IMG/VR virus record: IMGVR_UViG_3300033066_001908
Length of the DNA stretch: 64,000 nt
Strand: one strand, 5' to 3'
From: a virus
Taxonomy: Duplodnaviria > Heunggongvirae > Uroviricota > Caudoviricetes
In this document: positions 1-64,000 of the stretch, piece after piece
How the letters are laid out: each line of letters begins with the position of its first letter
How positions within the stretch are numbered: the stretch's first letter is position 1
Notes under the pieces: model-generated
What the model was told of the DNA's origin: nothing
The model's input: the letters and a program-made list of their open reading frames with translations, nothing else
Databases searched by the model: none
Translations under genes and position numbers: made by a program

Positions 1-882
1 GACCCCAAGACCCTCACGACATAGGACAGGTTTACCGCAAGCAATGCCTTCAATCAGCGTCTGGCCGAAGGATTCCTGCTTGGATCCAGTGAAGATCAGG
101 TCGGCGCCAGCGTATACGTCACCCACGTTCTCAATTGGAGCGTGGAAGAAGACGCGCTCGTTACCTTTCATTTCTTCCACCAGCCAGTTCGCCGGTGAAC
201 CAGTCGTGTCGGCGCCGTACATGACGCCCAAGTGGTGATAATCGGTCGTTCGCAGCACATAGGGTAACAGACCTGGGCACTTCTCGGGTGTGTGTCGATC
301 GAGACACGCCGTAACAAAATGCCCAGACCCAGCGCGCCAGAACTTTCGCACATTGTCCCGTCCCGCAGGAGAAGCGCAACGGTCCCAGGACAAACCTGAG
401 TGGATTACCGTTGGTTCCAGACCCACACGACGGAATGGTTCTGCCGCAGCTTCAGAGACAGCTGCGGTTGCTGCCAACTGTTTGGTCGTCCCGTTGCCTG
501 GATACCACCAGGTTGAATGGGAAACCAGAACAACCGGAATGCCCTTCTTGTGGAACCAGTCGAGATGCTGATCCAATTCCCAAGCGATCACGACATCGGG
601 ATTGTCTAGCGCGCGGAAGGCATCTTCCGGCTGGAAGTGTGTTGTAACCACATCAGCTACATCAAAAGCGGCCGACCAGGACGCTGCGTACCAGCAATGA
701 AGTGGCATCAGTCGCCCGAGTCTCGCCGCACAACTCGGATCGATGGCTCGCGGACCTGTGATCAGCGCACCACACCAGGTGATACGCTGAACTTCTGTGT
801 TGGCCGCCAGGTCACGAATCCAATGAAAGACCCCGTTCTGTACAAGATTGGGGGTCACGAAGGCCACTTTAAGTGGTCGCAT
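1..882 (-). CDS. Glycosyltransferase family 4 (GT-B fold); 3' end runs off window edge (partial)
   Basis: Manual minus-strand translation from ATG at 882 (SD-like AAAGG 6 nt upstream): MRPLKVAFVTPNLVQNGVFHW... ...FTGSKQESFGQTLIEGIACGKPVLCREGLGV. This is the classic GT4 C-terminal E..FG..IEA.ACG.PV motif. It is absent from the ORF track because there is no stop codon inside the window. Confidence 0.6.
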   Translation of the reverse strand, partial: MRPLKVAFVTPNLVQNGVFHWIRDLAANTEVQRITWCGALITGPRAIDPSCAARLGRLMPLHCWYAASWSAAFDVADVVTTHFQPEDAFRALDNPDVVIAWELDQHLDWFHKKGIPVVLVSHSTWWYPGNGTTKQLAATAAVSEAAAEPFRRVGLEPTVIHSGLSWDRCASPAGRDNVRKFWRAGSGHFVTACLDRHTPEKCPGLLPYVLRTTDYHHLGVMYGADTTGSPANWLVEEMKGNERVFFHAPIENVGDVYAGADLIFTGSKQESFGQTLIEGIACGKPVLCREGLGV

Positions 883-883
883 G

Positions 884-1096
884 TCAGCCTTTCAAGAAGC
901 GCCAGAGGCCGTAGATTGCAAGACCCCAAACAGCCAGACAGAACAGTCCACAGCAGATCCAGAACCCAACCACCACGTACGGATTTGCCGGCACGTAGTC
1001 AGGATCTTCAAACTTGTTCCGCGGAACACGAACTACCATTGCGATACTCCTATGGTCCCATTCGTTCTCGATCACACGCTTCTTTGATTTCAGCAA
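884..1096 (-). CDS. Small protein with C-terminal hydrophobic helix (hypothetical)
   Basis: 70-aa ORF with C-terminal VVVGFWICCGLFCLAVWGLAIYGLW. The track start is TTG. Its stop abuts the GT4 start (TGAcATG). Confidence 0.3.
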   Translation of the reverse strand: MLKSKKRVIENEWDHRSIAMVVRVPRNKFEDPDYVPANPYVVVGFWICCGLFCLAVWGLAIYGLWRFLKG

Positions 1097-1778
1097 AGGC
1101 TTCCATCACTAATGGGCGTAACGCCAACTTCCGTGTTGGATCTTCGTTATAAACCCGTAATGCTGAGGCGTTCTTGTCGTTGAATTCCTGCACTGCAGCG
1201 CGCAAGCTCTCTGGGATATCCAGACGTTCGTCCATGCCCTCGTAGCCATCTTCGGTCAATCGCTCGATCGCGTTGTCGATGTCCAGCAGTTTTAACTCTT
1301 CCTTGCAGCAAAAAGCAAACTCGGGGATCCGTTCGGGATCGAACTTCCCTTCACTGTCGAAATAGTCATCGCTGTCCACGATCGAATCGACCAAATGGTT
1401 GATGTCCGAGTGGTAATGATCCCCGTAGTCACCACTGGGTCCGTTTTCACAATAGACTGGCCCCTCGTAGTCGGTGACCAGGGTGGCCTTCTCGATCTGC
1501 CGCTGTAGTCGTTCGGCCTGTTGCTGCCGGTAATGCTCGCTATCACAATCACCACACATGCCGGTGTTACGGAACGTCCTGTCCAGGATCTCTTTTCCAC
1601 ATTGCGGACAGATAGGTGTTTTACAACAGGCCTCCGCACCTTCCTTGGTGTTCAGCGGTTCGTCTTCCTTCATGCGTCCATATGGACCCAATGGGAGAAC
1701 ACGAATCTTGCGACACTTGCCGCAGCACCACACTCCGGTGGGCTTGCCGTTTTCATTGAACAGTTCGAATGCGTCCAT
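1050..1778 (-). CDS. Cys-rich zinc-ribbon protein (hypothetical)
   Basis: 242-aa ORF with multiple CxxC pairs (CCGKCRK, CPQCGK, CGDCDSEH) and an acidic C-terminal half. Confidence 0.5.
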   Translation of the reverse strand: MDAFELFNENGKPTGVWCCGKCRKIRVLPLGPYGRMKEDEPLNTKEGAEACCKTPICPQCGKEILDRTFRNTGMCGDCDSEHYRQQQAERLQRQIEKATLVTDYEGPVYCENGPSGDYGDHYHSDINHLVDSIVDSDDYFDSEGKFDPERIPEFAFCCKEELKLLDIDNAIERLTEDGYEGMDERLDIPESLRAAVQEFNDKNASALRVYNEDPTRKLALRPLVMEAFAEIKEACDRERMGP

Positions 1779-2888
1779 TTACAAAACTTTCACGGCACCG
1801 GAGAAGCCTTGCTCTTCGTAAGTCATCAACTCCGGGTGCTCTTTGGTGTATTGTTCGTGGAATGCCTCCCAGGCCTTCCACAGATCTTGTGTTGCCAACA
1901 TGTAGGACATTCGTGGACGTTCCCCTTTAACTTCGTCAAATGAAGCCTCATAGGAGCCGCCCATCTGCCCGCCGATCGATGCCACATGAATCGATTTGCC
2001 ATCAGGACCATCATTAGACACGTCCACGATGCAGTCTGCAAACTTGAACTTCATAAAGCCCTTTGACATGCCGGGCCGCATCTCGATTCGGATCGGTACA
2101 CGCAGCTCGCCCACGATATCGCCGTAGGTTGGACCGCCGTCCGGTTCTTTCGGGACGTTGGCGTGGAACTCGTTATCTGTGCCTTCCTGCCGGCGCTTCT
2201 CGCGGAGTGCTTCACGTTCTGCCTTCTGGCGTTTGCGGCTTAGTTCCTCGGCCGACTCTTCGATCTCCTGCATTAGGATGACATCGTCAATGTCCGGAAC
2301 ATCCTCAACAGGTTCTTCAGGAAGTTCTTCTTCCGGTTCTTCCTCTGGCTCATCGCACCCAAGCATCTTGTTGCGTAAACGTCGATGACTCAGGGAGATC
2401 TCTTCTTGGGCCTCGATCAATGCAGTGAGTTCTGGCGTCTCTTCCGGCGCAGCGGTCATACCAAGCCAGGCCCGGACCTTGACCCAGAACTGCTCATCTG
2501 AATAGTCCCAGGTCACCACGTTCTGCGGATTAGGCGGCTCGTCAGCATCGTCACGTTCGCCAGCCGGCATAGCGTCATAAATGGCGTTCTTATACCAGGA
2601 CTCAGTATGTTTGGACCACAAGACAAACAATGTGCTCGGGCGGTTGTTGATCAGCTTCATCAGCTCGTGTCCGCAACGCTCAGCACCTTGTCCGAAGCCT
2701 ACGCCCAAGCCGCCGAAATCAGTCACCAAGACAGCCGTGCGTTTCATGGTCTCCAGATGGCGTACATCGTGTTCGATGAACTCGCACTCAGCACCGCAGT
2801 TCTTTAGGAATTCGACTTTAACGTCTGCGATTTCCTGCTCTTGGCTTGTCATCATGCTGGCATCGTCCAGCGCAATCGTGATCCGCAT
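1779..2888 (-). CDS. Hypothetical protein with acidic Glu/Pro-rich linker
   Basis: 369-aa ORF. The N-terminal ~150 aa are globular (AVLVTDFGGLGVGFGQGAERCGHE), followed by an EPEEEPEEELPEEPVED linker and a C-terminal domain. Confidence 0.5.
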   Translation of the reverse strand: MRITIALDDASMMTSQEQEIADVKVEFLKNCGAECEFIEHDVRHLETMKRTAVLVTDFGGLGVGFGQGAERCGHELMKLINNRPSTLFVLWSKHTESWYKNAIYDAMPAGERDDADEPPNPQNVVTWDYSDEQFWVKVRAWLGMTAAPEETPELTALIEAQEEISLSHRRLRNKMLGCDEPEEEPEEELPEEPVEDVPDIDDVILMQEIEESAEELSRKRQKAEREALREKRRQEGTDNEFHANVPKEPDGGPTYGDIVGELRVPIRIEMRPGMSKGFMKFKFADCIVDVSNDGPDGKSIHVASIGGQMGGSYEASFDEVKGERPRMSYMLATQDLWKAWEAFHEQYTKEHPELMTYEEQGFSGAVKVL

Positions 2889-2904
2889 AACAGACTCCAG
2901 AAAC

Positions 2905-2930
2905 GAAAAAAGCCAGGCTTTCGCCTGGCT
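2905..2930 (-). terminator. Rho-independent terminator after the Gly-rich protein gene
   Basis: Perfect hairpin AGCCAGGC-TTTC-GCCTGGCT (2911-2930). The plus-strand A5 run at 2906-2910 gives a U-tract on the minus transcript. Confidence 0.55.
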
Positions 2931-2948
2931 TGTTGGTTGAAAGATGAT

Positions 2949-4832
2949 TTAGAACTCACCGCCGCCACCGGAACTACCTTGATCAGACCATTCCGGTTTC
3001 GCTGTTGGTGCCGCACCATTCATGTGACCTGTCAACGCTGGCACGCTCTTGTCGAATGCACCCTGGTACATGTACGGGATCTGTGCCCGCAACGCCTGAA
3101 TGGCCTGCAGCGGGTTCTTATTATAATCGCCAATAAACTTCTGCAGTTGTTCCGGCGATGCGTAATTTGCCAACAGTTGCACATTCTGATCTGGGATCTG
3201 CATCAGCGATTGCTTCATGGCTGCGATGCCTTCAGGCGTCGTAGCCGTTTGAGCGTAGTGCTGAGCCATCGTACCAGCGCCAGCCGGCTGACTATTGACA
3301 ACCGGAATCGAGCCTGGTTGTGCGTTTGGCTTCGGCGCGTTGATCACATCTGACAAAGGCTGTCCTTGGCTTTGAACGCCAAACATACCGCCAATTGCTT
3401 TACCCATTCCGGTATCACCAAACATACCTGCACCAGCCGCAGCCATTGCGCCACCGCCAAGCATTGCCAGCCAGGAACCAATGCCGCCCCCAGTCATGGC
3501 ACTGTACATACCGCCGAGAGCCAGCGTGCCACCGATCAGCAGCGTACCGGCCTCGACAGGATTCGAAGCGGCCCAGTTACCGAGTGCCTGCATCCAGTCG
3601 CCAGGCCCTTTGACCTCGCCGCTTTGAATCAGATGCTGCGCCAACTCTTGGCCGCCTTTACCCTGGAAGAGCTTCTGTGCCGTGTCGGGTGTGATCCCGT
3701 TCTGTTGAATGCTCTGCAGTGTCTGTTGCGCGTCGGCAATCAGTTCATCCAGTGCGACACCCTTTTCAGCTGCTGTAAAAGCGGCCCGTTGCATCAATAC
3801 CGTCTTCGCTGATTGCAGATCCACCGGTTTACCCGATTGGGCCTGTGCCATCAGATCCGCTTCCGCTTTTTCCATATGCGGTTGGAACATTCGGCGCGAT
3901 TCAGGATCCGCCAGCTGCTGGGCCATCTGGGTTGGCTCAGTTGAGTTGACCTGCGGAGTGTAGTTACCAAGCGTACCTTCGATCGAAGCCGGGTCAGCCT
4001 TCATGGCACCGGCTTGATTGCGAAAGTCTTGGTACAGCTTATCCCGTTGAGCTTGAACGGCTTGCCCATAACGACCACCAGAGGCCTGGTTGTCTTGCCA
4101 TTGTGTACGCATTTGGTTGACTTCGTGCATACCCTGATCGAACTGACTCTGCAGATCGTTGAAGTTGTTCACGTTCGGCTGAATCTGTTGCTTAAACGTT
4201 GGACCTCCGGCGCCGAAGGCCTGCTGCCCACGTTGCACAAGGCCGCCGGCGGCCCCACCAAGCGACGGCATACCAACTTGAGTCATCGTCGCACTGGTCA
4301 GTGGTGTGGCCAGAGAACCGCCGAAGCCGCCCCTGAGCCCGCCAGATCGCGCGCCTTGGAAGCCCGAGAGAGCCCCCAGACCGCCTTCCGTGACCGCACC
4401 AGAAATACCGCCTTCCTGATAACCGTGCATCGCACCAAGCCCACCGCCAAGTGCGGCAGATCCGGCCTGCAGACGCCCAGGCGTCACGGTACTTTTCAAA
4501 CCGCCAGCAGCGCGACTGAGCAAACCGGGCGCACCAGCAGCGGCAGAAGGTGCCGCAGTGGGCGCCGCTTTGGCGCCCATGCCAAACAAACTCTTACCGG
4601 CACCCCACAGTTTTGGGCCAACAGCTTTCAATCCTTGGCCCACTGCACCCCAGAAAGCGGTCTTCTGGAACTCCACAAGTTCTTCCCGCACAGCAGGAAA
4701 TGTCGCAGCGGCACGCTTAAGGCAGCCAAATGCCGCTTCATCGTCCAAACCCTGATCCAGACACGCCTGCCCGAATCCGGACAGAAATGGACGTTCGGCA
4801 GCGCACAGACGTTGAACGAAATCGGTAGACAT
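2949..4832 (-). CDS. Gly/Ala/Gln-rich low-complexity protein with glycine-zipper runs; possibly virion-associated or membrane-active
   Basis: 627-aa ORF. It has long GxxxG/GGxGG tracts (GGLGAMHGYQEGGISGAVTEGGLGALSGFQGARSGGLRGGFGG; GGMYSAMTGGGIGSWLAMLGGGAMAAAGAGMFGDTGMGKAIGGMFG) and a Q-rich central region. No catalytic motif was seen. It is followed by a strong terminator. Confidence 0.5.
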   Translation of the reverse strand: MSTDFVQRLCAAERPFLSGFGQACLDQGLDDEAAFGCLKRAAATFPAVREELVEFQKTAFWGAVGQGLKAVGPKLWGAGKSLFGMGAKAAPTAAPSAAAGAPGLLSRAAGGLKSTVTPGRLQAGSAALGGGLGAMHGYQEGGISGAVTEGGLGALSGFQGARSGGLRGGFGGSLATPLTSATMTQVGMPSLGGAAGGLVQRGQQAFGAGGPTFKQQIQPNVNNFNDLQSQFDQGMHEVNQMRTQWQDNQASGGRYGQAVQAQRDKLYQDFRNQAGAMKADPASIEGTLGNYTPQVNSTEPTQMAQQLADPESRRMFQPHMEKAEADLMAQAQSGKPVDLQSAKTVLMQRAAFTAAEKGVALDELIADAQQTLQSIQQNGITPDTAQKLFQGKGGQELAQHLIQSGEVKGPGDWMQALGNWAASNPVEAGTLLIGGTLALGGMYSAMTGGGIGSWLAMLGGGAMAAAGAGMFGDTGMGKAIGGMFGVQSQGQPLSDVINAPKPNAQPGSIPVVNSQPAGAGTMAQHYAQTATTPEGIAAMKQSLMQIPDQNVQLLANYASPEQLQKFIGDYNKNPLQAIQALRAQIPYMYQGAFDKSVPALTGHMNGAAPTAKPEWSDQGSSGGGGEF

Positions 4833-4855
4833 AGTGACCCTCCTGGTCGCGGAGT

Positions 4856-6529
4856 CTACTCATCTATTGCCAGTAGCTGCAAGCCGTTTCGGAGACGAAC
4901 TGCTCGTCGACCGAAGCCAACTGGCAGTGCCGCACGACGTTCCACTGGTGGGAAAATCCGGACACGTCCGGACATTGGCACTTCTGCCTGTGTGAGTTCT
5001 CCGACACCCTGCAGGATTCCTTCCGCGTCAAAACTAACCGTGACAAAGCGGTCGTCTGGATTTCGTGAACTCAAGTAGATCCAGGTCAACGGCTCATCTA
5101 AATTGCCCCAAACCTCACCTATCTGCGGTCCGGTCGGATCCCAGATCACGTGTTCGCGTTCTGGGAACACAGGAAATTCTTCGTGCTCCCCGCCGGCTGA
5201 GGTCACCTGATCATCCGGTAGCGCTCGCTCCCAGGCGGCCACTGTTACCAGTGCGCACACGCACCAACGCGCTTGTTCCCGATAATCGGGATTGACCCCA
5301 AGCAGTCCAAAAGGCACATCATTCGCAATGGTATGTAACAGCGCGCTGGGTATGTCCCGCCGAGAACCATTTTCGTCAATATACGCGCCACGCAAGTCCG
5401 CGTTCTCATCAATAAGCGACCAACGTGTATCAGCAAGTGCTAAGCTCATAGTCAGACTCATTTGATCGGCCGTGATGTCGTAACCGTATCCGGGCTGATT
5501 CTCCGCTGACTGCATATGCGCCTGGATACGTTGCGCGTAATCGATCTGGCCAGCCAGGATGTCCACGTCCATCAGGGAAGTAACCTCCGGCCTTGGTGGA
5601 ATGTCTCCCAGCATCGCGTGCTCGATGACAGTGTGCATCGAGACAAATGTACGTGAACTGTTATCGTGAAACACAGTCAGACTTGGTTCGTTCTGCACAG
5701 CTGTCACGGCGCCGTGGGCAGCTCGACGGCACAAATCAAACGCCGCATACTCCGGCAGCTCCGGAATGTCGCGCATCAATCGTGAAAACGAATTACACAA
5801 GGCCTGCCACAAAATGATACCGATGTGCATGCGGCGGCTCTCAGCGGTAGTGCCTGGCGAGACAACCGCACCGCTATAGATCCGCTGATATTGCTGGGTC
5901 AGTGTGACCAATTCGGAGCGGAAAATTGCAGAGAACCCCGAGTACCGATAACGATCAATGTTTGACATCGGCACAGTGTATGTCATTCCAGGGAATAACT
6001 TTCCGACCACATCGTTCGTGATGATCGTGATTGAATCATGATCGGTGTGATAGATCCGCATGGCTTGCGCCAACAGACACCATGTCGCGTCGGAGAACTG
6101 CTGCTCTGTCACCTCCGGGTTTGGCATATTGTTAGGAAGCACGACGTTTTGCACCGTCTCCATGATCCATCGCTTGTACTCATAAAACAGTTCTGGCGTG
6201 TAAAGGTCTTCACCGGAATTGTTCCGCGAGATCAGGGTGTCGCGAGCGTTCGCCGCGATAGGCTTCAGGGTGCCAACCCAGAAGTCACAAACCGTAGCGG
6301 TTGTCGCTGAATACTGCTGTGCTAATTGCGATGTGTAGTCCGGGATATTGTCAGTCAGGATACCGTCAAACCAACGTGCTGGACGTCGCGGATTCAATTG
6401 AGTGCGGTTCGGATGTTGGCTGCTTGATCGCCCTGTACGAACACCCATGTTGTATGGCGAACGTGATTCATTCAGCTGCGCCCAGGCTCCGTAAATCCTG
6501 TTCCGTACTGTTCTGGTACCATTGGTCAT
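4856..6529 (-). CDS. Hypothetical protein (557 aa)
   Basis: Long clean ORF. The first start overlaps the upstream gene by 62 nt; an internal ATG at 6448 (MGVRTGRSS) would remove the overlap. Confidence 0.5.
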   Translation of the reverse strand: MTNGTRTVRNRIYGAWAQLNESRSPYNMGVRTGRSSSQHPNRTQLNPRRPARWFDGILTDNIPDYTSQLAQQYSATTATVCDFWVGTLKPIAANARDTLISRNNSGEDLYTPELFYEYKRWIMETVQNVVLPNNMPNPEVTEQQFSDATWCLLAQAMRIYHTDHDSITIITNDVVGKLFPGMTYTVPMSNIDRYRYSGFSAIFRSELVTLTQQYQRIYSGAVVSPGTTAESRRMHIGIILWQALCNSFSRLMRDIPELPEYAAFDLCRRAAHGAVTAVQNEPSLTVFHDNSSRTFVSMHTVIEHAMLGDIPPRPEVTSLMDVDILAGQIDYAQRIQAHMQSAENQPGYGYDITADQMSLTMSLALADTRWSLIDENADLRGAYIDENGSRRDIPSALLHTIANDVPFGLLGVNPDYREQARWCVCALVTVAAWERALPDDQVTSAGGEHEEFPVFPEREHVIWDPTGPQIGEVWGNLDEPLTWIYLSSRNPDDRFVTVSFDAEGILQGVGELTQAEVPMSGRVRIFPPVERRAALPVGFGRRAVRLRNGLQLLAIDE

Positions 6530-7517
6530 CTGTTACCTCGTGTTCCTGTTGCCGCAAACGCAACGCCCTCCGGTTGCGTTGAACTGGTGGCGCTTGGGTG
6601 ATTTCGTTTATCGAGCGGATGTTTAACCGGGCCAACTCGGCACCGGGCTGCTCAGGATGTCGGTACACAAGCTCCCACCCATCGTCCAGGATCTTGTTCC
6701 TGAACTCCATTGTGTTGAAACTTTTTGGGTATTCGTCCTGGTAATCGCCGAATTCGACATGATCAGTAGCCCAGAACATGACAACATGCCAGTCATGCGG
6801 ATCCGTCGCGTTACCCCAGACGTCGCTGGGAAGTGGCTTCAACTCCAGCAACTTCGCCTGGTATGGTGTCGGTTCCACGGTGCTTGGCTGCGTACCAGGT
6901 GGAGGGTCATAGAGTAAGCCAGCAAAGCTCACCGCGTGTCCTCCTGTTTGTTCAACTGGTTGTGCTACGTCTGACATCATCTGCGCGCCGCGAACGGCAA
7001 ACTCCAAAGCGTCTTCTTCGTCATAGTCGCGAGGCCGCACGGGCGACTCCCGCTCAGCACGGCGCTGCTCACCGGCAGTCATTGGCCGATCAGGTTCTGG
7101 TCGCCACGGTTCGTTCATGTGCTCGGCCACAAAGACATCTTCCGCGCGACGCGGCTGTGATACAACGACCGGAAAACCAACCAATAGCGCGCTCTGAACC
7201 TCTTCAAAACTGTCCAACTGACGACAGATAGCTCGCGGTGAACGCTCTGTATTCGGACCCCAACTGTTGATTAGATGATGCCCGAGTACCGAGCCGTCTG
7301 TGTTGTGGACCGGAACTGATGTACCAAGAATTTCTCGCGGTACACCCAAACCAGCAGCCAACCGCTGCATGAGACTTTCCTGCATGCTTCGAAAGTCATG
7401 CCGGAGGCGGCGCGCTTCCAGTTGTGGCATTTCGCGAATAGACCGGTCCAGCAGTTCACGACTGAAATAGCCCACGTTGTCTTGAGTAATGCCCGTGTAA
7501 CTCAACGGGTTTGTCAT
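6468..7517 (-). CDS. Hypothetical protein (349 aa)
   Basis: Long ORF in the same orientation as its neighbours. No recognisable motif. Confidence 0.5.
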   Translation of the reverse strand: MTNPLSYTGITQDNVGYFSRELLDRSIREMPQLEARRLRHDFRSMQESLMQRLAAGLGVPREILGTSVPVHNTDGSVLGHHLINSWGPNTERSPRAICRQLDSFEEVQSALLVGFPVVVSQPRRAEDVFVAEHMNEPWRPEPDRPMTAGEQRRAERESPVRPRDYDEEDALEFAVRGAQMMSDVAQPVEQTGGHAVSFAGLLYDPPPGTQPSTVEPTPYQAKLLELKPLPSDVWGNATDPHDWHVVMFWATDHVEFGDYQDEYPKSFNTMEFRNKILDDGWELVYRHPEQPGAELARLNIRSINEITQAPPVQRNRRALRLRQQEHEVTDDQWYQNSTEQDLRSLGAAE

Positions 7518-7525
7518 CGTGTCAC

Positions 7526-7909
7526 CTAAACCGTCTGTAAGTTCTTGCTTCGCAGTTCATCAGCTAGGGTCAACATCGTAGCCATACTGCGATTGTTGTC
7601 GTCCGCCCACGCAATGATCTTCTGTGCCAACCCGACATAAGCATCGCCGGTGTCATAGAAGAAGCGGGTCTCATTGTATTCGGTATCACCTGGAACATCC
7701 ACCAGGAAGCCTGGAATGCCCTCAGCGTATTCGCCCTGGATTGGCAATTCTTCGTTTGCCTTTACCGCTTCAAATCGAAAGTGATCCATCCACTTCCGAA
7801 AACGATCAGTCTGCATGGCGGCTAAACAGGCATCCTTCTGTGTCGGCGCCTCTACATCATTAAACTTCTGTCGAATCTCTGCATAGACATGAACGTTAAA
7901 TAATGCCAT
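7526..7909 (-). CDS. Hypothetical protein (127 aa)
   Basis: ORF tightly packed between neighbours with a 14-nt overlap downstream. Confidence 0.45.
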   Translation of the reverse strand: MALFNVHVYAEIRQKFNDVEAPTQKDACLAAMQTDRFRKWMDHFRFEAVKANEELPIQGEYAEGIPGFLVDVPGDTEYNETRFFYDTGDAYVGLAQKIIAWADDNNRSMATMLTLADELRSKNLQTV

Positions 7910-8327
7910 CAGGAATGTCCTTGATCACGCGACCACCGATAAACAGCAGCCAGCGCATTGGATTGTTACCTAAGAAACTCGGATCAGGTGCGTATGGATC
8001 ATGAATGTAGTCAACCATCCAAGACCCTGATTCGCGGGTACGGCCGATAACGGCATGCTGTACTTCTGGAAACCGTGGACTCTGCCCACTAACAATGCAG
8101 AGCATGTGACTCGGCAATGTGATGCACCCTTCAGTGCCGTCCACTCTGGCGTCGATGTACCAGAGGCCCTGGTCCTTCAGCCACTTGTCCATGTCCTGCG
8201 GGTACGTGTCGAACTTCATCATGAAGTGCGGCACATCCTCTAGTGGCTTCTCCAATAATGAGGCCAGGCAGGCTTGAAAACAATTACCACCCGTAGGTGT
8301 AAAGTCTGTTTGATCAATAAACCACAT
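7896..8327 (-). CDS. Putative papain-like cysteine peptidase (C39-like)
   Basis: N-terminal GGNCFQACLASLL resembles the C39 catalytic Cys region (xCGxACLxM). C-terminal HAVIG...(16 aa)...DP resembles the C39 His...DP arrangement. A GAGGGA SD lies upstream of the ATG. Confidence 0.45.
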   Translation of the reverse strand: MWFIDQTDFTPTGGNCFQACLASLLEKPLEDVPHFMMKFDTYPQDMDKWLKDQGLWYIDARVDGTEGCITLPSHMLCIVSGQSPRFPEVQHAVIGRTRESGSWMVDYIHDPYAPDPSFLGNNPMRWLLFIGGRVIKDIPDGII

Positions 8328-8344
8328 GAGTCCCTCAAAACAAA

Positions 8345-8368
8345 TCGGCCACCAAAAGGTGGCCGATC
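8345..8368 (-). terminator. Stem-loop terminator/attenuator immediately upstream of the peptidase gene
   Basis: Perfect 10-bp stem ATCGGCCACC-AAAA-GGTGGCCGAT. On the minus strand it is followed by TTTGTTTT and then the SD and ATG of 7896..8327. Confidence 0.45.
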
Positions 8369-8608
8369 GTTACGAACGAGTTAGGATCCGAAGGCCACGT
8401 ACGCCCAAGGCATGTGGCTGATCGGCGTCAGGATCATCCGACTGCCCAGGATCACAATGTGCTTAATGCACTAGCGCTGTTCGTGAGTGCTGACGCGAAG
8501 TCAGGCGACTCAAGCGCGTGGGTGAGTGATCAAAGATCAAGTTGGAATCACCAACGCCTCTGTACCAGATGAACCACAGGCCTGCGAGATCGCATTTTCA
8601 GCCGACAA

Positions 8609-9151
8609 TCATTTGTGGTTTTTGTGCGGGCAAACACCGCCGTTAAGACTCCGGCCGCAGTTACAGTTAAAGCACAACAAGGCGAATCCGTCTCGTGGAA
8701 ATCCGTGCTTGCGTAACCACCTGTAGAAATTGCCGTTGATGCTTTTCCGATGTGTCGCACCGCCGCCATTCGTATGATCGATTGTCAGAAACATAGGCGT
8801 GGTTTCACCGCAACATTCACACTTACCGCCATACGCTGCAATGACGGCTTCTTTTAAGCGATCAATTGACTTTCGAGAATTTACATAACAGGTTTCGCAT
8901 TTCGACCCACGGCTCAAAGGCTTGCCACAGTGTCCGCACACGCCGACTTGACGACGTACGGCAGCTTTCTTTCGCCAACGAGTCTTTTGTACCTCACGAC
9001 AATGTGCACACATAACGAAACCATCAGTTGGTACCCTCCCGCACTTACAGAGTCCGGCGGCTTTCCGCGCTGCCGTAAGTTTATTTCGACTTTGGCGCAG
9101 ACTTTCACGTCGATGTTCAGTACGGGTAGTTGCCATAAACGTGTTCCTCAA
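8609..9151 (-). CDS. HNH endonuclease (zinc-ribbon His-Me finger)
   Basis: CGHCGK...CETC...CECCGE...LTIDHTNGGG...N...LLCFNCN. This is an HNH core (DH...N...N) flanked by CxxC pairs. Confidence 0.6.
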   Translation of the reverse strand: MRNTFMATTRTEHRRESLRQSRNKLTAARKAAGLCKCGRVPTDGFVMCAHCREVQKTRWRKKAAVRRQVGVCGHCGKPLSRGSKCETCYVNSRKSIDRLKEAVIAAYGGKCECCGETTPMFLTIDHTNGGGATHRKSINGNFYRWLRKHGFPRDGFALLCFNCNCGRSLNGGVCPHKNHK

Positions 9152-9834
9152 TACCCGTGTTGGAGGAAGAAGTCAGCCAGTTTTTCAACAGCGTCACACC
9201 ATTCCAGCACGCGCTTTTTGGAGACGTTGTCCGATTCAAGCACGAAGAGCAGAGGCCGCTGATCGAACCAGTCGGAATAGCAGATGCGATCCCAGTACAG
9301 CACACAGGATTTTTTGAGGAATTCCCCAATCATATTCAGCCGCAGGCAGTTTACGCCTTGCAAGATCTGGTTCATCCGGTCGCCAAGGATCTCCGGGGCC
9401 AGGTAGCCACGATCATGCAGCCACTCGGGCACCCGCCGAAGCATTGTCGCACCGGCAATACAAACCTCGCACTTGCAGACATTGTCGTGTCCGCTGGGCG
9501 TCAGGCGCCGCTTGCTTCGGACCGTGACCCACTGGGTACCGTCGTAGACCACATCGTCATTGGCCAGCACAGTACGCACGTCGCCAATGATTTGCTTCAT
9601 AAACTCTGACGGGATACTGGAAAGTTCTTCGAACGTCTTCAGAACCTTCGGTTGAAATTCCTTGATCGCAGGATTGGGTTGCCAGTCTTCCCGCGTGATC
9701 ATGTTGAAGTCCTTCGGATGACAGGTCTTTTTAGCGGAATTGGTTGATAAGGCTCTGTCCAGTCGCCAGCTCGTACCTCGTCCCAGGTGATATCGTCTGT
9801 GTCCTTCTCTTCGCCGTTTTCGTCCCACGGCCAA
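9148..9834 (-). CDS. Hypothetical protein (228 aa)
   Basis: ORF overlapping the HNH gene start by 4 nt (coupled). No motif recognised. Confidence 0.45.
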   Translation of the reverse strand: MAVGRKRRREGHRRYHLGRGTSWRLDRALSTNSAKKTCHPKDFNMITREDWQPNPAIKEFQPKVLKTFEELSSIPSEFMKQIIGDVRTVLANDDVVYDGTQWVTVRSKRRLTPSGHDNVCKCEVCIAGATMLRRVPEWLHDRGYLAPEILGDRMNQILQGVNCLRLNMIGEFLKKSCVLYWDRICYSDWFDQRPLLFVLESDNVSKKRVLEWCDAVEKLADFFLQHGY

Positions 9835-10166
9835 GGATACTCTGGATCGTAGAAGATATTGTCGAACGGCAGCTGCATCTCGCTTGGTGTCTGTTCTTGA
9901 TAAAACAGGTCGTTCAAAAACCGGCAGTAAGCCTGCGCATCTTCCAGCTTATCGTATACGACATGCTGCAGCAGGACGCCTTCGTTGGCCCAGGTGACCT
10001 CGTCGTTTGAATCCCAGTCTGGAGATCCAACCACCCACTGCGATGGCAACTCTTCCACCACGGGGTGTTCAAATACAGGGACGCCTGGCGGTGCAGCTTC
10101 CAGCTCTGGTGCTGTTAGAAATCTGCCCTGTCGCCAAATCAGCAACCCAGGTCTAGTTTTCGACAT
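9699..10166 (-). CDS. Hypothetical acidic Trp-rich protein (155 aa)
   Basis: ORF. Start uncertain because of a 136-nt overlap with the upstream ORF. Confidence 0.4.
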   Translation of the reverse strand: MSKTRPGLLIWRQGRFLTAPELEAAPPGVPVFEHPVVEELPSQWVVGSPDWDSNDEVTWANEGVLLQHVVYDKLEDAQAYCRFLNDLFYQEQTPSEMQLPFDNIFYDPEYPWPWDENGEEKDTDDITWDEVRAGDWTEPYQPIPLKRPVIRRTST

Positions 10167-10169
10167 AGT

Positions 10170-10316
10170 TACTCCGGTTTAGAAGAACCAGGGGAAAAAC
10201 GGCGCGAACTTAATGTAAACGCCCACAGCGTGTAAAAGCTTCCAGGTGAGTTTGCAGCACTCCCAGCACTCGCTCTTAAAGAATTCCCAAGTCCATTCTT
10301 GCTCTTCTGGGTACAT
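10170..10316 (-). CDS. Small Trp/Cys/Phe-rich ORF (48 aa), translationally coupled
   Basis: Manual translation gives MYPEEQEWTWEFFKSECWECCKLTWKLLHAVGVYIKFAPFFPWFF. There is a GGAGGA SD. The ATG overlaps the stop of the upstream gene as TAATG. It is below the 60-aa track cutoff. Confidence 0.3.
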
Positions 10317-10678
10317 TATTCCTCCGTGACGTGTCGTCCAGATCGTAGTCGAACAGCCCGATGATGCCGGGTGGAGACCTTTGGCGCAACCTTCTTGTTG
10401 TGCAGGCTCCCAAAGTCATCAAGATATGGAATTTCAAAACTGGCTGCCAGACGACGTCCAGCTTGTTCAGCTTCCTCCTTGGTATTGAACACTTCAGTGG
10501 ACACCTTGGAGTTCTTCCAGATTTCGTGTCCTTTGCCGCCTTTGGTGATGTGTTTAATGAAAATGCTGGCTTTGTACCGCTCAACATCCGGGTTCCCACC
10601 GAAGCCCTTTTTGAATTCACCAACGTGTGCGGCCACGCAGCCCTGCTTCAGTTCTTCAACTGTTGGGTCAGCTGCCAT
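10316..10678 (-). CDS. Hypothetical protein (120 aa)
   Basis: ORF. Its upstream region carries a variant of the conserved AT-rich motif. Confidence 0.45.
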   Translation of the reverse strand: MAADPTVEELKQGCVAAHVGEFKKGFGGNPDVERYKASIFIKHITKGGKGHEIWKNSKVSTEVFNTKEEAEQAGRRLAASFEIPYLDDFGSLHNKKVAPKVSTRHHRAVRLRSGRHVTEE

Positions 10679-10795
10679 GTTGCCCTTTCCACAAATTTAT
10701 TAGAGCCAATAAGATCGGCCTGTTGAGTTTTCTTTTTGGCCCGGCTATCTTCAAGCCGAGCACGAGGCACCATTTTATCATGAATAGGGACGTTC

Positions 10796-11791
10796 ATGCG
10801 CGAAGTTCGCAATATCCCACAGGGACAAGCTGGTCGGCAAATCTATCGACGCAGTGGGCCAATTCGCCGGCATCCTGAGACGGATCTCAAGAGGCCCGCA
10901 ACAGAATTCTTGACCAACGTCATCAACAACACTGTCCGGTTGGACTTGCCACATGGCTGTTTCAATGCCGGTATGGTAGCCGCCAAGGATGGTGACGGCT
11001 TCATTATGGTCTTTCGGCCGAACGAGTTTGCTTTCTCAATCTGTCGTTTGGACAGGAACTACAAGATCATCACGCCACCGTGTGATCTGGGAATCACAAA
11101 CTGTGCGGATCCCCGCTTAATCTGGCTGGCTGATGGCCGTCTGATGATGATCTACTCGTCATACAACGATGATCCACTGGACCCAGTGGAGTGCATGCGC
11201 GGCGCGATCCTGCTGGATCCAGACGTGCATCCCACTTTGTTCCTGGCGCCTGTGCGGGCGTTTCGGATCAGCCCGCCATCGCCGGAGCGGCAGAAAAACT
11301 GGATGCCGTTCCTGTTCGAGGAAAAGCTCCATCTCATCTCCAGCGTGCGTCCGCACACAATCTGGACCTGGGACAAGCCAGGTAAGGTCGCCGACAAGGC
11401 GTACGAAACCGACTACATCTCACCCTGGTTCTGTCCGGAATTCTTCCGCGGCAACACCAATGCGGTCCAGTTGGCTGATGGCAATTATCTTGGCACGTTC
11501 CACACTGTCATGCGGGAACGTGAGATGCACTTTTACGATAACGGTTGTTATGTCTTCGAAGGCAAGCCGCCGTTCAAAGTGTTGCGTTGTTCGCGCCGCT
11601 GCTATTTGCCCGCTGAGGGCGCCTGCGAACCGCACTACCGAAAACAGTATCGCATCACTGTCTGTTTCCCGGTTGGAATGGTCCGTGATGGCGAAAAGCT
11701 GTTGATCTCTTACGGTGACAACGATTCTTCGGTTAAGATCGGCGAGACGACTGTCGAGCAAATGCTTTCAACCACAATGCCAGTTTACTAG
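10796..11791 (+). CDS. GH130-family-like beta-propeller protein (DUF377-like; glycoside phosphorylase/transferase-like)
   Basis: CFNAGMVAAKDGDGFIMVFRPNE, ADPRLIWLADGRLMMIY, RQKNWMPFLFEEKLHLISSVRP and C-terminal ISYGDNDSSVKIGETTVEQM resemble the GH130 fNpg, DPR, KNxxLFPEK and YGAAD blocks. The N-terminal 50 aa are Arg-rich, so the start is uncertain. Confidence 0.45.
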   Translation: MREVRNIPQGQAGRQIYRRSGPIRRHPETDLKRPATEFLTNVINNTVRLDLPHGCFNAGMVAAKDGDGFIMVFRPNEFAFSICRLDRNYKIITPPCDLGITNCADPRLIWLADGRLMMIYSSYNDDPLDPVECMRGAILLDPDVHPTLFLAPVRAFRISPPSPERQKNWMPFLFEEKLHLISSVRPHTIWTWDKPGKVADKAYETDYISPWFCPEFFRGNTNAVQLADGNYLGTFHTVMREREMHFYDNGCYVFEGKPPFKVLRCSRRCYLPAEGACEPHYRKQYRITVCFPVGMVRDGEKLLISYGDNDSSVKIGETTVEQMLSTTMPVY

Positions 11792-11798
11792 GAACGCC

Positions 11799-12347
11799 AT
11801 GCCCGTTTACATGAATGTGAAACCAATCACGTACTATCCGGACAAGGAACTTGTTGCCCGGAAGTTGTTTGAAGGAATCGAATTTACGTCGATCCTGGAT
11901 GTCGGTGCCGGACACGGCGGGGTGTTTGATCTGGATCGTTGGGAGCGTGATCCCAAGGTGACCCGCAAGGAAGCCTGCGACCTCTTCTGGATTCGGACGA
12001 TGCCCGAAGGCTGGATCACCCGGTTGGAAGTCGATGCTTGTGAACTCGACAAGCACTACCAACCGAACTCGTTTGACTTTGTGCAGTGCTGCGAAGTCCT
12101 GGAACACATCCCGGACAACAAGCGGGCACTCGAGCAGCTCGTGAAGGTGGCCAAGAAGGCTGTGTTCATCACCAGCGCAGACGAGATGCACCATATCGGA
12201 CCTGAGCAGGAAGCCATCGAGAAGTTTAACAAGCATCAGGCCTATGTGGGTCAACCGAAGATCAAAGATCTCGAAGACCTTGGCTTCGAAGTCCGTGTGA
12301 CCGACGACGCAATGCGTCAGATTGTCGCCTGGTTGATCAAAAAGTAG
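11799..12347 (+). CDS. Class I SAM-dependent methyltransferase
   Basis: Motif I ILDVGAGHGGVF and post-I/II FDFVQCCEVLEHIPD. Start taken at the ATG after the upstream stop. Confidence 0.55.
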   Translation: MPVYMNVKPITYYPDKELVARKLFEGIEFTSILDVGAGHGGVFDLDRWERDPKVTRKEACDLFWIRTMPEGWITRLEVDACELDKHYQPNSFDFVQCCEVLEHIPDNKRALEQLVKVAKKAVFITSADEMHHIGPEQEAIEKFNKHQAYVGQPKIKDLEDLGFEVRVTDDAMRQIVAWLIKK

Positions 12348-12353
12348 ATCATT

Positions 12354-12941
12354 ATGCGCTGCGTGTATAGAATTATTGAAACTACAACCGGTAAATTTTA
12401 CATCGGTAGTACGGCAAACACCCAAACACGTTGGGCTTGGCATCGTACTACGTTGCACCGGGGCACGCATCACTCGAAACATCTCCAACGGGCTTGGAAC
12501 AAATACGGAGCCGACGCCTTTCGCTTTGAATCTGTTGAAGATTGCACCAACTGCGATGACGCCCAGCTACTGGCTAGAGAACAGGCTTGGTTAGACAAAA
12601 CAGAATGTTGGCGACGGGCGTTTGGTTTTAACATTTCCAAAAGTGCCGATGCGCCATGGCGAGGACGTAAACATTCAACCGAGACACGGGCCAAGATGTC
12701 AAAAACACGACAAGGTCGTGTGGTCTCAGAAGAAACAAAGCGCAAAATTGCCCAAAGTTTGAGTGGACGTAAACGACCAACTGAAGTGGTCGAGAAAATG
12801 CGGGCAAGTCTGCAGGGTCGAAAACTCACAGAAGAACACAAAGCCAACATCGGGCGTAGTGGGTTAGGTCGAGTCGTAACAGAAGCCACAAGAAATAAAA
12901 TTGCGGCTGCACGTCGCGGACAGAAAGCAGTCAATGCCTGA
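12354..12941 (+). CDS. GIY-YIG homing endonuclease with NUMOD3-like repeats (I-TevI-like)
   Basis: N-terminal VYRIIETTTGKFYIGST...R...N.. is the GIY-YIG core. Three HSTETRAKMSKTRQGR / SEETKRKIAQSLSGRK / TEEHKANIGRSGLGR repeats are NUMOD3-like DNA-binding motifs. It sits freestanding between the MTase and GT genes. Confidence 0.75.
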   Translation: MRCVYRIIETTTGKFYIGSTANTQTRWAWHRTTLHRGTHHSKHLQRAWNKYGADAFRFESVEDCTNCDDAQLLAREQAWLDKTECWRRAFGFNISKSADAPWRGRKHSTETRAKMSKTRQGRVVSEETKRKIAQSLSGRKRPTEVVEKMRASLQGRKLTEEHKANIGRSGLGRVVTEATRNKIAAARRGQKAVNA

Positions 12942-13995
12942 TATTTCGTTGCTGATTCACACCGCGTCAACCGACAACTTCATGGCTGGACAAGGAATTC
13001 CGAGCTACTTTGTCGCGTTGATCGAAAACCTTAACCAGCAGAAGCATGACAGCTTCGAGCTGGTCTATACCGATACGTTCCACGAAGAGAATCGTGCCAC
13101 GTTCCACTGGGTCATCAAGACTGCCAAGTTCCCAGTGAAGCATGTCGCGATTCATCGTGAACACCGATACTGGTTCGACCAGGGGTTGTGCTATATCAGC
13201 GCGGCGAAGAATACCGGAATCCTTTACGCGGATGGGGAGCTGTGCATCACTTGTGACGACGCGGAGTTCTTCCCAGACCAGTTGTTCAAACAATACTGGT
13301 GGCACTATAAGAACCAGGGCCGCTACATGCACGCGCTTCACAAGCGGATGAAGCGGATTGATGTCGAGAACAACGTCCCCAAGATGCCGATCTCAGGCGA
13401 CTTCTACGTCAATGACCACAGGTGGGACCGGTTGCATGGTCGTCCGTGCAATGTACACCGCTACGGCACCCTGCTGTTCGCCGGCACGTCCTTCTCTCTG
13501 GAAGATGCCTTGCAGCTCAATGGCTTCAACGAGCGTATGGACGGCTGCAAGGGGCTGGAAGACTGCGATTTCGGCTGTCGGATGCACTGGCTCGGCCGAT
13601 CGTTCGCGGTCGACCGTGACGGCTGGCTGGCTATCGTGGATCATCCGAACTACAGTGACATCGTTGAGACCGGACCTGACGGCCAACAGCACGCGATGCC
13701 ACTTGTGACACGTAAAAAAATCGACAACTTGATTGCCGTGGAAAACCACGGCATGCTGCGGTGCGGTGTTGAGATTCCTGAGCCGCGGGCAAACTGCCAG
13801 CCGCTCGGCAAGGCGCACTGGGACATCATTCAACGAGAGACGTTGAAGTACCGGGGCTTTGATCCACTCGCACCCGAAAACGCCGACAAGTTGGAAATCT
13901 GGAAGCAAACTCCTATGTTCGATCTGCGTAAGCAGCGCGAAGAACTCCGTCACTCTCCTGAATGGGCTGTACTCAATGTCAAACGCTCAACTTGA
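12934..13995 (+). CDS. Putative GT-A fold glycosyltransferase
   Basis: Start taken at MPDISLLIHTAS, which overlaps the GIY-YIG stop. N-terminal ISLLIHTAS and the later GELCITCDDAEF (DxD-like) fit a GT-A nucleotide-sugar transferase. Family unclear. Confidence 0.4.
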   Translation: MPDISLLIHTASTDNFMAGQGIPSYFVALIENLNQQKHDSFELVYTDTFHEENRATFHWVIKTAKFPVKHVAIHREHRYWFDQGLCYISAAKNTGILYADGELCITCDDAEFFPDQLFKQYWWHYKNQGRYMHALHKRMKRIDVENNVPKMPISGDFYVNDHRWDRLHGRPCNVHRYGTLLFAGTSFSLEDALQLNGFNERMDGCKGLEDCDFGCRMHWLGRSFAVDRDGWLAIVDHPNYSDIVETGPDGQQHAMPLVTRKKIDNLIAVENHGMLRCGVEIPEPRANCQPLGKAHWDIIQRETLKYRGFDPLAPENADKLEIWKQTPMFDLRKQREELRHSPEWAVLNVKRST

Positions 13996-14620
13996 AGCAC
14001 TCATGCTCGACGTTCGTCGAGTGTTGCCAACTCTTGAAGGTTGGTGCAAACCGGAAAAGGCAGAAATGCTCTGCAAATTCATCCTGGCTGATCGACCTGA
14101 ACTGGTCGTTGAACTGGGCGTGTTTGGCGGCAGCAGCTTTGTCCCGCAACTGATGGCACTTCGGGTCAACGGCACGGGACACGGCCACGGGATTGACCCG
14201 TGGTCTGTTGATGCCGCCCTGGAGGAAATGAAACTCGATGCCAACAAGGACTGGTGGGGCTCGCTGGACCTGCAGGCAGTCTACAACCGGCTGGTCGACC
14301 ATCTGAACGCCAACGGCTTGGCCTCGTATGCTTCACTCCACCAGGCTAAAGCGGAAGACATGGTCGACAGTTTCGGCGATCAGTCAATTGGCTTGCTGCA
14401 CATCGACGGTAACCACGGAGAAGAGCATTCCTATGCGGATGCCACGCTCTGGTTCCCGAAGGTCAAGGACAATGGCCTGATTTGCTTTGATGATATCTGG
14501 TGGACTGAAGGCGGAACCGATCCAACCACACGCCGGGCACTGCTGTTCTTGTTGGAACGCTGCACCCGGGTGGATTTGGTTGGTGACTGTATGCTGCTGC
14601 GGAAGAATCCCACAGCCTAA
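13976..14620 (+). CDS. Class I SAM-dependent methyltransferase (Methyltransf_24-like, sugar O-MTase-like)
   Basis: LVVELGVFGGSS (motif I) and LLHIDGNHGEEHSYADATLWFPKVKDNGLICFDD match the (F/L)xDGxHxYE..d..pGGvi.fDD pattern of Methyltransf_24. Start taken at the internal ATG (MSNAQLE) at 13976. Confidence 0.6.
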   Translation: MSNAQLEALMLDVRRVLPTLEGWCKPEKAEMLCKFILADRPELVVELGVFGGSSFVPQLMALRVNGTGHGHGIDPWSVDAALEEMKLDANKDWWGSLDLQAVYNRLVDHLNANGLASYASLHQAKAEDMVDSFGDQSIGLLHIDGNHGEEHSYADATLWFPKVKDNGLICFDDIWWTEGGTDPTTRRALLFLLERCTRVDLVGDCMLLRKNPTA

Positions 14621-14922
14621 GTTGCCTGTTCTACAAACACATATTCGATCGCTGACCACCGGAAACCATAGACACGTTTACCGTGGAGCTTGCTCCGAAA
14701 GTATTCGATGTGGTAGTCACCAGCCATCGTGAGACCCTGTTTGTAGTGCCCCTCGTAACCGAGGCCCGCTTCAACAGTAAACAGGGAATCACGATCGACA
14801 TGCTTTAGAAACGTCCGGCGGCTGATCGCGATCCGATCATTGATCAGATCAGACAAGCCGCCTTCTTCATCTACGTCGTCTTCGGGCCAGTTGACACAGT
14901 TGCGGTAGAATCCATAGGACAT
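14617..14922 (-). CDS. Hypothetical protein (101 aa)
   Basis: ORF convergent with the plus-strand island; three reading frames overlap in this area. Confidence 0.35.
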   Translation of the reverse strand: MSYGFYRNCVNWPEDDVDEEGGLSDLINDRIAISRRTFLKHVDRDSLFTVEAGLGYEGHYKQGLTMAGDYHIEYFRSKLHGKRVYGFRWSAIEYVFVEQAT

Positions 14923-15155
14923 TCGTCGGCCAGTTCACTTTTGAAGTTGTCTTCGGACATGCGGATGTGCTGCTCAAAGTCGAGCCCGTGCGCATGCGCC
15001 CAGTGCCGCAGGTCAGTCATCAGATCCTGCAGCGTTTCGTCTCTTGCGAGGCTTTGGTGCTGCTCGTAGTGTGGCAGCAGCTCTTCGATCCGTGATACGC
15101 GGTCCTGATTCGTCGGTTCCGTCACCGGCGGAAAGGGGCTCTTCGTCATCATCAT
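14871..15155 (-). CDS. Hypothetical protein (94 aa)
   Basis: ORF. Its ATGATGATG start arises inside the acidic GATGATGAT run of the overlapping frame (see findings). Confidence 0.35.
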   Translation of the reverse strand: MMMTKSPFPPVTEPTNQDRVSRIEELLPHYEQHQSLARDETLQDLMTDLRHWAHAHGLDFEQHIRMSEDNFKSELADECPMDSTATVSTGPKTT

Positions 15156-15420
15156 CCTCTTCTTCAGCTTCGCGGATCTCTGTGATCTTGGCTGACATCT
15201 GATCAGCCAGGTCTTGGTAGTGCGCCCGCTTTTGTTCCAGGTTCTGCAGCCACTCCTTCCGATTGAAGGTGTCGTAGTCTTCCTGGGACAGGATCAGGAC
15301 GTCTCGCCATGGCTGATGCCAACGCCAACCGCCGGGGCCTGGTTGGAGCTGACACTTCTTGCGTGCCAGGTAACAGATCAGTGCCACGGGTAGCAATTTC
15401 AAAATTTGCTGGAACATCAA
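15013..15420 (-). CDS. Hypothetical protein with acidic tract (135 aa)
   Basis: ORF. Its Arg/Ala-rich C-terminal tail overlaps 14871..15155 by 143 nt. Confidence 0.35.
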   Translation of the reverse strand: MMFQQILKLLPVALICYLARKKCQLQPGPGGWRWHQPWRDVLILSQEDYDTFNRKEWLQNLEQKRAHYQDLADQMSAKITEIREAEEEDDDDEEPLSAGDGTDESGPRITDRRAAATLRAAPKPRKRRNAAGSDD

Positions 15421-16004
15421 GTCCTCGCGGGTTTACGTTTTGGATTGGTCGCCTTTTCGAAAGTAAGATCCGAGATTCGGATACAGCCCTTTGGCTTCGT
15501 GTCGTTGCTGATCGTCAGATAGGCCACGTCGCCGACCCAGGTGACACCCGGCCGCGTGATCCCGAAGCCGCCATTAGAGAAGGTGATCGAGCGGTGCATA
15601 CCGATCAGCTGCATGACGTCGTCGATCGCTGTGTCCTGCAGGGCGTCCCAGCGTTCGCAGAGTTCGCTCTTCTTCTTCGCGCGGGGCCGGTATCCGTTGT
15701 CGATGTTCTTGGCGTGACACCAGACGGTCATGTCTGGCGGCGTTTTGAATATCAACGCCTTTAGAACAGTAGTACCGCCCCAGTCCGAGTAAACGAAATC
15801 CTTCGGATCCGCGCCCATCTCCTTTGCAAACTTGCGGATGTTCTTGAACAACTTCGCGCGCCGGTCCAACAACACCTTGATGTCGGCTGACATCTTGGCG
15901 TTGGCTTTCCAATAGGTCTTGGTTTCAGACATGCTTCTTCTCAGGTGGAAGTGGTGGTTTACACAACCGCCGCTCACTCGGGACCGTAGCCAGGTTGATC
16001 GCAT
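15417..16004 (-). CDS. Hypothetical protein (start probably internal, MSETKTYW at 15933)
   Basis: ORF with a basic N-terminus. No motif recognised. Confidence 0.45.
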   Translation of the reverse strand: MRSTWLRSRVSGGCVNHHFHLRRSMSETKTYWKANAKMSADIKVLLDRRAKLFKNIRKFAKEMGADPKDFVYSDWGGTTVLKALIFKTPPDMTVWCHAKNIDNGYRPRAKKKSELCERWDALQDTAIDDVMQLIGMHRSITFSNGGFGITRPGVTWVGDVAYLTISNDTKPKGCIRISDLTFEKATNPKRKPART

Positions 16005-16332
16005 TCATGAGATGCTTCACCAACGACTCCATCCCGGCCGGCGGTAGCGGTGTCTTGCGATTTAGAAACATGGCTACGTGCTTACACGCGCCCAGCAGGT
16101 CCGGCGCCGCAGCGAGCAGTTGGGCATCGGCCCAGGCCTGCTCGTCTGTCCCGCCGGTCAGATTCTCAGTCAGCACCATTGCGACCTGCGGCCCGGCAGT
16201 GCCGTCCGGGGCCTCAAGATAGATGCCGACACCCATAGCGTCTTCGAAGAGCCGCAACTGGCCCTCCGAACGTAAAGTTTTACCGGCCATCGCGGCACTC
16301 CTAGTTTGGTCGGAAATCAGATTCCCAATCAT
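15925..16332 (-). CDS. Hypothetical protein
   Basis: ORF. Probable start MAGKTLRS at about 16290. Confidence 0.4.
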   Translation of the reverse strand: MIGNLISDQTRSAAMAGKTLRSEGQLRLFEDAMGVGIYLEAPDGTAGPQVAMVLTENLTGGTDEQAWADAQLLAAAPDLLGACKHVAMFLNRKTPLPPAGMESLVKHLMNAINLATVPSERRLCKPPLPPEKKHV

Positions 16333-16675
16333 GGTCGTCCATCAGGCTCTCGTAAGCCGCGTCCTGTTCTTCTTGTTCCAGGGCGAGCCGCTGTTCTTCT
16401 TCCTCGCGGAAGTAGTCATCAAACAGACCCGCTTCGCATTCTTCGCGATAGAGATCCTCCGACAACTGCTCCATCTCCGTGAGCCATGGCGGATCCAACC
16501 GTTCGATTTCGAAGGTCTGGTGTTCAACGCGCGTCAGAGCGCGATGTCGCAATCGTTCACTCTTTCGAGTAAACCGTTTCGTCTCGGCGCCGACCTGCAT
16601 CAACGCGAACTTTGCTCCGCGCTTTGGCCCATACTCATAACCAGCACCCTTGTTTCCACGTTTCGATCGCGACAT
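16301..16675 (-). CDS. Hypothetical basic/acidic protein (124 aa)
   Basis: ORF with a basic N-terminus (MSRSKRGNKGAGYEYGPKRGAK) and an acidic C-terminus. Confidence 0.45.
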   Translation of the reverse strand: MSRSKRGNKGAGYEYGPKRGAKFALMQVGAETKRFTRKSERLRHRALTRVEHQTFEIERLDPPWLTEMEQLSEDLYREECEAGLFDDYFREEEEQRLALEQEEQDAAYESLMDDHDWESDFRPN

Positions 16676-16684
16676 GTCCGCTTC

Positions 16685-17092
16685 CTAGTCAGGGAGTTGC
16701 TCAGCCGGTTCACCTGAACCGGGGATCAAAAAGACTGGCAGATTCTGTTTGGTCGACACTTCGTTGAACTTGTTCGTCACGTACTGGCCGAGATCGATCC
16801 CGGCCCGTTGGGCTGCCAGGTCACAGTAACAGACCGTGTCAGCCAACTCTTTTCCAATAGCATCGCGCGCGGCGGCCCGACCTTCTTCCGTGTCCGGGAA
16901 ATCCCCACGCTCGATCTTCTTTGCGAAGTTTGCTGATTCGCCGGCCTCGCCGCACAACGCGTTTGTCCATTGGCTGAGCAGCCAATGGAAGACCCCACCG
17001 GTGGGATGGGCCAGGCCGCCTTGTTTGTTTTTGAACAAGCCTACGCGCTTGGAGTTCGCTTTGCGAAGCTCTTCGAATGTCAATGAAGCCAC
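16685..17092 (-). CDS. mazG: MazG-like nucleotide pyrophosphohydrolase (all-alpha NTP-PPase)
   Basis: LCGEAGESANFAKKIERGD and IGKELADTVCYCDLAAQRAGIDLGQYVTNKFNE match the MazG EExGEL...K...ELGDVLxYLxxLA..xGIDL pattern. GTG start. Confidence 0.6.
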   Translation of the reverse strand: MASLTFEELRKANSKRVGLFKNKQGGLAHPTGGVFHWLLSQWTNALCGEAGESANFAKKIERGDFPDTEEGRAAARDAIGKELADTVCYCDLAAQRAGIDLGQYVTNKFNEVSTKQNLPVFLIPGSGEPAEQLPD

Positions 17093-17250
17093 AATGTGTT
17101 CCTATGTAATCAGATCCCAACAGTTCTTCTTCGGTCGCGATGCCATACACAGCACGTACGACCCACCAGGTACCTTTAACGCGAATGTGTTTGCCTGGCA
17201 CTGCGAACTGGTCTGGAATCCAGCACGTAGTCATCACGATGGCATCGCCC

Positions 17251-17598
17251 TCAGGTCGATGAATGTGACACTGCCGGTAATTCTGCGTCATCTTCGTCCT
17301 CTTCGTCTTCGTCTTCTGCGAGTCCAGCGTCTTCGTTTGAGACCCACATCCAGCACTGGACGTATGCGCCAGGATCGCTGCCTTCGGAAACCACAGTCGA
17401 GAGGCTGTCTACATCGATGTCTTCGCCACCCATGCCTTCAGCAGCGTTAATGTAGGCCTGCTCGGTCTCAGTATAGGTTTCAAACGGCAAATTTGACATC
17501 GCACCGCGCACAGCAGTCTCCAGCTCAATCAACTCCGCGCGAGTCAGCTCCTTGGCTCGATCATTGAAGATCTCCAACACCGTTTTCTTTTTGGCCAT
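17251..17598 (-). CDS. Hypothetical highly acidic protein (115 aa)
   Basis: ORF MAKKKTVLEIF... with a C-terminal EDEDEEDEDDAE tract. Confidence 0.45.
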   Translation of the reverse strand: MAKKKTVLEIFNDRAKELTRAELIELETAVRGAMSNLPFETYTETEQAYINAAEGMGGEDIDVDSLSTVVSEGSDPGAYVQCWMWVSNEDAGLAEDEDEEDEDDAELPAVSHSST

Positions 17599-17640
17599 GA
17601 CTTACCCAAATACGGGACAAGAATTCAAAACTCAACGACG

Positions 17641-17668
17641 AGGCCCCCAGTGTGAACCAGGGGCCTCG
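17641..17668. terminator. GC-rich stem-loop (possible terminator)
   Basis: GAGGCCCC-(12 nt)-GGGGCCTC inverted repeat with an 8-bp stem. Confidence 0.3.
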
Positions 17669-17944
17669 TGTTGAGCATCGTCGCACGCCGGGTGTCCTTC
17701 ATGTGTTGCGGGATTCCGCCGAAGCGGACAGGCAGACACGCCATGGAGCCATCGGGGCGACGAATTAGGTGGGTCCGGCGGAATCGCACCCAGCTCGGGT
17801 ACGATCCGAACGAACATTCGCGTTTTGCGAGCGATGTAGTCGTCGGTCATGCAACCTCCGACATGCGAGCCAATCAGCAGTGGCGCCAATTGGCGTACCG
17901 TGATTCACAGGACCACCTCCTTTCTTTGCGCATCGCGCAAAAGA

Positions 17945-18046
17945 CTAGAAGCTGGGACGCAGCCAAAGAAACAGGAGCGCCGCGTACAAGCAAAGCATCA
18001 GCAAGCAGTAGTTCGGCCAACTGATCAGCTGTTTTGATTCATCCAT
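17945..18046 (-). CDS. Small hydrophobic peptide (33 aa) with strong SD
   Basis: Manual translation gives MDESKQLISWPNYCLLMLCLYAALLFLWLRPSF. A perfect AGGAGG lies 7 nt upstream of the ATG. Below the track cutoff. Confidence 0.4.
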   Translation of the reverse strand: MDESKQLISWPNYCLLMLCLYAALLFLWLRPSF

Positions 18047-18175
18047 CGGTATTGCCTCCTGGTGGGAACGCTACCCGACGATCAAAGACGGAGGCAAGAG
18101 GGATCCTGGAATTTTTTCTCGCAGTCCTGCGATGCTGTAGTGAAAACAGGGGTATTTTCCTTACAGCATGCTGCA

Positions 18176-18586
18176 TCAAAAGCCGAGATTCATACCGGCA
18201 GTAATTACGTCACGCCGACCAAGCCATCGCAAAACTTTGGTGTGTGCGAAACGCATAAACACGCCATCAGACACCCTGGTCGCTTCCACAACGTGTCGCT
18301 TGGTCGGGTTCAACCCTTCCAGTCGAAAATCTTCACCCTGCACAGAGAAGATCGCGCCAAGATCGCTCAAATCGAAACCATACTCCATGTGCAGCGATTC
18401 CCAAGCCTCAGCTGAACTTTCAAACGTGGTCGCCCGACCACAACTCGTTCCAGCCGATTTAATACGATACGCCACTGTCGTCTCTTCGCCAAAGACACGA
18501 GCAGGTCGTACTTTCACCTCAACATCAACCGCGTCACCAATGTTCTGCGTTACCGCATTCCATTCGCGTTGTCTCAAACCAAACAT
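18176..18586 (-). CDS. Hypothetical protein (136 aa)
   Basis: ORF on the dominant strand. The overlapping plus-strand ORFs are considered shadows. Confidence 0.4.
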   Translation of the reverse strand: MFGLRQREWNAVTQNIGDAVDVEVKVRPARVFGEETTVAYRIKSAGTSCGRATTFESSAEAWESLHMEYGFDLSDLGAIFSVQGEDFRLEGLNPTKRHVVEATRVSDGVFMRFAHTKVLRWLGRRDVITAGMNLGF

Positions 18587-18629
18587 GATTCACCGCCCTA
18601 CCAGGTATCAAAATGATCAGGTAGCTCGG

Positions 18630-19250
18630 TCAACTGACCGGAACGCCAAACTCGGCATGAAATGCCTTTACGACACGATCTTGCCACTTGTGGTACCGGG
18701 CCTCGTTCTGCGCTTCGCCCATCCCCTTGTGCGGTCTGGGCGCCCGCCGATCGTGCGACGGCATGTGCTCCGCAGCCCATGCGGTCAGATCAAAATGCTG
18801 CCGGTCGCCGTCGATCACATGTTCACCAAGGAACTCACCATCAGTCGTGGTACGATAGAGCACACCAAAGGCACCCTCGGGGAAGAGGGTCTGCACGTCC
18901 AGGTTCCGATAAGACGCCAACGGAATCACGATCGAAAAGTCAGCCTTCACGACCGTGGGTTTGCTCGTCAATCGAACACCGTCTTCATCGGTAAAGAATC
19001 CATCATCATCGACCCAGTCTTCGTCCTGAAGCTCTTCGAGTACCTTGTCAAAGGTCTCTTGATCTGGGTACACAATCGCGCCTTGTTGGGTGTAATACTT
19101 TCCCATTATTTGCCTGTCGATGTTCCGTCTGTGTTGTGGTCGGCATCCTGGCCGATAATCGCTGGATCCACCAGCGTACAAGTCAATTCTTTCAACTCGC
19201 GGTCGCAATACCATTTGTGACTGAGCGTCACGAAGTTTTGCCCAATCCAT
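18630..19250 (-). CDS. Hypothetical protein (start probably internal)
   Basis: ORF. Likely start MGKYYTQQG. Confidence 0.45.
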   Translation of the reverse strand: MDWAKLRDAQSQMVLRPRVERIDLYAGGSSDYRPGCRPQHRRNIDRQIMGKYYTQQGAIVYPDQETFDKVLEELQDEDWVDDDGFFTDEDGVRLTSKPTVVKADFSIVIPLASYRNLDVQTLFPEGAFGVLYRTTTDGEFLGEHVIDGDRQHFDLTAWAAEHMPSHDRRAPRPHKGMGEAQNEARYHKWQDRVVKAFHAEFGVPVS

Positions 19251-19393
19251 TCTGGGTAGTAACGCTTGATCGGAGGTGTCTCCAAAACAATCGCGTCACT
19301 GTTAATCGGAACAAACATCGTCCACATACGCCCGTCTTGCGGGTGCCGGTACCGAACCCGAAAACAGATCACCTGTTTGGCTTCTTGAGCCAT
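19106..19393 (-). CDS. Hypothetical protein (95 aa)
   Basis: ORF. Confidence 0.4.
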   Translation of the reverse strand: MAQEAKQVICFRVRYRHPQDGRMWTMFVPINSDAIVLETPPIKRYYPEWIGQNFVTLSHKWYCDRELKELTCTLVDPAIIGQDADHNTDGTSTGK

Positions 19394-19402
19394 GGCGCTC
19401 TC

Positions 19403-19792
19403 CTAAATGGCGGCGAACAATGCCACCGCGCGTTGCAACAACCGGAGATGCTCAATACGCAGCCGCATCTTCTTGGAAGGCGGCCCACTGACCATCAGCC
19501 AGTCCCAGAATTTTTTATGATACCAACTGAGGATCTTACGCTCAGCTTCGTCAAACTCTTTCAAATAGGCCCGCTTGCCACGCCCGCTTTTGGCGTGGTG
19601 CCAGCACTCAGCCAGAATTCTCCACTGCACCATTCGTTCGAAGAGCGGCATGGTGATGTAGATATGGACCTCGACCGGCGCATCGTTGAGCTGGTCGAGG
19701 TCTTCTGTTTCATCGATTTGGATCGCCTGGGTCTTCAACATTGATACCGTTCTCGCCGAATGAATTGATTTCGTGCGTGAAGTCCGCGACAC
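19403..19792 (-). CDS. Hypothetical protein (129 aa)
   Basis: ORF. Confidence 0.45.
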   Translation of the reverse strand: MSRTSRTKSIHSARTVSMLKTQAIQIDETEDLDQLNDAPVEVHIYITMPLFERMVQWRILAECWHHAKSGRGKRAYLKEFDEAERKILSWYHKKFWDWLMVSGPPSKKMRLRIEHLRLLQRAVALFAAI

Positions 19793-20549
19793 CGGTCACC
19801 TCATAGAGCACGTGCGTGCCTGCATGAAGACCAACCGGCCGCATGGTCACCTCAGTCATAATCAGTGTTTCTCCACCGATGGCATCTTCAACGAAGTCCT
19901 CCAGGCTGGTGAACTCGTTATTTTCATCCATTCGAGAGATCGGCACAGGGACCGCCACACGGATCCGATGCTTTTCGTCCCGAAGTGCCCTGATTTGTTC
20001 TTCCGTCTGCTCAGCCGTAATGATTGGATAGTCCAGCACTGGCATTGCCGGTGCTGACTCAACAAACACGACTTCCTTTTCAGGCGGCATCACGACACCC
20101 AACCAGGGCCAGTCGTACTCCAGCACATTTGACTTCGCTTCTTCACACTCGTCCGGATCCACATCCGCCAAATGTTCCAGATAGTCGTCCATCCCCTGGC
20201 TAGGTTCAAAGAACACGTGCGGCAGGTGATGTTGTACGCCTTCTTCACCAGGGCACATGCTTGCGGTCTGGGCGCCGCGTAACAGCGACATTAGCTCACG
20301 AGATCGCAACCGATAGGCTTCAACGTACTCGCCCAATTCTCGTTTGACCTCGTCGGTCACTGGTTCAACCGCGTTGTAGCCCAGCGCCTTCTGGAAGTAT
20401 GTGTCGCCAAATTCGTCCAACATGTCGATCACCGCCTGTAACGGCGCTGCCATTGGAGTCAGAATACTCCTGCGCATCTCGATCGCAATATTGCCGTGAT
20501 CAACTTCCAGTTCTTCCACTTCCTCATTCGTCGTGTTCTTGTCGTTCAT
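19710..20549 (-). CDS. Hypothetical acidic protein (279 aa)
   Basis: ORF. Confidence 0.5.
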   Translation of the reverse strand: MNDKNTTNEEVEELEVDHGNIAIEMRRSILTPMAAPLQAVIDMLDEFGDTYFQKALGYNAVEPVTDEVKRELGEYVEAYRLRSRELMSLLRGAQTASMCPGEEGVQHHLPHVFFEPSQGMDDYLEHLADVDPDECEEAKSNVLEYDWPWLGVVMPPEKEVVFVESAPAMPVLDYPIITAEQTEEQIRALRDEKHRIRVAVPVPISRMDENNEFTSLEDFVEDAIGGETLIMTEVTMRPVGLHAGTHVLYEVTGVADFTHEINSFGENGINVEDPGDPNR

Positions 20550-20655
20550 GCAAATGCCAACCTATATGCCAGTGTTGTGCCCGTATACGTTGAACCTGGC
20601 CACCCGGCCCGTTCTGATTAGAGTAGCCACCCTCGTACGGGCAGGCGCTTGTCGG

Positions 20656-20675
20656 AAGCCCGGCTGCCCGGGCTG
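20656..20675. terminator. GC-rich hairpin, AGCCCGG...CCGGGCT family
   Basis: AGCCCGG-CTGC-CCGGGCT. The same hairpin family is seen at 30077 and 56744. The plus strand downstream is CCCTTCATTTC. Confidence 0.3.
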
Positions 20676-20684
20676 CGTATCCCT

Positions 20685-21104
20685 TCATTTCGATGGCGTG
20701 CATGAGACTTGCCCAGCTTTTGCGGCGGCTCGCGCGGCTTTTGCTCTTGTGGCTATCTCGCCTTTGTCCCATCCTGCCCCCAATGCTCGGGTGATACCCG
20801 CTTTGTGTAGTTCGACCGCCCGGCAGCCGGCCAGAGTCGCGTGGAAATACTGATCACGCCCCTCATTGAGCACCGACCCTTTAGTCACAAGCCCGAGCTT
20901 CTCCATCTCGAGCATGTCACCATGGTCTTTGGATCCAATACCGGCACAGAAGTGGTTGCGATACCCCTTCTGCTTTTTCTTCCGGTCAAATCCCGCACCG
21001 AGCATGTGCCGTAAGTGGTCGTAGTAAACCGGTTTTGCGCCTGGTACTGTGGTCATTTTCTTGTTTTGCTCCATTTTCCCGTTCCGGATTGTTTCCAGAA
21101 ACAT
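20685..21104 (-). CDS. Hypothetical protein (139 aa)
   Basis: ORF. Confidence 0.45.
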   Translation of the reverse strand: MFLETIRNGKMEQNKKMTTVPGAKPVYYDHLRHMLGAGFDRKKKQKGYRNHFCAGIGSKDHGDMLEMEKLGLVTKGSVLNEGRDQYFHATLAGCRAVELHKAGITRALGAGWDKGEIATRAKAARAAAKAGQVSCTPSK

Positions 21105-21166
21105 GCACTTTACACGTTTCCATGAAAAACATAAATATGGTTACTTTTGGAAACAAGGAAGTAGCC

Positions 21167-21604
21167 ATGCCGTGGTCAATCTATCAAATCGAATGCCTGG
21201 AAACTGGACAGATCTATATCGGGCAAACCAAGTACCGCATGCCGTTCAGCCGCTTGGCTGATCACGTATCGACGTTACGAAACCAGAAGAGTCCACACCC
21301 AAAACTTCAACAAGTTTGGAATGAATACCCAACTCTGGTCTTCTGGCAATTCCGCGTGTTAGATGATGAAATCGAATCCCAACGTACGGCAGACCGTCGC
21401 GAAGCCTATTTCACACTGCAAGTTCCTGAAGACAAGCGCCTGAATGAAGTCTCACGTGTGCGGTCAACTGTTGAGAAATATCTTGAAGTTGAACAACTAT
21501 GTGCTCAAGGCCTGCTTTACCGTGAAGTTAGTCAACGTACGGGTGTCTCGCTGGGACAGATCTCTAAGATTCGGAAAAAGGTTCGAGACGGTCTTTTTGA
21601 ATGA
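21167..21604 (+). CDS. GIY-YIG endonuclease with C-terminal HTH
   Basis: Start at ATG 21167 with an AGGAAG SD. SIYQIECLETGQIYIGQTK...R...H is the GIY-YIG core. C-terminal LYREVSQRTGVSLGQISKIRKK is HTH-like. Confidence 0.65.
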   Translation: MPWSIYQIECLETGQIYIGQTKYRMPFSRLADHVSTLRNQKSPHPKLQQVWNEYPTLVFWQFRVLDDEIESQRTADRREAYFTLQVPEDKRLNEVSRVRSTVEKYLEVEQLCAQGLLYREVSQRTGVSLGQISKIRKKVRDGLFE

Positions 21605-22246
21605 CGGCAGCCACCCAACGACATTCAAACGCACCACAGTACGCTGACACGGCCGCGGAATCTCGAAAGATTCATGCAGCATGGTCATTGCGCTGCCCGC
21701 ATACACAGAGCCGGGCCACATTGGCACAGCAATCAAATTGCCCATGTCCAGGTTGTCGAACGAACCATCTTTGTTCGGCAACGCGTTATACGTTCCATTG
21801 TAGGCCATCGCGCCAAATACACTGGAAGCCAACAGGAGACTTTGACGCCAGGGCTTTCGGCCGGGGATCTGATCATCATCCCCGATGTCTGGATCGACCT
21901 CTGGTGCTTCAGTTTCTTCTGGTTCCTGCTCTGGCCTATCGCGGTGGCGACCAGGTCGTGTTGTCCTATGCTCCCCGTGCATCTTCTCATCAGCGAGCCA
22001 GATGCCATCAATGTGGATGCCTGGTCGTCGATGCGACTGACCAGCAGGCACAACGGCCTGATCAACCATCAGATAGATCGAATGCTCGGTGTTAATCCCA
22101 TAGAGCATTTGGTCGACTGTTGGTTGCCACCGGGCCAGGTCGGATGGCAGCCCGTCTGCTTGTTTGAACTCTCGCATGTAGATCCGTTCGCCGGTAAATT
22201 CCGGGAATTCGACCTCACCACGCTCTTGGACATAGCTTGTCCGCAC
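21497..22246 (-). CDS. Hypothetical protein (249 aa)
   Basis: ORF. Its 3' end overlaps the convergent GIY-YIG gene by about 108 nt. Confidence 0.4.
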   Translation of the reverse strand: MRTSYVQERGEVEFPEFTGERIYMREFKQADGLPSDLARWQPTVDQMLYGINTEHSIYLMVDQAVVPAGQSHRRPGIHIDGIWLADEKMHGEHRTTRPGRHRDRPEQEPEETEAPEVDPDIGDDDQIPGRKPWRQSLLLASSVFGAMAYNGTYNALPNKDGSFDNLDMGNLIAVPMWPGSVYAGSAMTMLHESFEIPRPCQRTVVRLNVVGWLPSFKKTVSNLFPNLRDLSQRDTRTLTNFTVKQALST

Positions 22247-22254
22247 GTGACCTC

Positions 22255-22584
22255 CTACTTATTAACGGGGATCTTCTCGCCACACTCGGGACACATGACC
22301 TGGTGTGGTCGTGCAATCTTGAGACCGAGTTGGTTCATAATGAAAATTGTATGAAAGGCCTCGCCGTCAGGCGACCCCTTAGCAAACTCAACGGCGACCC
22401 GCTTGATTGTGTCAAGCAGGTCGACATCTGAGAGTTTTCGCCAATTCTCTTTTAATACAACCAGCGTAGCAGCTGGCGAGAGACTGGTGAGATCGATCAT
22501 TGGAGGATCGTCGTACCCAGCGGAACAACCCCGCCGGTCGGGAACTTCAAGAAGCGCCGCGCGCGGGACTCGGGAATGTCCCAT
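22255..22584 (-). CDS. Hypothetical protein
   Basis: ORF with a C-terminal CPECGEK zinc-ribbon-like pair. Confidence 0.35.
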   Translation of the reverse strand: MGHSRVPRAALLEVPDRRGCSAGYDDPPMIDLTSLSPAATLVVLKENWRKLSDVDLLDTIKRVAVEFAKGSPDGEAFHTIFIMNQLGLKIARPHQVMCPECGEKIPVNK

Positions 22585-23306
22585 TCGACAGCGATCAAGC
22601 CGTCAGTATTCCCAGGGGCTCCGGTAACCGCTGCTGCTACTGCGTTGATAACACCCATCGCGCTGACAGTGAAGCCAGCTTGAGGCGGCGCCAACACCTG
22701 CACGGTCGGATGGTCAGCCAGGGTCTGATTACAAGGCACCCGAATCCCAAACAACATCGAGATTGCCGCTGGGTCAGCTGCGAGCGCAGAGTTCAAAGCG
22801 TCGATGATCAGACCCACCAACGCTGGTGATTGCTCAGGACAGGTCTTCGCCTCTTCGAGCTGGACACTCTCGTATGGTTGCACGCCATCCGCGCCACAAC
22901 GACCGCATACCGAAGACTGAACCGCGGGCAGAATCTCGTTCCAGCGCTCACCGCAGGTCGAGCAACAGAACTTGAGTTGATACCCAGTAACGATCGGCAT
23001 GACCTCTCGCAGTTCACCTGTTGCGAAGAACTCGCTCACAGGCGTCGGCGGGATGTTGCTAATCCCCTCGTCTTCTTCAAGGATGGAATCGGGGATCGTG
23101 AAGCACCCGGGGCCATCGCCAAACGGGTTCACGAACTCGACTTCCATTGCGTCTGGTACACCGTCCTGATGCGGATACACATGGACGATCGTCCCGATCT
23201 CACCTGGCTGCAGAACTTTCGTGCTGCCAGTGTCCGCCTCCGGACAAAACTCTGCCTTCAGGCGAACAACCTTCAATTCATCAATGCGCTGGTTCGTAGG
23301 GGTCAT
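22497..23306 (-). CDS. Hypothetical protein (269 aa), Cys-rich central region
   Basis: ORF with a central CCSTCGERW...CGRCGADG. Confidence 0.45.
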   Translation of the reverse strand: MTPTNQRIDELKVVRLKAEFCPEADTGSTKVLQPGEIGTIVHVYPHQDGVPDAMEVEFVNPFGDGPGCFTIPDSILEEDEGISNIPPTPVSEFFATGELREVMPIVTGYQLKFCCSTCGERWNEILPAVQSSVCGRCGADGVQPYESVQLEEAKTCPEQSPALVGLIIDALNSALAADPAAISMLFGIRVPCNQTLADHPTVQVLAPPQAGFTVSAMGVINAVAAAVTGAPGNTDGLIAVEWDIPESRARRFLKFPTGGVVPLGTTILQ

Positions 23307-23401
23307 GCTGTCCTCTCAATAACATCAAAATGGCGTCGGCGTCCTCCGGTTGGCTGTCCCGATCCAGTGATTCAGAACGCCCGTAAACTTCCACAGTCCA
23401 G

Positions 23402-23798
23402 TCAGTACCATTCGGAGAGATACGACAAAAACCCGCTCCACGCACGGGATGCCTGCTCGCGGAATGAAGACTTGCCACATCCCTGTGCGTGATCTTGTTC
23501 TGTTTCGGAAACAGGATCGCCACTGGTGGCCCGTCCGGCTGATTGTTCGTCCCCCGGATACTGGGATGGACAATGATGTACTTCAGATCCAGCATTTGCA
23601 ATCTCCAGAGCAAGTTTCGTCGCACAGCCGCGACAGAAACATTTTTGTGGTTGGTTCAGTTCAATGGACTTATGCCACTGTCGAAAAGGAACGAGGCGCT
23701 TGCCGCACTTGTAACAGTACCGAACGTGGATCGGGACACCGACATTGATGAACCCGGCCGCGACAAGTCGTCGTTCAATTTCTGTAACTGGCATCATC
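23402..23798 (-). CDS. Zinc-ribbon protein (hypothetical)
   Basis: Start taken at MMPVTEIE with a perfect AGGAGG SD. Contains CYKCGK...CFCRGC pairs. Confidence 0.45.
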
Positions 23799-24192
23799 GC
23801 CTCCTGCCTTGTATCGCTTGGATCAACTCCGAGCGGGGTTCTGGGTTGTCGGCGTTCCAGGCCTGGATGGCCCTCAATCGCGTGATCCCATGATACTTGA
23901 GGGCCTTCTTGCAGGCTACAGTGCATACGGCTACACAAGAGCCAGGTACGCCACTTTCAGTGTCAGAACACACTTGCGGCCGTTTGCCGCAGTGTTTGCA
24001 CTTGTTCCCCTCGTCGCGGATCTCCCGCAGCGCTGGAACCAGATCGACCAGGTCGTTCAAGATCCAGGAGTTCACCCACAGTTCGTAACTCGAACTGAAG
24101 CCAGGGTTGTCCTGAATGAAAGCTGGTCCGGACTTTATTAGCTCAAATAATTTCTTAGCACGATCCCTCTTCGTGTCCGACACCTTCGGCAT
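23794..24192 (-). CDS. Hypothetical Cys-rich protein (132 aa)
   Basis: ORF with CKHCGK...C...CVAVCTVAC. A variant of the AT-rich motif lies inside its 5' coding region. Confidence 0.4.
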   Translation of the reverse strand: MPKVSDTKRDRAKKLFELIKSGPAFIQDNPGFSSSYELWVNSWILNDLVDLVPALREIRDEGNKCKHCGKRPQVCSDTESGVPGSCVAVCTVACKKALKYHGITRLRAIQAWNADNPEPRSELIQAIQGRRR

Positions 24193-24564
24193 TGGTCACC
24201 TTGTCCTCAGGGACCAGGACGTGCTTAACGCCGTCCTGGTCAATCATGAATGTTCGGATGCGACCCATCGCAGCATAGAACTCCGGCGGGTGTTCCTCGT
24301 CGCCGTGCAGATCCCAGATCCAGGCGTGAGCCCACTCATGAATCAACCATTCGTAGAGGTTTGCGATGTTGTTCTTGAGTGAGAGTCGAATGATGAATGA
24401 CTTGCCGGAGCGCGACGTGGCGCAGTCTCCGTGCAAGTCATCCTCGTGCATGTACCGAATGTAGAACCGCTTCGTCAGCGGGAAATGTTTGATGAGGTAC
24501 GGCAGCCAGTTCTTAACCGCGGCGATCTTTTCTTCGTCGGTTTCGTACTTTTTCCGGGACATGG
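24155..24564 (-). CDS. Putative HExxH zinc metallopeptidase-like protein (SprT/DUF45-like)
   Basis: Start taken at MSRKKYETDEE. LIHEWAHAWIWDLHGDEEHPPEF contains HExxH plus downstream His/Glu candidates. Confidence 0.4.
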
Positions 24565-24800
24565 GCGATCTCCTGACGGAGTGCCGTGACGGCACGCTCG
24601 ATGATGTACCGGCCATGACGACGAGCGTCCCGGGCCGTTTCCTCGAGCATGCTATCAAAAAACGGCTGATACACCTGATGGGTCAGAATGTTCTCAGCCA
24701 TAACTCCCGGAAACCCATATTCGACAAGGTTTTTAACCCCTGCGGCGATAAGCTGTTGCCGAATCTCTGCGTCTGTTACCAACAGTTTTTTTGCAGGCAC
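24513..24800 (-). CDS. Hypothetical protein (95 aa)
   Basis: ORF. Confidence 0.3.
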   Translation of the reverse strand: MPAKKLLVTDAEIRQQLIAAGVKNLVEYGFPGVMAENILTHQVYQPFFDSMLEETARDARRHGRYIIERAVTALRQEIAHVPEKVRNRRRKDRRG

Positions 24801-24908
24801 AATTCTCCTGGAACTTTCGCGAAATTTTCGGCAGCTTTTGCCGATTCGATTGTCAGGGATAAAAACACCTGCAGATCGTGAGATCTGCAGGCATTTCTAT
24901 CCATCGGA

Positions 24909-26552
24909 TCAATCCCAGCGATCGATCTTGTAATCGGACACCAGCCCGCGCGCGGTGACACGCACGAACAGGTTCCAGTTGTCACTGCTGCTGCACATGA
25001 TCAGCCCCGCAGCATGGTCTTCCTTGAGGCCTTCCAGGGTATTAGCTCGGGAATAGGACTCAATCACGCTTCGGACGCCGTGGAACTCGTTCCGCAGCAC
25101 TGTGGGGAAGAGACACAGACTCGGACTCCTGGTCTCTTTGGCACCCTTCAGGATGAAGATCGCACGACGGCCCTGGTGTGAGCAATCGTCTTCATTTCGC
25201 CAGGCATACGGACCCAGGCAGATCGCATCAACTTCGACGTAATCACCGCCCCGCAGGGACATCTGGTACGCCGGAGCCCCCGTGGGCCACAGATACCACG
25301 ACACCGGGTTACGGAACTCTTCCGTGTCCCACTGGATAATTGGCGGCGCGGCAGGATCCACAGCAGTCACCAAAGCCCCATAGCAGGAACTGCTGTGAGG
25401 CGCCAGCACTTCGATCTTATCAGCGTTCTCAAGTGCCGTTTGGCGGAACTTGACCCACGTGATCGTCTGTGCAGGCATCTTGATGTCCTGCGGAGTCTGT
25501 GGGGTCACGCGGGCGCCCTTCGGCTTAACATCACCAAACACACCCGTACCGGTCGCCTGGGGCGATTCCCGGCCAGGCCGGGGCACCCAGAGGGCCTGGA
25601 TGTCGGACAGTCGGGCAAACCGCCGCTTGAGCGAACCAGCGGCCCCCAGCTTCTCCACGACGTTTTCCGCCTGCTTGATCGTCCCGGCAGACGGCGCCAC
25701 CTGCGGACGCTGATACTGCAACGGGTGCATCTTCTCCGCAAACCGCTTCGCGATCGCGTTGAAATCCATCCCCGCAAGAATGTCTTCCAACAAGGTGCCG
25801 ATCATCGATGACCGCGGGTGACAGAAGCCGTCCGGAGCCAGCGCGATCGCGTACCAGACCACATTGGCCCTGTGTTTACCGTCCGCAGCTTCATACAGCC
25901 GTTTCAGTTCCAGCAGCCACGTCGCTTGGCCCAGCACCTTCTCACCACAATAGAGCGCGTCCGCTTCCAGGATCTTCACAGCCTGTTCGAGCTGTGGGAT
26001 CGAGAACTCTGACAACGCCAGCATCATGTTCTTGTGGTCTTCCTTCTTGGCCGCCGCGACCTGGAAGGGAGATAGGATTGCGTGTTTGTACATCCGACCA
26101 CCCGTTGCAGGGTACCGAATGGACAGGTGATGCCACGGACCAGTGACTGGCTCGCCGCAGACGTCCTTCTCGGGAACGAACACACCCGTCACCTTGGCCT
26201 TGCGGATTGCAGTGATCAGAGCCTGGACCGGAGCACAAAGTTCAGGCGGCGCGTCTTCCATGTCCCAAAGGACCGGAGAGGCGCATCCTTCATTGTCCAA
26301 AACAACCAAACCCGCAAACCGTTCAATGAACCGGCGGCAGGCATGACAGTTGTGATGTTGTCGTCGATCTTCCGGCAACCAGGACAGGTATTTGCCCCAG
26401 AGATCTTCGACATCAGTCGTGAACATCGGCAGCGTGGCTTGTTCCGTATTGGTCATGAATCGTCGCTGCACATTCGCGAGGTACATGTCGTACTCGCGAT
26501 CACTGCCCACTGCTGCTGCCGGTTGCGCTGGGACTGTTGCTCGTCTCGCCAT
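24909..26552 (-). CDS. Large conserved-looking hypothetical protein (~547 aa from MARRATVPAQ)
   Basis: Long clean ORF with a HHNCHACRRF Cys/His cluster near the N-terminus. No family recognised. Confidence 0.5.
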   Translation of the reverse strand: MARRATVPAQPAAAVGSDREYDMYLANVQRRFMTNTEQATLPMFTTDVEDLWGKYLSWLPEDRRQHHNCHACRRFIERFAGLVVLDNEGCASPVLWDMEDAPPELCAPVQALITAIRKAKVTGVFVPEKDVCGEPVTGPWHHLSIRYPATGGRMYKHAILSPFQVAAAKKEDHKNMMLALSEFSIPQLEQAVKILEADALYCGEKVLGQATWLLELKRLYEAADGKHRANVVWYAIALAPDGFCHPRSSMIGTLLEDILAGMDFNAIAKRFAEKMHPLQYQRPQVAPSAGTIKQAENVVEKLGAAGSLKRRFARLSDIQALWVPRPGRESPQATGTGVFGDVKPKGARVTPQTPQDIKMPAQTITWVKFRQTALENADKIEVLAPHSSSCYGALVTAVDPAAPPIIQWDTEEFRNPVSWYLWPTGAPAYQMSLRGGDYVEVDAICLGPYAWRNEDDCSHQGRRAIFILKGAKETRSPSLCLFPTVLRNEFHGVRSVIESYSRANTLEGLKEDHAAGLIMCSSSDNWNLFVRVTARGLVSDYKIDRWD

Positions 26553-26943
26553 TTTGTTCTTCCTTTTTGGTGTCGGCCGTCTCGGGCCAAGGGATACAAA
26601 CAGGTTCGTGGCGCGGATCTTTGCAGACCAAGCACACAAACACGCGTCCAGTTTGGACGAACTCATTGCCTTCTTCACTACCGATCCAGCTAGTATATCC
26701 GTTCAGTTTCCAACGGAAACCAACGATCCAGCCCTTAAACTGTGGGACGTCCTTCGGACGCCACTCATATTGATGCCGGTTATTCCGCCATCGAGTGCTT
26801 TCGTCTTCACCTTCACGCGGCACATACACACGCTCCATGATCTGCGTGCATTTTACCCACTTGCCCATCACAGCCCGCTGAGCTTCGACACTCAGCGGGG
26901 CTTTCATCTTCTTCCGAATCACGGGAGCCATCAGCAGGTCCAT
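26500..26943 (-). CDS. Hypothetical protein (147 aa)
   Basis: ORF with a CLVCKDPRHEPVC pair. Confidence 0.4.
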   Translation of the reverse strand: MDLLMAPVIRKKMKAPLSVEAQRAVMGKWVKCTQIMERVYVPREGEDESTRWRNNRHQYEWRPKDVPQFKGWIVGFRWKLNGYTSWIGSEEGNEFVQTGRVFVCLVCKDPRHEPVCIPWPETADTKKEEQNGETSNSPSATGSSSGQ

Positions 26944-27416
26944 TCGTCCGTGTCGATTTCGACAGCCTTCCAGCCTGGTCGGACGAAGACCTTCTTGCCG
27001 TCCGCTGTCTCCAGGCGATGTGTACCCGAAGCCCGCACTTCAAGGCGAACCACGTTCTCGTAGGTCAAGTTGCCTTCACCTTCCGGGTACACGTAGGTAC
27101 GTGACCGTTCAGGCGGATTCAACTCAGTCCAGTTAATCCCAGGGCCAGGGCTCGTCAGCTCTCGGATGACAAGCTGGTTGCCATCGTGGAGGTGATACTC
27201 CGTCGTCTGTCCGGGGCCAAGCAGGCGTTCCGGCGCCGCCGCTTTGCTTTGTTCGATGACTCGAACGCTGTGGCTGTTCTCTTGGCCGGGTTGAGAGTCG
27301 TTGCGGATAATGACACGTGTAGTCATGGCTTTCCTTTCTGGGGAGTTGTTGAACAGAATCGCACGTCGGACTCGGACCGACACCTTCAGGCGACACTGAT
27401 GGTCACTCAAGCCCAT
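26931..27416 (-). CDS. Hypothetical protein (start maybe MTTRVIIRND at 27326)
   Basis: ORF. Confidence 0.4.
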   Translation of the reverse strand: MGLSDHQCRLKVSVRVRRAILFNNSPERKAMTTRVIIRNDSQPGQENSHSVRVIEQSKAAAPERLLGPGQTTEYHLHDGNQLVIRELTSPGPGINWTELNPPERSRTYVYPEGEGNLTYENVVRLEVRASGTHRLETADGKKVFVRPGWKAVEIDTDEWTC

Positions 27417-27807
27417 TGACGTCGTTGGTCCTGTTGTGCCCGCGGCCGGGAATTCCCAGCCCTTACACCACTGCGATTACCAGAACAGTTCTGGATGTCA
27501 GCCTAATACCCTAAGCTGGGTCAGCTTCTTTATGTGCCACTCCTGGGAGGGCTGCGCCTACGAAAGCGGCGCCTTTCAAAATTAGCTGGTGGGATCGGGA
27601 TGATCAGTGCCCGTCCTTGTGGGTGGGCAGCTTTAACTACCATAGCTCGATCGTAGTTGCACCGGTCGACGGCTCCGTGGTGCGAACTGAGGTTTATCTA
27701 CCGGAGCCCAAGAGGTCATGCGCGAGTGCAGGTTCGACGGCTCAGCTGTGATCAAGAGCCTCCACCACAAACCGCAAAAGATCACTTCAAACATTCAGTT
27801 TTCCAGT

Positions 27808-28197
27808 TTACGAGTGAACGACATGCGTCTGTCTTTTACTCGGGTCCGCGCCTTCGACTTGATCGAAGGCGGCCTCGAAAGCTGTCTCTGTGAACACGTG
27901 CAGGCTACCATCGTGCAGTTCGACAATCCAGTCACCCGGACAGACGACTTGAACACCCTGCGGACCTTTCAACAAACCCAACACGGCCCAGTCCCAGTAT
28001 GGCTCCTGTTTGGAACAACCGGACGTGCCAAGCAACTCCGCGATCTCACCGTAACTGGTACGTTGAACCGCTGAGTGATCGTGGCAAGCTGCTGTCAGTT
28101 TAGGTCGGACACACGGCTTTCCTGGTGCCGTGTTATCCATGCGCGGAACATTCCAACGCGTGGCCTTCACGTAGGAGTTCTTCAGTCGATAGATCAT
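27808..28197 (-). CDS. AP2-domain-like DNA-binding protein; possible HNH/AP2-type homing endonuclease remnant
   Basis: C-terminal GDWIVELHDGSLHVFTETAFEAAFDQ fits the AP2 pattern GkWvAeI...lGtFdTaEEAArAYD. The N-terminal part contains CHDHS. It is flanked by a 390-nt non-coding gap. Confidence 0.35.
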   Translation of the reverse strand: MIYRLKNSYVKATRWNVPRMDNTAPGKPCVRPKLTAACHDHSAVQRTSYGEIAELLGTSGCSKQEPYWDWAVLGLLKGPQGVQVVCPGDWIVELHDGSLHVFTETAFEAAFDQVEGADPSKRQTHVVHS

Positions 28198-28208
28198 GAC
28201 GACCTGTT

Positions 28209-28607
28209 CTAGCTTGTGGGTTTTTCCCGCGGGCCATAACCAAAGTCCCGCAACTTACCGCACAGCGTGCGGAGCGCAATCCCGAGAGCGCGACTCATCT
28301 CGGTGCGGTTGCCTTTGTAGCGGTTGTACGCGATCAGAATCAACTCGCGTTCCATTTTCTTCACGTCGAGATCCACCGGTTGAACCGGCACACGATCATT
28401 CCACTTCACCAACGCGGCATCCGGAGTATCACCGGACACGTGTGGGTTTACCTGGCAATTCACATTCACACAAGCAACCGCCTGCCCACCTGGCGTGTCA
28501 GCCAATTGCGGACGAATTACCGGTTGTGAACCGCACCAGGGGCACGGAAATGCTTGTGCGATAGGAAGTAATGGCAGATTTTCAGTGGTCATGTGCGCAG
28601 ATTCCAT
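28209..28607 (-). CDS. Zinc-ribbon plus Fis-type HTH DNA-binding protein
   Basis: N-terminal CPWCGS...C...C and C-terminal ILIAYNRYKGNRTEMSRALGIALRTLCGKLRDFG, a Fis-family HTH. Confidence 0.5.
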   Translation of the reverse strand: MESAHMTTENLPLLPIAQAFPCPWCGSQPVIRPQLADTPGGQAVACVNVNCQVNPHVSGDTPDAALVKWNDRVPVQPVDLDVKKMERELILIAYNRYKGNRTEMSRALGIALRTLCGKLRDFGYGPREKPTS

Positions 28608-28650
28608 TCTGGGTTGTGGGCGGTATCCTTACCATCCATACGCACGTACT

Positions 28651-28905
28651 CTAACTGCTGGTCTCCGGAGCGACAAGATTATTAGTGGCAAGGGCTTGCT
28701 GCTTCTCTCGCTCCATTTTCTCCAAGACATCTTGCACGAAAACCAGCAGACCGCCCGGCACGAACACCGGCTTGGTGTTGGCCGCCCGCACGGCAGCCTC
28801 TAACAGCGCCGGCAACCAGGTTGTCGGCGAATCCAAGATCGCCTGACGCAACGGCTCAAAACTAAGTAGCCGCTCGTCGGTCGCATTCGTATTGTCCGTC
28901 GACAT
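28651..28905 (-). CDS. Hypothetical protein (84 aa)
   Basis: ORF. Confidence 0.35.
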   Translation of the reverse strand: MSTDNTNATDERLLSFEPLRQAILDSPTTWLPALLEAAVRAANTKPVFVPGGLLVFVQDVLEKMEREKQQALATNNLVAPETSS

Positions 28906-29455
28906 ACGGTCCTCTCGCTTTCACCAGGCGACCCTTGTCTTCCTCAACCTCTTCCAAGGTGGAATACCGATAGGGTCGATTGCGTTCATTGTCGGCCACG
29001 CGGCCATGCGGCATCTCGAGTGCCCAGGGGCCTTTATAATTCTCCGCTCGCGGTGCGTTGAGTGCCGCCAACGGCATGCAGTTCACTGTGCAGGCCTCAT
29101 ACGGGATCGCGAAGTACCCGTCACCCAGGTCATGACGATGCACGATCATCTTGACCTCCGGCCTGCCGTATTTCTGCTCTTCACCCAGAAACTCAGTGAG
29201 CTTGATGATCAACTCTTGAACTTCGTCCCGATCGAGCAGCGCACAGACATGGTAGTCATTCCGATGCTCCTCCGCTGGGATGAAACTGATCTCCACACCA
29301 TCGGCGAATGGGTCACCGCGGTTGCTGTATCGGATCTCGACCTTATCGCCTTCGCGATCGCTGAATGCTAAAGGCTTCACTTTGCGATTCACTTGCACTT
29401 TCAAAATACCCCTTCGCGCGCCGATATGCTGTGATGTAACCCAGCATCCAGGCAC
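28862..29455 (-). CDS. Hypothetical protein
   Basis: ORF. Start uncertain. Confidence 0.4.
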   Translation of the reverse strand: MPGCWVTSQHIGARRGILKVQVNRKVKPLAFSDREGDKVEIRYSNRGDPFADGVEISFIPAEEHRNDYHVCALLDRDEVQELIIKLTEFLGEEQKYGRPEVKMIVHRHDLGDGYFAIPYEACTVNCMPLAALNAPRAENYKGPWALEMPHGRVADNERNRPYRYSTLEEVEEDKGRLVKARGPYVDGQYECDRRAAT

Positions 29456-29792
29456 TCGCCTCTTTATTCCGGCTCCAAGGCCAGCGCCCAGAGTCCACCA
29501 TCACGGTTCCGTCGCCAACCGAACACCAGATAGTATTCAGGTTGACGTGAAACACGAGCGCCATGTTCTCATGATCCAACTCCACCTTATGGCAGGTGGT
29601 CAGTGTCATGTGTCTGCCCGTACGGTACTTCTCCGTTTTGATCGTGATCCGTTCCGCTTCCAACGTCGCAGCCAGCTTTTGTTGCCGCTCGTAGGGCACG
29701 TGCATGAGCATTTTGTCCTGCCTTAATACCGGCCAGCAGGCCGTAAAAGAATGCCAGCACCATCCGAGCGGGCACCATGGTCGTACCCTCAC
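29343..29792 (-). CDS. Hypothetical protein
   Basis: ORF overlapping its neighbours. Start maybe MLMHVPYE. Confidence 0.3.
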   Translation of the reverse strand: MRVRPWCPLGWCWHSFTACWPVLRQDKMLMHVPYERQQKLAATLEAERITIKTEKYRTGRHMTLTTCHKVELDHENMALVFHVNLNTIWCSVGDGTVMVDSGRWPWSRNKEASAWMLGYITAYRRAKGYFESASESQSEAFSIQRSRRR

Positions 29793-30078
29793 CTTCCTCG
29801 GACTCGAAATTGATCACCTGGTACTCGATGCCACCAATCCCGACACAGACACGATATGCGTACTGGAAAGTGTGAACGCGACGAAACCAGACTCGCTTAC
29901 TCCGTGTGATCTCATACTCGTCAACAACCCAGTCTTCCTGGGTCAGCTTTCTCGCGTCAGCCAACAGGCTGTTAATCTCAGCGTGATTTGTCGGCGGTCG
30001 CTCGTCCGGCGACCGATAGGTTGTCATTGGCATATCGTCCCAGCCTCCGGTAATTGGCGGTCCCACGTTAATCTCCAA
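29587..30078 (-). CDS. Hypothetical protein
   Basis: ORF. Probable start MPMTTYRS. Confidence 0.35.
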   Translation of the reverse strand: MEINVGPPITGGWDDMPMTTYRSPDERPPTNHAEINSLLADARKLTQEDWVVDEYEITRSKRVWFRRVHTFQYAYRVCVGIGGIEYQVINFESEEGEGTTMVPARMVLAFFYGLLAGIKAGQNAHARALRAATKAGCDVGSGTDHDQNGEVPYGQTHDTDHLP

Positions 30079-30098
30079 ATGAAGAGAGCCCGGCTTCG
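30077..30098 (-). terminator. GC-rich hairpin terminator (GAGCCCGGC-TTCG-GCCGGGCTC)
   Basis: Perfect 9-bp stem. The minus strand downstream is TCTTCATTT. Same hairpin family as 20656 and 56744. Confidence 0.4.
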
Positions 30099-30119
30099 GC
30101 CGGGCTCATTTGCGATAGA

Positions 30120-30161
30120 CAACCAAAAATGGTTGTTTCCGTGTAAACAACCAAAAATGGT
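30120..30161. repeat. Two copies of the palindromic 14-mer AACCAAAAATGGTT
   Basis: AACCAAAAATGGTT at about 30120 and about 30148, each a perfect AACCA/TGGTT inverted repeat. They lie between a gene stop and the hairpin. Confidence 0.4.
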
Positions 30162-30165
30162 TATC

Positions 30166-30708
30166 TCAGCGGTTGTAGCCCTGCCCAACGTAACCGTACC
30201 CGATGTACGGGTTTGTCCAGTTGCTGGGGCCGTAGCCACTGTAATACTGGTTCCCGATGTAACTGTACCCGCCGTACCCGGCATTCGGCCAGTAGTAGCC
30301 AAAGCCGCCACCCTCGCCCAAGCCATAGCGATTCTGCAGGTAGTAGGCCTGGTTGTTTCCAAGTTGCTGCCGGGCCAACCTACCTTGAAATTTCACGAGT
30401 TCAGCTTGTCGTTTGTACTCACGCTCAGCGGCGTTTTTCCACATCAACTGTTGACGTTCAGCCTCGATTTCGTACTGACGCTGCTCTGGCGACATCCACA
30501 CGCCTGTTGGCCGACTGTTCCATTGCGTTCTGTTGAGAACCTTTGGCTCGGTAGACCGAATCGAATCCGGTTGCGCCAGATGGTTCGGAACGCCAAACTG
30601 CTGCGCCGGCGGGTTTGGAATTGGAGCCTGTTGCGCGTAAGCCAGATTACCGAAGATCACACATGCGATCACGACGATCAAAAAGCTGCTGTAATGTTTT
30701 CTGGTCAT
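30166..30708 (-). CDS. Secreted Gly/Tyr-rich protein (signal peptide)
   Basis: Start taken at MTRKHYSSFLIVVIACVIFGNLAYA|QQAP, a signal peptide. The C-terminus is YGLGEGGGFGYYWPNAGYGGYSYIGNQYYSGYGPSNWTNPYIGYGYVGQGY. Confidence 0.5.
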   Translation of the reverse strand: MTRKHYSSFLIVVIACVIFGNLAYAQQAPIPNPPAQQFGVPNHLAQPDSIRSTEPKVLNRTQWNSRPTGVWMSPEQRQYEIEAERQQLMWKNAAEREYKRQAELVKFQGRLARQQLGNNQAYYLQNRYGLGEGGGFGYYWPNAGYGGYSYIGNQYYSGYGPSNWTNPYIGYGYVGQGYNR

Positions 30709-30745
30709 GGGTCGAATTCCTTCAAGAGTCAAAGCTGGCCTCCAC

Positions 30746-31531
30746 TCACGGCGAGTGGATGGCCTCATTGTAGCAAGGCTCGCACAACTGCGGGTGCGTC
30801 GGCCCCGAGGGCCTAGTCAAACAATTCACACAAGTAGCCCGCCATTGCTCGCTTTCATCGACACGGTGGGACCGGCCGGTCCACTCGGTCAGGAACTCCG
30901 CAAGGAATTCCTCCATGAACTTGTGCCGCGAGATGGCCATCGCGCGACCAGTATTGGTCTGCATCCTGTCCTTGAGCAAAAGCAGCTTCTCGTAGAAGTG
31001 CCCAATGCTGGACGACGTCGACACCTTGTAGGTACCGAACTTCGCTGTCATGTCCGGCTTCTCAGTCAGGTCAAACATCTTGCGATGATTGGCCCCGCCG
31101 AAAGCAAAGCATCGACCGATCCCAATGGCGCCCATCGCATCGAGGCGATCGGCGTCCATCACACACTTGCCTTCCAAACCAACCGGCTTGTCGTCCTGAC
31201 CAGGCCCTTTGTAAGAAATCGACTCGCAGATGTCTGAAATGAAGTCGATGTCCTTCCGGGACAGGCTGTTCGTCAGGTAGTGCCCATTCATGGCCAACCA
31301 CCCGGTGACCATCAGAGGTCCGTCCGTGTGGTTCTTGTGGAACTTGTAATCCCCGATGTCATGCAGCAACGCTGCCAGTTCCACAATGTCCAACCTGGCT
31401 CCTTCCGCTTCGGCGATCTGCAACGCGTTCCTGCGTACCCGATCGGTGTGATCCCAATCGTGTGCGCTGTCCTTGTCCGCGAAAAACTTCTTCGCGAACT
31501 CTTCCAACTTCGGTACCAACCAGTGTGCCAT
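30746..31531 (-). CDS. HD-domain phosphohydrolase with C-terminal zinc ribbon
   Basis: HDWDHTDRV...LLHDIGD...DADRLDAMGAIG matches the HD superfamily H..HD...D pattern. C-terminal CVNC...CEPC. Confidence 0.65.
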   Translation of the reverse strand: MAHWLVPKLEEFAKKFFADKDSAHDWDHTDRVRRNALQIAEAEGARLDIVELAALLHDIGDYKFHKNHTDGPLMVTGWLAMNGHYLTNSLSRKDIDFISDICESISYKGPGQDDKPVGLEGKCVMDADRLDAMGAIGIGRCFAFGGANHRKMFDLTEKPDMTAKFGTYKVSTSSSIGHFYEKLLLLKDRMQTNTGRAMAISRHKFMEEFLAEFLTEWTGRSHRVDESEQWRATCVNCLTRPSGPTHPQLCEPCYNEAIHSP

Positions 31532-31582
31532 GTGATGTCCTCATAAGAGCTAACAGCTAACCCACATGTATACTTGACGCAT

Positions 31583-32341
31583 TTACGTCGTTGCTTTAGG
31601 CAAGCTGGCTCGCCAGGCTTCGAAGATCGCGAGATTGGCTTCCATAAACGGCCGGAAGGCTGCCATCGCGGCCTTGGCTTCTTCAGCCGTAATCGTGAAC
31701 TTGCAATCGGGACAACACCAGCCTTCGTAGACAGCAGTGTCATAAACCGTGTCGGATGGATTCAATGCACCACACTTCGGACAGTTGCCATCATGCAGCG
31801 CCCGCACAACCCGATGCAACGCACGCGCCGTATCCGGAGCCAGCGACACGTCACTGTTAAGTGGCACAGGACCAATACCCAGCTCAGAAAAAATCTTCCC
31901 GTCTTCCTCGTCCATGATTTCCTGAATTGGATGCACGTGAGGTTTATGCGGAATCGCCGTGGACTCCAACAACTGCCGATACTTCTCGCCTGTTTCGGCC
32001 CTGAGCCACGGCATCAGTTGTGCGATCTTGTGTGACAGGCAAGTTGTGTTGACGCAGTCCGAAACATACTCGCGCCCACCTTCAGTTCGCACGATCGATC
32101 GCGCGGTACCACACAACAGACATGTCCCGGCCGGCGCCTGGTCAAACTTCGTTGCCAACGCCGAAAGCAACGTCCGATGTGCATCAAACTGCTCGCGAAG
32201 GGTGTCGTAATCCGGACAACGCATGTACTTGTTACACGCTCCATCGCCGTTGGCCCCCACATACCGCACCGGTTTCCCACAACCACAAACGTTGCCGGTC
32301 TGCGTAATGGCTGGCCCCGGTGCCTGAACTGCTTGATTCAT
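31583..32341 (-). CDS. Cys-rich hypothetical protein (252 aa)
   Basis: ORF with many CxxC pairs (CGCGK, CLLCG, CPKCG, CPDCK). Confidence 0.45.
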   Translation of the reverse strand: MNQAVQAPGPAITQTGNVCGCGKPVRYVGANGDGACNKYMRCPDYDTLREQFDAHRTLLSALATKFDQAPAGTCLLCGTARSIVRTEGGREYVSDCVNTTCLSHKIAQLMPWLRAETGEKYRQLLESTAIPHKPHVHPIQEIMDEEDGKIFSELGIGPVPLNSDVSLAPDTARALHRVVRALHDGNCPKCGALNPSDTVYDTAVYEGWCCPDCKFTITAEEAKAAMAAFRPFMEANLAIFEAWRASLPKATT

Positions 32342-32367
32342 TGATTTTCTCCGTTAAACTCGAACAC

Positions 32368-33579
32368 ATGAACACAATCCTGCAAGCCTACGCACGCTAC
32401 TGCAACTTTCAACGTCCACCGGTCAACCCGATACGGGCCGTACAGGCTGAACGTTGGCTGGCCGGTGCGCTGCTGTTCGAGTTTCCGAACAGCATGGAGC
32501 AGTATACGAAACTGACACAGGACATGCTGAAGATCCGTGCCGAGGTCATTGGTAGCATAGACCCTGAGGGATTTCAACAATTCCGCACTTCAGGCACGAT
32601 GTCAGGGACACCGCGCACGTACCGCTTCGGCCCGAACGCGCAGCGTTGGATTGGTACAGTCTGGCAGCACTTCACCCGCGTGTTCAACCCGCGCACGATC
32701 GTTCGTCTGCGATTGAATGGCCTCAATGACAATGAGCTGACCTGTGAACGAAATAACGAAGGTCTGTACCAGTACGAAGCCCGCTGCGGAGTCTTGAACA
32801 AACAACGCACGGAAGCCTTAGTGATCATGCTGAGCGAAATGCTGATCGCACATCCACAGTTGACCTTGTACACGACACCAGACGCTTACCTGTACTTGAA
32901 TCAACATCTCGGCTTCAAATACTTCGCACTGCTGAACAAGGACAAAGTCAACTACCTGTCCGGACTGTGGGAGCCGTTCTTCAAACGTGACGAGCTTCGG
33001 GCAAACGGCGTTTGGTTTGGCAACATCATGATCGACTGGACAACAGGTGTGAACTTTTTCACCTGCTCTGCCAGCAAACAACACACACTTCCGATCTTCG
33101 CGTTGACCGACCAGGGGCCAACCAACCTGTTGAACCTGGCGCCAGATCAACCACAAAATGCCAGCGACAGGGAAACCTTCACCGCATTAAATGTCGTGAA
33201 GTGCGCATGCGGACAGTACCGCCTGGCCTTCAAGCATCTACCACATCCAGAAAGCGCGATGCGTCAGTTGGACGGCACGCCCGTCTACGATCCAGGCCTT
33301 GTGGAAAAACTTCGAGGACACTACCGGCACATGCAGTTCCGGCAATCCGGAAACGTAGTCACCATCGGGCATCTGACCGAAGATGGCTCGTTTCCGGACA
33401 AGGACATGCTGACCGATTACTTTCAAACACGCGGCTTCGAAGTCAACTACGAGATCTCCACCGCACCGTTTGTCTGCGGCAAGCGACCCGTCTTTCTCAA
33501 GACGACAGCTTCCGTTGAATCAGCTCCAGGTACCTTGGTGTTGCCGGACCAGTCAACAAGTCCCGTGGTTGTCCGATAG
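32368..33579 (+). CDS. Putative adenylate-forming enzyme-like protein (ANL/PaaK/GH3-like)
   Basis: Start taken at MNTILQAYAR. FRTSGTMSGTPRTY loosely resembles the (S/T)SGTTGxPK AMP-binding motif. Weak call. Confidence 0.3.
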   Translation: MNTILQAYARYCNFQRPPVNPIRAVQAERWLAGALLFEFPNSMEQYTKLTQDMLKIRAEVIGSIDPEGFQQFRTSGTMSGTPRTYRFGPNAQRWIGTVWQHFTRVFNPRTIVRLRLNGLNDNELTCERNNEGLYQYEARCGVLNKQRTEALVIMLSEMLIAHPQLTLYTTPDAYLYLNQHLGFKYFALLNKDKVNYLSGLWEPFFKRDELRANGVWFGNIMIDWTTGVNFFTCSASKQHTLPIFALTDQGPTNLLNLAPDQPQNASDRETFTALNVVKCACGQYRLAFKHLPHPESAMRQLDGTPVYDPGLVEKLRGHYRHMQFRQSGNVVTIGHLTEDGSFPDKDMLTDYFQTRGFEVNYEISTAPFVCGKRPVFLKTTASVESAPGTLVLPDQSTSPVVVR

Positions 33580-34507
33580 GCGCTGTTGAGAAGCCTCGCG
33601 ACAGAATGTCCAACTCCTTGTACAACGCGCGCGCCGAAGCCACATGGGTAATTGCCCGCCGTAGATCTGTATTCGGCTCAGCGATTGGTGTGATGTACTC
33701 AGAAAAACTAATTGCCGGCACACCTACCACAGCGGCCTCGTATAGGGCTAATGAATCACAACCAATCACGACAGAGCAGGTTGCCAGATCGTGGCCGATC
33801 TGCGCTGTACCCGATCGGACGTGTGCCCGGCGGCCTGCATCTGGCCTTGCGGCGATCTCCCGCAACCATGTCTCGATGTTAGATCGCAAGTCACGCGGAT
33901 GTTTGCGAATGGCCAGATGGGCACCCAAGTTTGTCTCCATGTATTTGAACAGCAGGTGCGCTACGCCGTAGGTCTGCTCAGTTGCCTGATCGGCCAGCAG
34001 CATCACGAACTCACCAGAGCCCTTGTACTTCCACCCGTCCATCCAGTCGAAGCAAGGCGAGCCGAGAATGTAAATGCGGTTGGCGTTCACTCCGAGTGTC
34101 TGCAGGACGTGCTCACCACGTGAAGAAGCCACGATGTAATCTTCCTCTGGCTCGTTTATCAGAAAACCTAACGTGGCCGGTTCCTTGAACTCGGTCATGA
34201 CCGGAATGTAGTTTAACCGCGGAATGTTGGACGCTTTGAAGGCCTGCAGGGTTGCCCTGGCATTTGGCCCGTCGACCGCGATCAAACCAAAATCAGGATG
34301 GAATTGTTCCAAGATCTGCAGCACACCACGTAACCAACCAGAGCCCGGCAGGATGTAATAAGTTCGGACCATGTCAGGATACGGTCGCGCGCAACCTTCG
34401 GGTACGAGTAGTCGAACGTCATGCCCGGCCCTCGACAATTGCTCGTAAAGCGGCAAAAATGTTTGCATCTCGCCGGGATAGAACCCGGTCATCAGGATTT
34501 TCGACAT
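33497..34507 (-). CDS. Putative GT-B fold glycosyltransferase-like protein
   Basis: N-terminal KILMTGFYPGEMQTFLPLYEQLSRAGHDVRLL and C-terminal DLATCSVVIGCDSLALYEAAVVGVPAISF resemble the GT-B N- and C-domain signatures (MurG/UDP-glycosyltransferase-like). Confidence 0.4.
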   Translation of the reverse strand: MSKILMTGFYPGEMQTFLPLYEQLSRAGHDVRLLVPEGCARPYPDMVRTYYILPGSGWLRGVLQILEQFHPDFGLIAVDGPNARATLQAFKASNIPRLNYIPVMTEFKEPATLGFLINEPEEDYIVASSRGEHVLQTLGVNANRIYILGSPCFDWMDGWKYKGSGEFVMLLADQATEQTYGVAHLLFKYMETNLGAHLAIRKHPRDLRSNIETWLREIAARPDAGRRAHVRSGTAQIGHDLATCSVVIGCDSLALYEAAVVGVPAISFSEYITPIAEPNTDLRRAITHVASARALYKELDILSRGFSTAPIGQPRDLLTGPATPRYLELIQRKLSS

Positions 34508-34528
34508 TCAAGACTCCAAGGGACTGAC

Positions 34529-35308
34529 ATGATTCCACACATCGCGCACTTCATTTGGTTGTACGAGGATCCGCCGGACTGGGTGAATCAAAACATTGCT
34601 CAGTTTAGGAAGCATCACCCGCACTGGACAACGGTCCTGTGGCGTAACACCCCGGCTGACTTTCCAGGCGACCTGCAAAACTTAATGCGCGAGTTGCCTT
34701 TCTTGTCCAGCAAGTCAGATATCCTGCGATACTGGCTTTTGGAAAAGTACGGCGGCATCTACTTCGACTGTGACAACTTTGTGCTCAAGAGCTTTGAACC
34801 GTTGTGCGAACACGCATTCTTCACGGCACCATACTACGAACGGTTCATTGCCTGCGGATTGATGGGCAGCGAACCACACTCGTATCCGGCACAAAAGATC
34901 GTCGCAATGTGCCGGTTGTTGGCTGGTGAAAATCCTGTCCAACGTGACAGGAAGACTTTCGGTCCCGACCTGCTGACCCCATTGTGTTACGGGCTGCGGG
35001 ATTGCACGCTGTTGCCGCAGCATTACTTCTACACGTTGCCAACCCGGCCCGACGCACAGACTTTCTGGCTTTCCAATCAGGCCGGCCGCGATATCATCAT
35101 GGACCGAATTAAAGACCGGTTTGTGGATGGTGTCACGCCGTACTCAGTTCACCTGTGGGGCGTCAACGAATCCAGCACACGTCGCGAAGAAAGCCTGCCC
35201 GATGATGCGCGTGATTGTATCGTTCAAAGATGCTTCCCCCTGGTTAGCACGATGTCTGGACAGCTTATTGACTCAGACGTACCAGTCCTGGACATGCCAC
35301 GTCGCTGA
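34529..35308 (+). CDS. GT32-family glycosyltransferase (Gly_transf_sug, DXD motif region)
   Basis: MIPHIAHFIW...SDILRYWLLEKYGGIYFDCD is the hallmark of the PF04488 sugar-binding region. There is an AAGGGA SD. The 3' end overlaps the next GT2 gene by 107 nt. Confidence 0.65.
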   Translation: MIPHIAHFIWLYEDPPDWVNQNIAQFRKHHPHWTTVLWRNTPADFPGDLQNLMRELPFLSSKSDILRYWLLEKYGGIYFDCDNFVLKSFEPLCEHAFFTAPYYERFIACGLMGSEPHSYPAQKIVAMCRLLAGENPVQRDRKTFGPDLLTPLCYGLRDCTLLPQHYFYTLPTRPDAQTFWLSNQAGRDIIMDRIKDRFVDGVTPYSVHLWGVNESSTRREESLPDDARDCIVQRCFPLVSTMSGQLIDSDVPVLDMPRR

Positions 35309-35924
35309 CGACTGCTCGACGGACAACTCGCTTGACATAATCTATGACACGATTAAACGTGATCGTCGATTTTATGTCAGTCAGAACTCGATGCGGCTCT
35401 TCCAGTTAGGGACGTACCAACGCCTTTTGACTGACACAACATGGCATAAGAATGACATTGTTGTGTCAGTCGACGGCGACGACTGGTTGCCGGATCCTGG
35501 CGTCCTGCAGCGTGTGGCTGACGCCTACGCCGATGGAAAGACCTGGATCACGTACGGAAGCCACAAACGCTCCAACGGCCGCAAACTCATCACAGAGCCC
35601 CTGGAAGACGCCACAAAGATCCGCCAGGAAGCCTGGAAGACTTCCCACCTGCGAACCTGGAAGGTCGGCCTGTGGCGTCGGATCCGCCCAGAATCGCTCC
35701 TGGGACCAGATGGTCAGACGTTCCGGTGTGCCGGCGACGTCGCCTGGATGTTCCCCATGATCGAAATGGCAGGGAACGAGCACTCGAAGCACCTGCCTGA
35801 GTGCAATTACGTGTACAACGTCGACAATCCCACCAGGTGCGGCAACACACGGCGGGAAGAACAGTTCGCCAACGCGCGATGGCTCCGTAAGCAGGAGCCA
35901 TACGCGCAGTTGGAAAAGCTCTAA
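35202..35924 (+). CDS. GT2-family glycosyltransferase
   Basis: MMRVIVSFKDASPWLARCLDSLLTQTYQSWTCHVADDCSTDNS and VSVDGDDWL (DxD) form a classic GT2 N-terminal signature. Confidence 0.65.
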   Translation: MMRVIVSFKDASPWLARCLDSLLTQTYQSWTCHVADDCSTDNSLDIIYDTIKRDRRFYVSQNSMRLFQLGTYQRLLTDTTWHKNDIVVSVDGDDWLPDPGVLQRVADAYADGKTWITYGSHKRSNGRKLITEPLEDATKIRQEAWKTSHLRTWKVGLWRRIRPESLLGPDGQTFRCAGDVAWMFPMIEMAGNEHSKHLPECNYVYNVDNPTRCGNTRREEQFANARWLRKQEPYAQLEKL

Positions 35925-36072
35925 TCGTGCGGTGGAATCAACTCCACTGTCTCGCCCGTCCACAGTGAATAAATCACCATGTAGGCAAGATACCCCAGCG
36001 GAATCGCATACACGGCACAGATCGCAACAGCAACCTGGCAACCAAAACCCGGGTATGGGTACTCTTTCTCGC

Positions 36073-36702
36073 TCATCGATAGTTGACTTTCATGTCCAGG
36101 AGCTTCGGCAGATGGAGGTTATTCGCCTTGACCTTGTCCGGAGCGAACTTCATCTGCCCGTCGCCAAACCGTTTATCGTACTTGTCCGTTTTGGACATCG
36201 GATCGCAGCCGATCATAACCAGCTTCTTAGCGCCCATCAGGTACGCCAGATGGATCGCAGTGGTTGCCGACCCGAAACCGGCTAACGATCGATTGAAAGC
36301 GCGGCACACAGATGGATCACGAAGCCAACTGTGGTTATTGAAGAAGTCCTCCGAAAGCACTTCATCGTCTGCCTGACAGTCGCACTCCATGTACGAACCG
36401 TATGGTTCAAACCTGGAGTGCATGTGTCCGTGGTAATCCGCACCTTCCTCAAACCGCATGGTTCTAATGAACACGGTCAACAAATCCGGCATGTCGAGGA
36501 ACTGACTGATGTGGTGCGTCACGAAGTATCGCTGCGTTGAGAGCATCGCGTACTTGGACACTTTCCAGGCCTGGTTGATAAAGAAAATTGGGCCGAAAAC
36601 CGAGCCCAACTGCAGGTAGTCAAACTTGGTTGGACCGCTGCCAACGATTACCGCTTCGTCAACATCAGTCGGGAGATCACGAAGATAATGTGTCCTGGGC
36701 AT
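36073..36702 (-). CDS. DUF115/MptE-like (Maf-like) putative glycosyl/nonulosonate transferase
   Basis: AVIVGSGPTKFDY and GSATTAIHLAYLMGAKKLVMIGCD match the DUF115 GSGPSL and C-terminal G.D signature. The ATG overlaps the upstream stop as TAATG. Confidence 0.4.
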   Translation of the reverse strand: MPRTHYLRDLPTDVDEAVIVGSGPTKFDYLQLGSVFGPIFFINQAWKVSKYAMLSTQRYFVTHHISQFLDMPDLLTVFIRTMRFEEGADYHGHMHSRFEPYGSYMECDCQADDEVLSEDFFNNHSWLRDPSVCRAFNRSLAGFGSATTAIHLAYLMGAKKLVMIGCDPMSKTDKYDKRFGDGQMKFAPDKVKANNLHLPKLLDMKVNYR

Positions 36703-37706
36703 TATGTTGTTGTCATCCTTTTGAGCATCCACTCAGGCGTGCAGCGTCGATCGTTCAACAACTGCTCGTATCGAATCGTCCACTCTGTTGGAATATCCAT
36801 AGGCAGCTGTGCCGGTACCCGCAGCATATGAAACACGCGAGCCACGCGGCGTACCGCCCGGTCGTAGAACTCGTCCGGAAAGTACATGTAGGCAATCCGC
36901 AGCTCGTTCATGGTCGAGCCTGGGTACTGCGGCCAGTCCGCCTGCATCAACGGCAACCTGGGGATAATGTCGGGCGCCCGGTTCGGTGCCGTGTAGTGCC
37001 AACAGTTTAGCTCGCTGAGCAGCTTCACACGGTGACCCATCGACCAGGCGTGACAACAAAACTCCGAATCCTGTGCAGATCCGAAACCCAGCAATCCCTG
37101 GTCAAAGCCACCAATGTCGTCGAAGACAGCCCGGCGGACCGACATGCCGCACGCAGACACGTACGGTAGCTCCCAAAGCCCCAGACCATTCAAACCTGAC
37201 CCAGGATAATCCCGGATTGCTTTTGTGGTACCTGGGGCGTCCTTGTCGAACATCCAGCCATAGCGGATGTCATCCACACCCGCACTGAACGCGTTGCAAG
37301 GCCGCTCGGTTGCCCGAGCCTGAAACATCTCATAGTTTGAGACCATTTGAGTCGTGCAGCCGAAGACCGCTTCTGAATCCTCCGCATAAGCCGCGCGCAG
37401 TACAGAGATCACATTTGGATCAAAGCAGGCATGTGCGTCAATGAAGATCAGGTACTCACCGCTGGACTGGGATACCCCGGCATTGGCCGCCCGTGCAGCA
37501 CCATGCCGTTCAAGCAACTGAATGTACCGCACGCCTGGGTTATGTTGCACCCAAGTCATGACCGGAATCTCAGAGTCGTCATCAACCACAATGACTTCGC
37601 CGTTGTAGTTACTTGCTAACCTGGCTAAATGGTTAAGGGTCGGCACCAGCGCCGGCCCTTCGTTTCTTGCTGTCACGATGATCGAGAACTCAGGTGTCCT
37701 GGCCAT
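36702..37706 (-). CDS. GT2-family glycosyltransferase (GT27/ppGalNAc-T-like catalytic domain)
   Basis: Start MARTPEFSIIVTARNEG with a GGAGGA SD. EVIVVDDDS and LIFIDAHA (DxH) are present. Confidence 0.65.
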   Translation of the reverse strand: MARTPEFSIIVTARNEGPALVPTLNHLARLASNYNGEVIVVDDDSEIPVMTWVQHNPGVRYIQLLERHGAARAANAGVSQSSGEYLIFIDAHACFDPNVISVLRAAYAEDSEAVFGCTTQMVSNYEMFQARATERPCNAFSAGVDDIRYGWMFDKDAPGTTKAIRDYPGSGLNGLGLWELPYVSACGMSVRRAVFDDIGGFDQGLLGFGSAQDSEFCCHAWSMGHRVKLLSELNCWHYTAPNRAPDIIPRLPLMQADWPQYPGSTMNELRIAYMYFPDEFYDRAVRRVARVFHMLRVPAQLPMDIPTEWTIRYEQLLNDRRCTPEWMLKRMTTT

Positions 37707-38394
37707 CCATTTCCTCCAAGCGTTCAATCGTCGCACGGAACACTTCGTCCGAGTCGTCCGATCGAACTTGATAACGCGGCAAGCAATGTGGATCGTAGAA
37801 GCGACGAACCGTACCAAGCTCAGTTGTCACCAGAGATTCATACCCAGCGTTCTCGACTTCATACCGAATGTCATTGTCGGTGTCTCCGTACGGTGGCGCG
37901 AAGTGCGCTGGCCATCTGCCGGTAGCCTTGTACAAATCCACCATACTGAAGTAGACCTGACGTTTCAAATCGCTGGTCGACTGCCTAAGCATGGAAGCGT
38001 GCCGCATGGCATGGCTTCCAATCTCATGGCCACGCACGGCCAGCTGTCGCACCTGGCTTTGCGGCATAAACTTTGAGTACCGCTCATTCTTCGGGATCTC
38101 GGGCAACCAGAGTCCTGGACACACATAGAAGATCGCAGGTGCTTTGAACTTCACCAGGATAGGCAGACCAAAATCCCAGGCGCCGGCCCGTTGATCGTCA
38201 AAGGACAATACCACGAGCTTCTTGATATGAATCGCAGCAACAGCCTGCTGACAGCGCAACAGTCCCGTCGTCATCGAAACAAACTCATATCCTCGATCTT
38301 TCAGAAAACCCAGATGCCCTTCAAAGCGATCGGGGTGCAGTGTCCAGGCGTTACGTTGGCTCGGATCGAGGTCGTGGTAGCCAAGGATGATCAT
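37690..38394 (-). CDS. Polysaccharide deacetylase (CE4/NodB family)
   Basis: VVLSFDDQRAGAW (motif 1) and GHEIGSHAMRH (motif 2). Confidence 0.6.
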   Translation of the reverse strand: MIILGYHDLDPSQRNAWTLHPDRFEGHLGFLKDRGYEFVSMTTGLLRCQQAVAAIHIKKLVVLSFDDQRAGAWDFGLPILVKFKAPAIFYVCPGLWLPEIPKNERYSKFMPQSQVRQLAVRGHEIGSHAMRHASMLRQSTSDLKRQVYFSMVDLYKATGRWPAHFAPPYGDTDNDIRYEVENAGYESLVTTELGTVRRFYDPHCLPRYQVRSDDSDEVFRATIERLEEMDGQDT

Positions 38395-38410
38395 GAGGCC
38401 TCCAAACGAA

Positions 38411-38438
38411 AATGGGGTGGTCCACAGACCACCCCATT
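38411..38438 (-). terminator. Rho-independent terminator
   Basis: AATGGGGTGGTC-CACA-GACCACCCCATT with a perfect 12-bp stem. The minus strand downstream is TTCGTTT, followed by a GGAGG SD and the deacetylase ATG. Confidence 0.5.
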
Positions 38439-38458
38439 TTTATTAGAAACAATAAATT
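38439..38458. promoter_or_regulatory. Conserved AT-rich palindromic 20-mer, copy A (TTTATTAGAAACAATAAA)
   Basis: It lies directly after the stop of 38460..39005 and directly before the terminator hairpin. Near-identical copies are at 46132 and 56770. Confidence 0.35.
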
Positions 38459-38459
38459 G

Positions 38460-39005
38460 TTAAACAGCGGAGAACAACCGACCGAGATATTTGGTTGCAT
38501 CTTCGTAGGAATAAGCGTGGATCAAACCGTGCTCCTTTGTCACAGTCTCCTCTGGTAAGATTTCCATCGGTGTCTTCTTCAAGATCACGTCGGTCCAGGT
38601 GATCTGAATGACGCGCTTTCGCCAACCGATCGTAAGCGGCCCAATCGGCGTTTCTTCAAAAGACAACCACGGCTTGTGCCAGCAACAGTATCGAGAGCAG
38701 TACGTGTTGGGTACTTCCTTCGGTGCTGTAACGACCTTATTGTCAAGCAGACACTGGCGTAAGTTTGCCAACACAAGCACGCGTTTGTTTTGCATTTCCG
38801 GATCCCGACTCACCCGCAACCTGAAGATCTCATCAATGATGTTGTCGATTGCATCACTGACGATATAGCCTTCTTCTTTGGTCAACTGACGTGATGTCGT
38901 AACAGCAACCCCTAACGAATCCGGACCACTGAGAATCTGCTTTGCGCCAGCATGAATCCAGTTTGTTGTGTCCATTTTCAACCTTAGACAGCAAGCTCCG
39001 CACAT
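38460..39005 (-). CDS. Hypothetical protein (start probably MDTTNWI)
   Basis: ORF. Confidence 0.4.
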   Translation of the reverse strand: MCGACCLRLKMDTTNWIHAGAKQILSGPDSLGVAVTTSRQLTKEEGYIVSDAIDNIIDEIFRLRVSRDPEMQNKRVLVLANLRQCLLDNKVVTAPKEVPNTYCSRYCCWHKPWLSFEETPIGPLTIGWRKRVIQITWTDVILKKTPMEILPEETVTKEHGLIHAYSYEDATKYLGRLFSAV

Positions 39006-39334
39006 TCGCCCGCGAGCTTCGGCATCGCGATCTCGCGTTCATACTCACTGAACGTCGCCAACACGCGGCGCATTTCAGCCAGAGAAGTGAACGTGGCTAC
39101 CAGAGAGTAGCACGGACGATTCAAATAATTACCGGGGTGTTCGCATCGCATAATGGCTGGGGCTCGATGCTTCCCAACCCACCCCTCGTACCAAGAAACA
39201 CCATCACTCTTTCTATAACTCGGTGGTAACAAATCGTACAGGACGGCCAATTCATAGTCATCCCGTGGTACCGCCGGGTCCATCAAGCGCTCTACGAAAG
39301 CGCTCACGTTGGTGTTCAAGTAGTTTCCAGACAT
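38984..39334 (-). CDS. Hypothetical protein (116 aa)
   Basis: ORF. Confidence 0.4.
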   Translation of the reverse strand: MSGNYLNTNVSAFVERLMDPAVPRDDYELAVLYDLLPPSYRKSDGVSWYEGWVGKHRAPAIMRCEHPGNYLNRPCYSLVATFTSLAEMRRVLATFSEYEREIAMPKLAGECAELAV

Positions 39335-39354
39335 TCAGTTGCTCCAGATTTGGC

Positions 39355-39669
39355 TTAGACGTGTGAACTGGCTTCCCGCGTTGTAGAGTATGTCCGCTGC
39401 GCGAACATGCGGTCAGCTCTTTCTCGCCGCAATTTATGCGCCAACTCCCAGGCTTCATCCGAGAAGGTCACCCATGCGGATCCGTCCCGGTTGTGGTGTT
39501 GGATAACGATACGACCAAAGTCGAGGAACTTTTCCTCCTTCATTTGGTCAATCCAAAGTCGATCACTGGCGTTCAGATGTGCCCCGTTCACACGTCCTGC
39601 AAAGTCAACAAGACGGGTTTCAAGGTACAGCAGAGTTGTCTGCTGATCCTTCGTTAGTTCTTTCGGCAT
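39355..39669 (-). CDS. Hypothetical protein (104 aa)
   Basis: ORF. Confidence 0.4.
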   Translation of the reverse strand: MPKELTKDQQTTLLYLETRLVDFAGRVNGAHLNASDRLWIDQMKEEKFLDFGRIVIQHHNRDGSAWVTFSDEAWELAHKLRRERADRMFAQRTYSTTREASSHV

Positions 39670-39701
39670 TTCGGTTTTCTAAAATTAAAACCGGAGGTTC
39701 G

Positions 39702-40520
39702 TCAGCAATCGCGATCCTGACTGCCATCACTGTACACATACTGGCGCCAAGGGATAAATTTCCCACGCACCCAAAAGCCCCATTCCCGTTTGAGCGGCCA
39801 CACAAAGGCCAAAGTCCAACAGGTCTCACCTGGGAAAAGCGTCAGGCGATGTCGATGCTCGGCAGGGAATGATCGCAGCCAAGGCGCTGTATACGTCTTC
39901 CTATCAACCAACACGGTCGATTTCCCGCCATGGGCATCCACATGCGGCGTCTCTTCCACATACCGACCCCAGAGGCCCAGTGTGGTAAACTTCCTGGGGT
40001 GATCGTGAAGATCCCGGGCACCATCGTCTCCGACAAAGTGATGCACGTACAACGAACAACCAAGCCGGACAGACTTGAACAAAGTCCACCGAAACATGTA
40101 AGGCGGACAATGGTCACCCGACTTGATCTCTTCCAATTTGAAAAAGGTATCGATCAGGTTCCTGAGCGACCAGAAATTCAAGTTGATCTGCCGCTTCCAT
40201 TCATCGGTCAGAATCCGCAGCTCGTCCTGCGTGGCCAAATCGGGTTCGGTCCGATTGTCCTGGTCATACCCAACCTTAGGCAGACAAAACCCGTGTTTGA
40301 CCAAATCCGCGTGATTGGTCAAACCGAGACTCTGCATCGCCACCGTCAACAGAGTTTCTGAGGTACATGGATATTCCGCATAATCAGCGTACACGTAGTT
40401 CAATACGCTGCAGTTCCACATATCCAGCTCGTCGAGCTTAACCTTCTTCCGCCAGTCCTTTGGACCTTTCGCGTCCAGGAGCTTGATGCCCTTTCGGACA
40501 CGTGTCGCTGTCGACTTCAT
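39702..40520 (-). CDS. Hypothetical Trp-rich protein (272 aa)
   Basis: ORF. Confidence 0.45.
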   Translation of the reverse strand: MKSTATRVRKGIKLLDAKGPKDWRKKVKLDELDMWNCSVLNYVYADYAEYPCTSETLLTVAMQSLGLTNHADLVKHGFCLPKVGYDQDNRTEPDLATQDELRILTDEWKRQINLNFWSLRNLIDTFFKLEEIKSGDHCPPYMFRWTLFKSVRLGCSLYVHHFVGDDGARDLHDHPRKFTTLGLWGRYVEETPHVDAHGGKSTVLVDRKTYTAPWLRSFPAEHRHRLTLFPGETCWTLAFVWPLKREWGFWVRGKFIPWRQYVYSDGSQDRDC

Positions 40521-40643
40521 TCAACTTCCCCTCTTGCTAACCTCAGGGCCTTTCGAGCCAGCTCACACGCATCCTCATCGTACTGCCGGGCGTCTTCCGG
40601 AGCCTGAATCTCCATCCAGTTCGTCAGACTATCATAAACGGCC

Positions 40644-40970
40644 TCAAGGGCCGTCACCAGTATTCGGATCTTGCGTCCCGCTGACGGGCGCTTCCTGACT
40701 GATTTGTGGGCCATCTTGCTTCCAATGAAAGAATGCCTTCACCTTTTTGAACTCGTCCTCAACCGCCAAAAAATCAGCCTTGAGCTTCAGATACTCAGTT
40801 CTGATTACCTGAGCGTCAGCTTCCACCACATGGACCACAGTGTCCAGCTTCTCAACAACCTTGGCCACCTCTTCAAGCTTGGCCCCCACGTCACAAGCCA
40901 CCAGGAGTAAAACCCCAGCAGCCACCCATCCTAAGCACCCGCTGCCTGAAAATCCATTTTCTGTCGACAT
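40644..40970 (-). CDS. Membrane-anchored coiled-coil protein (hypothetical)
   Basis: N-terminal hydrophobic helix GWVAAGVLLLVACDV followed by coiled-coil-like KLEEVAKVVEKLDTVVHVVEADAQV. Confidence 0.35.
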   Translation of the reverse strand: MSTENGFSGSGCLGWVAAGVLLLVACDVGAKLEEVAKVVEKLDTVVHVVEADAQVIRTEYLKLKADFLAVEDEFKKVKAFFHWKQDGPQISQEAPVSGTQDPNTGDGP

Positions 40971-41238
40971 GGTTTGGCCCGATTGAAAAAGTAACCTTGC
41001 TCACTGAGATACGCTTCGGCCGCCTGGCAGCTTGAGAACTGCTGCAAGGCTGTGCCGTTGCGAAATGTAAGCCATGGCCGCGATGGTGACCAGAGCGGGT
41101 CGTATTCGACCCGCGCCCGGCCACATTGCGATCGTCTGTTGTAGAACAAGGGGATCAACCCCTTGGGAAAACGATCAAGCGGGATCTCGATAGGTCGACC
41201 CCGCATGATCGCATCACAATACTTTGTGAACTGCACAG

Positions 41239-41814
41239 TTACAGCCCTGCATTTCCTGCAAGCCCGACCATACGTCCGCTACGCCGTGGCGCAGCAGTCG
41301 CGCGGCGCCGAGGTGGCGCTTTCGGTTGTCGGACCATGTTCCTGGCCAGTTCGACATTGTCCTGCGCCCACGTCTGGAAGAGCAGCTCACTGGTCGAACC
41401 GCGTGTCGGACCGATGTTGTCCGGTTCACGATACCAGGTACCACGGTAACAGAACTGCCACCCGTAGACCGGTGCCTTGGTCCTGCGGACCTCGCCGATA
41501 ACGATCCCACCAGCGATCACCCGGAAGCGATCCAGATGCTTTTCGTGCGTCAAATACGGCACGACAAAAATCTCCGGCTGCCGAACGACCGTGATCGGAC
41601 GTGCGTCACGCGGCGGCGTTGTCACACCAGCCGGTACGGCGTTCACGATCAGGTTGATCTGCCGTTCGATCTTCTCATGCTCCACACAAGCGTCAATCGT
41701 CATTGTGGTCTTGTCCGTAAACGTAATTGTCACGGTTCCCTCGTGCGCTGATTCGATCTTCTTGATCGTCTTACCTACAAACCGACGCAAGTTCTGCCCA
41801 GCGAAATACCCCAT
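41239..41814 (-). CDS. Hypothetical protein (191 aa)
   Basis: ORF. A 243-nt gap with inverted repeats lies upstream. Confidence 0.45.
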   Translation of the reverse strand: MGYFAGQNLRRFVGKTIKKIESAHEGTVTITFTDKTTMTIDACVEHEKIERQINLIVNAVPAGVTTPPRDARPITVVRQPEIFVVPYLTHEKHLDRFRVIAGGIVIGEVRRTKAPVYGWQFCYRGTWYREPDNIGPTRGSTSELLFQTWAQDNVELARNMVRQPKAPPRRRATAAPRRSGRMVGLAGNAGL

Positions 41815-42057
41815 TCGATTAACCCTTTTTTGTTATACAGAAAAGAAGCGGCCCTGACCTTGCCGGGTTCCCACCGGTCACCCGCTGGTCCAAACAGCAT
41901 TGGGCAGGGCCATTTAAGTCCCATCAATCAGAACCGCCTCTGCCGCGGCTGATTGGGGCAGCCGCGTTCGTGACAAGCAACACCGTTGATCACCAGGGCT
42001 TGACACTGCGAACATGCTACACGAATCGTTTTCTCGCCGCGAGTCTTACTCGAGCGA

Positions 42058-42369
42058 TCAAACCCCCGATCCTTCAAGCGTTCGACTTGCTGGGACGACG
42101 TCATGGCAATCTGCCTTTCCGCAGTAGGGGCACTGACCCGAGGCTCGCGGGATCACGAGGCCACAGCCAGTGCCGCACTGTTTGACTTCAGGAAGTGCAA
42201 AGTGAATCCCACGGCGCCCGTAGGATCTGTTGTAGTTGTCAGTCGGCTTGACGCCACAAAACTCCAGGCAATCGTGACAGATCCCAAACCCCGTGTCGCG
42301 GTTCCACCATTGCCGACCAATGGTGGAGTTTCCGCAACAACAGCAGGTCAAACGGCAACGATTACTCAT
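42058..42369 (-). CDS. Cys-rich zinc-ribbon protein (103 aa)
   Basis: CRLTCCCCGNSTIG...CHDC...CGTGCG...CPYCGKADC. Confidence 0.4.
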   Translation of the reverse strand: MSNRCRLTCCCCGNSTIGRQWWNRDTGFGICHDCLEFCGVKPTDNYNRSYGRRGIHFALPEVKQCGTGCGLVIPRASGQCPYCGKADCHDVVPASRTLEGSGV

Positions 42370-43199
42370 TTGAACTGGGACAATAGAACAGCGAACTGAT
42401 CCGCCAACTGGATCTCTTTATCATTCAAATTGGCATCTTCCATTTCGAAAATCGCCAGTTCCTGTTGCTCTTTCTTCTCCTGCAGCTTCTGGATCTGTTT
42501 GTCAGCTTCGACAATTTGCTCACGCAGCGCAGCGATTTGCTTGATACGGTCCTCACGACGAGTCAGCGCAGCACGCAGCTTGTCCAAGGCCGCCAACGGA
42601 TTGGACGCAGATGTGTCAGACACCGGCGGCGGGGCAGTGATGACAGGTTTGATAGTTTCTGCCACGGGTTCCTCTTGCTTCATAAAGTCTGGGACCGGCA
42701 ACGGCGAATCACCAGGTTCGCTGTTCAATGACTCGCCACCATCCTCGACAAACTCGGGACCGAGGTACGCTTCCAACATCTGCCGGACGAAGTCGAAGTC
42801 CACGGATCCGTTGACAGGCATCAACGCATAATCCCAGACTGAATCGTTCCCGGTACACTTCACCCGTATTCTGATCTCACGACCTTGGCCTGGTCGTAAG
42901 CACATGGTGTCGTTCTTACCGGACTTCCAGCGCTGCTTGTCCTTGGGATTGATCGTGAAATCCCCTTTGTCGATATGAGCCCGCATCAGTGTCGCCTGGA
43001 CGATCTCAGCCGCGCGCTTATGCGAGCGACTCGCCACACTGTCAAAACAACGCTGACCGGTATGCACGGTAACTGTTGTCATTGCACCTCCGTTAGACCT
43101 CTGGATCGGCGCAGTCCAGGAGCACCACGGTGTCCCAGTCAAACGCCTCAAAAATCTCTTTAAGCCCGAAAGCCAACGCATGAAAGTCATCCTCGTCAA
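42366..43199 (-). CDS. Hypothetical protein with C-terminal coiled coil
   Basis: ORF. Probable start MTTVTVHTG at about 43082. C-terminal REQIVEADKQIQKLQEKKEQQELAIFEME. Confidence 0.45.
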   Translation of the reverse strand: MTRMTFMRWLSGLKRFLRRLTGTPWCSWTAPIQRSNGGAMTTVTVHTGQRCFDSVASRSHKRAAEIVQATLMRAHIDKGDFTINPKDKQRWKSGKNDTMCLRPGQGREIRIRVKCTGNDSVWDYALMPVNGSVDFDFVRQMLEAYLGPEFVEDGGESLNSEPGDSPLPVPDFMKQEEPVAETIKPVITAPPPVSDTSASNPLAALDKLRAALTRREDRIKQIAALREQIVEADKQIQKLQEKKEQQELAIFEMEDANLNDKEIQLADQFAVLLSQFK

Positions 43200-43586
43200 T
43201 GACTTGCGCGATCCGCTCGTAACCCTCTTGCTCAGCTAGAGCGATCCCGATTGATTCGTAATGATCGCCTTCCTGGACGGAATCCGCCGGGACACGGCAC
43301 CGGACTGGCACCAAAGTCGGAACTCCGTTCGAGTCCCGACAGCACACGACCGCCCGCATGGTTCGGATGTTGGACATTCAATTTCTCCAAAATGGTCTTC
43401 GCGATGTAGAACGGCGAAGTCCATCGACCTTCCTCTTCTTCAAACTCAACACTGACCACACCTTCCTCGTGAAAGGTGTCCAAGACCCCCGAGGCCTTGA
43501 AGATGACAGTGCCAGTGGAAATCTGAAACAGCAGCGTTTGTTGATCTTCAAAGTTTGCCGCGTCACGATAGACGACAACAAAGTCT

Positions 43587-44468
43587 TCAGGCCGGAAGCT
43601 CACCCGCGTGTGCCCTATGAAACATCTGATGCTCTTGAATCGCATCCGCTGGCGGCCGATCAATCGAATCAGATTCGTAACCACAAACACCCATGGGTGA
43701 CGTCCACCGCACATTGGTTGAATCGGGCGACAGCGACACTGTCCACCCAGCCTTGAGCATGATCAGGGCGTGCTGCCTGAGGTGCAGATCGATCTCAGGT
43801 TGGGTCAGTGGTGCGTCGATCGACGCCAGCACAGACTTCACCTGATCGTAAAGCGTTCTGGGGATATTCCCAGCGATCCAGTAGCTGTCTTCCTGAGCTG
43901 GATCAACACTCTTGTTTGCCTCCGTGTCTTCGATCTTTTCGATCTCATACACCAAACGCTCCAGGCATTCCCGGACAGCCTTGTCGCGGCTGATCCCAAT
44001 CGCCCGCAAACATCCCTCACCAGTGCTGAGAGTTTTGGCATTGTGCAGGGCATCCTGCGCTACACGCCGGATAAAGTTCTTGGCACCATTGGTGCCGTGA
44101 ACAGCCTCGTAGCTCACCGGCGTAGGATCCTTCGGCCCCCAGGTCTGCCCTGTGGGCGGCAGAACCCAACCCGCAACTGTCATCAGCGCGGTCTGCATCT
44201 CTTCGATCGCCTGTGTCCGGTAATCCGGAACGGGTTTCAAATGGTACTCGTGAAGCCGATAATCAGCGGTCGGGTTGGTACAGGTGCCTCGCGACAGCAC
44301 CTGCATGACAACAATCCCGGTTGCCAACTCTTCATCAATACCATCATGAGCTTCTCGATTTACGACTTGGAGTTCGGTCTCCGCGTGACTTTGAGCTTCG
44401 GCCAGCGTCTCGAAGAACCAAAGTTCTGTGTCGACGTGGGTCACGAAGTTTTTTGTTTGTTTAACCAC
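43587..44468 (-). CDS. Hypothetical protein (293 aa)
   Basis: ORF. Confidence 0.45.
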   Translation of the reverse strand: MVKQTKNFVTHVDTELWFFETLAEAQSHAETELQVVNREAHDGIDEELATGIVVMQVLSRGTCTNPTADYRLHEYHLKPVPDYRTQAIEEMQTALMTVAGWVLPPTGQTWGPKDPTPVSYEAVHGTNGAKNFIRRVAQDALHNAKTLSTGEGCLRAIGISRDKAVRECLERLVYEIEKIEDTEANKSVDPAQEDSYWIAGNIPRTLYDQVKSVLASIDAPLTQPEIDLHLRQHALIMLKAGWTVSLSPDSTNVRWTSPMGVCGYESDSIDRPPADAIQEHQMFHRAHAGELPA

Positions 44469-45162
44469 TATGAGTCAACCGATCTTTATGATTGTGATAG
44501 AACGCCTCCTGGCACTCGTGACAAGCACACTTCTCTGGATGAGTACCGTACTTGTCCACGTTCGGGTACCAGTCGACGCGGTGATACAACTTCAGCATTC
44601 TGCTGGGTGCGTAGTTCTGAAACGCTTCACGCCGGAGCGTCATCAGATAGCTGGCGCGTACTGTCTTTCCCAATCGAACTTGGCTTTCGCTGGAGTTCTT
44701 GGCCGCCGGACAGCACTGGCTCTCCTGATAACACTCAGCCCGCTCACAATACTTGCAAACAGGCACAAAGTAGTCCCGGATGTAACCCTTCGGCGGACGC
44801 GGTCCAGTGAGGGCCGCAAAACCCTGCTGCCAGTCAAGCAGAGTGATGCGCCAGTAACACCAGGCCGCCAGGGCGTCCAGGTGTAGTGCGATAAAGACCG
44901 CAATCCTGGCCGCCACCCCGATTGGCCAGCCCCAGTAGATCCAGAGCTTTCCTGGGTAGAACTTCCGCCGCGAGTGCATAAAGATCAGGATGCCCAAAAT
45001 CCAGATCAGAAACAAAGTCCAACACATGTGGCCTCCTAACTGACAACAATATCCGGCAACATCGCGCAGTTGCGCCACCCCGGTACCTTCATGTCCGGCA
45101 CAACCGAAAAGCGCATGCACATAAAGCCCTTGCACCAGTTCGATGCAACAACCGTACGGCAC
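44461..45162 (-). CDS. Membrane protein with Cys-rich C-terminus (hypothetical)
   Basis: Hydrophobic stretches MCWTLFLIWILGILIF and IGVAARIAVFIAL. C-terminal CKYCERAECYQESQCC...CACHEC. Confidence 0.4.
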   Translation of the reverse strand: MPYGCCIELVQGLYVHALFGCAGHEGTGVAQLRDVAGYCCQLGGHMCWTLFLIWILGILIFMHSRRKFYPGKLWIYWGWPIGVAARIAVFIALHLDALAAWCYWRITLLDWQQGFAALTGPRPPKGYIRDYFVPVCKYCERAECYQESQCCPAAKNSSESQVRLGKTVRASYLMTLRREAFQNYAPSRMLKLYHRVDWYPNVDKYGTHPEKCACHECQEAFYHNHKDRLTHSG

Positions 45163-45329
45163 TCGACGTCAGTCGGTTTCAGCTCTGGAAAGTCCTTCTT
45201 GGCTTCTGCAAGCATCTGAAGGTACGCATCCATCGAACAACTCGAATCGTTCTTGAGCAGAAACGCGTTACCATACTTGGTACTGACGTCGGACCATGAG
45301 TGCGTGACGATGAACTTGTGAAAAGCCAT
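45036..45329 (-). CDS. Hypothetical protein (97 aa)
   Basis: ORF. Confidence 0.35.
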   Translation of the reverse strand: MAFHKFIVTHSWSDVSTKYGNAFLLKNDSSCSMDAYLQMLAEAKKDFPELKPTDVECRTVVASNWCKGFMCMRFSVVPDMKVPGWRNCAMLPDIVVS

Positions 45330-45336
45330 AACGCCC

Positions 45337-45609
45337 TCAGCTCTTGCGGACGATCACTTCACCTTCAAAGGACACTTCGCCAATGGCTTCCATGTCTTGC
45401 GCGTCAAACCCACCATCCGTCAAGATCTGGTCCCGTTGTTCCACCGACTGCACGCCGGCCATGCTAGCTGTAGGCCAGACATTCAACTTCACGAACGTCT
45501 CCGCGGCCTTGCGGCGGTTCTCCCGCTTGATATTCGCCGGCACCTGAACAGTCACATGTCCGCGAATCGTCACAGGCACCCTGATTGCAAACGCATCCTT
45601 CTTCGCCAT
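45337..45609 (-). CDS. Hypothetical protein (90 aa)
   Basis: ORF. Confidence 0.4.
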   Translation of the reverse strand: MAKKDAFAIRVPVTIRGHVTVQVPANIKRENRRKAAETFVKLNVWPTASMAGVQSVEQRDQILTDGGFDAQDMEAIGEVSFEGEVIVRKS

Positions 45610-46085
45610 TACTCTTCCCCAAATTGATTTTCAGCAATCCCGACAAGCGTGTCGTTCTTACCCAGATTCAATTCATCCAACGCCCACTGCGTCAGACAAC
45701 CAACCGCCGCGGCCCGCGAGTCCTCAAGCCACTCGTCGACCTTGCGTTCCATAAGCTGCCGAATGGCTTCCTTCCGATCGGCCGCGAGGGCTTCCCGGAA
45801 TGACTGCTCGTTCTCGAAGATATCGATCGGCAACCTGGGCTTCAGCAACCAGGTCTTGATGTCTGGCCGTTTCAGAAAGAAGCCGAGATCCGTCTTGTCA
45901 TCGACAAACTGAATCCCGCCCTCATGATCTGACCAGACGCTATCAACCGCAATGATGCTTCCGGCCGGGATCTTTGAGCCCCCGGCTTCCTCAGTGGCAC
46001 TGACAGGACCGTACATACCGTTCCTGCCAGTCCACAAGTCCTTCTTCAACACATAGAAGTCGCCGTTTTGAATCTGTCGCGTCAT
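45609..46085 (-). CDS. Hypothetical protein (158 aa)
   Basis: ORF. Start/stop overlap with the downstream gene. Confidence 0.45.
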   Translation of the reverse strand: MTRQIQNGDFYVLKKDLWTGRNGMYGPVSATEEAGGSKIPAGSIIAVDSVWSDHEGGIQFVDDKTDLGFFLKRPDIKTWLLKPRLPIDIFENEQSFREALAADRKEAIRQLMERKVDEWLEDSRAAAVGCLTQWALDELNLGKNDTLVGIAENQFGEE

Positions 46086-46131
46086 GTTTTCACCGGTAAA
46101 CGTTCGTTAAAGACGTGCATACTCCCACAAC

Positions 46132-46152
46132 CTTATTAGAAACAATAAACTC
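46132..46152. promoter_or_regulatory. Conserved AT-rich palindromic 20-mer, copy B (CTTATTAGAAACAATAAACTC)
   Basis: Intergenic, 15 nt after the stop of 46168..46395 and 46 nt before the ATG of 45609..46085. Confidence 0.35.
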
Positions 46153-46167
46153 ACGCTGAGCGGGTCA

Positions 46168-46395
46168 TCATCGCCCAAACATCACGAGAATCGACAGCCA
46201 CTGCGCGACCAGAAAACAGAGCGGGCAGCCAATGACCATCATGATAAAACCGTACGAGCCTGCGCTAGGGCCTTTGCCGTCACAGATGTGCCTGAGGTAG
46301 GCATACCAAAGCAGCGCGGCCACCCACCCAACGATGGTCGAGATGAGGAACATCGTGTTTACCGACAGAACAGCCAACATAAGAACCCCAGACAT
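46168..46395 (-). CDS. Small two-TM membrane protein (75 aa)
   Basis: MSGVLMLAVLSVNTMFLISTIVGWVAALLWYAY ... FIMMVIGCPLCFLVAQWLSILVMFG, two hydrophobic helices. Confidence 0.4.
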   Translation of the reverse strand: MSGVLMLAVLSVNTMFLISTIVGWVAALLWYAYLRHICDGKGPSAGSYGFIMMVIGCPLCFLVAQWLSILVMFGR

Positions 46396-46565
46396 GCAAA
46401 TAGAAATGCCACCACAAAAGGAAAACAGCCGCGGCGTCTACCGACACGCTGCAGCTGTTCAAACATAACCCGCTCACGCTCCATCTTCATGAGTGTAGCG
46501 GCTGTGCCAGGACAGGCCGCCCGGTGTGGGCGGCCGTAGCACCAGATGTATTCGCGTTGATCCAT
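46359..46565 (-). CDS. Small protein with C-terminal TM helix (68 aa)
   Basis: The ATG overlaps the SPFH gene stop (TAATG). C-terminal FPFVVAFLFACLGFLCWLF. Confidence 0.35.
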   Translation of the reverse strand: MDQREYIWCYGRPHRAACPGTAATLMKMERERVMFEQLQRVGRRRGCFPFVVAFLFACLGFLCWLFCR

Positions 46566-47464
46566 TACTTCTTTTCGTCCAGGTCATTCATGTTAATGAG
46601 CGGGACGGAGTTCCCAGTGAACTTCGGCAAAGCCCCATTCCACTTCTGAGTCATCAGGTAGTGAGTCAATGCCGGCGTCACTGATTCTGCCAGGATCTTA
46701 TTGCCCTGTGCCTTCAGCTCGATCTGTTTCAATTCCGCTTCAGCTTCGATGATCACGTTACGGGCGCGCCCTTTGGCATTCTCGGTTTCCTGATCGGCCT
46801 CGGCTTTCGACTGGGCCACCTTGTTCTGCGCCTGGATCGCAAGCTGTTGAGCCGTAATGGTCGCGTCGATACTGGCCTGAATCTTTTGCTCAGGTCTTGG
46901 TGCCGAGGCGAACGACAGCATGTGGATCACGATACCGTATTCCGCCATCTGTTTATTCAGCTCAGCTTTGGCCTTGTCGAGCATATCGCTCTTGCCTTCA
47001 CCAAGAATGGCCATCGTGTCCATCTTTTCGGCTTCACGTGCCAGCGCCTCCCGCACATGGTTACGCAACCATTGGTGGGAAATGTTGTCGATGTCACGCC
47101 GCAACTTATCGAACAGCACCGGCACCTTCTCGTCCTGGATCTCATACGTCAGCCCCACATCGACATTGATCTGCGCCCCCTTCGAGCTGGAGATCATGAT
47201 GGACTCGTCGACCGGGTTGCCCTTCGCGTCCTTGCTTTCCTTGCCCCAGAGCACGTTCTGCTCGAAGACAGGAAATTCGTGAATCGATTCGAACAGTGGA
47301 TTGTACCAGGCTCGGCCAACACCAATTGGCTTCGGATCGATGCCCTTGTGCTTACCGCTGGCATTCACACGCACACCGACATTACCTGAATCGATCCACT
47401 GGTAAGTACAACCGGTGAACAGCAGGCAAACCGTCGCAACAATCAACAGAGGGATACGCTTCAC
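46565..47464 (-). CDS. SPFH/Band-7 (prohibitin/HflK-like) domain lipoprotein
   Basis: Start taken at GTG 47464 (GGAGAG SD, overlaps the upstream stop as GTGA). Lipobox LLFTGC. The SPFH-type core runs from GNVGVRVNASG to the long Ala/Gln/Lys-rich coiled coil AQQLAIQAQNKVAQSKAEADQETENAKGRARNVIIEAEAELKQIELKAQGNKI. Confidence 0.65.
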   Translation of the reverse strand: MKRIPLLIVATVCLLFTGCTYQWIDSGNVGVRVNASGKHKGIDPKPIGVGRAWYNPLFESIHEFPVFEQNVLWGKESKDAKGNPVDESIMISSSKGAQINVDVGLTYEIQDEKVPVLFDKLRRDIDNISHQWLRNHVREALAREAEKMDTMAILGEGKSDMLDKAKAELNKQMAEYGIVIHMLSFASAPRPEQKIQASIDATITAQQLAIQAQNKVAQSKAEADQETENAKGRARNVIIEAEAELKQIELKAQGNKILAESVTPALTHYLMTQKWNGALPKFTGNSVPLINMNDLDEKK

Positions 47465-47658
47465 TTGACTCTCCAAATCCAACGAAACACGTGATAGCCG
47501 CAGACCACAAGGACTACGACTCCGACACAACCGAACCTGAACTCGACGTCCGAGTCAGAATTCAAAAGCTCAACCATCGTCGACCAGACAATCATGAAAA
47601 GGACTGCCGCAATCGCCGACTCAACAATCCGAACCGAAATTGGATACTTGTTCTTCAC
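47461..47658 (-). CDS. Small membrane protein upstream of SPFH gene (possible NfeD-like partner)
   Basis: 65 aa with two hydrophobic segments (AIAAVLFMIVWSTMV; CVGVVVLVVCGYHVF). It is translationally coupled on both sides (ATGA/GTGA). Confidence 0.4.
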   Translation of the reverse strand: MKNKYPISVRIVESAIAAVLFMIVWSTMVELLNSDSDVEFRFGCVGVVVLVVCGYHVFRWIWRVK

Positions 47659-48491
47659 TCGTCTGCCTCAACTTCCCTACGAGGTCGCAACTGGATCGCC
47701 CGGCCAGCCATAGGGCTTGGACGCGGATCGGGCTGCTCGGCCCGGCTGCATTCACTTTCAACAATATGGTCAAAGATCTGCTGCCAGGGAATATCGCGGT
47801 GCCTCGCCATCCTGGAAGTTTGCGCGTCAGTCAGGGTGAACAGGATGCACCGGTCATTGAAGTATGTAACGGGTAAAGCGTCCCTGTGGATCAATTCCCC
47901 GCGATCATTCTCGATCGTGACCGACTCAGACCCATCCGGATTCGTGATATACGACGTAACGCGGCCTCGCTGAACGAGATCAGGCGTTTCGATACCTGCT
48001 TCGTACTGTGGCGTCTGGCTATTGTCGTGGATTGGCACATCCACCGGATCGCCGTTATACGACATGACCCGGCGTGTTTGAGGCTCGGACAGACCCAGGT
48101 TCGCCCGCGCGATCGCCGGATTTGTAAGATCCGCCAGATTAGCTGTCGCGGTAAGTACAGTTCCTGCCTCTTGAGCTTGTCGCAACTCTCGGACCTCAGT
48201 GGCCAAGGCCTCAATCCGATTCAGCATCTCGCGGGTCAGATCCACGCCGCCACTAACAAGCTCGCCGGCTCGGTATGTCCCCGCTTGGCGAATTGCAGGC
48301 CCTTGCTGGGCCTGCAACATCTCCTGCGTGCGGGAATGTCGTTCATCGTCCGCCCGCCGCGCGGCAATTTGGGCAGCCTGTTCCTGCTGACATTGCTGCA
48401 GCCAATTCCGAAACTGATTCCCGGACGGTGCTCTTGGTGGGACAATCCCACTAACAGGCCGGGGCGGGTCATCATTCTTCCAGAAAGCCAT
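47655..48491 (-). CDS. Hypothetical protein with tail-fibre-like ARANLGL motif
   Basis: TATANLADLTNPAIARANLGL resembles the conserved N-terminal motif of phage tail-fibre proteins. The remainder is unassigned. Confidence 0.4.
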   Translation of the reverse strand: MAFWKNDDPPRPVSGIVPPRAPSGNQFRNWLQQCQQEQAAQIAARRADDERHSRTQEMLQAQQGPAIRQAGTYRAGELVSGGVDLTREMLNRIEALATEVRELRQAQEAGTVLTATANLADLTNPAIARANLGLSEPQTRRVMSYNGDPVDVPIHDNSQTPQYEAGIETPDLVQRGRVTSYITNPDGSESVTIENDRGELIHRDALPVTYFNDRCILFTLTDAQTSRMARHRDIPWQQIFDHIVESECSRAEQPDPRPSPMAGRAIQLRPRREVEADE

Positions 48492-48499
48492 ACGACCTC

Positions 48500-48778
48500 C
48501 TAACAGGTCACAACACGAGTGGTACGAAGCACCACACAGCGTTTGCCAATGCGCGAGGCCACTTCTTCAGCCTTCGCAACCATTTGCTCCCGAAAGGCCA
48601 TGGCCACCGGGTACAAAGCCTCGAACCGGGAAAACTGTTCGCGAAGTACACGCTCAGCAATAACCGGATCAAACTTCATCAAATCTGCGACAGGCGGACC
48701 CTTCTCATAGTGAACGCCGTCATTGCTCGGACAAGCCATCATTGACCTTTCTCTTCCATCAGCTCGGCTCCGGCACAC
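48500..48778 (-). CDS. Hypothetical protein
   Basis: ORF. Probable start MMACPSNDG. Confidence 0.35.
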   Translation of the reverse strand: MCRSRADGRERSMMACPSNDGVHYEKGPPVADLMKFDPVIAERVLREQFSRFEALYPVAMAFREQMVAKAEEVASRIGKRCVVLRTTRVVTC

Positions 48779-49179
48779 ATGTACCAGAGCTTTGCTGAAG
48801 CTCTGTTAGGGTGCAGATTCTCGTCCAAAACCTTACAACAGATCGCGACCGCGATCAGGACCGGACACTCGTGCTGGTCCTTGATCACGTCCTCGATAAT
48901 CGGTTTCAGCTCCGACATCTGCTGCAGATACTCACTGGTATGCGTACCTGCCATGAGCACCTTTTTCACATGAAACATCTTAGCTCGAAGAGCTTCAAGT
49001 TTCACGCTAATGCGACGGGTCTCTTCCGGGGTCGCCATTTGGGCGCCGGCTGCGGTTCCTCCCGCTGTTCCTGCAATTTGAGCCGGCGCGGTTTGACCGT
49101 CTTGAATGACGTGCGAACTGCCAACCGGTCCAGGATCTTCTTGATGTGTTTGGGATCCGTTTTCAGACAAAACGCACAC
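48739..49179 (-). CDS. Hypothetical protein
   Basis: ORF. Probable start MATPEETRR at about 49038. Confidence 0.35.
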   Translation of the reverse strand: MCVLSENGSQTHQEDPGPVGSSHVIQDGQTAPAQIAGTAGGTAAGAQMATPEETRRISVKLEALRAKMFHVKKVLMAGTHTSEYLQQMSELKPIIEDVIKDQHECPVLIAVAICCKVLDENLHPNRASAKLWYMCAGAELMEEKGQ

Positions 49180-49640
49180 TCCATGTCATTGCAGTACGGT
49201 TTACCGATCTCATTGGGTAACGGGTCCAGCCCGACCTGGTGAGCCTCCCAACCCTTCTCTTTCATAGCGGTAACCATTTCTTTCGGCAACCGATCGAGAA
49301 AGCCAATCGAACAACGATCAGCAACCGCGAACAGTTCAGGGCCGCAAATGTCACCGTGCCACCACTTCTGATACTTGACTTTGAAGTCCGCCTCAGCTTC
49401 ACGCCAATCCTTCTTGTGCGCGTTGACATAGTCATAATTGGCCAGAATTTCCGGAGCCAATTCAGTCGGACCACGCGGAGGGCTTGCAATAGGATCGGGC
49501 ACAGGACGCAGTGGTGTTGGCAACTTGGCTCGGTACTCTGCGTCTTTTTCACGCAGCCACGCATCTTCCTGCTCAGGCGCCACGCCTTCCGCGTAGATCA
49601 AGGTCGTCATAGCGAACAGTAGAGCTAAGACAGTCTTCAT
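49002..49640 (-). CDS. Secreted protein (signal peptide), hypothetical
   Basis: MKTVLALLFAMTTLIYA|EGVAPEQE signal peptide, with conserved Cys in the mature part. Confidence 0.5.
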   Translation of the reverse strand: MKTVLALLFAMTTLIYAEGVAPEQEDAWLREKDAEYRAKLPTPLRPVPDPIASPPRGPTELAPEILANYDYVNAHKKDWREAEADFKVKYQKWWHGDICGPELFAVADRCSIGFLDRLPKEMVTAMKEKGWEAHQVGLDPLPNEIGKPYCNDMECAFCLKTDPKHIKKILDRLAVRTSFKTVKPRRLKLQEQREEPQPAPKWRPRKRPVALA

Positions 49641-49661
49641 GGGTCGAATCCTTTCGAAACT

Positions 49662-50339
49662 TTATTGGGAGCAATACATTTTCTCTGTGATGGCATCCCG
49701 CGTTCGCAGCGCACTGGGGAATAGTCGCTGCACGCAGGCATAAAACCCGTCCATCCCGGGTTTCCGGTCCCAGATGAAATGCCCAATACAGGCATCCGTC
49801 TGATCCCAGGTCTGGTCACCGTCAGCAACCATGTGGTTGTACACATCCGGGTACTCACACACAGTGGGTTTAACCGAAGCAACCGCACGGGCCAAGGACA
49901 GCTGATCAATGTGCTTGAACTTGGTCCACTCTTCATGCCACCTGTTGAACAGGTAATCGGCCGCATGGCCTGCATGCCACATGAAGATGCCGCCATTGTA
50001 CTGGACAGCATCTCTACCCAGCAATTCCACCGTATAATTACGCTCGTCTGGATAAGCGTGATCACAGCGCTCCACGGTCGGAGTCCGGTCCTTGCGGAAA
50101 CTGAAAGTCGCATCCTGCAAGTAGTTCCAGATATCGTCGATTGGTTTCACGACGAGCGTATCACAATCCAGATACAAGGTCTTTGAGAACTGTGAGCACA
50201 TGTTCAACATCGTTTTGAGCGAACGGGATGCTGCTTTATCGTTCAGACCTTTTGCATTGTAGATCTTCGACACGTAACCGATTGTGATGTTGAACTCGGG
50301 CACAAGATCCACCGTATGCGCCACCGGTTCAGTGGTCAC
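49662..50339 (-). CDS. GT8-like glycosyltransferase (nucleotide-diphospho-sugar transferase)
   Basis: KTLYLDCDTLVVKPIDDIWNY matches the GT8 vlYLDaDiivrgdl.eLw DxD block. GTG start directly abutted by tandem repeats. Confidence 0.5.
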   Translation of the reverse strand: MTTEPVAHTVDLVPEFNITIGYVSKIYNAKGLNDKAASRSLKTMLNMCSQFSKTLYLDCDTLVVKPIDDIWNYLQDATFSFRKDRTPTVERCDHAYPDERNYTVELLGRDAVQYNGGIFMWHAGHAADYLFNRWHEEWTKFKHIDQLSLARAVASVKPTVCEYPDVYNHMVADGDQTWDQTDACIGHFIWDRKPGMDGFYACVQRLFPSALRTRDAITEKMYCSQ

Positions 50340-50340
50340 G

Positions 50341-50385
50341 ATGTGAATCGGATCGCAGGTGAATCGGATCGCAGGTGAATCGCCG
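50341..50385. repeat. Tandem direct repeat, 16-bp unit GTGAATCGGATCGCAG x2 plus a partial third
   Basis: GTGAATCGGATCGCAG GTGAATCGGATCGCAG GTGAATCGCCGAG, located 1 nt upstream of the GTG start of the GT8-like gene. Confidence 0.5.
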
Positions 50386-50459
50386 AGCCACCAGGGCCGA
50401 CGTCAGAGCTGCTTCGAGATGCGGTCGCCCAACAGCGCTGTAAATGATTCCTTGCGACA

Positions 50460-50705
50460 TTAGAACTCCGACTCCTGCACAATTTTGCACTCGTCCATAA
50501 GGGCCTGCGCGTGCGCCATCGTGATCTCATCCGGATTATCGCAGGTCGCCGCCAGCTCACTGACATGCTCGTCTATATCGTTAAGGTCAGTGGCTTCCTT
50601 GAGCCCACACACTGCCTCGACTGCCAGATCCAGAACATCGCAGGCCTGCCAGTAAGCCTCTTTCGCGCGAACTGCATCCTGAAGTGCTTTCAGTACGTCG
50701 TCCAT
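50460..50705 (-). CDS. Small acidic protein (81 aa)
   Basis: ORF. Confidence 0.35.
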   Translation of the reverse strand: MDDVLKALQDAVRAKEAYWQACDVLDLAVEAVCGLKEATDLNDIDEHVSELAATCDNPDEITMAHAQALMDECKIVQESEF

Positions 50706-50718
50706 CAGTCACCTCAAC

Positions 50719-51039
50719 TTATTGTGAATCAACCACACGCCCAGGGCTACAAGTCCTAACATCACGATCACCACCCACATCGGTCACTTCCTTTCGCTCC
50801 GGGATCACACGTGGCGGTAGACCTTCCAATTCCAGAAGGCGGCCATCGAGATGGACAAAGAGCTTCATAAACGTGTCACGATGCTGCTCTAACTCTTCAA
50901 CTCGTTGCCGCAACACATGCAGCTCCGTCATCGGAATGCAGGGCTCGGCCACTGCATACTCGTACCGGGGCGAAGTCACATACACCAGGCCAACGCCCAG
51001 CAAAATCCCAATCACAAAAACACTTGCAAGCGATCGCAT
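50719..51039 (-). CDS. Membrane-anchored coiled-coil protein (hypothetical)
   Basis: N-terminal TM SVFVIGILLGVGLVYV followed by TELHVLRQRVEELEQHRDTFMKLFVHLDGRLLELE. Confidence 0.4.
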   Translation of the reverse strand: MRSLASVFVIGILLGVGLVYVTSPRYEYAVAEPCIPMTELHVLRQRVEELEQHRDTFMKLFVHLDGRLLELEGLPPRVIPERKEVTDVGGDRDVRTCSPGRVVDSQ

Positions 51040-51047
51040 AGGGCACC

Positions 51048-51776
51048 TTATTTGCCTGACTCTTTATCGGGCCAGAGGGTTACGGAAAAGTAGGGATTGG
51101 GTTGTGCCGGTTGACCCATCACAGGCGCCCTGGGCCGCGGTTCACCATGCAGGCACCCGCAAGCCATTCCTAACTGCCACAACACACACGGAAGACTGAT
51201 CTGGTCCCGAACACTCCACTGCAGGATGTATTCGCGCCAGAGCGAGTTCAACGCTGCCATCTGTGGCGTATGCTGACGAATCACACAAGCCGTCCCGTAC
51301 AAACCATTCTGATCGGCGTAACCCAGGCTCTTAAAGAACGCGAGCATACCATTGATCAGGTCTGGATCATCCAACTTCTGATCAATGCACGCCTGCGCTT
51401 CCTCAGCAACCGTTCGACGCCGAGGGTGCCTGAAACAAGTGATGTCGTGATAGTTCGTAAAGTTCACCAGCTCGTAGAAGTCCACGATCGGAGTGTGGGT
51501 CGCATCGAACCAGATCGACCGAGTCGCTTCCGGAAACAGGATCTCCGGACTCAGCTTGATCAATCGTGCCGCGCGTCGAGGCGTTGACGCAATATCCTCC
51601 CAGTTGATGCGCGACACATGCCGCCAGCATGATGGGTACGGACCTTCTCGATCCGTGACCAATACGGTCTTGATGTGGTGCTGTGGGATGTCCCAGCTCT
51701 GGATCGGCTCACTGCCGCCGAAGTTCGCTGAGTAGGCCACAGTACCCGCCCCGCCAATCAAACCAGTTAAGCCCAT
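51048..51776 (-). CDS. Putative DUF616-like (TOD1/MUCI70-like) glycosyltransferase
   Basis: Start taken at MGLTGLI (ATG 51776). VAYSANFGGSEP...IKTVLVTD, RRAARLIKLSPEILFPEATRSIWFDATH and FRHPRRRTVAEEA resemble the DUF616 YaaIfGnYD / RrnaKipKllpHrlFP..rySiWiD / h.eR..eE blocks. Confidence 0.4.
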   Translation of the reverse strand: MGLTGLIGGAGTVAYSANFGGSEPIQSWDIPQHHIKTVLVTDREGPYPSCWRHVSRINWEDIASTPRRAARLIKLSPEILFPEATRSIWFDATHTPIVDFYELVNFTNYHDITCFRHPRRRTVAEEAQACIDQKLDDPDLINGMLAFFKSLGYADQNGLYGTACVIRQHTPQMAALNSLWREYILQWSVRDQISLPCVLWQLGMACGCLHGEPRPRAPVMGQPAQPNPYFSVTLWPDKESGK

Positions 51777-53179
51777 TGTCGCGTCCAATCCGTGTGTTGA
51801 TGTTTCACATGCTTCCAGACGCGACTCGCCGTCCGGATCTCCAAGGCCTTCTTCGCGAAGAACCGATCCACTGCTGCCACAACACCGAAGCGACTGTCCG
51901 GATGTTGCACAACGTAGTCATGGCCGAACAGCAAGCCACCTTCTCGCACCTTCGGGTACCAGGCCTGTAAGTCCGCTGTCACTTCAGCATCCAGATGACC
52001 GGCATCCAGGAACACGGCCGCGAAGTATCCATCAGGAAACAACGAAGCCGCCTGCACAGAGGTCATCCGGATTGGGAAGATCCTGCCAGGCAGATCCGAC
52101 ATGTTCTGCAGGAACTTCTGGTAGAGCTTGTCTGGGCCGCCCGCATCCGCCAACGCGGTCCCCAACGAGCTGCCACCGAACCAGGTGTCGATGCAGAACA
52201 GTGGATTAGTCTTCCCGCGCAGCTTCAACTCCGTCGCCAGATAATGGGCCGAAGCGCCCAACCAACAGCCCACCTCGGCGATTGGCTCTCCGTCTGGAAC
52301 ATCTGCTGCAGCACCCGAGTACGGCCCCTGGAAGTCGAAGAACCCGGGAATCGTCTTCCACTTGGTGTTGAACGGCGTGAAGGCATTCGAGGGACGTGGC
52401 TCACAGAGCTTCGTAATCATGGCCTGCAGGGCCTCTTGCCGCAGCTGATTGCGCAGCTCGCCATTCGTTTCCGTCTCTTCCATCGCTGGGTCACAGCTCA
52501 GATGTTGGACCACACCGGCATTCTCACATCGCCCAGGCGTCGTGATCTCTGCGTGGTTGCCACGCTCCATCGAGTACCCGAGTTGGGCACACAGCTTGAG
52601 CTTCTCACCGGCGCCGAAGGGCAGTGTCGGATCGAACCGCAGCTTAGAGTCCTTGTGAAAGGCCAACATGGGCTCATTCGGGACACCGACTGGTTGAATC
52701 GCACCGTCGCCCAGCACGATTGCCCGCACGCTGGGAATCCCCAGCTCTGTGAACTTCGTTTGCTTCGCGACAGCCACAAACTTCTGGTAGTTCTCCGAAT
52801 CGAACAGGCAATCACCATCCAGGACGATCGTCCAGTCGTAACCGCGAGCCTGCCCATCCTCGATCGCCCAGTTGCGCACAGCGTTGATATTGATCGCTGC
52901 GCAAACCTGCTCAGGAAACGTCTTCGCGTTCCGCACAGCGTTCAAATCAACCGGAATCACAACATAATGGGCAGCAAACCGATCCAGCTCCTGTTGGATC
53001 TTACGCCGCACGGAGTGTTCAACGATGCGGTTCAGAATCCAGTGCTCCGTTGGTGTCGCCACCTCAGGCGGATCCTGATCAAAAATCCGGCTGATCGTAC
53101 GCAGCCTGGCATCCGGCAAGTCGCGCGGCGGCAATTCAGAACCGACAATGCGATAGATCCCGATTTTCGGGTCAGCCAT
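51767..53179 (-). CDS. Two-domain protein: N-terminal glycosyltransferase-like domain fused to a C-terminal Methyltransf_24 SAM methyltransferase
   Basis: The N-terminal half has GYDWTIVLDGDCLFD (DxD-like). The C-terminal half has IAEVGCWLGASAHYLA (motif I) and AVFLDAGHLDAEVTADLQAWYPKVREGGLLFGHDY (FxDGxH...GG...HDY). Confidence 0.55.
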   Translation of the reverse strand: MADPKIGIYRIVGSELPPRDLPDARLRTISRIFDQDPPEVATPTEHWILNRIVEHSVRRKIQQELDRFAAHYVVIPVDLNAVRNAKTFPEQVCAAININAVRNWAIEDGQARGYDWTIVLDGDCLFDSENYQKFVAVAKQTKFTELGIPSVRAIVLGDGAIQPVGVPNEPMLAFHKDSKLRFDPTLPFGAGEKLKLCAQLGYSMERGNHAEITTPGRCENAGVVQHLSCDPAMEETETNGELRNQLRQEALQAMITKLCEPRPSNAFTPFNTKWKTIPGFFDFQGPYSGAAADVPDGEPIAEVGCWLGASAHYLATELKLRGKTNPLFCIDTWFGGSSLGTALADAGGPDKLYQKFLQNMSDLPGRIFPIRMTSVQAASLFPDGYFAAVFLDAGHLDAEVTADLQAWYPKVREGGLLFGHDYVVQHPDSRFGVVAAVDRFFAKKALEIRTASRVWKHVKHQHTDWTRQWA

Positions 53180-53190
53180 GTTGCTTCTTT

Positions 53191-54084
53191 CTAAATACTG
53201 AAACCTTGCAGATCCAACACGCCCGAGCGGGTGACATTGGGACCATCTGGATAGTAAGCCGCACGGCCCTCAAGGCCGATCGACAGGCTTTGTTGGTGTC
53301 GCATAGTTCGGATCAGTGAGTTCGTGCCGCCCAGTGACCCGATGAACACGTCAGCCAGCATGCAGCTCTTCATCGCGGTGAAGACCCCAGGATATTCATC
53401 ATCAATGACATGGATGTCAAACGCTTTCCAGTCACTATGGTGGTACAGTTCGCGTGGACCCTGCGTGAACAGGACCGGTCGCGTTTTGTGCAGCCCAAAA
53501 CGCTTCTTGACCGCGTCCCAGGCGCTGAAGAAGTACGCGTCTGGCGTTTCCCAAGATGGTCCGAGCTTGTCACTGGTGCCTGGCGTCCTGCGGTAACACA
53601 CCACATGCGGACCAGGCGCGTCCTCCCAGATTGTTGGAATCATGTGGAAGAACCGTGACTGAAACATCTCCTGCTGGAAGAACTGTGCGGTCTGGGTAAA
53701 CGTCCCGCCAGGCCAGTGATAGCCTTCCCACCAGCCCAAACCCCAGTCCGCACACAGCAACAGCCAATCATCAGGCGTCTCAGCCACCAGCCGTTTGATA
53801 TCCGGGTAAGCTACTGACTGCACGAGTCGGTCAGGTGGCAACGGTCGATACAGCTTTAACGTGATCGACTTGTGTTGTTGCGAAGACACTCGAGGAATAT
53901 CAGCAAACTCGCCCAGGAAGCCATTCCACCCAGCTGCCGCGTCATTAAACGCTGGCCCGTCAACTAGATCGGTGTGCAGGTACTGTCCGCGCTCGGACAT
54001 AAAAGCCAGATGCCTTGCTGCAAACAGGTGCGAGAACTGGTGCCCCACACGCCCTATTGTTGGCCAGCCACCTACATAAAACAT
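53191..54084 (-). CDS. Hypothetical protein, possibly glycosyltransferase-like
   Basis: 297-aa ORF inside the carbohydrate-enzyme cluster. No clear motif. Confidence 0.35.
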   Translation of the reverse strand: MFYVGGWPTIGRVGHQFSHLFAARHLAFMSERGQYLHTDLVDGPAFNDAAAGWNGFLGEFADIPRVSSQQHKSITLKLYRPLPPDRLVQSVAYPDIKRLVAETPDDWLLLCADWGLGWWEGYHWPGGTFTQTAQFFQQEMFQSRFFHMIPTIWEDAPGPHVVCYRRTPGTSDKLGPSWETPDAYFFSAWDAVKKRFGLHKTRPVLFTQGPRELYHHSDWKAFDIHVIDDEYPGVFTAMKSCMLADVFIGSLGGTNSLIRTMRHQQSLSIGLEGRAAYYPDGPNVTRSGVLDLQGFSI

Positions 54085-54094
54085 CGCGAACTCG

Positions 54095-54937
54095 CTACTT
54101 AGAACTGTCCTGTACAGGCGGACGCCTGGTATTCTTGGGGCTCAGGAAGCCCTGCGTATCGTCGAACTTACCCGTCCAAGGTGGTTCGATCAGGCAGCGC
54201 AACATGTCTGCATCCGTCTTGCTGTACGAGATCGCGGCTTGCGCCGCCCAACTCGCATAGCTCTTTTGCTGCGCAGGGTCACGCCAGCACATCCAACCCG
54301 GCGTGAACTTGTAGTAGGCCATCAGTCGGTTGTTGAGCACAGTACGCTGACCAGTGTCCCCATGCACCAGCGATTCGCTGAAGAAGATCAAGTCACCAGG
54401 TTCAAGCTTCGGCACAACCACTGCTGGGTGATTGAGGTTCTGGTTGAACATCTTCAGGTAGATCTCCTTGCCGTCCGCGCGATCAAAGGCCTTGTGCGAC
54501 CCAGGCAGGTAGCAGAAGCCACCCGTCTGGTCGTCTTGCCCTGTCAGACAGATACCCACGGACAACTGACCCACCAAACCCACACGACCGCCGGTGTTGT
54601 GGTAAAAGCATGAACTCTGACTGCTATCCGGCCCGCCGTGAAGCTGTGCCGGCGCCTGGGACTGTTTGGATCCCGAGACACCAAAGGCATGATCCAACCG
54701 CGTGTAATCACCACACATCTGGATTGCTGGTTGAATCAGCACCGGCCGAATCAACCAATCCCAAAACAACGTGCCCAGATTCAGGGTTGGAAACTTCCAA
54801 ACGCCGCGATCGATGTGATTGGAGATCTCAGCCTTTGCCTTAGCGATCTCCACTGCCGGAATCGCCTGCTTTCGGATCAATACCCCTGCGGTGTCAAAGA
54901 TATACTGCTCAAGCGGATCCATTTGACCTGGCTGCAT
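54095..54937 (-). CDS. Phytanoyl-CoA dioxygenase (PhyH) family Fe(II)/2-oxoglutarate oxygenase
   Basis: Start taken at ATG 54937 (MQPGQMD) with an AAGGA SD. LHGGPD (HxD-like), GGFCYLPGSHK and DLIFFSESLVHGDTG (distal His) fit the PhyH family. Confidence 0.55.
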   Translation of the reverse strand: MQPGQMDPLEQYIFDTAGVLIRKQAIPAVEIAKAKAEISNHIDRGVWKFPTLNLGTLFWDWLIRPVLIQPAIQMCGDYTRLDHAFGVSGSKQSQAPAQLHGGPDSSQSSCFYHNTGGRVGLVGQLSVGICLTGQDDQTGGFCYLPGSHKAFDRADGKEIYLKMFNQNLNHPAVVVPKLEPGDLIFFSESLVHGDTGQRTVLNNRLMAYYKFTPGWMCWRDPAQQKSYASWAAQAAISYSKTDADMLRCLIEPPWTGKFDDTQGFLSPKNTRRPPVQDSSK

Positions 54938-55592
54938 AGAACGCGTCCTTAAAAGAGACAAACTGACAATCTTTGGCCATCAGTGCATCGTACATGGCCA
55001 GAATCCGCTGTAGATCACCGGGCTTCTGGAACTCATACGTGTGCCCCCAGAGCATCGCCACAGGAATCGTCTTGCTTTGGTTCAGCAACCGCTCAACCAA
55101 ATTCTCGGTGCCCCAATGCGCTGTTGGCCAGATGCGAAGCGGATCAGTCCACGAATTCGGCGTCCACATCCAATCCTTGGAGTATGGCGGCAGCGAACGT
55201 GCGCCAGCGTAATATTTGGCGGCGAACTTGACCACATCCGCATTGGTCTGACCAAACGGGTAGCACAGCATCAGCACTGGCTTACCGAACCATTCCTGCA
55301 GGCGATACTGGGACTTCGACAGTTGCTCATCCAACATGTAGCCAGGGAGCTTGGTGAAGTCCGGATGCGTCCAACCGTGTGACACGATGTCGTGTGGCTC
55401 GTAGTGACACAAGTCGCTGTGACTGATCAGCTTCCCGTAATACGGATCTTTGGGGTGGTTCGGCTCTCGGACGTCAGGCTTGTACCGACCTGGCGACAGC
55501 GCGAAGGACGCGATGATGCCGCGATCGTTCAAGGCCTCGATCAAAGGCAGGTCACTCTCAAGCCCGTCATCCCACATGGTACAAATCTTCAT
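54909..55592 (-). CDS. Polysaccharide deacetylase (CE4/NodB family)
   Basis: MKICTMWDDGLESD (TFDDG-like motif 1) and VSHGWTHPD (H..H motif 2). ATGA overlap with the sulfotransferase stop. Confidence 0.6.
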   Translation of the reverse strand: MKICTMWDDGLESDLPLIEALNDRGIIASFALSPGRYKPDVREPNHPKDPYYGKLISHSDLCHYEPHDIVSHGWTHPDFTKLPGYMLDEQLSKSQYRLQEWFGKPVLMLCYPFGQTNADVVKFAAKYYAGARSLPPYSKDWMWTPNSWTDPLRIWPTAHWGTENLVERLLNQSKTIPVAMLWGHTYEFQKPGDLQRILAMYDALMAKDCQFVSFKDAFYAARSNGSA

Positions 55593-56251
55593 GTACTGAA
55601 CTTTCGTACGCGCACATGCGCGACTGAGTTAATGATTTGCTCGTGGCTGGTGACACCCAGCATGTTTGCCAGCTTACTGGCCACGGCGAATGGCGTGATC
55701 ACCAAATCCTCGTAGTTGATTGAAACACTCGGCAGGTCGCCGTGCAGCCGGCGCATCAGGGACCATTGATCGAGTTGTACGTCAACCACCTGCTGTTGAA
55801 ACGTCATCGTTTCGCCATCCCTTACCTGCAGGGACTTGACGATCGCGTGGGGCGCCCGGCTCATCCAAACGATCAAGGGCTCGATACCCAGCTCGGCCAA
55901 CGTCTTGATCCCAAAGTCCATGACAAATGGGAACCGCGGATCTTTGAAGCCCCAGTGGCCCAGCGAAGCGCGGTTCCGTTCTTGTGCCAGATCGGCCCAC
56001 TGCTGGGCCAGCACGTCTGTGATCACCGGCCTGGGGAAACGCCAGGCATCGTTGATGAATCCACCCTGGCCATCGTACTCATTGAACATCTGACGATGCA
56101 GATGAACAAACCGTTGGTCTTCCCAGACTTCGTCAACGGTTTTGTTCGTCTGTTCTGCGACACCCATGTCGACGCCAAGGTTATTCAACAGTTGAGCTAA
56201 GCAGGTAGTGCCGCTCCGATGACAACCCACCACGATCACGGTTTCGAACAT
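55589..56251 (-). CDS. PAPS-dependent sulfotransferase (Sulfotransfer_1/3-like)
   Basis: N-terminal VIVVGCHRSGTTCLAQLL is the 5'-PSB P-loop (RSGTT). A downstream R/S-containing 3'-PB-like region is also present. Confidence 0.65.
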   Translation of the reverse strand: MFETVIVVGCHRSGTTCLAQLLNNLGVDMGVAEQTNKTVDEVWEDQRFVHLHRQMFNEYDGQGGFINDAWRFPRPVITDVLAQQWADLAQERNRASLGHWGFKDPRFPFVMDFGIKTLAELGIEPLIVWMSRAPHAIVKSLQVRDGETMTFQQQVVDVQLDQWSLMRRLHGDLPSVSINYEDLVITPFAVASKLANMLGVTSHEQIINSVAHVRVRKFST

Positions 56252-56717
56252 ATTTCCGCTCTTCCTCCACTGCTAGTCCGAGCAAGCGTTCGACATCACT
56301 CGGAGTGCAGGTCAGTTTTGCTTGGTTCAGGTAGTACGGCATGTCCTTGTTGTCCAGCCTGATGTTGGGCACCGTGGCTTCGTACAGGACATCCAGCACG
56401 GCGATCTTATGTCGTTGGTCGACGGCAAGCAACTTAGCGCCGGTTTCCACGTCATTAACTTTGACAGAACAGACCTGATAGCCGTCATCCGTGATCATGC
56501 AGTGAACGAAGTCGCTATTGATCACAACCACCTCACGGTACTGGCCATCGTGCTCGTAGATCATGTTGATGCCGGGAACAATCACATCGCCGAGTGAATA
56601 CACTTCGGCCATTGGTTCAGCGATTTGCACAGTGTGGCCTTTGGTAACAAAGATCTCGATCGACGGTGTGGCAAAACACAAACCGGCTAGACAAACGAAA
56701 ACGAGCAGAAATTTCAT
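56181..56717 (-). CDS. Secreted protein (signal peptide), hypothetical
   Basis: Start taken at MKFLLVFVCLAGLCFA|TPSIE. The 3' end overlaps the sulfotransferase start by about 70 nt in another frame. Confidence 0.45.
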   Translation of the reverse strand: MKFLLVFVCLAGLCFATPSIEIFVTKGHTVQIAEPMAEVYSLGDVIVPGINMIYEHDGQYREVVVINSDFVHCMITDDGYQVCSVKVNDVETGAKLLAVDQRHKIAVLDVLYEATVPNIRLDNKDMPYYLNQAKLTCTPSDVERLLGLAVEEERKYVRNRDRGGLSSERHYLLSSTVE

Positions 56718-56743
56718 GGTTTTCTCCAGGGTGGAAATGACAA

Positions 56744-56763
56744 GAGCCCGGTTGCCCGGGCTC
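56744..56763 (-). terminator. GC-rich hairpin terminator (GAGCCCGG-TTGC-CCGGGCTC)
   Basis: Perfect 8-bp stem, and the minus strand downstream is TTGTCATTTCC. It sits between the stop of 56790..57287 and the next start. Confidence 0.5.
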
Positions 56764-56769
56764 CTGAAT

Positions 56770-56790
56770 CTTATTAGGAACAATAAACTC
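56770..56790. promoter_or_regulatory. Conserved AT-rich palindromic 20-mer, copy C (CTTATTAGGAACAATAAACTC)
   Basis: It abuts the TAG stop of 56790..57287 and is followed by the terminator hairpin. Same arrangement as copy A. Confidence 0.35.
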
Positions 56791-57287
56791 TACGCACCGA
56801 TCTGCGCGTTCTTGTTCGCGGAAGCCGCATCGAAGGCAGAGGCATAGTGAACTTTGATCTGCACATCGGCGTTTGGCAGGTAGTTGTGCGAACGTGCGAT
56901 CGCACAAGCAACTGTCGCAGTCTTGGCCAGCACGGTGTTGGAAAGCAGGCTGTTGCCGCCGTCCTGGGCCGGCGCCAGCATGTCTCCCACCTGGAAGGCA
57001 GATGCCACGCAGCCGGTTTGCCACAGCGACATGGGACTGGTATCCACTTCGATCGCCGTATCTGCGGAGTCACCCGCAAAGTGCTGCGACACTGCCACAC
57101 CCAGAAACTTGGCCGCGAAGGCCGCCTGTGTGGTTGCCAGGTCTGTGGTCCATGTAAACGCATTCGCAGGTTTGCACTGGCCGGTTGCAGTGTCCAACCA
57201 GACCAAATCACCCACCTTGATCGCCGTAGATGACGCGACGGGGACAGTGTGGATGCTTTGCTCGCCACCTTTGTATACGTTCGACAT
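56790..57287 (-). CDS. Small protein followed by strong terminator; possibly an abundant structural/decoration protein
   Basis: 165-aa ORF rich in Ala/Thr/Val (beta-rich composition). The motif plus terminator immediately downstream suggests a highly expressed gene. No family recognised. Confidence 0.4.
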   Translation of the reverse strand: MSNVYKGGEQSIHTVPVASSTAIKVGDLVWLDTATGQCKPANAFTWTTDLATTQAAFAAKFLGVAVSQHFAGDSADTAIEVDTSPMSLWQTGCVASAFQVGDMLAPAQDGGNSLLSNTVLAKTATVACAIARSHNYLPNADVQIKVHYASAFDAASANKNAQIGA

Positions 57288-57299
57288 AGTCCTGATTCC

Positions 57300-57674
57300 T
57301 TACGAGTTTGGGGGCTCGGCTCCGAAGCTGTGGATTGCGATTTCAGGCACGATCTTAATCGAGACGAGCACAAGCTGGCAAATCCAAAACTTGCTGGTTG
57401 CGGTCTGATCCGTTACAGATCGCCAGGCCTGGGGGGTTGAACCCTCCAAATACCACTCATCTTTCCTGGGTGCGCGGAAGATTTGGGTCTTTACCGCCAT
57501 CACCTTGAATTTCACCTCATCGGTTTCCTTCCAGGTATCAGGCTGCAGAATATGCAGCCTGATACCCTGAAAACCAAGACGGTCCAACTCTTCCCGGCTC
57601 GGCTGATCACCGATGGGATATAGGAGTTTGCGGTCAACGGACGTCCGCAAAGTCTCAGTGGACTCGATAATCAC
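57300..57674 (-). CDS. Hypothetical protein (124 aa)
   Basis: ORF. Confidence 0.4.
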   Translation of the reverse strand: MIIESTETLRTSVDRKLLYPIGDQPSREELDRLGFQGIRLHILQPDTWKETDEVKFKVMAVKTQIFRAPRKDEWYLEGSTPQAWRSVTDQTATSKFWICQLVLVSIKIVPEIAIHSFGAEPPNS

Positions 57675-57970
57675 GGCACCTCCCGCACAATCTTCGCTTT
57701 GCAGGTCTCATGGAAGCCATCAAGGAATAATTGAATGTCGTCTCGGTTTCCAGGCACCAATATCGAAGCCAGACGACATATCAAAACCCGGGCGTCGTCA
57801 GTATCCCAACTGTAGCTGAGCACCTGACTCGCAACCGGAAACCGCGTGCTGGTGAGCTTCACTTGACTGCCGATTGGCAGGATACCAGGCCAGCAATGAT
57901 CAATCGAACACTCCACCCTGTATTGACGATCTGCTGTTCCAATGGCGATCAGAAAACGGATCGCATCCAT
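57671..57970 (-). CDS. Hypothetical protein (99 aa)
   Basis: ORF. ATGA overlap with the downstream gene. Confidence 0.4.
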   Translation of the reverse strand: MDAIRFLIAIGTADRQYRVECSIDHCWPGILPIGSQVKLTSTRFPVASQVLSYSWDTDDARVLICRLASILVPGNRDDIQLFLDGFHETCKAKIVREVP

Positions 57971-57977
57971 AACATCC

Positions 57978-58469
57978 TCACTTCTTTGCTTTGGTTTCCA
58001 ACGCGTAAGCTTGCTGAATCATATTGGTGACCGCATCAGCCGGTAACCGCGATCGCACACTCTTGAGAACTGCCGACAATCCACTGGTATCGACAAACTC
58101 GAAACCTTGCGTGTCCCCATCGGCCAGCCAGATCCAAACTGTGCCATAGTCCGTGCCTTTAACGATCCAGAGCTTGAACTTGCACTGGTGCTTGCCTTGC
58201 TCAACTGTGATCTTGGGCCGCTTGCCGCTCTTGGTCTCAATCGTCAGATTGTCCGTCCGCAAGACGACCAACTTCTTCACAGTCTTGTCCGGAGCTGTCC
58301 ATTGTGTGCAGACTGCTCCGGAACCGAACAGCTCGACCGTGTACTGACCGTACCCAACGTCGTCCACTTGCGTGGCCTGTTCGTCGTCTCCGACATAAAC
58401 CTGCATGCCATCTCGGGCAAACGCCGTCGAACATACCAACACCATCGCGCAGATCAACCAAAGCTTCAT
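57978..58469 (-). CDS. Secreted protein (signal peptide), hypothetical
   Basis: Start taken at MKLWLICAMVLVCSTAFA|RDG. Confidence 0.45.
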   Translation of the reverse strand: MKLWLICAMVLVCSTAFARDGMQVYVGDDEQATQVDDVGYGQYTVELFGSGAVCTQWTAPDKTVKKLVVLRTDNLTIETKSGKRPKITVEQGKHQCKFKLWIVKGTDYGTVWIWLADGDTQGFEFVDTSGLSAVLKSVRSRLPADAVTNMIQQAYALETKAKK

Positions 58470-58576
58470 CGTACAAACTCCTTCAAACATCAAACAAACC
58501 CTTTTTTTTAGGTATCTCAACTGGCTTCTCAACCGGCCCTTGCTCTTTCAACAGCTTCTGCATCTCGTTCTGCAGG

Positions 58577-59275
58577 TCACGCGGCAGGAGCTTGTTCACT
58601 GCCAGGCTGCTCAGGTAGTTTAACCTCTTCTGCTGCTTTGGCGTCAACATCGACAGACTCCTTCATCCGAGCAATCCACTCTCGGTTCCGCTCAGGATCT
58701 CGCTGGATCCGCAGATTCACATCAGTTCTGATGTCTGAGACCGCGCGCGGCGTCTCCAGAAACGTAGCAATCTCCCAGATTGTGTTTACCGGTGACTCAC
58801 ACAAATCTTCGTACCAGACTGTCATCTTCGGACCATGGAACTCGCTCAAGCGGCCACGCCAGTAGCCTAACTCCGTTCCCAGTAGATGATACCGATACCT
58901 GATTTGCTTCCTGTCAAATGCCACTTCGGGTGCTGGGGTATCGCCTGCGCGCAACCTGAACTGCCGTGTTGTCCTGGCAACGTAAAGGCTGATCGCCTGC
59001 GCCATCAGATCTCGACGACGTAACCAGATCAGCTTCTGCGGTTGAAAGATGTTTCGCCACCGCTCGTCCGCCGCCTGCGTTAGTTTCATGCCAAATGGCA
59101 CATGGTCAGGTGTCTGAGCCCGTAATGTCTTGAGGAAATCCTGCATGTGCTGCGTTTCGAACGGACCATGATAGTGCAGCAACTGCTCGCCGGGCCGCCC
59201 CAACGCATTCAAGTGCAGCAGCTCTTCCAGGTAGGTCGAACCGCTGCGCAAACTGGTACAAACACCGTATTGCAT
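58577..59275 (-). CDS. Stf0-like sulfotransferase
   Basis: Start taken at ATG 59275 (MQYGVCTSLRSGSTYLEELL), which overlaps the upstream stop as ATGA. The RSGST P-loop near the N-terminus is typical of Stf0 (PF09037). Confidence 0.55.
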   Translation of the reverse strand: MQYGVCTSLRSGSTYLEELLHLNALGRPGEQLLHYHGPFETQHMQDFLKTLRAQTPDHVPFGMKLTQAADERWRNIFQPQKLIWLRRRDLMAQAISLYVARTTRQFRLRAGDTPAPEVAFDRKQIRYRYHLLGTELGYWRGRLSEFHGPKMTVWYEDLCESPVNTIWEIATFLETPRAVSDIRTDVNLRIQRDPERNREWIARMKESVDVDAKAAEEVKLPEQPGSEQAPAA

Positions 59276-59823
59276 CACCGTCTCCTGCAAACCCACAAGG
59301 AATCCGCCAGCTCAAGTGATTCCAACTGACCCGCCGCAATCAATTCACGTACGAACTTGGTCACGCCCGCACACGTGCCATCCGCACCTTCGACAGCGTC
59401 ATGAAAGGCCACAACAGCTTTAGTCATCAGGTTGGGCAGCAGATTCATATAATCGGCTGCCACACCTTCATAGCTGTGGTCCCCGTCAATGAAAGCCAAA
59501 TCGTAGAAGTGGTTGTAACGAACTGTTCGCGAATCAGCGACCAGCCGCTCAACGCCACGTGTGTTCAGATAATTCGAACAGTTCTCATTCTCACGTGTTG
59601 GGTCATTCTCCACGCTGGTGATCGGCACATGCGCATTCGCACCGGCCAGCAAGCAGGTCGACCCACCACGATAACGACCAATCTCCACAATGCCAAAGCG
59701 AGCCTGTTTGGCATAACGCCAGAGCAGGCCCGCCTCGCCAATGTTCAATCGGGCCAAGCCGCGACTGGTTGAGTCACTTGTGAACAACCAGAGCATGTCT
59801 GCCAGATCAGGCGTGTTTCCCAT
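59275..59823 (-). CDS. Class I SAM-dependent methyltransferase (Methyltransf_24-like)
   Basis: IVEIGRYRGGST (motif I) and LAFIDGDHSYEGVAADYMNLLPNLMTKAVVAFHD. Confidence 0.6.
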   Translation of the reverse strand: MGNTPDLADMLWLFTSDSTSRGLARLNIGEAGLLWRYAKQARFGIVEIGRYRGGSTCLLAGANAHVPITSVENDPTRENENCSNYLNTRGVERLVADSRTVRYNHFYDLAFIDGDHSYEGVAADYMNLLPNLMTKAVVAFHDAVEGADGTCAGVTKFVRELIAAGQLESLELADSLWVCRRR

Positions 59824-59830
59824 TGATCCC

Positions 59831-60223
59831 TCAATTCACACCGGTGCGCCAACAGTATTCCCGCAAATAATCTCTGACCGGACCAAGTTTATCACCAGTG
59901 GTGTTCTTGATCACGTTCACGACCTTATTGGCTGCCGTGGCTAGAACTTTGGCCGCCTGGCCCGCGCCCTTCTGCTTGTACAATTGCCAACCGACAATCG
60001 TAGTCGGCACCTTGACACCAGTCTTACCATTGACCACATCGGCCAACAGGCGCTGAAACACCACATCTGGCTCAGTGTCTTCGGCGCCGTGCTCGTGATA
60101 CAACGACTGGGCTGCTTCAAACGCTTCGATCGCTGCCTTCAGCTTGCCCAGCGGGCTCGTCGTGACTTTCGTTGCCATCAGTAACCGCATCCTCTCGAAC
60201 TTCGAGTGTTTGATCTGCGGCAT
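59831..60223 (-). CDS. Hypothetical protein
   Basis: ORF. Start uncertain; it overlaps 60117..60920. Confidence 0.35.
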   Translation of the reverse strand: MPQIKHSKFERMRLLMATKVTTSPLGKLKAAIEAFEAAQSLYHEHGAEDTEPDVVFQRLLADVVNGKTGVKVPTTIVGWQLYKQKGAGQAAKVLATAANKVVNVIKNTTGDKLGPVRDYLREYCWRTGVN

Positions 60224-60920
60224 CTCGCGGTTTCATGTCACCTGACCCAGTGTTGAACTGGAGGGCACCTTCCTCGTCCATGTTATAGACCAGAGGTGTC
60301 GCACGCTTATACCCGTAGGCACCGTACGTCGACCGCAAGATGTGCAGAAAATCAACTAAACACTGCTTGTAGTCGCGTTCCGCGAACACAAGCGCAAAGG
60401 CCTCGATCCACCGGCGATCAGAGATCACCCGCGTGAATGGTCGAACGCCCGCATAGCAGGGATTAAGATAGATCCCCATGACGTGCTCCCGCTTCAGCTC
60501 GCCACGAGTCAGGCCCGAATAAGCCATCAAGGCCTGCGGCTTAGGCAGCTCAACAAACTGGTTCCGCGCAATGGGAACAACTGCTGGCTCGTACAGCAGA
60601 TCTGTTGCCGGCGGGAACGTGGTCCAAGAATACCGCTGCGTCATCTGCAGCGTCTTGAGCATCCCATTCGCGAAGGCCTTGTAACCATACTTGGTCAAGG
60701 CGCCGAGGCAGCCAAACACCCAGTCTTCATCGGCCAGCACACGTTTGTGCATGCCGACCCCAGTCCACATCGGATGAATGGTCACGGCAACCGCTTCTTC
60801 CTGGCAGGTGGGATGATACGGATCCTTTGGCCACTTGACTGGCATGACCGGCATCTCCGCATCACGCTTCTTCTCGTACGCCTGTTTCTTCTTTAGCCGA
60901 GCCAATCTGCCACTCTTCAT
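60117..60920 (-). CDS. Hypothetical protein (267 aa)
   Basis: ORF with a basic N-terminus. Confidence 0.4.
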   Translation of the reverse strand: MKSGRLARLKKKQAYEKKRDAEMPVMPVKWPKDPYHPTCQEEAVAVTIHPMWTGVGMHKRVLADEDWVFGCLGALTKYGYKAFANGMLKTLQMTQRYSWTTFPPATDLLYEPAVVPIARNQFVELPKPQALMAYSGLTRGELKREHVMGIYLNPCYAGVRPFTRVISDRRWIEAFALVFAERDYKQCLVDFLHILRSTYGAYGYKRATPLVYNMDEEGALQFNTGSGDMKPRDAADQTLEVREDAVTDGNESHDEPAGQAEGSDRSV

Positions 60921-60921
60921 T

Positions 60922-61638
60922 TCAAACCTCTCCCAGAACTGAGACCGGGTTACGAGTAATCAACTTCACCTGTTGTGCATACACGACACCAGGCTCAGGC
61001 GCGTCCCAGCAGGCTTTACAAGCAGCCAGCTGCTTATCCATCAGATCGACAGCCTGTAGGATTTGATACCGCCGGCGCATCGTCTCATCGTAATACCGCT
61101 CCGCGTCGAGCATGTAAAACACCTGGGCCAACTGTACAGTTTTGGCCCAGGCATTGAACTCTTCAATCCGTTTGTTGATCTCGTGGATGATTTCCGTCTT
61201 ACGGACATCTTTGAGATTAGGATCTTTGATAGGCTCGCCACCACGCGTGCGCTGTAGTGCCAGAACTGTGCCGTCTGCCTTCGTGACCTCCCGCACGTCC
61301 CGAGTATGCCAAGACCAGTCCTTGATCTGTTTGTCGTAGATGTAGCCCGAGTCGCGCGGCGACTCTGTCTCCGTGCGGGCTCGCAACTGAATGAACACAC
61401 TCAGCGGCCCTTCAATGTGCGGATTCGTGACCACAGTCTCGAGTTCTACAGCCCAATGGTCCACACCACAATTCCCGACAGTCCCGCCAGGCCAAACGTA
61501 TTCTCCACCAGGAATCTGCATGACTTTATACAGATCGGCCAGTTGGTGCTCATCAGGTAATGATAGAAAAGGTGGAAAGACCTCTTCTGCTTGTTCTGCC
61601 ATTTCATTCTTCCTGTTCTTGGTCAACAGCCCAATCAA
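60922..61638 (-). CDS. Hypothetical protein (238 aa)
   Basis: ORF. Confidence 0.45.
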   Translation of the reverse strand: MIGLLTKNRKNEMAEQAEEVFPPFLSLPDEHQLADLYKVMQIPGGEYVWPGGTVGNCGVDHWAVELETVVTNPHIEGPLSVFIQLRARTETESPRDSGYIYDKQIKDWSWHTRDVREVTKADGTVLALQRTRGGEPIKDPNLKDVRKTEIIHEINKRIEEFNAWAKTVQLAQVFYMLDAERYYDETMRRRYQILQAVDLMDKQLAACKACWDAPEPGVVYAQQVKLITRNPVSVLGEV

Positions 61639-61837
61639 TCTCTACCGGCTCATCACGATAGACCTGCTGCATGGTTGTGGCCTTGAGATCGCGCCGTTGC
61701 ACGTCCTCAATGCAGCCATGACAGTAATACTTGCGTTTGAACACGGCACAATACTTGTGGCGCTCGGACTCCGGAACCGCCGGCGTACAAACTGCGCCGC
61801 AGTTCCCGCACTTTGCTGGTCTGTACTTTCCCATCAC
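61604..61837 (-). CDS. Zinc-ribbon protein (77 aa)
   Basis: CGNCGAVC...CHGC. Confidence 0.4.
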   Translation of the reverse strand: MMGKYRPAKCGNCGAVCTPAVPESERHKYCAVFKRKYYCHGCIEDVQRRDLKATTMQQVYRDEPVEIDWAVDQEQEE

Positions 61838-62181
61838 TTCAAGTCCACTTGTCGGATCGTGCCCACGAACTCATAGTTCCTGAACCAACCATCGAAACGC
61901 CACACGGTTCCCGGCTCACGACCTTGTTTCTGCAGAAACTCGATCAGGTAATCGAAGAACCACGGCGAAGATTCTAACTCCAAGCCCTTACGGCTTGTCA
62001 ACTCCCAGCCCAGCACGGTTGGATTCAACTCATCGTTGCCACAACACCCAAGAGCCCAAAGTACATGGCCATGGTACTTCACGTTCATCTTGGGTGCTAA
62101 GTGGCCCCACGTTTCAGCCAACACGGCTGCTCGGTAACGCGCCTCAACGGGCGCGAAGATCTCAGCCATGTAGTTAGCCAT
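61834..62181 (-). CDS. Hypothetical protein (115 aa)
   Basis: ORF. ATGA overlap downstream. Confidence 0.4.
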   Translation of the reverse strand: MANYMAEIFAPVEARYRAAVLAETWGHLAPKMNVKYHGHVLWALGCCGNDELNPTVLGWELTSRKGLELESSPWFFDYLIEFLQKQGREPGTVWRFDGWFRNYEFVGTIRQVDLK

Positions 62182-62355
62182 CGGTCACCTGCCGTTGTTT
62201 TCTGACCATAGATCAGTCCTTCTTGGGTCGCTTCGCACCCTGGCAACCGTGGTAGCCATGCTCCCACTGGCAATTTTTTGTTTTACAATAATGGCCGACA
62301 GCGTCTTTCGAGCGCCGCCGGCCACAGTATTTGCAATGAGTCGGACAGCCGCACT

Positions 62356-62823
62356 TCACGGTGAAGCTCCTTCGCGTAACGTACCGTCAGGATTCCGCAA
62401 TCGATACCACCAAAGGCCTCGGACACTGGCATCTCGCCGACGATCCACAATCCAACTGCCGAACTTCTCTTTCCGAAGATCCGTGATTCGCGCAGCGACA
62501 CTGCTGGTGTTGCTGTTACCAACACGCGCAGCGATGTCCGCCTGCGTGTGCCAATTGCCGTCACTCATCGCGTGAAACACCCGCCCGAGCGCTGTCTGCA
62601 GTCGATCGTGATCCTGGCTGGGATCGTAAGTTGCACCATCGAAGTGCTGGCCCTGTGCGGCATTGGCCTGTGCCCGCTCGATGTCCGTTTGATACATCGA
62701 GCGGGCGTTTCGCATCGCATCAGCCATTGTGTTCCAGGCCACTTGATCAGTAGATGCAGCATCCCACAAAGTCAAAAACATGTTCACAGCATCAATATAA
62801 GCTGTCTGAGTCTCATGTCGCAT
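62356..62823 (-). CDS. Hypothetical protein with possible winged-helix DNA-binding C-terminus
   Basis: ADIAARVGNSNTSSVAARITDLRKEKFGSWIVDRRR is HTH-like. Weak call. Confidence 0.35.
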   Translation of the reverse strand: MRHETQTAYIDAVNMFLTLWDAASTDQVAWNTMADAMRNARSMYQTDIERAQANAAQGQHFDGATYDPSQDHDRLQTALGRVFHAMSDGNWHTQADIAARVGNSNTSSVAARITDLRKEKFGSWIVDRRRDASVRGLWWYRLRNPDGTLREGASP

Positions 62824-63967
62824 TTGCAGTTTCTACTTTGAAAGGCAAGTCAGCACGCACCGTAATTGGCACGTACCAACGGATCTTCACCTTCTCACGA
62901 TTAGGCCCATACCGAACCGCGTGCGGGTGCCCACCACGAATGTGGGCATACTCCAATTCTCGACCGGTAGGCTCGCCCGTACCGGACTGTTTAACTCGTG
63001 GCCGATGGTCCAAGAACATCAAGTCCGTTCCGACGTTGTAGCCGACCTTACCTTTGCGTCGGGCACGCGCCGCATAGCCTTCACGTTTCTCGGGATCCTG
63101 TTCACGATCAAAATTGTACCTGTCCTTGTTCAGGACATCGGCCTCGCAGATCGTCGGGTTATCGGACAGGAACCCGATTGTCACCACGAGACGCAACAAA
63201 TTGCTGTAGAACTCTTTGTTGAGTCCAGAAATACCTTGGTCGCACTGCAGATAAAAACGATCGATTTCGTCCGCGAGTGAATCAGTGCCGTTCGTGCGTA
63301 AGATGCACGTCACAGGCGGCAACGGCATGTTAAGGCCCATCGCCAAACCTTCCGCGTAGACAATTTCCGCGTCTCCCCGGGCTGCGCCAAAACTTAAAAG
63401 CAAACGCCCATGATCCGGTTGATGCCAGGCCAGTAGCGTACTCACAGAAACAGGTTGTGCGTCTGTTAATTCGAAACTGTACTGTGAAGCCAAATGCTCG
63501 GCCATGTGCCGTGGATACGTGAGAATCTTGACGAAAGGCGGTAAGCGAATGTTCACAGCCTTATATTCATGCGGCATTTTGAACATAGCCGCTGGGATCT
63601 TACTCAAATCCGAGCGGCACAGTTTTTCCACCATTTCCGGATGCACGTTGTAATACGGCGAGCCGGCTTCCAGCCAAACACGTTCCATGGCTGTGATTAC
63701 TTTTAGTTCATCTAAAATGCGCGCCGAACGCGGATCAGTAACTATCCGCGCTTGCGAATGCAACAAATCTTCGAACTGATCAAAGGAAGCTCCCTTGCGA
63801 TCACCATCTGCACGCATCATGCTACGCACACGACCGTACATTGTGTGCCAGTCGAAAAACTTCGTCATTTGTACACGATCTCCCGTTTCTGTTCGGTCAT
63901 ATTTGGCATTGGAGCGAGCAGATAGATCGCGCCCCAACCGTGATAAACCTTCTGAAACCAGCCCCAT
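62813..63967 (-). CDS. Hypothetical protein (384 aa)
   Basis: Long clean ORF. A further minus-strand gene ends at about 63971 (TGA) and runs off the right edge. Confidence 0.5.
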   Translation of the reverse strand: MGLVSEGLSRLGRDLSARSNAKYDRTETGDRVQMTKFFDWHTMYGRVRSMMRADGDRKGASFDQFEDLLHSQARIVTDPRSARILDELKVITAMERVWLEAGSPYYNVHPEMVEKLCRSDLSKIPAAMFKMPHEYKAVNIRLPPFVKILTYPRHMAEHLASQYSFELTDAQPVSVSTLLAWHQPDHGRLLLSFGAARGDAEIVYAEGLAMGLNMPLPPVTCILRTNGTDSLADEIDRFYLQCDQGISGLNKEFYSNLLRLVVTIGFLSDNPTICEADVLNKDRYNFDREQDPEKREGYAARARRKGKVGYNVGTDLMFLDHRPRVKQSGTGEPTGRELEYAHIRGGHPHAVRYGPNREKVKIRWYVPITVRADLPFKVETANAT

Positions 63968-64000
63968 CGCATCAGATGGTGCTCGTGCTTACCCTCAGCG

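Follow-up and report, generated by a model that had tools for sequence, protein, structure and literature searches.

The window (the whole 64,000-nt stretch of phage DNA that was analysed) has a GC content of about 55% with a steadily negative GC skew, and nearly all of its genes are encoded on the minus strand, the exceptions being one module at 10.8-14.6 kb and a few inserts, all on the plus strand. The phage genome has a size of about 84 kb, and the gene coordinates agree with those of the Logan assembly SRR32380195_7381 (83,989 bp); shorter contigs from JGI sample 3300020577 also carry genes of the window. Searches of INPHARED by megablast or blastn revealed no close relative. About 90 predicted proteins of the window were scanned, most of which could not be assigned to a family, and about 90% of the proteins of the genome are unrecognisable. 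The recognised products include glycosyltransferases, sulfotransferases, methyltransferases, polysaccharide deacetylases, an SPFH protein and an HD-domain protein.

An AT-rich motif, which in the minus-strand reading corresponds to (G)TTTATTGTTYCTAATAA(R), recurs at junctions between genes of this phage. The pattern TTATT-N6-AATAA has five exact matches in the window, at 10697, 24135, 38440, 46133 and 56771; these are the five sites that a first-pass annotation of this DNA had listed, and there is no other. When up to one mismatch was allowed, 9 matches were observed against 0.36 expected and none of 100 shuffles produced as many, which bears out the annotation's statement that such a repetition is unlikely by chance. 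Likewise, the 17-mer TTATTAGAAACAATAAA with up to three mismatches was matched four times in the window, compared to 0.04 expected. A degenerate sixth copy on the minus strand (49662-49677, TGTATTGCTCCCAATAAAG) keeps the right arm and carries GTATT on the left. The window thus holds six copies, and the same six are those found over 74 kb of the genome, with no further copy in the 10 kb to the left of the window. An additional weak candidate (59855-59870, minus strand, TTATTTGCGGGAATAC), with one mismatch in the right arm and situated about 30 nt before an ATG at 59823, could be a chance match. Similarity among the copies stops at about 25 nt, and no sequence is shared beyond that length, which rules out that they are remnants of a larger duplication, a possibility that the annotation had itself raised. 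Every exact copy is placed 2-16 nt past a stop codon or in a divergent gap; with the degenerate copy included, the distance past the 3' end of a gene is 0-16 nt, or the copy is intergenic.

Site A (38437-38458, minus strand, dyad AATTTATTGTTTCTAATAAAAA, with its core 16-mer at 38440-38455) is located 3 nt past the TAA stop of gene 38460-39005 and 45 nt ahead of the ATG (38394) of a gene assigned by Pfam to the polysaccharide deacetylases. Site B (46130-46151, minus strand, dyad AGTTTATTGTTTCTAATAAGGT), which has no hairpin, lies 16 nt past the TGA-TGA stop of an ORF for a 70-aa membrane protein, and is followed by the GGGAG-ATG of a 12-codon mini-ORF that joins the start of gene 45609-46085 through an ATGA overlap. 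Site C (56768-56789, minus strand, dyad AGTTTATTGTTCCTAATAAGAT) is found 2 nt past the TAG stop of a gene for a 165-aa cement-like protein (56790-57287). Site D (10694-10715) is the copy in a divergent intergenic region, of 117 nt, between gene 10316-10678 on the minus strand and gene 10796-11791 on the plus strand. Eighteen nucleotides separate it from the ATG at 10678, it has no upstream gene on its own strand, and the sole AT-rich island on the 10316-10678 side of this gap overlaps its right arm and downstream flank. Site E (24132-24153, minus strand, dyad AAATTATTTGAGCTAATAAAGT) is placed 4 nt past the stop of a SprT-like gene (24155-24562) and falls inside codons 14-20 of an overlapping 132-aa ORF with its ATG at 24192. 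In the degenerate site F (49659-49680, minus strand, AATGTATTGCTCCCAATAAAGT, left arm GTATT), the right arm contains the TAA stop of the upstream gene of 213-225 aa, and the ATG of gene 49002-49640 is 21 nt away.

Relatives were reached through homologues of the cement protein, as short contigs of related phages, and the position of site C is kept in three of them. The junction after the cement gene reads TAA-ac-TTTATTtcggccAATAAA in L126 (72% identity in the cement protein), with 15 nt to the ATG; TAA-g-CTTATTttttccAATAAA in L127 (53%), where the ATG comes 8 nt after AATAA and there is no Shine-Dalgarno (SD) sequence; and TA-GTATTatcgtcAATAAA in L203/L204 (58%), where a hairpin, an SD sequence and a GTG follow. 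In L205 (57%), whose gene order differs, the cement gene is not followed by the motif. Across this junction the arms persist with spacers GTTCCT, TCGGCC, ATCGTC and TTTTCC, while the flanks, the presence of a hairpin (of the three relatives, only L203 has one here) and the downstream gene all change, the latter being a 178-aa gene in the window versus a sulfotransferase gene in L126, L127 and L203. L126 carries a second copy (L126b) 7 nt past a tRNA-Met gene, whose spacer is the SD sequence (GGGGAG) of the following gene and which is separated by 1 nt from the ATG. For the orthologue of site A in P0089 (67% identity), we infer only that a gap of 60 nt occupies the corresponding position.

Read along the genes, sites A and C show a stop codon, the motif, a hairpin, a U-rich tail, an SD sequence and an ATG in succession; at sites B, D and F the SD sequence and the ATG come directly after the motif. 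The hairpin after site A (38410-38439, minus strand) has a GC core formed by GGGGTGGTC and GACCACCCC (38414-38435) and a stem extended by an A-tract/U-tract, in which the AAUAAAAA tract pairs with the U-tract; it has an energy of -30.5 kcal/mol (z -4.2) and is followed by the tail UUUUCGUUU and the SD sequence GGAGG. Also at this site, the spacer and right arm of the motif are able to pair with the SD sequence. The hairpin after site C (56742-56767, minus strand; GAGCCCGG-GCAA-CCGGGCTC, core 56745-56764) reaches about -27 kcal/mol (z -2.9) and precedes the tail UUGUCAUUU, the SD sequence GGAGAA and an ATG at 56717. With their U-rich tails, both hairpins look like intrinsic terminators, located 3' of the motif in the direction of transcription. 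A third hairpin, in L203, occupies the position equivalent to that of site C and has a different stem sequence, which argues that the structure itself matters. In all three cases the stem starts at the 5th nucleotide after AATAA, the linkers being AAAT, GATT and ATTT. Other good terminators of the window (at 2.9, 8.3, 17.6, 24.9 and 30.1 kb) occur without the motif.

An alignment of ten copies, the six of the window (A-F) and four from relatives (L126a, L126b, L127 and L203), defined a unit of 22 bp with the form A-n-Y-TTATT-n6-AATAA-R-n-T, in which TATT and AATAA are invariant. The symmetry extends beyond the arms: A occupies -11 in all ten copies and T occupies +11 in eight, and a pyrimidine at -9 in eight copies is matched by a purine at +9 in all ten. 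Apart from its coding-strand side, where position 5 is C in eight copies and position 6 a pyrimidine in nine, the spacer varies. This C-Y ahead of AATAA on the coding strand, an oriented feature, is present in seven of the eight copies whose orientation is fixed by genes, and all fixed-orientation copies point along transcription; site D meets the oriented consensus (C-Y before AATAA, and TAANNT) on either strand. Sites A, B and C match one another exactly or almost exactly over the whole 17 nt, spacer included. Within the same genome, the central block varies among GTTT, GGCT, TGAG and GCTC. Folding of the 22-mers as RNA gave 0 to -1.1 kcal/mol, i.e., they are essentially unstructured, and Rfam had no match anywhere in the window. 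The motif itself, which does not fold, is not an intrinsic terminator; the separate hairpins at A and C fit that definition. The motif displays what is expected of a dimer operator: inverted half-sites spaced by about one helical turn, with conserved arms and a variable spacer. Half-site centres one turn apart in a 5-N6-5 arrangement are the geometry of CRP/FNR-type sites. We regard the motif as a real, non-random and lineage-specific cis-regulatory dyad. The palindromic 20-mer of the first-pass annotation is therefore a true dyad with a conserved unit of 22 bp. Its position immediately after minus-strand stop codons holds at A and C and fails at B, where an out-of-frame TGA abuts the motif, and the direct coupling to terminator hairpins, correct for A and C, was overstated, since hairpin partners accompany two of the six copies of the window and three of the ten overall (A, C and L203).

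The motif was absent from 37 Planctomycetaceae genomic loci with a phage-like head gene cluster (597 kb, from a scan of GTDB genomes), from 29 IMG/VR loci, from contigs L131-L134 and from L207-L211, phages that share only the SPFH gene; this motif-free DNA of distant relatives and Planctomycetaceae sums to about 1 Mb. An exact motif scan of IMG/VR yielded just single, chance-like matches in AT-rich contigs, queries of IMG/VR with individual proteins or with two protein alignments retrieved distant relatives only, all of them motif-free, and a scan of JGI metagenomes with a 272-aa protein returned unrelated loci only. The motif is confined to a narrow lineage, and its recogniser is for that reason probably phage-encoded and not part of a general host signal. 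Regarding the host, the cement-like protein gave a weak match to PF22758 (E 0.0016, under the cut-off) and its homologues carry PF09956. Homologues with 37-48% identity are found on the chromosomes of Planctomycetaceae, within a phage-like cluster of head genes, so that the host is probably a planctomycete. A literature search on promoters of Planctomycetes found no mapped consensus and, to our knowledge, almost nothing is known of gene regulation in phages of this phylum.

We also looked for a protein that could recognise the motif. The only recognisable helix-turn-helix (HTH) among the about 90 proteins is encoded at 28209-28592, as a Fis-type domain (HTH_8) together with a Lar zinc ribbon; its product is the sole candidate regulator among the scanned proteins, and nothing ties it to the motif. 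These proteins included no cNMP-binding or Crp-type HTH protein. Neither a repressor nor an integrase was recognised among the window proteins, which leaves a lysogeny-type silencing role unsupported. Pfam and PHROGs recognised no RNA polymerase or sigma factor gene among the about 90 window proteins, mostly ORFans, and precomputed Pfam matches for 10 kb past the window recognised no RNA polymerase either, so that 74 of the 84 kb were covered; the three largest ORFs, compared with the PDB in search of a polymerase, had no match.

Among known systems, CRP/FNR-type sites also span 22 bp (TGTGA-N6-TCACA, consensus AAATGTGATCTAGATCACATTT), and the motif resembles them in its 5-bp inverted half-sites at -8 to -4 and +4 to +8, its 6-bp spacer and the A/T at +/-9 to +/-11. 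It differs from them in half-site sequence and in lying 8-21 nt from a start codon at four copies, which is too close for class I or class II activation. For the same reason a Mu C/Mor-type activator site and a class II activation geometry were rejected; an IHF site was also dropped, since only site A fits. In the T7 phi10 leader and in T4-type PeSL cassettes, asymmetric promoters of known polymerases or sigma factors are followed by a stem-loop. Sites A, C and L203 recall them in the succession of conserved signal, hairpin and ribosome-binding site, but they differ in having a dyad as the signal, a hairpin that is not obligatory and a start of transcription that is putative.

Two families of mycobacteriophage repeats provide a phage precedent, and they were counted in favour of an operator. 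Stoperators of Cluster A phages, bound by the L5 gp71-type repressor, are asymmetric 13-mers recognised by a monomer and present in more than 20 copies per genome (PMC9283540). They occupy short intergenic spaces of these temperate phages, are oriented with transcription and are thought to control both initiation and elongation (PMC9283540). By analogy they appear to be the closest functional counterparts of the motif, which is likewise dispersed in short intergenic spaces and oriented with transcription, yet is a 22-bp AT-rich dyad with about six copies in 74 kb, in a phage where no repressor or integrase was recognised. The repeats of Cluster O phages are 17-bp dyads (TGTTCGG-N3-CCGAACA) with more than 30 copies, a third of them within genes and many between ORFs or at gene 5' ends, and they have no orientation or promoter association (PMC4351075). 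Binding by a dimer is predicted for these repeats, to which no function has yet been assigned, and their phages show no obvious sign of being temperate (PMC4351075). The motif shares with them lineage specificity, dyad symmetry and a predicted dimer as ligand, and departs from them in its few copies, 5-bp arms, 6-bp spacer, oriented C-Y and embedded -10-like hexamer. As a repeated promoter or operator motif, the element is of a kind ordinary for phages; its sequence is new.

The hexamer TAANNT, made up of the last 3 nt of the right arm and 3 nt of the flank, is present in a fixed register in eight of the ten copies. It fits the sigma-70 -10 form TANNNT and represents the -10 pattern of primary sigma factors in its minimal form; the dyad places the same hexamer on the opposite strand as well. 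A -35 hexamer 16-18 bp upstream was found only at site A, with a 4/6 match (TTAACA, 16 bp), and the corresponding columns are unconserved; lacking a -35, the motif is not a canonical sigma-70 promoter. Nor does it conform to a T7-like promoter, given that the central block is variable and the symmetric arms invariant. Transcripts from the hexamer would have short leaders of 3-15 nt starting at SD-like sequences at D, F and L126a, with B also counted, and the geometry at L127, whose gene lacks an SD sequence, would be leaderless or nearly so.

Judging from these sequence features, the reading that we tentatively prefer, at slightly less than an even chance, is that the motif serves as the operator of a phage-encoded dimeric protein, laid over a -10-like hexamer, and that it gates the junctions of gene blocks. 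We infer dimer binding, a transcription start at the site and the direction of regulation. A homodimeric protein of this phage lineage would bind the two-fold symmetric 22-bp site, a few untranslated bases past a stop codon between co-directional gene blocks or, for one copy, in a divergent gap. The right half and its flank (TAANNT) would put this site on top of a weak internal promoter. With the site free, RNA polymerase would be able to restart about 7 nt downstream, either just before the SD sequence or, in the copies with a hairpin (A, C and L203), within the 5' strand of the terminator stem; with the site bound, initiation, read-through from upstream, or both would be blocked. Transcripts begun within the stem at A, C and L203 would carry no complete terminator.

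The annotation had left the choice among a promoter, an operator and an RNA processing site. Symmetry out to +/-9 and +/-11, and arms that are conserved while the spacer drifts, make the operator the best supported of the three. L126b, with an SD sequence in its spacer and an ATG adjacent, and site E, inside an ORF, are not promoters of the next gene; both are perfectly symmetric, as a binding site for a protein should be. The gene block at site D is not fed from upstream and needs a promoter. An operator on a promoter accommodates the dimer features and the directional ones alike. Against the operator, the C-Y asymmetry and the uniform orientation suit a directional element such as a promoter, the near-identity of A, B and C including the spacer exceeds what a dimer site needs, and six copies in 74 kb are far below the numbers of stoperators or Cluster O repeats. 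As a short, well-defined and lineage-specific DNA site, the motif could be used as bait for finding the regulator, could help to mark out transcription units across an 84-kb genome that otherwise resists annotation, and could become a portable control element for work on a phylum in which genetic tools are scarce.

It is unlikely, albeit far from negligible, that the motif acts instead as a stand-alone phage-specific promoter of the middle or late class with no dimeric regulator. Its recogniser would be either the host RNA polymerase, using a -10-only TAANNT together with the upstream TTATT block and possibly helped by a phage sigma factor or appropriator, or a phage RNA polymerase, and starts within the stems at A, C and L203 would escape termination or give the transcript a stabilising 5' hairpin. 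The T7 phi10 transcript is an example of such a hairpin. The promoter option of the annotation keeps its standing through TAANNT in 8/10 copies and the short leaders from SD-like sequences, with the leaderless geometry of L127. It also agrees with copies of fixed orientation that all run along the genes with C-Y before AATAA on the coding strand, with the likeness of A, B and C over all 17 nt and with hairpins that begin at a constant 5th nucleotide. Moreover, site D, symmetric in its oriented features, sits in the sole divergent gap needing promoters, and classical sigma-70 promoters are not enriched at 37-57 kb (6 found compared to 9.5 expected). However, the A at -11 in every copy, mirroring the T at +11, would have no role in a one-way element, and an antisense -10 occurs at every copy. 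The block at the centre, which would correspond to -20 to -17 of a promoter, varies within one genome, as the specificity region of a T7-like promoter would not, and it is this asymmetric T7-like form that is disfavoured. The missing conserved -35, the SD sequence held by L126b next to an ATG, the location of site E inside the next ORF, and the failure to recognise any gene for an RNA polymerase or sigma factor in the 74 kb covered of the 84-kb genome also speak against a promoter acting alone.

Rather improbable, in our view, is a more specific proposal in which the dyad forms a switchable 'stop-or-restart' junction, fixed 4 nt before the stems, with a dimeric phage protein deciding the outcome. 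Polymerases arriving from upstream would terminate, and those initiating at the embedded -10 would start in the stem and escape. If true, the post-stop dyads of L208 and L210 (see below), which look unrelated to that of the window, would indicate a broader class of gates at gene junctions that has so far gone undescribed.

The RNA-level option fared poorly. An element acting in the polycistronic mRNA could be a site where a protein binds to control translation, a nut-like antitermination signal placed before terminators or an AU-rich cleavage site, the cut leaving the downstream hairpin as a protective 5' end. The motif does lie in untranslated RNA directly past stop codons and in sense orientation, the spacer and right arm of site A are able to pair with the SD sequence, and at A, C and L203 the motif stands at a fixed spacing ahead of a terminator, much as nutR lies between cro and tR1 in phage lambda. 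Nevertheless, we consider it improbable that the motif works as RNA: it has no stable fold, Rfam is blank, and its invariant arms with a variable loop are the opposite of a boxB-type hairpin. Arms that are invariant and do not covary, combined with the weak fold, indicate that it is not an RNA structure. A symmetry that includes +/-9 and +/-11 is characteristic of double-stranded DNA, site D is upstream of a gene without a co-directional predecessor, and seven of the ten copies have no hairpin partner, which also counts against RNA processing together with a hairpin.

A REP-like palindrome or junction linker, spread by recombination or a mobile mechanism and marking modules with no regulatory function, is very improbable. 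The different gene content right after the motif in the window and in L126, L127 and L203 would suit it, as would the post-stop dyad repeats that SPFH-sharing phages have of their own. Nonetheless, the copies number just six, they have neither hairpin stability nor a flanking target duplication nor extended homology, and the arms are under long-term purifying selection at the orthologous site where the surroundings have diverged. Homing endonuclease genes (a GIY-YIG/NUMOD3 gene detected by Pfam, and a second GIY-YIG-like ORF and an HNH-like ORF recognised by eye only) do not adjoin the copies. Finally, that the motif is the A/T-rich upstream part of intrinsic terminators, as one component of the signal for the 3' end of the preceding gene, as the order of stop codon, motif and hairpin at three copies and the stem-extending pairing of the tract with the U-tract at site A would have it, is hardly credible in view of seven copies without a hairpin, other good terminators of the window without the motif, and no pairing between motif and tail at C and L203.

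Dyads of their own were observed in two phages that share the SPFH gene. L210 carries CCCTATG-N10/11-CATAGGG in about 12 copies within 21 kb, and L208 carries GAAGTT-N7-AACTTC in four copies, in both cases directly past stop codons. A core common to the L208 motif and that of the window, GTTTCTAA, was dropped because it is not enriched elsewhere in the window.

Besides the 22-bp AT-rich dyad with its TTATT-n6-AATAA core, the window holds a further junction dyad of unlike sequence. This AT-rich element, GGTTTTAATTTTAGAAAACC, is found once (39673-39692, minus strand), 9 nt past the stop codon of the 272-aa gene 39702-40520 and 3 nt ahead of the next ATG. Post-stop-codon dyads were also observed in phages that lack the 22-bp dyad. 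In the phage loci L207 and L208 (Logan SRR17828878_85425), another such dyad, which is lineage-specific, has the form GAAGTTTCYWA...AACTTC (GAAGTT-N7-AACTTC) and occurs four times, at 959, 3376 and 6602 on the plus strand and at 12728 on the minus strand. All four copies follow the orientation of the genes, and three of them abut or overlap a stop codon.

In the phage of locus L210 (Logan SRR14784240_28861, a 109-kb contig), whose SPFH gene is the only one that it has in common with the window, a GC-rich dyad, CCCTATG-N10/11-CATAGGG, is present in about 12 copies within 21 kb (for example at 5642, 6834, 8879, 10912, 14645 and 18535). Most copies start 0-1 nt past a stop codon. Their arms show conservation of sequence and no compensatory changes. 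A terminator hairpin comes after one copy, and another copy ends 6 nt before an ATG (4 nt when measured from the pattern match, which extends 2 nt beyond the dyad).

Upstream of gene 29587-30033, the minus-strand region 30034-30165 looks like a second, distinct operator-plus-hairpin module. It carries two copies of AACCATTTTTGGTTGT, each of which is a small palindrome and which together form a long hairpin, followed on the 3' side by the hairpin GAGCCCGG...CCGGGCTC, the tail TCTTCATTT, and then GGAG and a GTG codon. For the entire region, the folding energy is -54 kcal/mol (z -5.5). The stem AGCCCGG / CCGGGCT is common to three hairpins of the window (56745-56764, 30087-30106 and 20657-20674), and those at 56.7 and 30.1 kb also have in common the tail T(C/T)TT(G)TCATTT directly before the Shine-Dalgarno (SD) sequence. 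These hairpins may constitute a small repeated family of terminators or 5'-hairpins. Among the approximately 90 window proteins scanned, the only recognisable DNA-binding regulator was the 127-aa product of 28209-28592 (minus strand), a candidate for binding one of the dyads. Its N-terminal part is a Lar-like zinc ribbon, and an HTH_8 domain of the Fis type lies at the C-terminus.

Directly 3' of site B, the copy of the 22-bp dyad at 46130-46151, a mini-ORF of 12 codons (MHVFNERLPVKT; 46082-46120, minus strand) has a good SD sequence (GGGAG), while that of the 158-aa gene 45609-46085 is poor. The TGA of the mini-ORF and the ATG of this gene overlap as ATGA, and the mini-ORF may serve as a leader peptide or in translational coupling.

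Homologues of the 165-aa capsid cement-like protein encoded by 56790-57287 are located in a conserved chromosomal cluster of Planctomycetaceae genomes (L131-L134, L166-L202). Its gene content, read from L131-L133, comprises portal, a 280-297-aa protein, cement protein and a Phage_capsid_4 capsid protein, with TerL in L131 and L132 only. Many genomes of Planctomicrobium and Planctomycetaceae carry the cement gene, at about one per genome record retrieved, and the cluster may represent a gene-transfer-agent-like element or a domesticated prophage.

Glycan-modifying genes are unusually numerous for a phage (window 36-37.8, 51-56.3 and 58.5-59.8 kb, and 10897-14856 of locus L164), including several GT2/GT4 glycosyltransferases (one of 1319 aa), three sulfotransferases, two polysaccharide deacetylases, PhyH-like dioxygenases and many methyltransferases. 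Precomputed Pfam matches also gave an AcrVA2-like protein at 62813-63868.

Free-standing homing-endonuclease-like genes lie at 12354-12941 (+), 21167-21604 (+) and 8609-9151 (-). One combines GIY-YIG and NUMOD3 (Pfam) and a second, GIY-YIG-like by eye, has an HTH-like C-terminal tail, both on the strand opposite to their neighbours; the third, an HNH-like ORF also spotted by eye, was not confirmed by Pfam. Finally, a tandem 16-nt repeat, GATTCACCTGCGATCC, is present in about 2.5 copies (minus strand) at 50340-50385, between genes 49662-50303 and 50460-50705.

Follow-up and report, generated by a model that had tools for sequence, protein, structure and literature searches.

A phage SPFH lipoprotein and its small two-helix membrane partner: a divergent member of a common gene pair

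Introduction

Within a 64,000-nucleotide stretch of tailed-phage DNA (Caudoviricetes; IMG/VR record IMGVR_UViG_3300033066_001908), referred to here as the window, a compact run of minus-strand genes surrounds an open reading frame (ORF) with the marks of an SPFH-domain lipoprotein. The locus raises the question of which neighbors belong functionally with the SPFH gene, and what such a gene set could do for a phage. An earlier note on this DNA read the run as a single translationally coupled operon, in which the SPFH lipoprotein would act with three small membrane proteins and a protein bearing a tail-fiber motif. What phage SPFH genes do "remains unclear" (PMC13239085), and the literature searched contained no work on the function either of SPFH lipoproteins from phages or of the related gp19/gp20 of phage N4.

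Gene layout and operon limits

All five ORFs are present at the coordinates the earlier note gave for them, and the same five are predicted on the source contig by an independent gene caller. They are listed below with the two genes that form the block directly 5′ of p278.

p99, 48739-49038, minus strand: shares an ATGA overlap with p80 at 48739-48742
p80, 48500-48742, minus strand: with p99, the block directly 5′ of p278
p278, 47655-48491, minus strand: 278 aa, ATG start after AGGAGG
p65, 47461-47658, minus strand: 65 aa, GTG start
SPFH lipoprotein, 46565-47464, minus strand: 299 aa, GTG start
p68, 46359-46565, minus strand: 68 aa, ATG start
p75, 46168-46395, minus strand: 75 aa, ATG start

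The ATGA, GTGA, and TAATG couplings reported for the cluster are in part recovered: the p278/p65 and p65/SPFH junctions are both GTGA, and the SPFH/p68 junction is TAATG. No ATGA overlap occurs within 46168-48491, the ATGA being that of the p99/p80 junction, one gene further upstream. At the last junction, p68 and p75 overlap by 37 nt (or by 22 nt, should p75 start at the ATG at 46380), which falls outside the 1- or 4-nt coupling type. Overlaps of 1 or 4 nt are found at 7 of the 35 junctions of the contig, and overlaps of any length at 13; three of the seven tight overlaps fall within the five-gene cluster.

A promoter and terminator scan detected no sigma-70-like promoter or intrinsic terminator bounding the cluster on the coding strand, and the "operon" is therefore not delimited; its genes are embedded in a long co-directional array. 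A tRNA scan found none. The order p278-p65-SPFH is kept in the two nearest relatives, loci L093 and L009 (lineage represented in SRR13076511 and SRR31257631), and tblastn recovers p99 (82-84% identical) and p80 (45-53%) in the same two loci with their order kept. Since p80 and p99 are syntenic with p278-p65-SPFH in these closest relatives, the conserved local block exceeds 46168-48491.

The SPFH lipoprotein

The 299-aa product is a genuine SPFH/Band_7 putative lipoprotein, and profile and structure searches bear out the identity first proposed for it. Its match to Pfam Band_7 (PF01145) covers residues 24-222 and scores 79.9 bits (E 3.1e-22), above the gathering cutoff of 23.6; PHROG 200 is matched over the full length (residues 1-297, 209 bits, E 2.3e-61). 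An AlphaFold2 (AF2) monomer prediction (pLDDT 81) places strands at residues 20-109 and a long coiled-coil helix at 193-261. In Foldseek searches against the PDB, this model aligns along its whole length with prohibitin, HflK/C, erlin, stomatin, and QmcA (E 1e-10 to 3e-14), the range widening to 3e-14 to 1e-7 with flotillin included. The matched structures include solved complexes of cage-forming SPFH proteins, and an alpha/beta SPFH domain with a long coiled-coil helix after it is the layout of that class. A C-terminal motif, W275-x-G277-x-L279-P280, is invariant. The best sequence-level neighbor across PDB and NCBIfam is HflK, and the match to the HflK NCBIfam model (E 9.6e-11) is below that model's cutoff; HflK/HflC equivalog level is not reached, with 41.6 bits against 159.4 for TIGR01933 and 28 against 660 for NF008181.

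The LLFTGC lipobox described earlier is present. A signal peptide with a hydrophobic segment at residues 4-20 ends in LFTG followed by Cys19 (MKRIPLLIVATVCLLFTG and then the cysteine), and the SPFH core starts about six residues past this predicted lipidated Cys. The Gly-Cys of the lipobox is kept in 24-25 of 28 SPFH relatives, and in every lipobox relative whose core the pattern could place (22 of 24) the Cys lies 4-6 residues ahead of the conserved [SP]G[NYH]VG core. The residue at position +2 varies: it is Thr in the window protein, Ala, Tyr, or Val in close relatives, and Asp (as in CDRVEPG) in many enteric prophage versions. Asp at +2 is the classical Lol-avoidance signal for inner-membrane retention in the Enterobacteriaceae. 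By enterobacterial rules, which may not be those of the host, Thr, Ala, Tyr, or Val at this position would direct the protein to the outer membrane.

A conserved two-helix partner

Immediately upstream of the SPFH gene, p65 shows two transmembrane (TM) segments by simple hydropathy, as the earlier note had predicted. The tails are basic, each with a charge of +3, and the intervening loop, ELLNSDSDVEFRF, is acidic (-3); under the positive-inside rule, the predicted topology is N-in/C-in with the acidic loop in the periplasm. Orthologs occupy the same position in L093 (77% identity), L009 (53%), L005, L006, L007, L010, and L011. Across 28 non-redundant loci spanning 31-81% SPFH identity, a small two-TM ORF overlaps or abuts the SPFH start in 21, compared with an expectation of 0.008 per locus. 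The same partner-SPFH arrangement is annotated in phages Piffle, ProddE, P88, and Moo19; phage K and phiCbK have instead an upstream one-TM (102 aa) and three-TM (116 aa) membrane protein, respectively.

Partners from known phages belong to PHROG 1130, a family that neither p65 nor the L005 and L006 partners match directly at E<=0.1. A hidden Markov model (HMM) built from 19 distant partners, either PHROG-1130-type or positional, recovers p65 at E 1.3e-3, ranking third of 1165 ORFs, and its L093 ortholog at E 1.3e-6. The p65 clade takes three of the top four places among these 1165 ORFs, with the acidic loop motif of the hairpin, L-x-[SN]-x-x-[SD]-[DST]...G, in register; the L005, L006, L007, L010, and L011 partners score only E 3-5. 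An hhalign comparison of p65 with the PHROG 1130 type gives E 1.5e-3 at a probability of 17%. Sequence homology between p65 and PHROG 1130 is thus weak, and p65 is linked to the family only by the custom profile together with its position. One further match to the partner HMM, a plus-strand ORF at 56563-56847 (E 5.5e-4), was dismissed as chance: the match is partial, it has a single hydrophobic stretch, and the ORF overlaps in part with one on the minus strand.

The small membrane proteins had been suggested to be NfeD-like. NfeD (PF01957) profile searches returned no match at E<=0.1 for p65, p68, or p75, nor for ten partner homologs. With two TM helices in 65 aa and no more than some 15 residues outside the membrane at each end, p65 has no room for an NfeD OB-fold, and the suggestion is abandoned.

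The alternative suggestion, that the partners are holin-like, can be framed as a lysis-timing device, in which the hairpin would be a holin or antiholin and the SPFH protein would regulate hole formation or lysis inhibition. The outline of the partner (small, two TM segments, basic C-tail) is that of a holin; p75 is also a small two-TM protein; and the phage K pair follows closely on the endolysin gene, with a terminator between. However, none of the cluster proteins matches a holin PHROG or Pfam family, and the window genes at 36.5-57.4 kb and 1-16.5 kb (with 16.5-36.5 kb scanned in part) have no lysozyme, amidase, or endolysin family on record, which leaves no recorded endolysin family within about 10 kb on either side of the cluster and so no sign of a lysis cassette. 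The pairs of relatives adjoin DNA polymerase/exonuclease, primase-helicase, beta clamp, or P2-type early-region genes, and in ProddE, L007, L011, P88, and Moo19 they sit among replication or early genes. The partner is linked to SPFH rather than to an endolysin, and the N4 lysis paper names a SAR endolysin, holin, and spanins (gp60/60a/61) without gp19/gp20. We consider a role in lysis timing quite improbable.

Flanking genes

Of the three small membrane proteins proposed as partners, the evidence retains only p65, which is the sole conserved partner among the small ORFs. The layouts first described for the other two hold by hydropathy: p68 has a basic N-terminal part rich in Cys and Arg and, at its C-terminus, a single hydrophobic segment, and p75 has two hydrophobic segments. 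Their conservation, on which the earlier note had staked its reading, does not. An exhaustive HMMER search of 1.84e9 representatives with p68 returned itself and two repeat-type matches (E~1e-4) in proteins of 425-714 aa, and tblastn found no p68 match in the relative loci; for p75, a word-indexed search returned only itself, with no match in relatives. A TraL match of p75 (E 0.0065, below cutoff) and antiporter matches of the small proteins in NCBIfam were set aside as artifacts of TM composition. Both genes are missing downstream of SPFH in seven relatives with SPFH proteins 60-79% identical, and unrelated genes take their place in L005-L011. Codon scores are 0.037 for p68 and 0.056 for p75; in-frame sequence averages 0.22, and the off-frame 95th percentile is -0.10. 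Because p68 and p75 are unconserved, the five-gene operon idea fails for them.

The upstream neighbor, p278, is similarly restricted. Only two homologs were found in 5.8e9 proteins, both encoded directly upstream of p65-SPFH, which limits p278 to three contigs, all closely related. A three-sequence alignment shows a conserved N-terminus (MAFWKNDDPP), a coiled coil, a variable middle with indels, and a well-conserved C-terminal region of about 100 aa; hydropathy indicates no TM segment, and the AF2 model from this alignment is unusable (pLDDT 43). The ARANLGL motif that had suggested a tail-fiber protein is there, within a longer motif (ANLxDxxNPAxARANLG) invariant across the three homologs. 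But the similarity is weak and limited to 30 residues: residues 107-136 alone match tail-fiber families PHROG 2282 (E 7.7e-4) and PHROG 1980 (E 7.5e-3), and there is no Pfam match. We therefore do not regard p278 as a tail fiber protein; it is a lineage-specific, predicted soluble protein outside the widely conserved module. The ORFs p68 and p75 are putative ORFan genes, and all three are lineage-specific neighbors rather than module parts.

What, then, remains of a single operon, in which SPFH, three small NfeD- or holin-like partners, and a tail-fiber-motif protein would act together, possibly in abortive infection or membrane stress? The contiguous, co-directional genes, the three 1-4-nt overlaps, the agreement of the independent gene caller, and the retained p278-p65-SPFH order are consistent with such a unit. 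However, tight overlaps are common across the contig, p68 and p75 are without homologs, p278 occurs in three contigs only, and other genes replace p68 and p75 in relatives. Nor did the cluster proteins match an NfeD or holin family, and a search of PADLOC-DB 2.0 gave no match at E<=0.1 for seven cluster proteins, lending no support to the proposed abortive-infection link. We judge this reading very improbable.

Distribution

SPFH-containing genes had been described as rare in phages, which the distribution of this family, PHROG 200, contradicts. A tblastn search located the SPFH lipoprotein in 533 of 50,697 phage records, with at least 80% of the query covered in 527. Related prophage or plasmid DNA is present in 714 of 5,426 complete E. 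coli genomes (13%). The SPFH lipoprotein and hairpin pair is thus found in about 1% of deposited phage genomes, its carriers including model N4-like and P2-like phages, and the window pair is an ordinary member of this very common phage pairing. It is also a divergent one: identity of the SPFH protein to any deposited phage is 31-38%, and the window therefore adds a member at no more than 38% identity to deposited phages to a large, annotated family. Megablast with the 5 kb surrounding the cluster found no match among the 50,697 phage records, and the 185,579 bacterial and archaeal genomes scanned yielded only relatives of at most 41% identity, all in metagenome-assembled genomes (MAGs). A single-protein scan of IMG/VR was likewise empty, and relatives had to be sought by an alignment-based scan; 42 SPFH relatives at 33-100% identity were gathered in all. 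Several chromosomal bacterial homologs (L099-L103) are lipoproteins without an upstream hairpin.

The family is plentiful in strictly lytic phages (N4-like, Kayvirus, phiCbK), and its hosts include Gram-positives. This distribution bears on a further possibility, that the SPFH protein is an outer-membrane or vesicle lipoprotein serving lysogenic conversion or virulence, with the upstream ORF incidental. The Piffle homolog bears the annotation of an outer-membrane lipoprotein, Asp is absent from position +2 of the window protein, and PM0222 of Pasteurella multocida, a prophage-borne SPFH-superfamily protein that resembles ours in being described as HflK/C-like, is reported to be secreted in outer membrane vesicles (OMVs) and required for virulence (PMC9872710). 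Yet the reported role of PM0222 as an OMV-borne TLR1/2 agonist concerns host-animal interaction and not phage biology (PMC9872710). Furthermore, some hosts of this abundantly lytic family have no outer membrane, the tightly linked hairpin must reside in the cytoplasmic membrane, and Asp at +2, the inner-membrane retention signal, is present in many enteric versions. An outer-membrane role is, in our estimate, decidedly unlikely.

Discussion

The evidence above points to p65 and the SPFH lipoprotein as a two-gene functional core, and the variation in how SPFH proteins are anchored suggests how its parts may fit together. The hairpin is present in 20-23 of 25 lipobox loci and in none of the three TM-anchored loci (L008, L014, L046; Fisher p 0.017 or 0.003), a comparison in which the TM-anchored class has three members only. 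A single natural in-frame fusion, in L098, joins the hairpin, a third TM segment, and the SPFH domain in one protein of 375 aa, a topology that works only with the hairpin N-in/C-in and the SPFH domain periplasmic. Neither this pairing rule, nor the absence of the hairpin from TM-anchored variants, nor the natural fusion was found in the literature searched.

We propose that the SPFH protein is exported and acquires its lipid at Cys19, that its SPFH domain would lie flat against the cytoplasmic membrane on the periplasmic side, and that its long C-terminal coiled coil may let it oligomerize into a dome of the HflK/C or prohibitin type. The translationally coupled hairpin, N-in/C-in and with its conserved acidic loop in the periplasm, would then contribute in trans the membrane-spanning element that is built into TM-anchored SPFH proteins in cis, and thereby fix the SPFH cage to the inner membrane. 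Such a cage could fence off a patch of inner membrane in an infected or lysogenic cell. This reading of the pair, as a diverged version of a module that is widespread in phages, prophages, and plasmids and forms a trans-anchored periplasmic cage, seems to us somewhat probable, though far from assured. The SPFH fold, the lipobox, and the partner's conservation and position are directly observed. The topology of p65, the inner-membrane location, the physical complex, the oligomeric state, and the biological role are what we infer from the comparisons above, and the role in particular is a guess. It would most likely be one of protecting or insulating the membrane during infection, not of lysis; candidates include exclusion of superinfecting genomes, buffering of membrane-directed host responses, and control of access to FtsH-type clients. 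A broader claim, that the pair is a distinct, NfeD-independent "split" SPFH system, with a separately encoded two-TM protein as the transmembrane wall of a lipid-anchored periplasmic cage, and is carried by phages, prophages, and plasmids of widely differing lineages for general inner-membrane insulation, for example by blocking entry of superinfecting genomes or blunting membrane-targeting immunity, is more speculative, and we advance it only tentatively, as a possibility that may well prove wrong.

The closest known systems are the N4 gp19/gp20-type pairs, annotated as "membrane protein" (PHROG 1130) and "lipoprotein" (PHROG 200), which include gp30/gp31 of Shigella virus Moo19, gp11/gp12 of Escherichia phage P88, and gp9/gp10 of Desulfovibrio phage ProddE. 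The window pair shares with these the gene order and overlapping stop and start codons, an SPFH lipoprotein of about 275-300 aa whose Cys shortly precedes the SPFH core, and an upstream two-TM hairpin of 55-80 aa with the loop motif and a basic C-tail. It differs in the low identity of its SPFH protein (31-38%), in a hairpin that reaches PHROG 1130 only through a custom profile and position, in the Thr, Ala, Tyr, or Val that its clade has at +2 in place of Asp or Ser, and in the flanking p278, p68, and p75, which are unique to the window lineage. SPFH-NfeD operons, such as E. coli QmcA-YbbJ (PDB 8z5g) and archaeal stomatin-NfeD, likewise link an SPFH gene translationally to a small membrane-protein gene, and QmcA is among the fold matches. 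However, the phage partner has no NfeD domain or OB-fold and lies upstream, against the usual NfeD arrangement. The SPFH domain of QmcA faces the cytoplasm, whereas that of the phage protein is predicted to face the periplasm.

The E. coli HflK/HflC complex resembles the phage protein in its SPFH1-SPFH2-coiled-coil architecture, its full-length fold, and the predicted periplasmic side of the SPFH domain. Differences include a single homo-type SPFH gene rather than a K/C heteropair, a lipid anchor in place of an N-terminal TM helix (the TM element apparently coming from the separate hairpin), and scores far under the HflK family cutoffs. HflK/C gates FtsH, and FtsH degrades lambda CII; the phage cage could accordingly be an HflK/C mimic that captures or excludes host FtsH and so alters the rate at which membrane or phage proteins are turned over, which would give one specific form to the role that the two-gene reading leaves open. 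The predicted orientation, the standing of HflK as best sequence-level match, and fold matches to HflK/C-FtsH complexes all suggest such mimicry. But a score of 41.6 bits against a cutoff of 159 is far below family level, prohibitin, erlin, and stomatin match equally well, and most carriers are lytic phages without a CII-type decision; we regard the mimic as improbable.

For the trans-anchored pair itself, a two-component SPFH system with so minimal a partner would suit the study of what tethers SPFH cages to membranes and how their contents are chosen, and could reveal a general phage strategy of host inner-membrane control. The small hairpin partner is often missed by gene callers.

Gene layout of the cluster

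The earlier note had read this region as an operon of five translationally coupled genes, an observation that is largely correct: all five ORFs were found, and the same five were called by the gene caller of the public source contig (Logan assembly of SRR32380195, 84 kb). With the two genes directly upstream, and with junctions as read from the sequence, they are:

48739-49038, minus strand: p99
48500-48742, minus strand: p80, joined to p99 by an ATGA overlap
47655-48491, minus strand: p278, ATG start at 48491 with AGGAGG ahead of it
47461-47658, minus strand: p65, GTGA overlap with p278
46565-47464, minus strand: SPFH lipoprotein, GTGA overlap with p65
46359-46565, minus strand: p68, TAATG overlap with the SPFH gene
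46168-46395, minus strand: p75, overlapping p68 by 37 nt (22 nt if the second ATG is used)

The GTGA and TAATG junctions thus stand as described, but the p68/p75 overlap is not of the 1- or 4-nt coupling type, and the sole ATGA sits one gene further upstream than p278. Short overlaps are frequent on this contig, with 1- or 4-nt overlaps in 7 of 35 junctions and overlaps of any length in 13. A promoter and terminator scan found no sigma-70-type promoter or intrinsic terminator bounding the cluster, which is enclosed by a long co-directional gene array.

A widespread SPFH lipoprotein

The identification of the 299-aa product as an SPFH lipoprotein is confirmed: it matches Pfam Band_7 (E 3.1e-22, 79.9 bits against a cutoff of 23.6), aligns along its entire length with the phage 'lipoprotein' family PHROG 200 (E 2.3e-61), and begins with a signal peptide and the lipobox LFTG-C. 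An AlphaFold2 model (alignment of 26 relatives; mean pLDDT 81) places an alpha/beta SPFH region at residues 20-190, ahead of one long helix (193-261). Foldseek matches this model over its full length to PDB structures of the human prohibitin complex, HflK/C (with or without FtsH), erlin1/2, stomatin, and QmcA-YbbJ (E 3e-14 to 1e-10), and a sequence profile finds HflK, prohibitin-2, and QmcA at about 1e-5. Only about 6 residues separate Cys19 from the start of the conserved SPFH core, and the spacing is 4-6 residues in every lipobox relative in which the core motif was located; with the cysteine so near, the domain should rest directly on the periplasmic membrane surface, flat against it.

The earlier note took such proteins to be rare in phages, which is wrong. 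Used alone as a tblastn query, the SPFH protein matches 533 deposited phage records out of 50,697, with 527 of the matches near full length, at 21-38% identity. Carriers include N4-like Schitoviridae, Kayvirus and other Herelleviridae, phiCbK-like and crAss-like phages, roseophages, and temperate phages of the P2-like and Mu-like types. Searching 5.8 billion proteins yielded 42 relatives (33-100% identity). DNA resembling gp11-gp12 of phage P88, whose SPFH product NCBI names 'SPFH domain-containing protein', is present in 714 of the 5,426 complete E. coli genomes, at 806 places. Of these places 417 are chromosomal and 389, about half, are on plasmids, so plasmids or phage-plasmids are a further vehicle of the module.

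A hairpin partner upstream of the SPFH gene

Eight contigs carrying SPFH relatives were examined, together with L093, the contig of a p278 homolog. In L005, L006, L007, L009, L010, and L011, the SPFH start is abutted or overlapped by the end of a 62-70-aa ORF with two transmembrane (TM) segments, which shares with p65 the loop motif (M/L)LNG(D/S)xx(E/D)(F/V); L008 is the exception. An alignment-based IMG/VR scan added 80 loci; with near-duplicates removed, 28 non-redundant loci remained (SPFH identity 31-81%). In 21 of these 28, a small ORF with two hydrophobic segments (hereafter, the hairpin) ends between -60 and +45 nt from the SPFH start, against 0.008 expected per locus, given how densely such ORFs occur on the rest of those strands (nominal binomial P 1e-38, the loci not being phylogenetically independent). 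Annotated pairs include Piffle gp42/43, ProddE gp9/10, P88 gp11/12, and Moo19 gp30/31, the last annotated as similar to N4 gp19 and gp20. Phage K and phiCbK differ in having, in place of the hairpin, membrane proteins of one TM segment (102 aa) and three (116 aa), respectively.

The known-phage partners belong to the 'membrane protein' family PHROG 1130 (E 1e-25 to 3e-5), and no Pfam family was found for them; a direct PHROG scan gave no PHROG 1130 match for p65. When an HMM built from 19 partners outside the window clade was searched against the 1165 ORFs, all those of 40 aa or more, in the window and eight relatives, p65 (E 1.3e-3) and its orthologs in L093 (1.3e-6) and L009 (5e-3) were three of the top four, with the loop motif in register in all three alignments. 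As hhalign between the two partner groups gave E 1.5e-3 with a probability of just 17%, homology of p65 and the PHROG 1130 partners is held to be likely rather than proven; their equivalence in position and architecture is firm. The SPFH lipoprotein does, then, have a small membrane partner, as the earlier note supposed, but not an NfeD-like or holin-like one, and the locus is a divergent addition to a known and very common phage module.

The hairpin family is probably under-annotated in databases. Two members with GTG starts that overlap their neighbors (L010:828-1016 and L093:1444-1641) were left uncalled in public assemblies, the L093 caller having stretched the SPFH gene upstream across the hairpin ORF.

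Possible anchoring of the pair

The tails of p65 are basic (+3 each) and its loop acidic (-3); the positive-inside rule predicts an N-in/C-in orientation that places the conserved loop in the periplasm. Among lipobox forms of the SPFH protein, the hairpin is present in 20 of 25 loci, and a partner with one detected TM segment in 3 more; among forms with an uncleaved TM anchor and no lipobox (L008:5001-5879, L014:2929-3816, L046:2953-3831), it is present in none of three (Fisher p 0.017 or 0.003, on small numbers). L008 instead carries two small two-TM ORFs downstream of SPFH (6066-6251 and 6251-6523). In one Deltaproteobacteria MAG (PNBD01000043.1; L098:2731-3858), the two-gene module is naturally fused: a single 375-aa ORF runs from a region like the hairpin through a third hydrophobic segment, which has a lipobox-like GGC, into SPFH. 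The topology of this fusion requires a hairpin that ends in the cytoplasm and an SPFH domain in the periplasm; its context is chromosomal, between a dUTPase-like and an M16-peptidase-like gene. Asp at +2 after the lipidated cysteine is the classical inner-membrane retention signal of Enterobacteriaceae lipoproteins. Many enteric prophage versions carry it, and dozens of prophage-type SPFH lipoproteins (IMG/VR loci L015-L038 and L050-L092) read TGC-D-RVEPG; in the window clade this position is occupied by Thr, Ala, Tyr, or Val.

Taken together, the charges, the complementarity of anchors, the fusion, and the Asp at +2 suggest that the hairpin may provide, in trans, the membrane span that HflK/C-type proteins have in cis, and that the complex would sit on the inner membrane's periplasmic face. 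Two observations count against this: the window protein carries Thr at +2, and the chromosomal bacterial homologs L099-L103 lack the hairpin. Neither the pairing rule nor the structural logic behind it seems to have been described, and both are easy to test.

Neighboring genes

The order p99-p80-p278-p65-SPFH is kept in the two closest relatives, L093 (SPFH 91%, p65 77%, p278 53% identity) and L009 (81%, 53%, and ~47%), whose contigs stop within or just past the SPFH gene. In seven more distant relatives (SPFH identity 60-79%), no p278 homolog was found and what follows SPFH bears no relation to p68 or p75; the five genes do not form a conserved unit. An exhaustive search of 1.84 billion cluster representatives with p68 returned itself and two spurious repeat matches, and the p75 search only itself. 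Codon-usage scores for p68 (0.037) and p75 (0.056) are for the best frame and exceed the off-frame 95th percentile (-0.10), but rank only near the 5th percentile when set among true in-frame windows; p65, demonstrably conserved, scores similarly (0.059). These ORFs may be real lineage-specific membrane proteins or no genes at all; they are not conserved partners of SPFH.

Among 5.8 billion sequences, p278 has only two homologs. The trio shares the N-terminus MAFWKNDDPP, a coiled coil, and a well-conserved C-terminal region of ~100 residues; the middle is variable and indel-rich, and the structure model (pLDDT 43) is unusable. The reported tail-fiber motif is present and invariant in all three (residues 117-133, ANLxDxxNPAxARANLG), resembling a motif of the tail-fiber PHROGs 2282 and 1980, but the resemblance spans just 30 residues (E 7.7e-4). 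The protein is non-structural-looking and lineage-specific, yet keeps this motif.

Genomic context and possible role

Links to lysis and to abortive infection had both been raised. No endolysin-type family is recorded among the genes of window 36.5-57.4 kb or 1-16.5 kb, and PADLOC defense models matched no cluster protein. Elsewhere, the pair is flanked by DNA polymerase and exonuclease genes in ProddE, adjoins a primase-helicase in L011, lies close to beta clamp and helicase genes in L007, occupies the P2-type early region in P88, and adjoins a P22 gp17-like superinfection-exclusion-related gene in Moo19 (L096, 64-378). In the N4-like Piffle (L003), the pair lies at 2871-3843 and an rIIA-like gene follows a few genes downstream (6520 onward); this gene and the exclusion-related one in Moo19 are neighbors annotated with membrane or exclusion functions. 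Phage K alone departs from this pattern: its pair comes after the endolysin gene, with a terminator between. Over the window stretches covered, the pair is not part of a lysis cassette, and the contexts are taken to favor a membrane role during infection over lysis control. Such a role could be insulating or stabilizing a patch of inner membrane, keeping secondary genomes out, or controlling what reaches FtsH-type machinery.

No functional study of a phage SPFH pair was found in the literature searched. According to a 2026 phage paper (PMC13239085), why a phage genome should encode an SPFH lipoprotein 'remains unclear'; an N4 lysis study does not mention gp19/gp20, and a Pasteurella prophage HflK/C-like protein has been studied solely as a virulence factor (PMC9872710).

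Other features of the contig

Sugar- and modification-type enzymes are unusually abundant for a phage-like, tightly packed co-directional array at ~36,500-57,500 and 1-16,500: two Polysacc_deac_1, Glycos_transf_2, TOD1_MUCI70, PhyH-like dioxygenases, several SAM methyltransferases, and a Glyco_hydro_130-like protein, with a 1,319-aa multi-glycosyltransferase just outside the window start. Most remaining ORFs there have no family; this may be an island of genes for modifying DNA or surface glycans. Two further genes are:

24909-26678, minus strand: 589-aa protein of PHROG 1735 (function unknown; E 8.5e-94)
12354-12941 (approximate; L108:3589-4176), opposite strand: GIY-YIG/NUMOD3 homing-endonuclease-like gene

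The 589-aa protein is widely conserved among phages: it has homologs in 533 phage records, all annotated 'hypothetical', from large Salmonella/Klebsiella myoviruses and from Rhizobium, Vibrio, Ralstonia, and Brevibacillus phages. The endonuclease-like gene sits in a short, oppositely oriented block with methyltransferase and Glyco_hydro_130-like genes.

Follow-up and report, generated by a model that had tools for sequence, protein, structure and literature searches.

INTRODUCTION

Virion glycosylation in chloroviruses, Megavirinae, and some mycobacteriophages takes place in the cytoplasm, without a lipid carrier or an export step. HygX, the synthase that forms the hygromycin B orthoester, has a glycoside as its substrate. 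Chlorovirus A064R has the architecture GT-GT-MT, and the Megavirinae fibril clusters also hold sulfate-metabolism genes (PMC9614988). The metal site of HygX is a variant one, H-x-G...E-x3-H (PMC13374393).

Here we analyze a 64-kb stretch of DNA (the window). Its 84-kb contig carries about 21 glycan genes, including GT-GT-GT and GT-MT fusions, and both the gene number and the fusions parallel A064R and the Megavirinae fibril clusters. The contig has three glycan clusters, of which the locus at 49662-59823 is one (Table 1). A tentative reading, which we hold to be possible rather than probable, is that the phage encodes here, in an operon-like block with a cassette at its core, soluble cytoplasmic enzymes that would assemble and tailor an oligosaccharide and attach the product to virion proteins.

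RESULTS

The locus consists of co-directional, tightly spaced genes on the minus strand, and all nine open reading frames of the original prediction are present where it had placed them. Independent gene calls on an identical public contig agreed with the tight or overlapping spacing: most junctions are overlaps or gaps of at most 14 nt, with overlaps of 4 nt (Sulfotransfer_3/CE4), 10 nt (fusion/DUF616), and 29 nt (CE4/oxygenase), and with 1 nt in common between the Methyltransf_24 and Stf0-type genes. Pfam matches exceeded the curated cut-offs for 7 of the 9 genes. A terminator proposed to follow a small gene found no support, as terminator-like sites numbered 8 versus 11.0 +/- 3.2 in shuffled sequences and the 120-nt gap behind the 81-aa gene had no more tendency to fold than its shuffled versions (z +0.83). 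These genes are found together again in many unrelated contigs, and their clustering is not due to chance.

Table 1. Features of the locus and of the other glycan clusters in the window
Position	Strand	Feature	Length (aa)	Basis or remark
1-882	-	GT4-GT4-GT2 multidomain glycosyltransferase	1319	3' end; runs off window start
10796-14620	+	Third glycan cluster: GH130-like, Methyltransf_23/11, GIY-YIG endonuclease (insertion), conserved 353-aa protein, Methyltransf_24 (13976-14620)		
32368-38394	mixed	Second glycan cluster, seven genes; plus: 403-aa protein, GT32 Gly_transf_sug, GT2-like; minus: GT4-like (336 aa), weak MptE-like (209 aa), GT2, second CE4		
49662-50339	-	Probable GT-A nucleotide-sugar transferase ("GT8-like"), weakly supported	225	Sub-threshold Pfam
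50460-50705	-	Acidic protein	81	ORF and public gene call; no family match
50719-51039	-	Protein with N-terminal hydrophobic anchor or signal segment	106	Hydrophobic residues 1-19; no family match
51048-51776	-	DUF616/TOD1_MUCI70 glycosyltransferase-like protein	242	Pfam PF04765, E 2.6e-12
51767-53179	-	Fusion protein, core cassette gene	470	Methyltransf_24 in C-terminal third, E 3.6e-16
53191-54084	-	Fucosyltransferase-fold glycosyltransferase, GT23/GT65/GT68/GT37-like	297	Structure model
54095-54937	-	HygX-like Fe(II)/2-oxoglutarate oxygenase, PhyH superfamily, core cassette gene		Pfam PhyH, E 2.1e-6
54909-55592	-	CE4 (NodB-homology) deacetylase, no signal peptide	227	Pfam Polysacc_deac_1, E 2e-11
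55589-56251	-	Sulfotransfer_3-family PAPS-type sulfotransferase (start at 56251)	220	Pfam PF13469, E 1.9e-10, full length
56181-56717	-	Predicted secreted protein	178	Signal peptide MKFLLVFVCLAGLCFA
56790-57287	-	Weak likeness to phage capsid cement proteins	165	Pfam Phage_cement, sub-threshold
57300-57674	-	Small gene, overlaps next	124	
57671-57970	-	Small gene	99	
57978-58469	-	Predicted secreted protein	163	MKLWLICAMVLVCSTAFA
58577-59275	-	Stf0/NodH-family sulfotransferase	232	Pfam PF09037 (Stf0 Sulphotransf), E 3.2e-12
59275-59823	-	Stand-alone Methyltransf_24 methyltransferase	182	Pfam, E 2.5e-14; stop overlaps Stf0-like start by 1 nt

Two P-loop proteins with RSGTT and RSGST motifs had been predicted to be sulfotransferases, and they are sulfotransferases rather than kinases, as neither profile matched a kinase among all PDB sequences. 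The Stf0-type family profile matched Stf0 (1TEX; E 3e-31) and NodH (4e-5), and the Sulfotransfer_3-type profile matched sulfotransferases only (mycobacterial sulfotransferase-like chains, the CurM sulfotransferase, and tyrosylprotein sulfotransferases). Moreover, both families keep the 5'-phosphosulfate loop and the 3'-phosphate motif R-x7-S without variation: HR-x-G (HRSGTT in the window protein), GFKDPR, and R132-x7-S140 in the Sulfotransfer_3 type, and R-x-G-S (RSGS in the window protein) and R88-x7-S96 in the Stf0 type. The start of the former gene must be 56251, as the public 192-aa gene call removes the HRSGTT PAPS-binding loop. Orthologs of this gene lie upstream of the cassette in related loci L009, L010, L014, and L125. 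The nearest homolog of the Stf0-type protein, at 33% identity, has a bacterial context, and the protein scores far under the trehalose 2-sulfotransferase equivalog cut-off. We conclude that the Stf0-like gene is accessory and specific to this phage. The supposed rarity of viral sulfotransferases held in phage collections: PHROGs contained no sulfotransferase match, a tblastn search of 50,697 phage genomes returned no match for one enzyme and one weak match for the other, and among 2.9 million IMG/VR contigs scanned for motifs, 21 had the Sulfotransfer_3 type and 1 had the Stf0 type.

The predicted PhyH-type dioxygenase was correct at the level of family, with a Pfam PhyH match above cut-off, but "hydroxylase" describes it less well than HygX-like oxidative enzyme. 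The best PDB matches of the family profile were HygX (4XCB/4XC9; E 3e-15), followed by ectoine hydroxylase (2e-4). H100-x-G102 and E188-x3-H192 are invariant in the family, such that the phage oxygenase has the rare metal motif of HygX. Its orthologs are 41 to 61% identical across all related loci. The neighboring CE4 assignment was confirmed both by Pfam above cut-off and by matches to the PDB polysaccharide deacetylases 4V33 and 4HD5.

The predicted fusion of a glycosyltransferase-like domain to a methyltransferase is real: residues ~1 to 270 form a novel GT-A (GT2-like) domain, and residues ~290 to 460 form a MeT1-like sugar O-methyltransferase domain (Methyltransf_24). Likewise, the DUF616 protein scored 47.1 bits versus a PF04765 cut-off of 21.4 and matched phrog_26101 "glycosyltransferase" (E 2e-8), in agreement with its original label; its orthologs directly follow the fusion gene in L009, L010, L014, L015, L099, L125, and L137. 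The label "putative transferase" at 53191-54084 was also right, because the predicted structure (pLDDT 84) best matches fucosyltransferases; the protein, which belongs to a very rare family, has no Pfam, PHROG, or NCBIfam match. The GT8-like call fell below threshold, with Mannosyl_trans3, Glyco_transf_8, and Nucleotid_trans, three GT-A families, all matching around LDCDTLV (DxD) at 18 to 20 bits versus cut-offs of 22 to 24. This protein had no PDB sequence match and no ortholog in the related loci compared. Two of three predicted Methyltransf_24 domains lie within the locus; the third is on the plus strand in the third glycan cluster. Stand-alone Methyltransf_24 genes, with at least 548 matches, are a common find in IMG/VR.

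The oxygenase gene is directly followed by the GT-A(/Methyltransf_24) gene at ~19 distinct phage-like loci with GC contents of 0.32 to 0.60, three of them from IMG/VR. A sulfotransferase flanks the pair in ~14 of the 19, a CE4 gene adjoins the oxygenase in ~12, and DUF616 is present in 8. Sulfotransferases of the Sulfotransfer_3 type and of types 1, 2, and 4 swap in one cassette position. Two motif scans of 185,579 GTDB species genomes found neither the oxygenase nor the fusion protein. Core genes turned up only on phage-like contigs, and the locus shows no synteny with a cellular lipopolysaccharide or capsule island, which would have indicated cellular origin. We conclude that the sulfotransferase, CE4, HygX-like oxygenase, and GT-A/O-methyltransferase genes, with or without DUF616, are the core of the locus, a four-gene mobile cassette that is exchanged among unrelated phages and that is so far found only in phage-like DNA.

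The source contig itself is very likely viral. The visible 72 kb contains no cellular housekeeping genes but does contain phage families, among them phrog_1735, which occurs in 533 GenBank phages, as well as Lar, an AcrVA2-like protein, and a GIY-YIG endonuclease. Viral status falls short of proof because no capsid, portal, or terminase gene, nor any tail gene, was recognized in the 72 kb seen. Three third-cluster genes (GH130-like, 353-aa, and Methyltransf_24) are syntenic in relative L010 at 64 to 72% identity, and the 1319-aa glycosyltransferase has a 68% identical ortholog 3 kb from the L010 cassette.

DISCUSSION

The analysis establishes which genes are there, their families and folds, their conserved catalytic motifs, and a cassette that is conserved, syntenic, and confined to phage-like DNA. 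A sulfated, methylated glycan as the product is what the enzyme families suggest; it is inferred, as are the order of reactions, the sugars, PAPS use, and the acceptor. Glycosyl transfer would fall to the fusion, through its GT-A domain, to the DUF616 and fucosyltransferase-fold proteins, and probably also to the GT8-like protein. The CE4 enzyme would remove N- or O-acetyl groups, the MeT1-like domain and the stand-alone Methyltransf_24 protein would O-methylate sugars, and the oxygenase would perform an oxidative step at a sugar carbon, with either hydroxylation or orthoester-type cyclization possible. The two sulfotransferases would O-sulfate the product using host PAPS, and the cassette may cooperate with the two further clusters and the 1319-aa triple glycosyltransferase. 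Phages may thereby be capable of producing sulfated and methylated sugars for which no one has searched so far.

Our best guess for the destination of the glycan is the phage's own virion proteins, which would be glycosylated in the cytoplasm without a lipid-carrier or export step. A cytoplasmic pathway is favored because the 64-kb window encodes neither a polytopic membrane protein nor a flippase, polymerase, or priming transferase and the locus enzymes lack signal peptides; the 84-kb contig likewise contains no membrane or export component. A generic acceptor would fit a cassette that hops from one phage to an unrelated one more readily than would virion proteins that are specific to a lineage, and the window was found to encode no candidate acceptor of a Ser/Thr-rich or collagen-like kind. 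Also counting against virion proteins, the closest characterized relatives of several of the enzymes (HygX, MeT1, MycE, SpnH, Stf0, NodH, and NodZ) act on small glycosides or oligosaccharides rather than proteins. Attachment to virion proteins, if correct, would also differ in gene arrangement from mycobacteriophages, whose glycosylation genes lie in the structural module. Genes for capsid, portal, terminase, or tail could be recognized neither in the 72 kb seen nor, at any related locus, within 8 to 10 kb of the cassette, which is therefore not embedded in such a module.

Two weak hints in favor of the virion were seen in and near the locus. The 165-aa gene within the locus resembles Phage_cement below threshold (E 1.6e-3, 19 bits versus a cut-off of 27), and a protein with a tail-fiber motif lies 1.2 kb downstream (phrog_2282, E 8e-4, sub-threshold); neither likeness was backed by PHROGs, PDB, or tblastn. 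The 178-aa secreted protein is not conserved in related loci. Of three predicted signal-peptide proteins, all have N-terminal hydrophobic or signal-like segments, and that of the 106-aa protein may be either an anchor or a signal.

The locus is a block of sugar-acting enzymes

The locus at 49662-59823 is a co-directional block of soluble enzymes that belong to sugar-acting families or folds, carry conserved catalytic motifs, and lie in conserved synteny. All of the open reading frames named in the original prediction exist on the minus strand, and independent gene calls indicated that neighboring genes overlap or nearly abut. Pfam matches exceeded the curated cut-offs for seven domains, namely DUF616/TOD1_MUCI70, Methyltransf_24 (twice), PhyH, Polysacc_deac_1, Sulfotransfer_3, and Stf0, and NCBIfam added nothing above its cut-offs. 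The gene that had been called GT8-like fell below the Pfam threshold for that family and matched two other GT-A families similarly weakly; its sequence suggests that the product is probably a GT-A enzyme but not a GT8 member. Three Methyltransf_24 domains had been counted, two of which are inside the interval and one of which lies well outside it. A terminator proposed to follow a small gene was not supported.

By profile search, HygX was the nearest relative of the enzyme recorded by Pfam as PhyH. HygX is the oxygenase responsible for the orthoester in hygromycin B, and its metal site is a variant that reads H-X-G...E-X3-H rather than HxD/E...H (PMC13374393). A profile of the phage family matched HygX at E = 3e-15 over profile positions 4-218 (about 215 residues aligned, a profile-level likeness), and the next match was ectoine hydroxylase at 2e-4. 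Consistent with a shared metal site, residues H100, G102, E188, and H192 were invariant in seven phage sequences and aligned with the LHGG and E-x3-H of HygX. HygX and the orthosomycin oxygenases (EvdO1/2 and AviO1) are PhyH-superfamily Fe/2OG enzymes that act beside a sugar ring; aminocyclitol or orthosomycin scaffold genes are absent from the phage context. We conclude that HygX is the closest relative of the phage oxygenase by profile, with orthoester chemistry as a candidate activity only.

The remaining enzymes also resembled sugar-acting proteins. Both Methyltransf_24 domains of the locus exceeded the Pfam cut-off, and their nearest structures were sugar O-methyltransferases of the MeT1/MycE/SpnH kind. 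The CE4 protein matched polysaccharide deacetylases in the PDB and had no signal peptide; at the level of sequence inspection, WDDG and SHGWTH fit motifs 1 and 2, and the arginine of motif 3 was not obvious. The product of 53191-54084 had no match in Pfam, NCBIfam, PHROG, or PDB-profile searches, and its predicted fold matched the fucosyltransferases of GT23, GT65, GT68, and GT37. This protein resembles fucosyltransferases by modeled fold and by motif and belongs to no curated family; its own family had 10 representatives in 1.84 billion proteins. Separately, the sole sizeable intergenic gap of the locus holds a perfect tandem repeat, which immediately precedes the GTG start codon of the GT8-like gene and could be a regulatory or slippage element.

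Features of the window, the adjoining stretch of the source contig (L008), and related or compared contigs. Scores are bits/Pfam cut-off.
Sequence	Coordinates	Strand	Feature	Match or composition
Window and L008	1-882 (window); 12007-15966 (L008)		1319-aa protein crossing the window start	Two GT4 and one GT2
Window	10796-14620	+	GH130/Methyltransf_24 cluster	GH130-like, Methyltransf_23/11, conserved 353-aa protein without assigned function, third Methyltransf_24
Window	12354-12941		GIY-YIG homing endonuclease	
Window	13976-14620	+	Third Methyltransf_24	
Window	24909-26678		589-aa protein	phrog_1735/DUF8224
Window	32368-38394	both	Glycosyltransferase cluster	GT4-like, GT32 (Gly_transf_sug), GT2-like, weak MptE/DUF115-like, GT2, second CE4
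Window	36702-37706		GT2	Weak GtrB-like PHROG match; no transmembrane segment
Window	39702-40520		272-aa protein	phrog_4786, E 2e-32
Window	46565-47530		SPFH/Band-7 lipoprotein	phrog_200, E 3e-61
Window	47655-48491	-	278-aa protein with '...ADLTNPAIARANLGLSEP...' segment	Weak tail-fibre PHROG match (phrog_2282, E 8e-4)
Window	49662-50339	-	Probable GT-A enzyme	GT8, 18.4/24.3
Window	50343-50382		Tandem repeat	16-nt unit GTGAATCGGATCGCAG, 2.5 copies
Window	51048-51776	-	DUF616/TOD1_MUCI70 protein	47.1/21.4
Window	51767-53179	-	Fusion protein	GT-A, C-terminal Methyltransf_24
Window	53191-54084	-	Fucosyltransferase-fold protein	Motifs GRxGHQ, YxR
Window	54095-54937	-	HygX-like oxygenase	PhyH, 28.6/22
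Window	54909-55592	-	CE4 protein	Polysacc_deac_1, 44.4/23.1
Window	55589-56251	-	Sulfotransfer_3 protein	PF13469, 41.8/27; residues 5-201 to profile 2-213/216
Window	58577-59275	-	Stf0-like protein	PF09037, 46.9/22
Window	59275-59823	-	Methyltransf_24 protein	
Window	62813-63967		AcrVA2-like protein	PF26125
L012	3985-7413		Large upstream protein	
L130	572-3721		Large upstream protein	
L133	2495-5521		Large upstream protein	
L134	3508-5856		Large upstream protein	N-terminal NUDIX domain
L135	1305-3362		Large upstream protein	
L127	3935-6097		Large upstream protein	
L101	5512-8103		Large upstream protein	
L015	11410-12792	opposite to cassette	Sulfatase	
L016	8405-9136	opposite to HygX-like gene	GT_PLOD-type glycosyltransferase	
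L123	6093-9313		Sulfotransferase locus	Sulfotransfer_3-like, Stf0-like, GT32-like
L142	7908-11782		HygX-like locus	Two tandem HygX-like genes, then 738-aa GT-A-containing protein

Two sulfotransferase families

Two P-loop proteins with RSGTT and RSGST motifs had been predicted to be sulfotransferases rather than kinases, and PDB profile searches agreed. The Sulfotransfer_3 family matched 2ZQ5/2Z6V, the CurM sulfotransferase, TPST1/2, and SULTs and no kinase, and the Stf0-like family matched Stf0 (1TEX; E = 3e-31) and NodH (9VKI; 4e-5). A kinase reading was dropped, as the solved-structure relatives are sulfotransferases only. Residues H11, R12, and G14 (HRSGTT in the window protein), G101-F-K-D-P-R106, R132, and S140 were invariant in 10 sequences of the first family; the start of the gene must be placed at 56251, and shorter public gene calls remove the PAPS loop. 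Invariant in the Stf0-like family were R10, G12, and S13 (RSGS in the window protein) and R88-x7-S96. The defining motifs of the superfamily are a 5′-phosphosulfate-binding loop and a 3′-phosphate-binding R-x7-S motif, and the invariant residues of the Sulfotransfer_3 family cover both. Against the trehalose 2-sulfotransferase equivalog NF047724, the Stf0-like protein scored 40.7 bits, far below the cut-off of 400, and thus it is a member of the Stf0 family and not a trehalose sulfotransferase ortholog. We conclude that both sulfotransferases are real family members and predict from their sequences that transfer is PAPS dependent. No gene for PAPS synthesis was recorded among the called genes of about 72 kb of the contig, and therefore host PAPS is assumed.

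Viral sulfotransferases were as rare as had been predicted. Neither protein matched PHROGs, tblastn against 50,697 GenBank phages gave essentially no match (none for the Stf0-like protein), and a literature search on phage and viral sulfotransferases found no paper describing a phage one; sulfotransferases appear among the viral auxiliary genes that one environmental study lists (PMC10829341). Single-protein scans of IMG/VR with the Stf0-like, fusion, and Sulfotransfer_3 queries returned nothing, and relatives were reached through alignments. Motif scans of IMG/VR indicated Sulfotransfer_3-type proteins in 21 contigs and a Stf0-type protein in 1, several of them adjoining GT2 or Methyltransf_24 genes, so that viral pairings of sulfotransferases with glycosyltransferases exist but are rare and uncharacterized. 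On an IMG/VR contig without kinship to this phage (L123; IMGVR_UViG_3300017971_000745), three such genes stand side by side, so that here too a viral locus combines two families of sulfotransferase with a glycosyltransferase. The pair of Stf0-like and Methyltransf_24 genes, together with five small genes between the two sulfotransferases, is specific to this phage.

A conserved cassette in unrelated phage-like contigs

The result that goes beyond the original prediction is a cassette in which a HygX-like oxygenase always accompanies a novel GT-A/O-methyltransferase and a sulfotransferase and a CE4 deacetylase usually do. Related loci were gathered from the contexts of fusion homologs, from IMG/VR, and from a metagenome scan and were compared with local phmmer and hmmsearch, which gave about 19 distinct loci with usable flanks and GC contents of 0.32 to 0.60. 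The GT-A(/Methyltransf_24) gene directly follows the HygX-like gene in all related loci, and in the window the fucosyltransferase-like gene stands in between. A sulfotransferase is found in the flank, mostly directly upstream, at about 14 of the 19 loci, CE4 at about 12, and DUF616 at 8. The sulfotransferase is of the Sulfotransfer_3 type in this phage and at four other loci (L009, L010, L014, and L125), of type 2 in the aquatic lineages, and of type 1 at L015, where a sulfatase is also inserted; a type 4 enzyme is found at L014. That the position stays fixed while non-orthologous enzymes replace one another in it argues for sulfation as an integral step.

Beyond the cassette, almost no genes are shared between the contigs; L010, which is genuinely related to this phage, is the exception. 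The unit thus behaves as a horizontally mobile cassette. Its carriers come from freshwater, marine, and other metagenomes, and three of them are IMG/VR viral contigs. Homologs of the fusion numbered 22 among 5.8 billion clusters, and the full-length ones occurred on contigs of up to 219 kb. To check for an ordinary cellular island, motif scans were run on 185,579 bacterial and archaeal species, each represented by a single genome, and neither the oxygenase nor the fusion had a relative among them; the scans rest on short conserved peptides, which makes the absence strong and not absolute. An alignment of 17 fusions was too divergent for the genome scan, and the oxygenase alignment and the 7 closest fusions were used instead. 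In GenBank phages (50,697 genomes), tblastn found no match to the oxygenase, and only the Methyltransf_24 part of the fusion matched cyanophages. We conclude from these sequence comparisons that the cassette is conserved, mobile, and apparently virus restricted.

The contig is very probably from a phage

The window is the final 64 kb of the source contig, and inspection of 8.2 kb more past the window start (L008) brought the total to about 72 kb. The window sequence is identical to JGI 3300020577 contigs (83,870 bp and 34,863 bp) and to Logan contig SRR32380195_7381 (83,989 bp); as all public copies are 100% identical, there is no strain variation for dN/dS. GC content is 0.52 to 0.58 across the window and shows no break in composition at the locus. 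The inspected sequence is made up of long stretches of open reading frames that are mostly small, without family assignment, and almost all on one strand, and megablast of positions 45-64 kb against 50,697 GenBank phages gave no match. PHROG families on the contig were phrog_1735, phrog_8970, phrog_3921, phrog_200, and phrog_16722, and other phage-associated families were Lar restriction alleviation, SprT-like, P22_Y8K6, GIY-YIG endonuclease, and AcrVA2-like. We conclude that the contig is very probably that of a phage, possibly a piece of a larger one.

That the contig might instead be a cellular genome, a plasmid, or another element, and the locus an ordinary cellular glycan island, is suggested by the lack of a recognized major capsid protein, portal, or large terminase within the roughly 72 kb seen of the roughly 84-kb contig and by the bacterial context of the closest homolog of the Stf0-like gene, but this reading is highly improbable and was dropped, given the phage families on the contig (many of them PHROG only, phrog_1735 with its 533 phage genomes among them, and also Lar, a GIY-YIG homing endonuclease, and an AcrVA2-like protein), the unassigned small open reading frames, the absence of ribosomal and tRNA genes from the window and of housekeeping genes from all of the inspected sequence, and the presence of cassette relatives in IMG/VR and in none of the GTDB genomes scanned. 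With no tRNA gene in the window, there is also no clue to the host.

Several other genes of the window were noted. The phrog_1735 protein had its tblastn matches in GenBank phages at 33 to 42% identity, and the carriers, which have very different hosts, annotate it as "hypothetical protein" in every record listed. The SPFH/Band-7 and AcrVA2-like genes flank the region of the locus. The PHROG matched by the 272-aa protein is annotated "cysteine dioxygenase," a label that, if right, would tie the protein to sulfur metabolism; the protein had no Pfam or NCBIfam match. The 278-aa gene, 1.2 kb downstream of the locus, is the only one in the window that hints at a structural role. A 165-aa gene was considered as a capsid cement protein and rejected, having a Pfam match of only 19 bits and none by PDB, PHROGs, or tblastn. 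Searches of the window found no Ser/Thr-rich or collagen-like acceptor proteins.

A wider glycan system

The contig contains about 21 glycan-related genes in three clusters, in addition to the 1319-aa GT4-GT4-GT2 protein. The gene for the latter is followed by a gene of the 2H-SAK phosphoesterase family, and both are kept in L010 at 68 to 77% identity. On that related contig, the cassette, the 1319-aa-type transferase, and the GH130/Methyltransf_24 cluster all lie within 15 kb. Compared with L010, this phage has an extra methyltransferase gene and the GIY-YIG homing endonuclease gene inserted between the GH130-like and 353-aa genes.

Proposed pathway and acceptor

In the pathway that we propose, the GT-A, DUF616, and fucosyltransferase-fold enzymes would build a HexNAc-containing oligosaccharide, which CE4 would then de-acetylate. 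The MeT1-like domains would O-methylate the product, the HygX-like enzyme would oxidize it at a sugar carbon, and the two sulfotransferases would sulfate it with host PAPS. As the acceptor we tentatively favor virion proteins, at somewhat less than even odds, because the pathway is all cytoplasmic, because scale and fusion architecture are like those of chlorovirus A064R, and because Megavirinae clusters also hold sulfate-metabolism genes (PMC9614988). The main point against a virion acceptor is that no structural gene is recognizable near the cassette in any lineage.

A rather unlikely alternative is that the soluble enzymes tailor undecaprenyl-linked or nucleotide-activated intermediates of the host at the cytoplasmic face and that the host exports a sulfated, methylated lipopolysaccharide (LPS), capsule, or S-layer glycan. 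Such a glycan could mask receptors, exclude superinfection, or keep progeny from adsorbing to debris. Phage glycan genes are classically assigned to envelope remodeling, and the 24 "LPS" genes of cyanophage P-SSM2 have been suggested to act in this way (PMC1079782); the P-SSM2 clusters are comparable in scale and in uncertainty. The CE4, sulfotransferase, Methyltransf_24, and DUF616 families belong to the usual repertoire of envelope-glycan tailoring, a generic host acceptor would suit a cassette that moves among unrelated phages, and one relative has a sulfatase inside its cassette. Predicted secreted proteins and the SPFH lipoprotein are interleaved with or adjacent to the locus, but the former are not conserved along with the cassette. 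Moreover, the window encodes no polytopic membrane protein (flippase, polymerase, priming transferase, or ABC exporter), no Gtr-type seroconversion set (GtrA flippase, GtrB, and serotype transferase), and no other membrane transferase. No integrase or lysogeny gene was seen within 72 kb, and the absence of the core genes from the 185,579 species genomes argues against recently captured host envelope genes.

The product might also be a soluble, natural-product-like glycoside, free or lipid anchored and akin to a Nod factor or an orthosomycin, that serves as a signal, an inhibitor, or a metabolic sink, which we consider improbable. The nearest characterized relatives of five of the enzymes act on small glycosides or oligosaccharides: HygX on hygromycin C, Stf0 on trehalose, and NodH on a lipo-chitooligosaccharide, with MeT1, MycE/F, SpnH, and NovP among the relatives and NodZ among the top fold matches. 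CE4 would be cytoplasmic like NodB, and the cassette is self-contained and mobile. These likenesses hold at the family or fold level only (15 to 30% identity), and the resemblance to the rhizobial enzymes NodB, NodH, NodZ, and NodS/NoeI is one of logic and not of orthology. The window has no NodC-type synthase, NodA acyltransferase, NodPQ, aminocyclitol or aglycone genes, or exporter, and a larger polymer is suggested by the number of further glycosyltransferases that the contig encodes. We know of no precedent for secondary-metabolite glycosides made by phages.

Very improbable is a tailored sugar on a modified base of phage DNA, as a means of restriction evasion. DNA is a generic acceptor that would fit a mobile cassette, an oxygenase with a glycosyltransferase recalls TET/JBP logic, PHROGs label the Methyltransf_24 family "DNA methyltransferase," and a helicase and a NUDIX-fused protein lie near the cassette in some aquatic relatives. 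Hypermodification of DNA with diverse glycans by phage glycosyltransferases has been reported (Pyle 2024, via PMC12619734), and another paper cites Iyer 2013 for phage nucleotide glycosylation and sulfation. This reading was dropped because no enzyme that generates 5-hydroxymethyl-pyrimidine was recorded by Pfam among the called genes of 72 kb (nor was a thymidylate-synthase-like hydroxymethylase, TET/JBP, C5-methyltransferase, or hydroxymethyl-pyrimidine kinase), the oxygenase is HygX-like and not of the TET/JBP kind, and the Methyltransf_24 domain is structurally a sugar O-methyltransferase; moreover, the fucosyltransferase-fold and CE4 enzymes have no known DNA role, and sulfate would add negative charge to DNA.

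A bolder and unlikely proposal is that a virus-restricted mobile cassette gives diverse phages a glycan chemistry known from no virus, a sulfated, O-methylated amino-sugar oligosaccharide with a possible orthoester or oxidative linkage. The product would then be the first sulfated phage virion glycan or a soluble glycoside like a Nod factor or an orthosomycin.

Comparison with known viral glycan systems

Giant viruses and a few phages are known to encode glycan synthesis. The giant-virus systems (chlorovirus PBCV-1 A064R and A111/114R and the Megavirinae fibrils) and the phage locus have in common virus-encoded, soluble, host-independent synthesis, and further likenesses are multidomain GT-GT-MT and GT-GT-GT proteins, O-methylated 6-deoxyhexoses, and clusters of 6 to 33 genes. 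The clusters of Moumouvirus australiensis, Tupanvirus, and Cotonvirus hold genes of sulfate metabolism, which points to sulfated sugars (PMC9614988). The sulfate genes reported there are SAT/APS-kinase, whereas the phage has two sulfotransferases and no PAPS synthesis, and a HygX-like oxygenase and CE4 are not known to be described in those systems. Giant viruses infect eukaryotes and modify the capsid protein or fibrils; here the contig is phage-like, of about 84 kb, with virion proteins as the tentative acceptor.

In mycobacteriophages, glycosyltransferase genes sit in the structural operon. As relayed in a citing article, these cytoplasmic enzymes decorate capsid and tail-tube subunits (Freeman et al. 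2023, via PMC12619734). By comparison, the phage described here has no recognized structural gene nearby and has sulfation, CE4, and a 2OG oxygenase in addition.

Virus-encoded glycan machinery was already known, and what is new is the composition of this locus and the cassette of HygX-like and GT-MT enzymes. A glycan decorated with sulfate and methyl groups on the virion or the infected cell would alter charge, receptor recognition, and recognition by host or animal defenses. The cassette is a compact, synthesizable unit of four to six genes whose product could be determined by heterologous expression, and it offers new families for glycan engineering, among them the very rare fucosyltransferase-fold family and a HygX-like oxygenase outside antibiotic pathways.

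Variation around the cassette

Additional genes were observed beside the cassette in other carriers. On the low-GC contig L015 (GC 0.32), the sulfatase gene lies between the fusion and DUF616 genes, and a Sulfotransfer_1 gene, two TnpB/IS605 elements, an HNH endonuclease gene, and a release-factor-like gene are found nearby. Aquatic carriers have, just upstream of the cassette, a gene for a large protein of 630 to 1262 aa without family assignment, for which there was no PHROG match and no homolog in the window; this protein might be a partner or a substrate of the cassette in those lineages. On the 229-kb contig L142 (GC 0.60), the HygX-like gene is present as a tandem pair. Finally, the GT_PLOD-type gene of L016 is immediately upstream of the HygX-like gene. 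The GT_PLOD domain occurs in collagen lysyl-hydroxylase/glycosyltransferase enzymes, and this neighbor is a faint hint of hydroxylation-coupled protein glycosylation.
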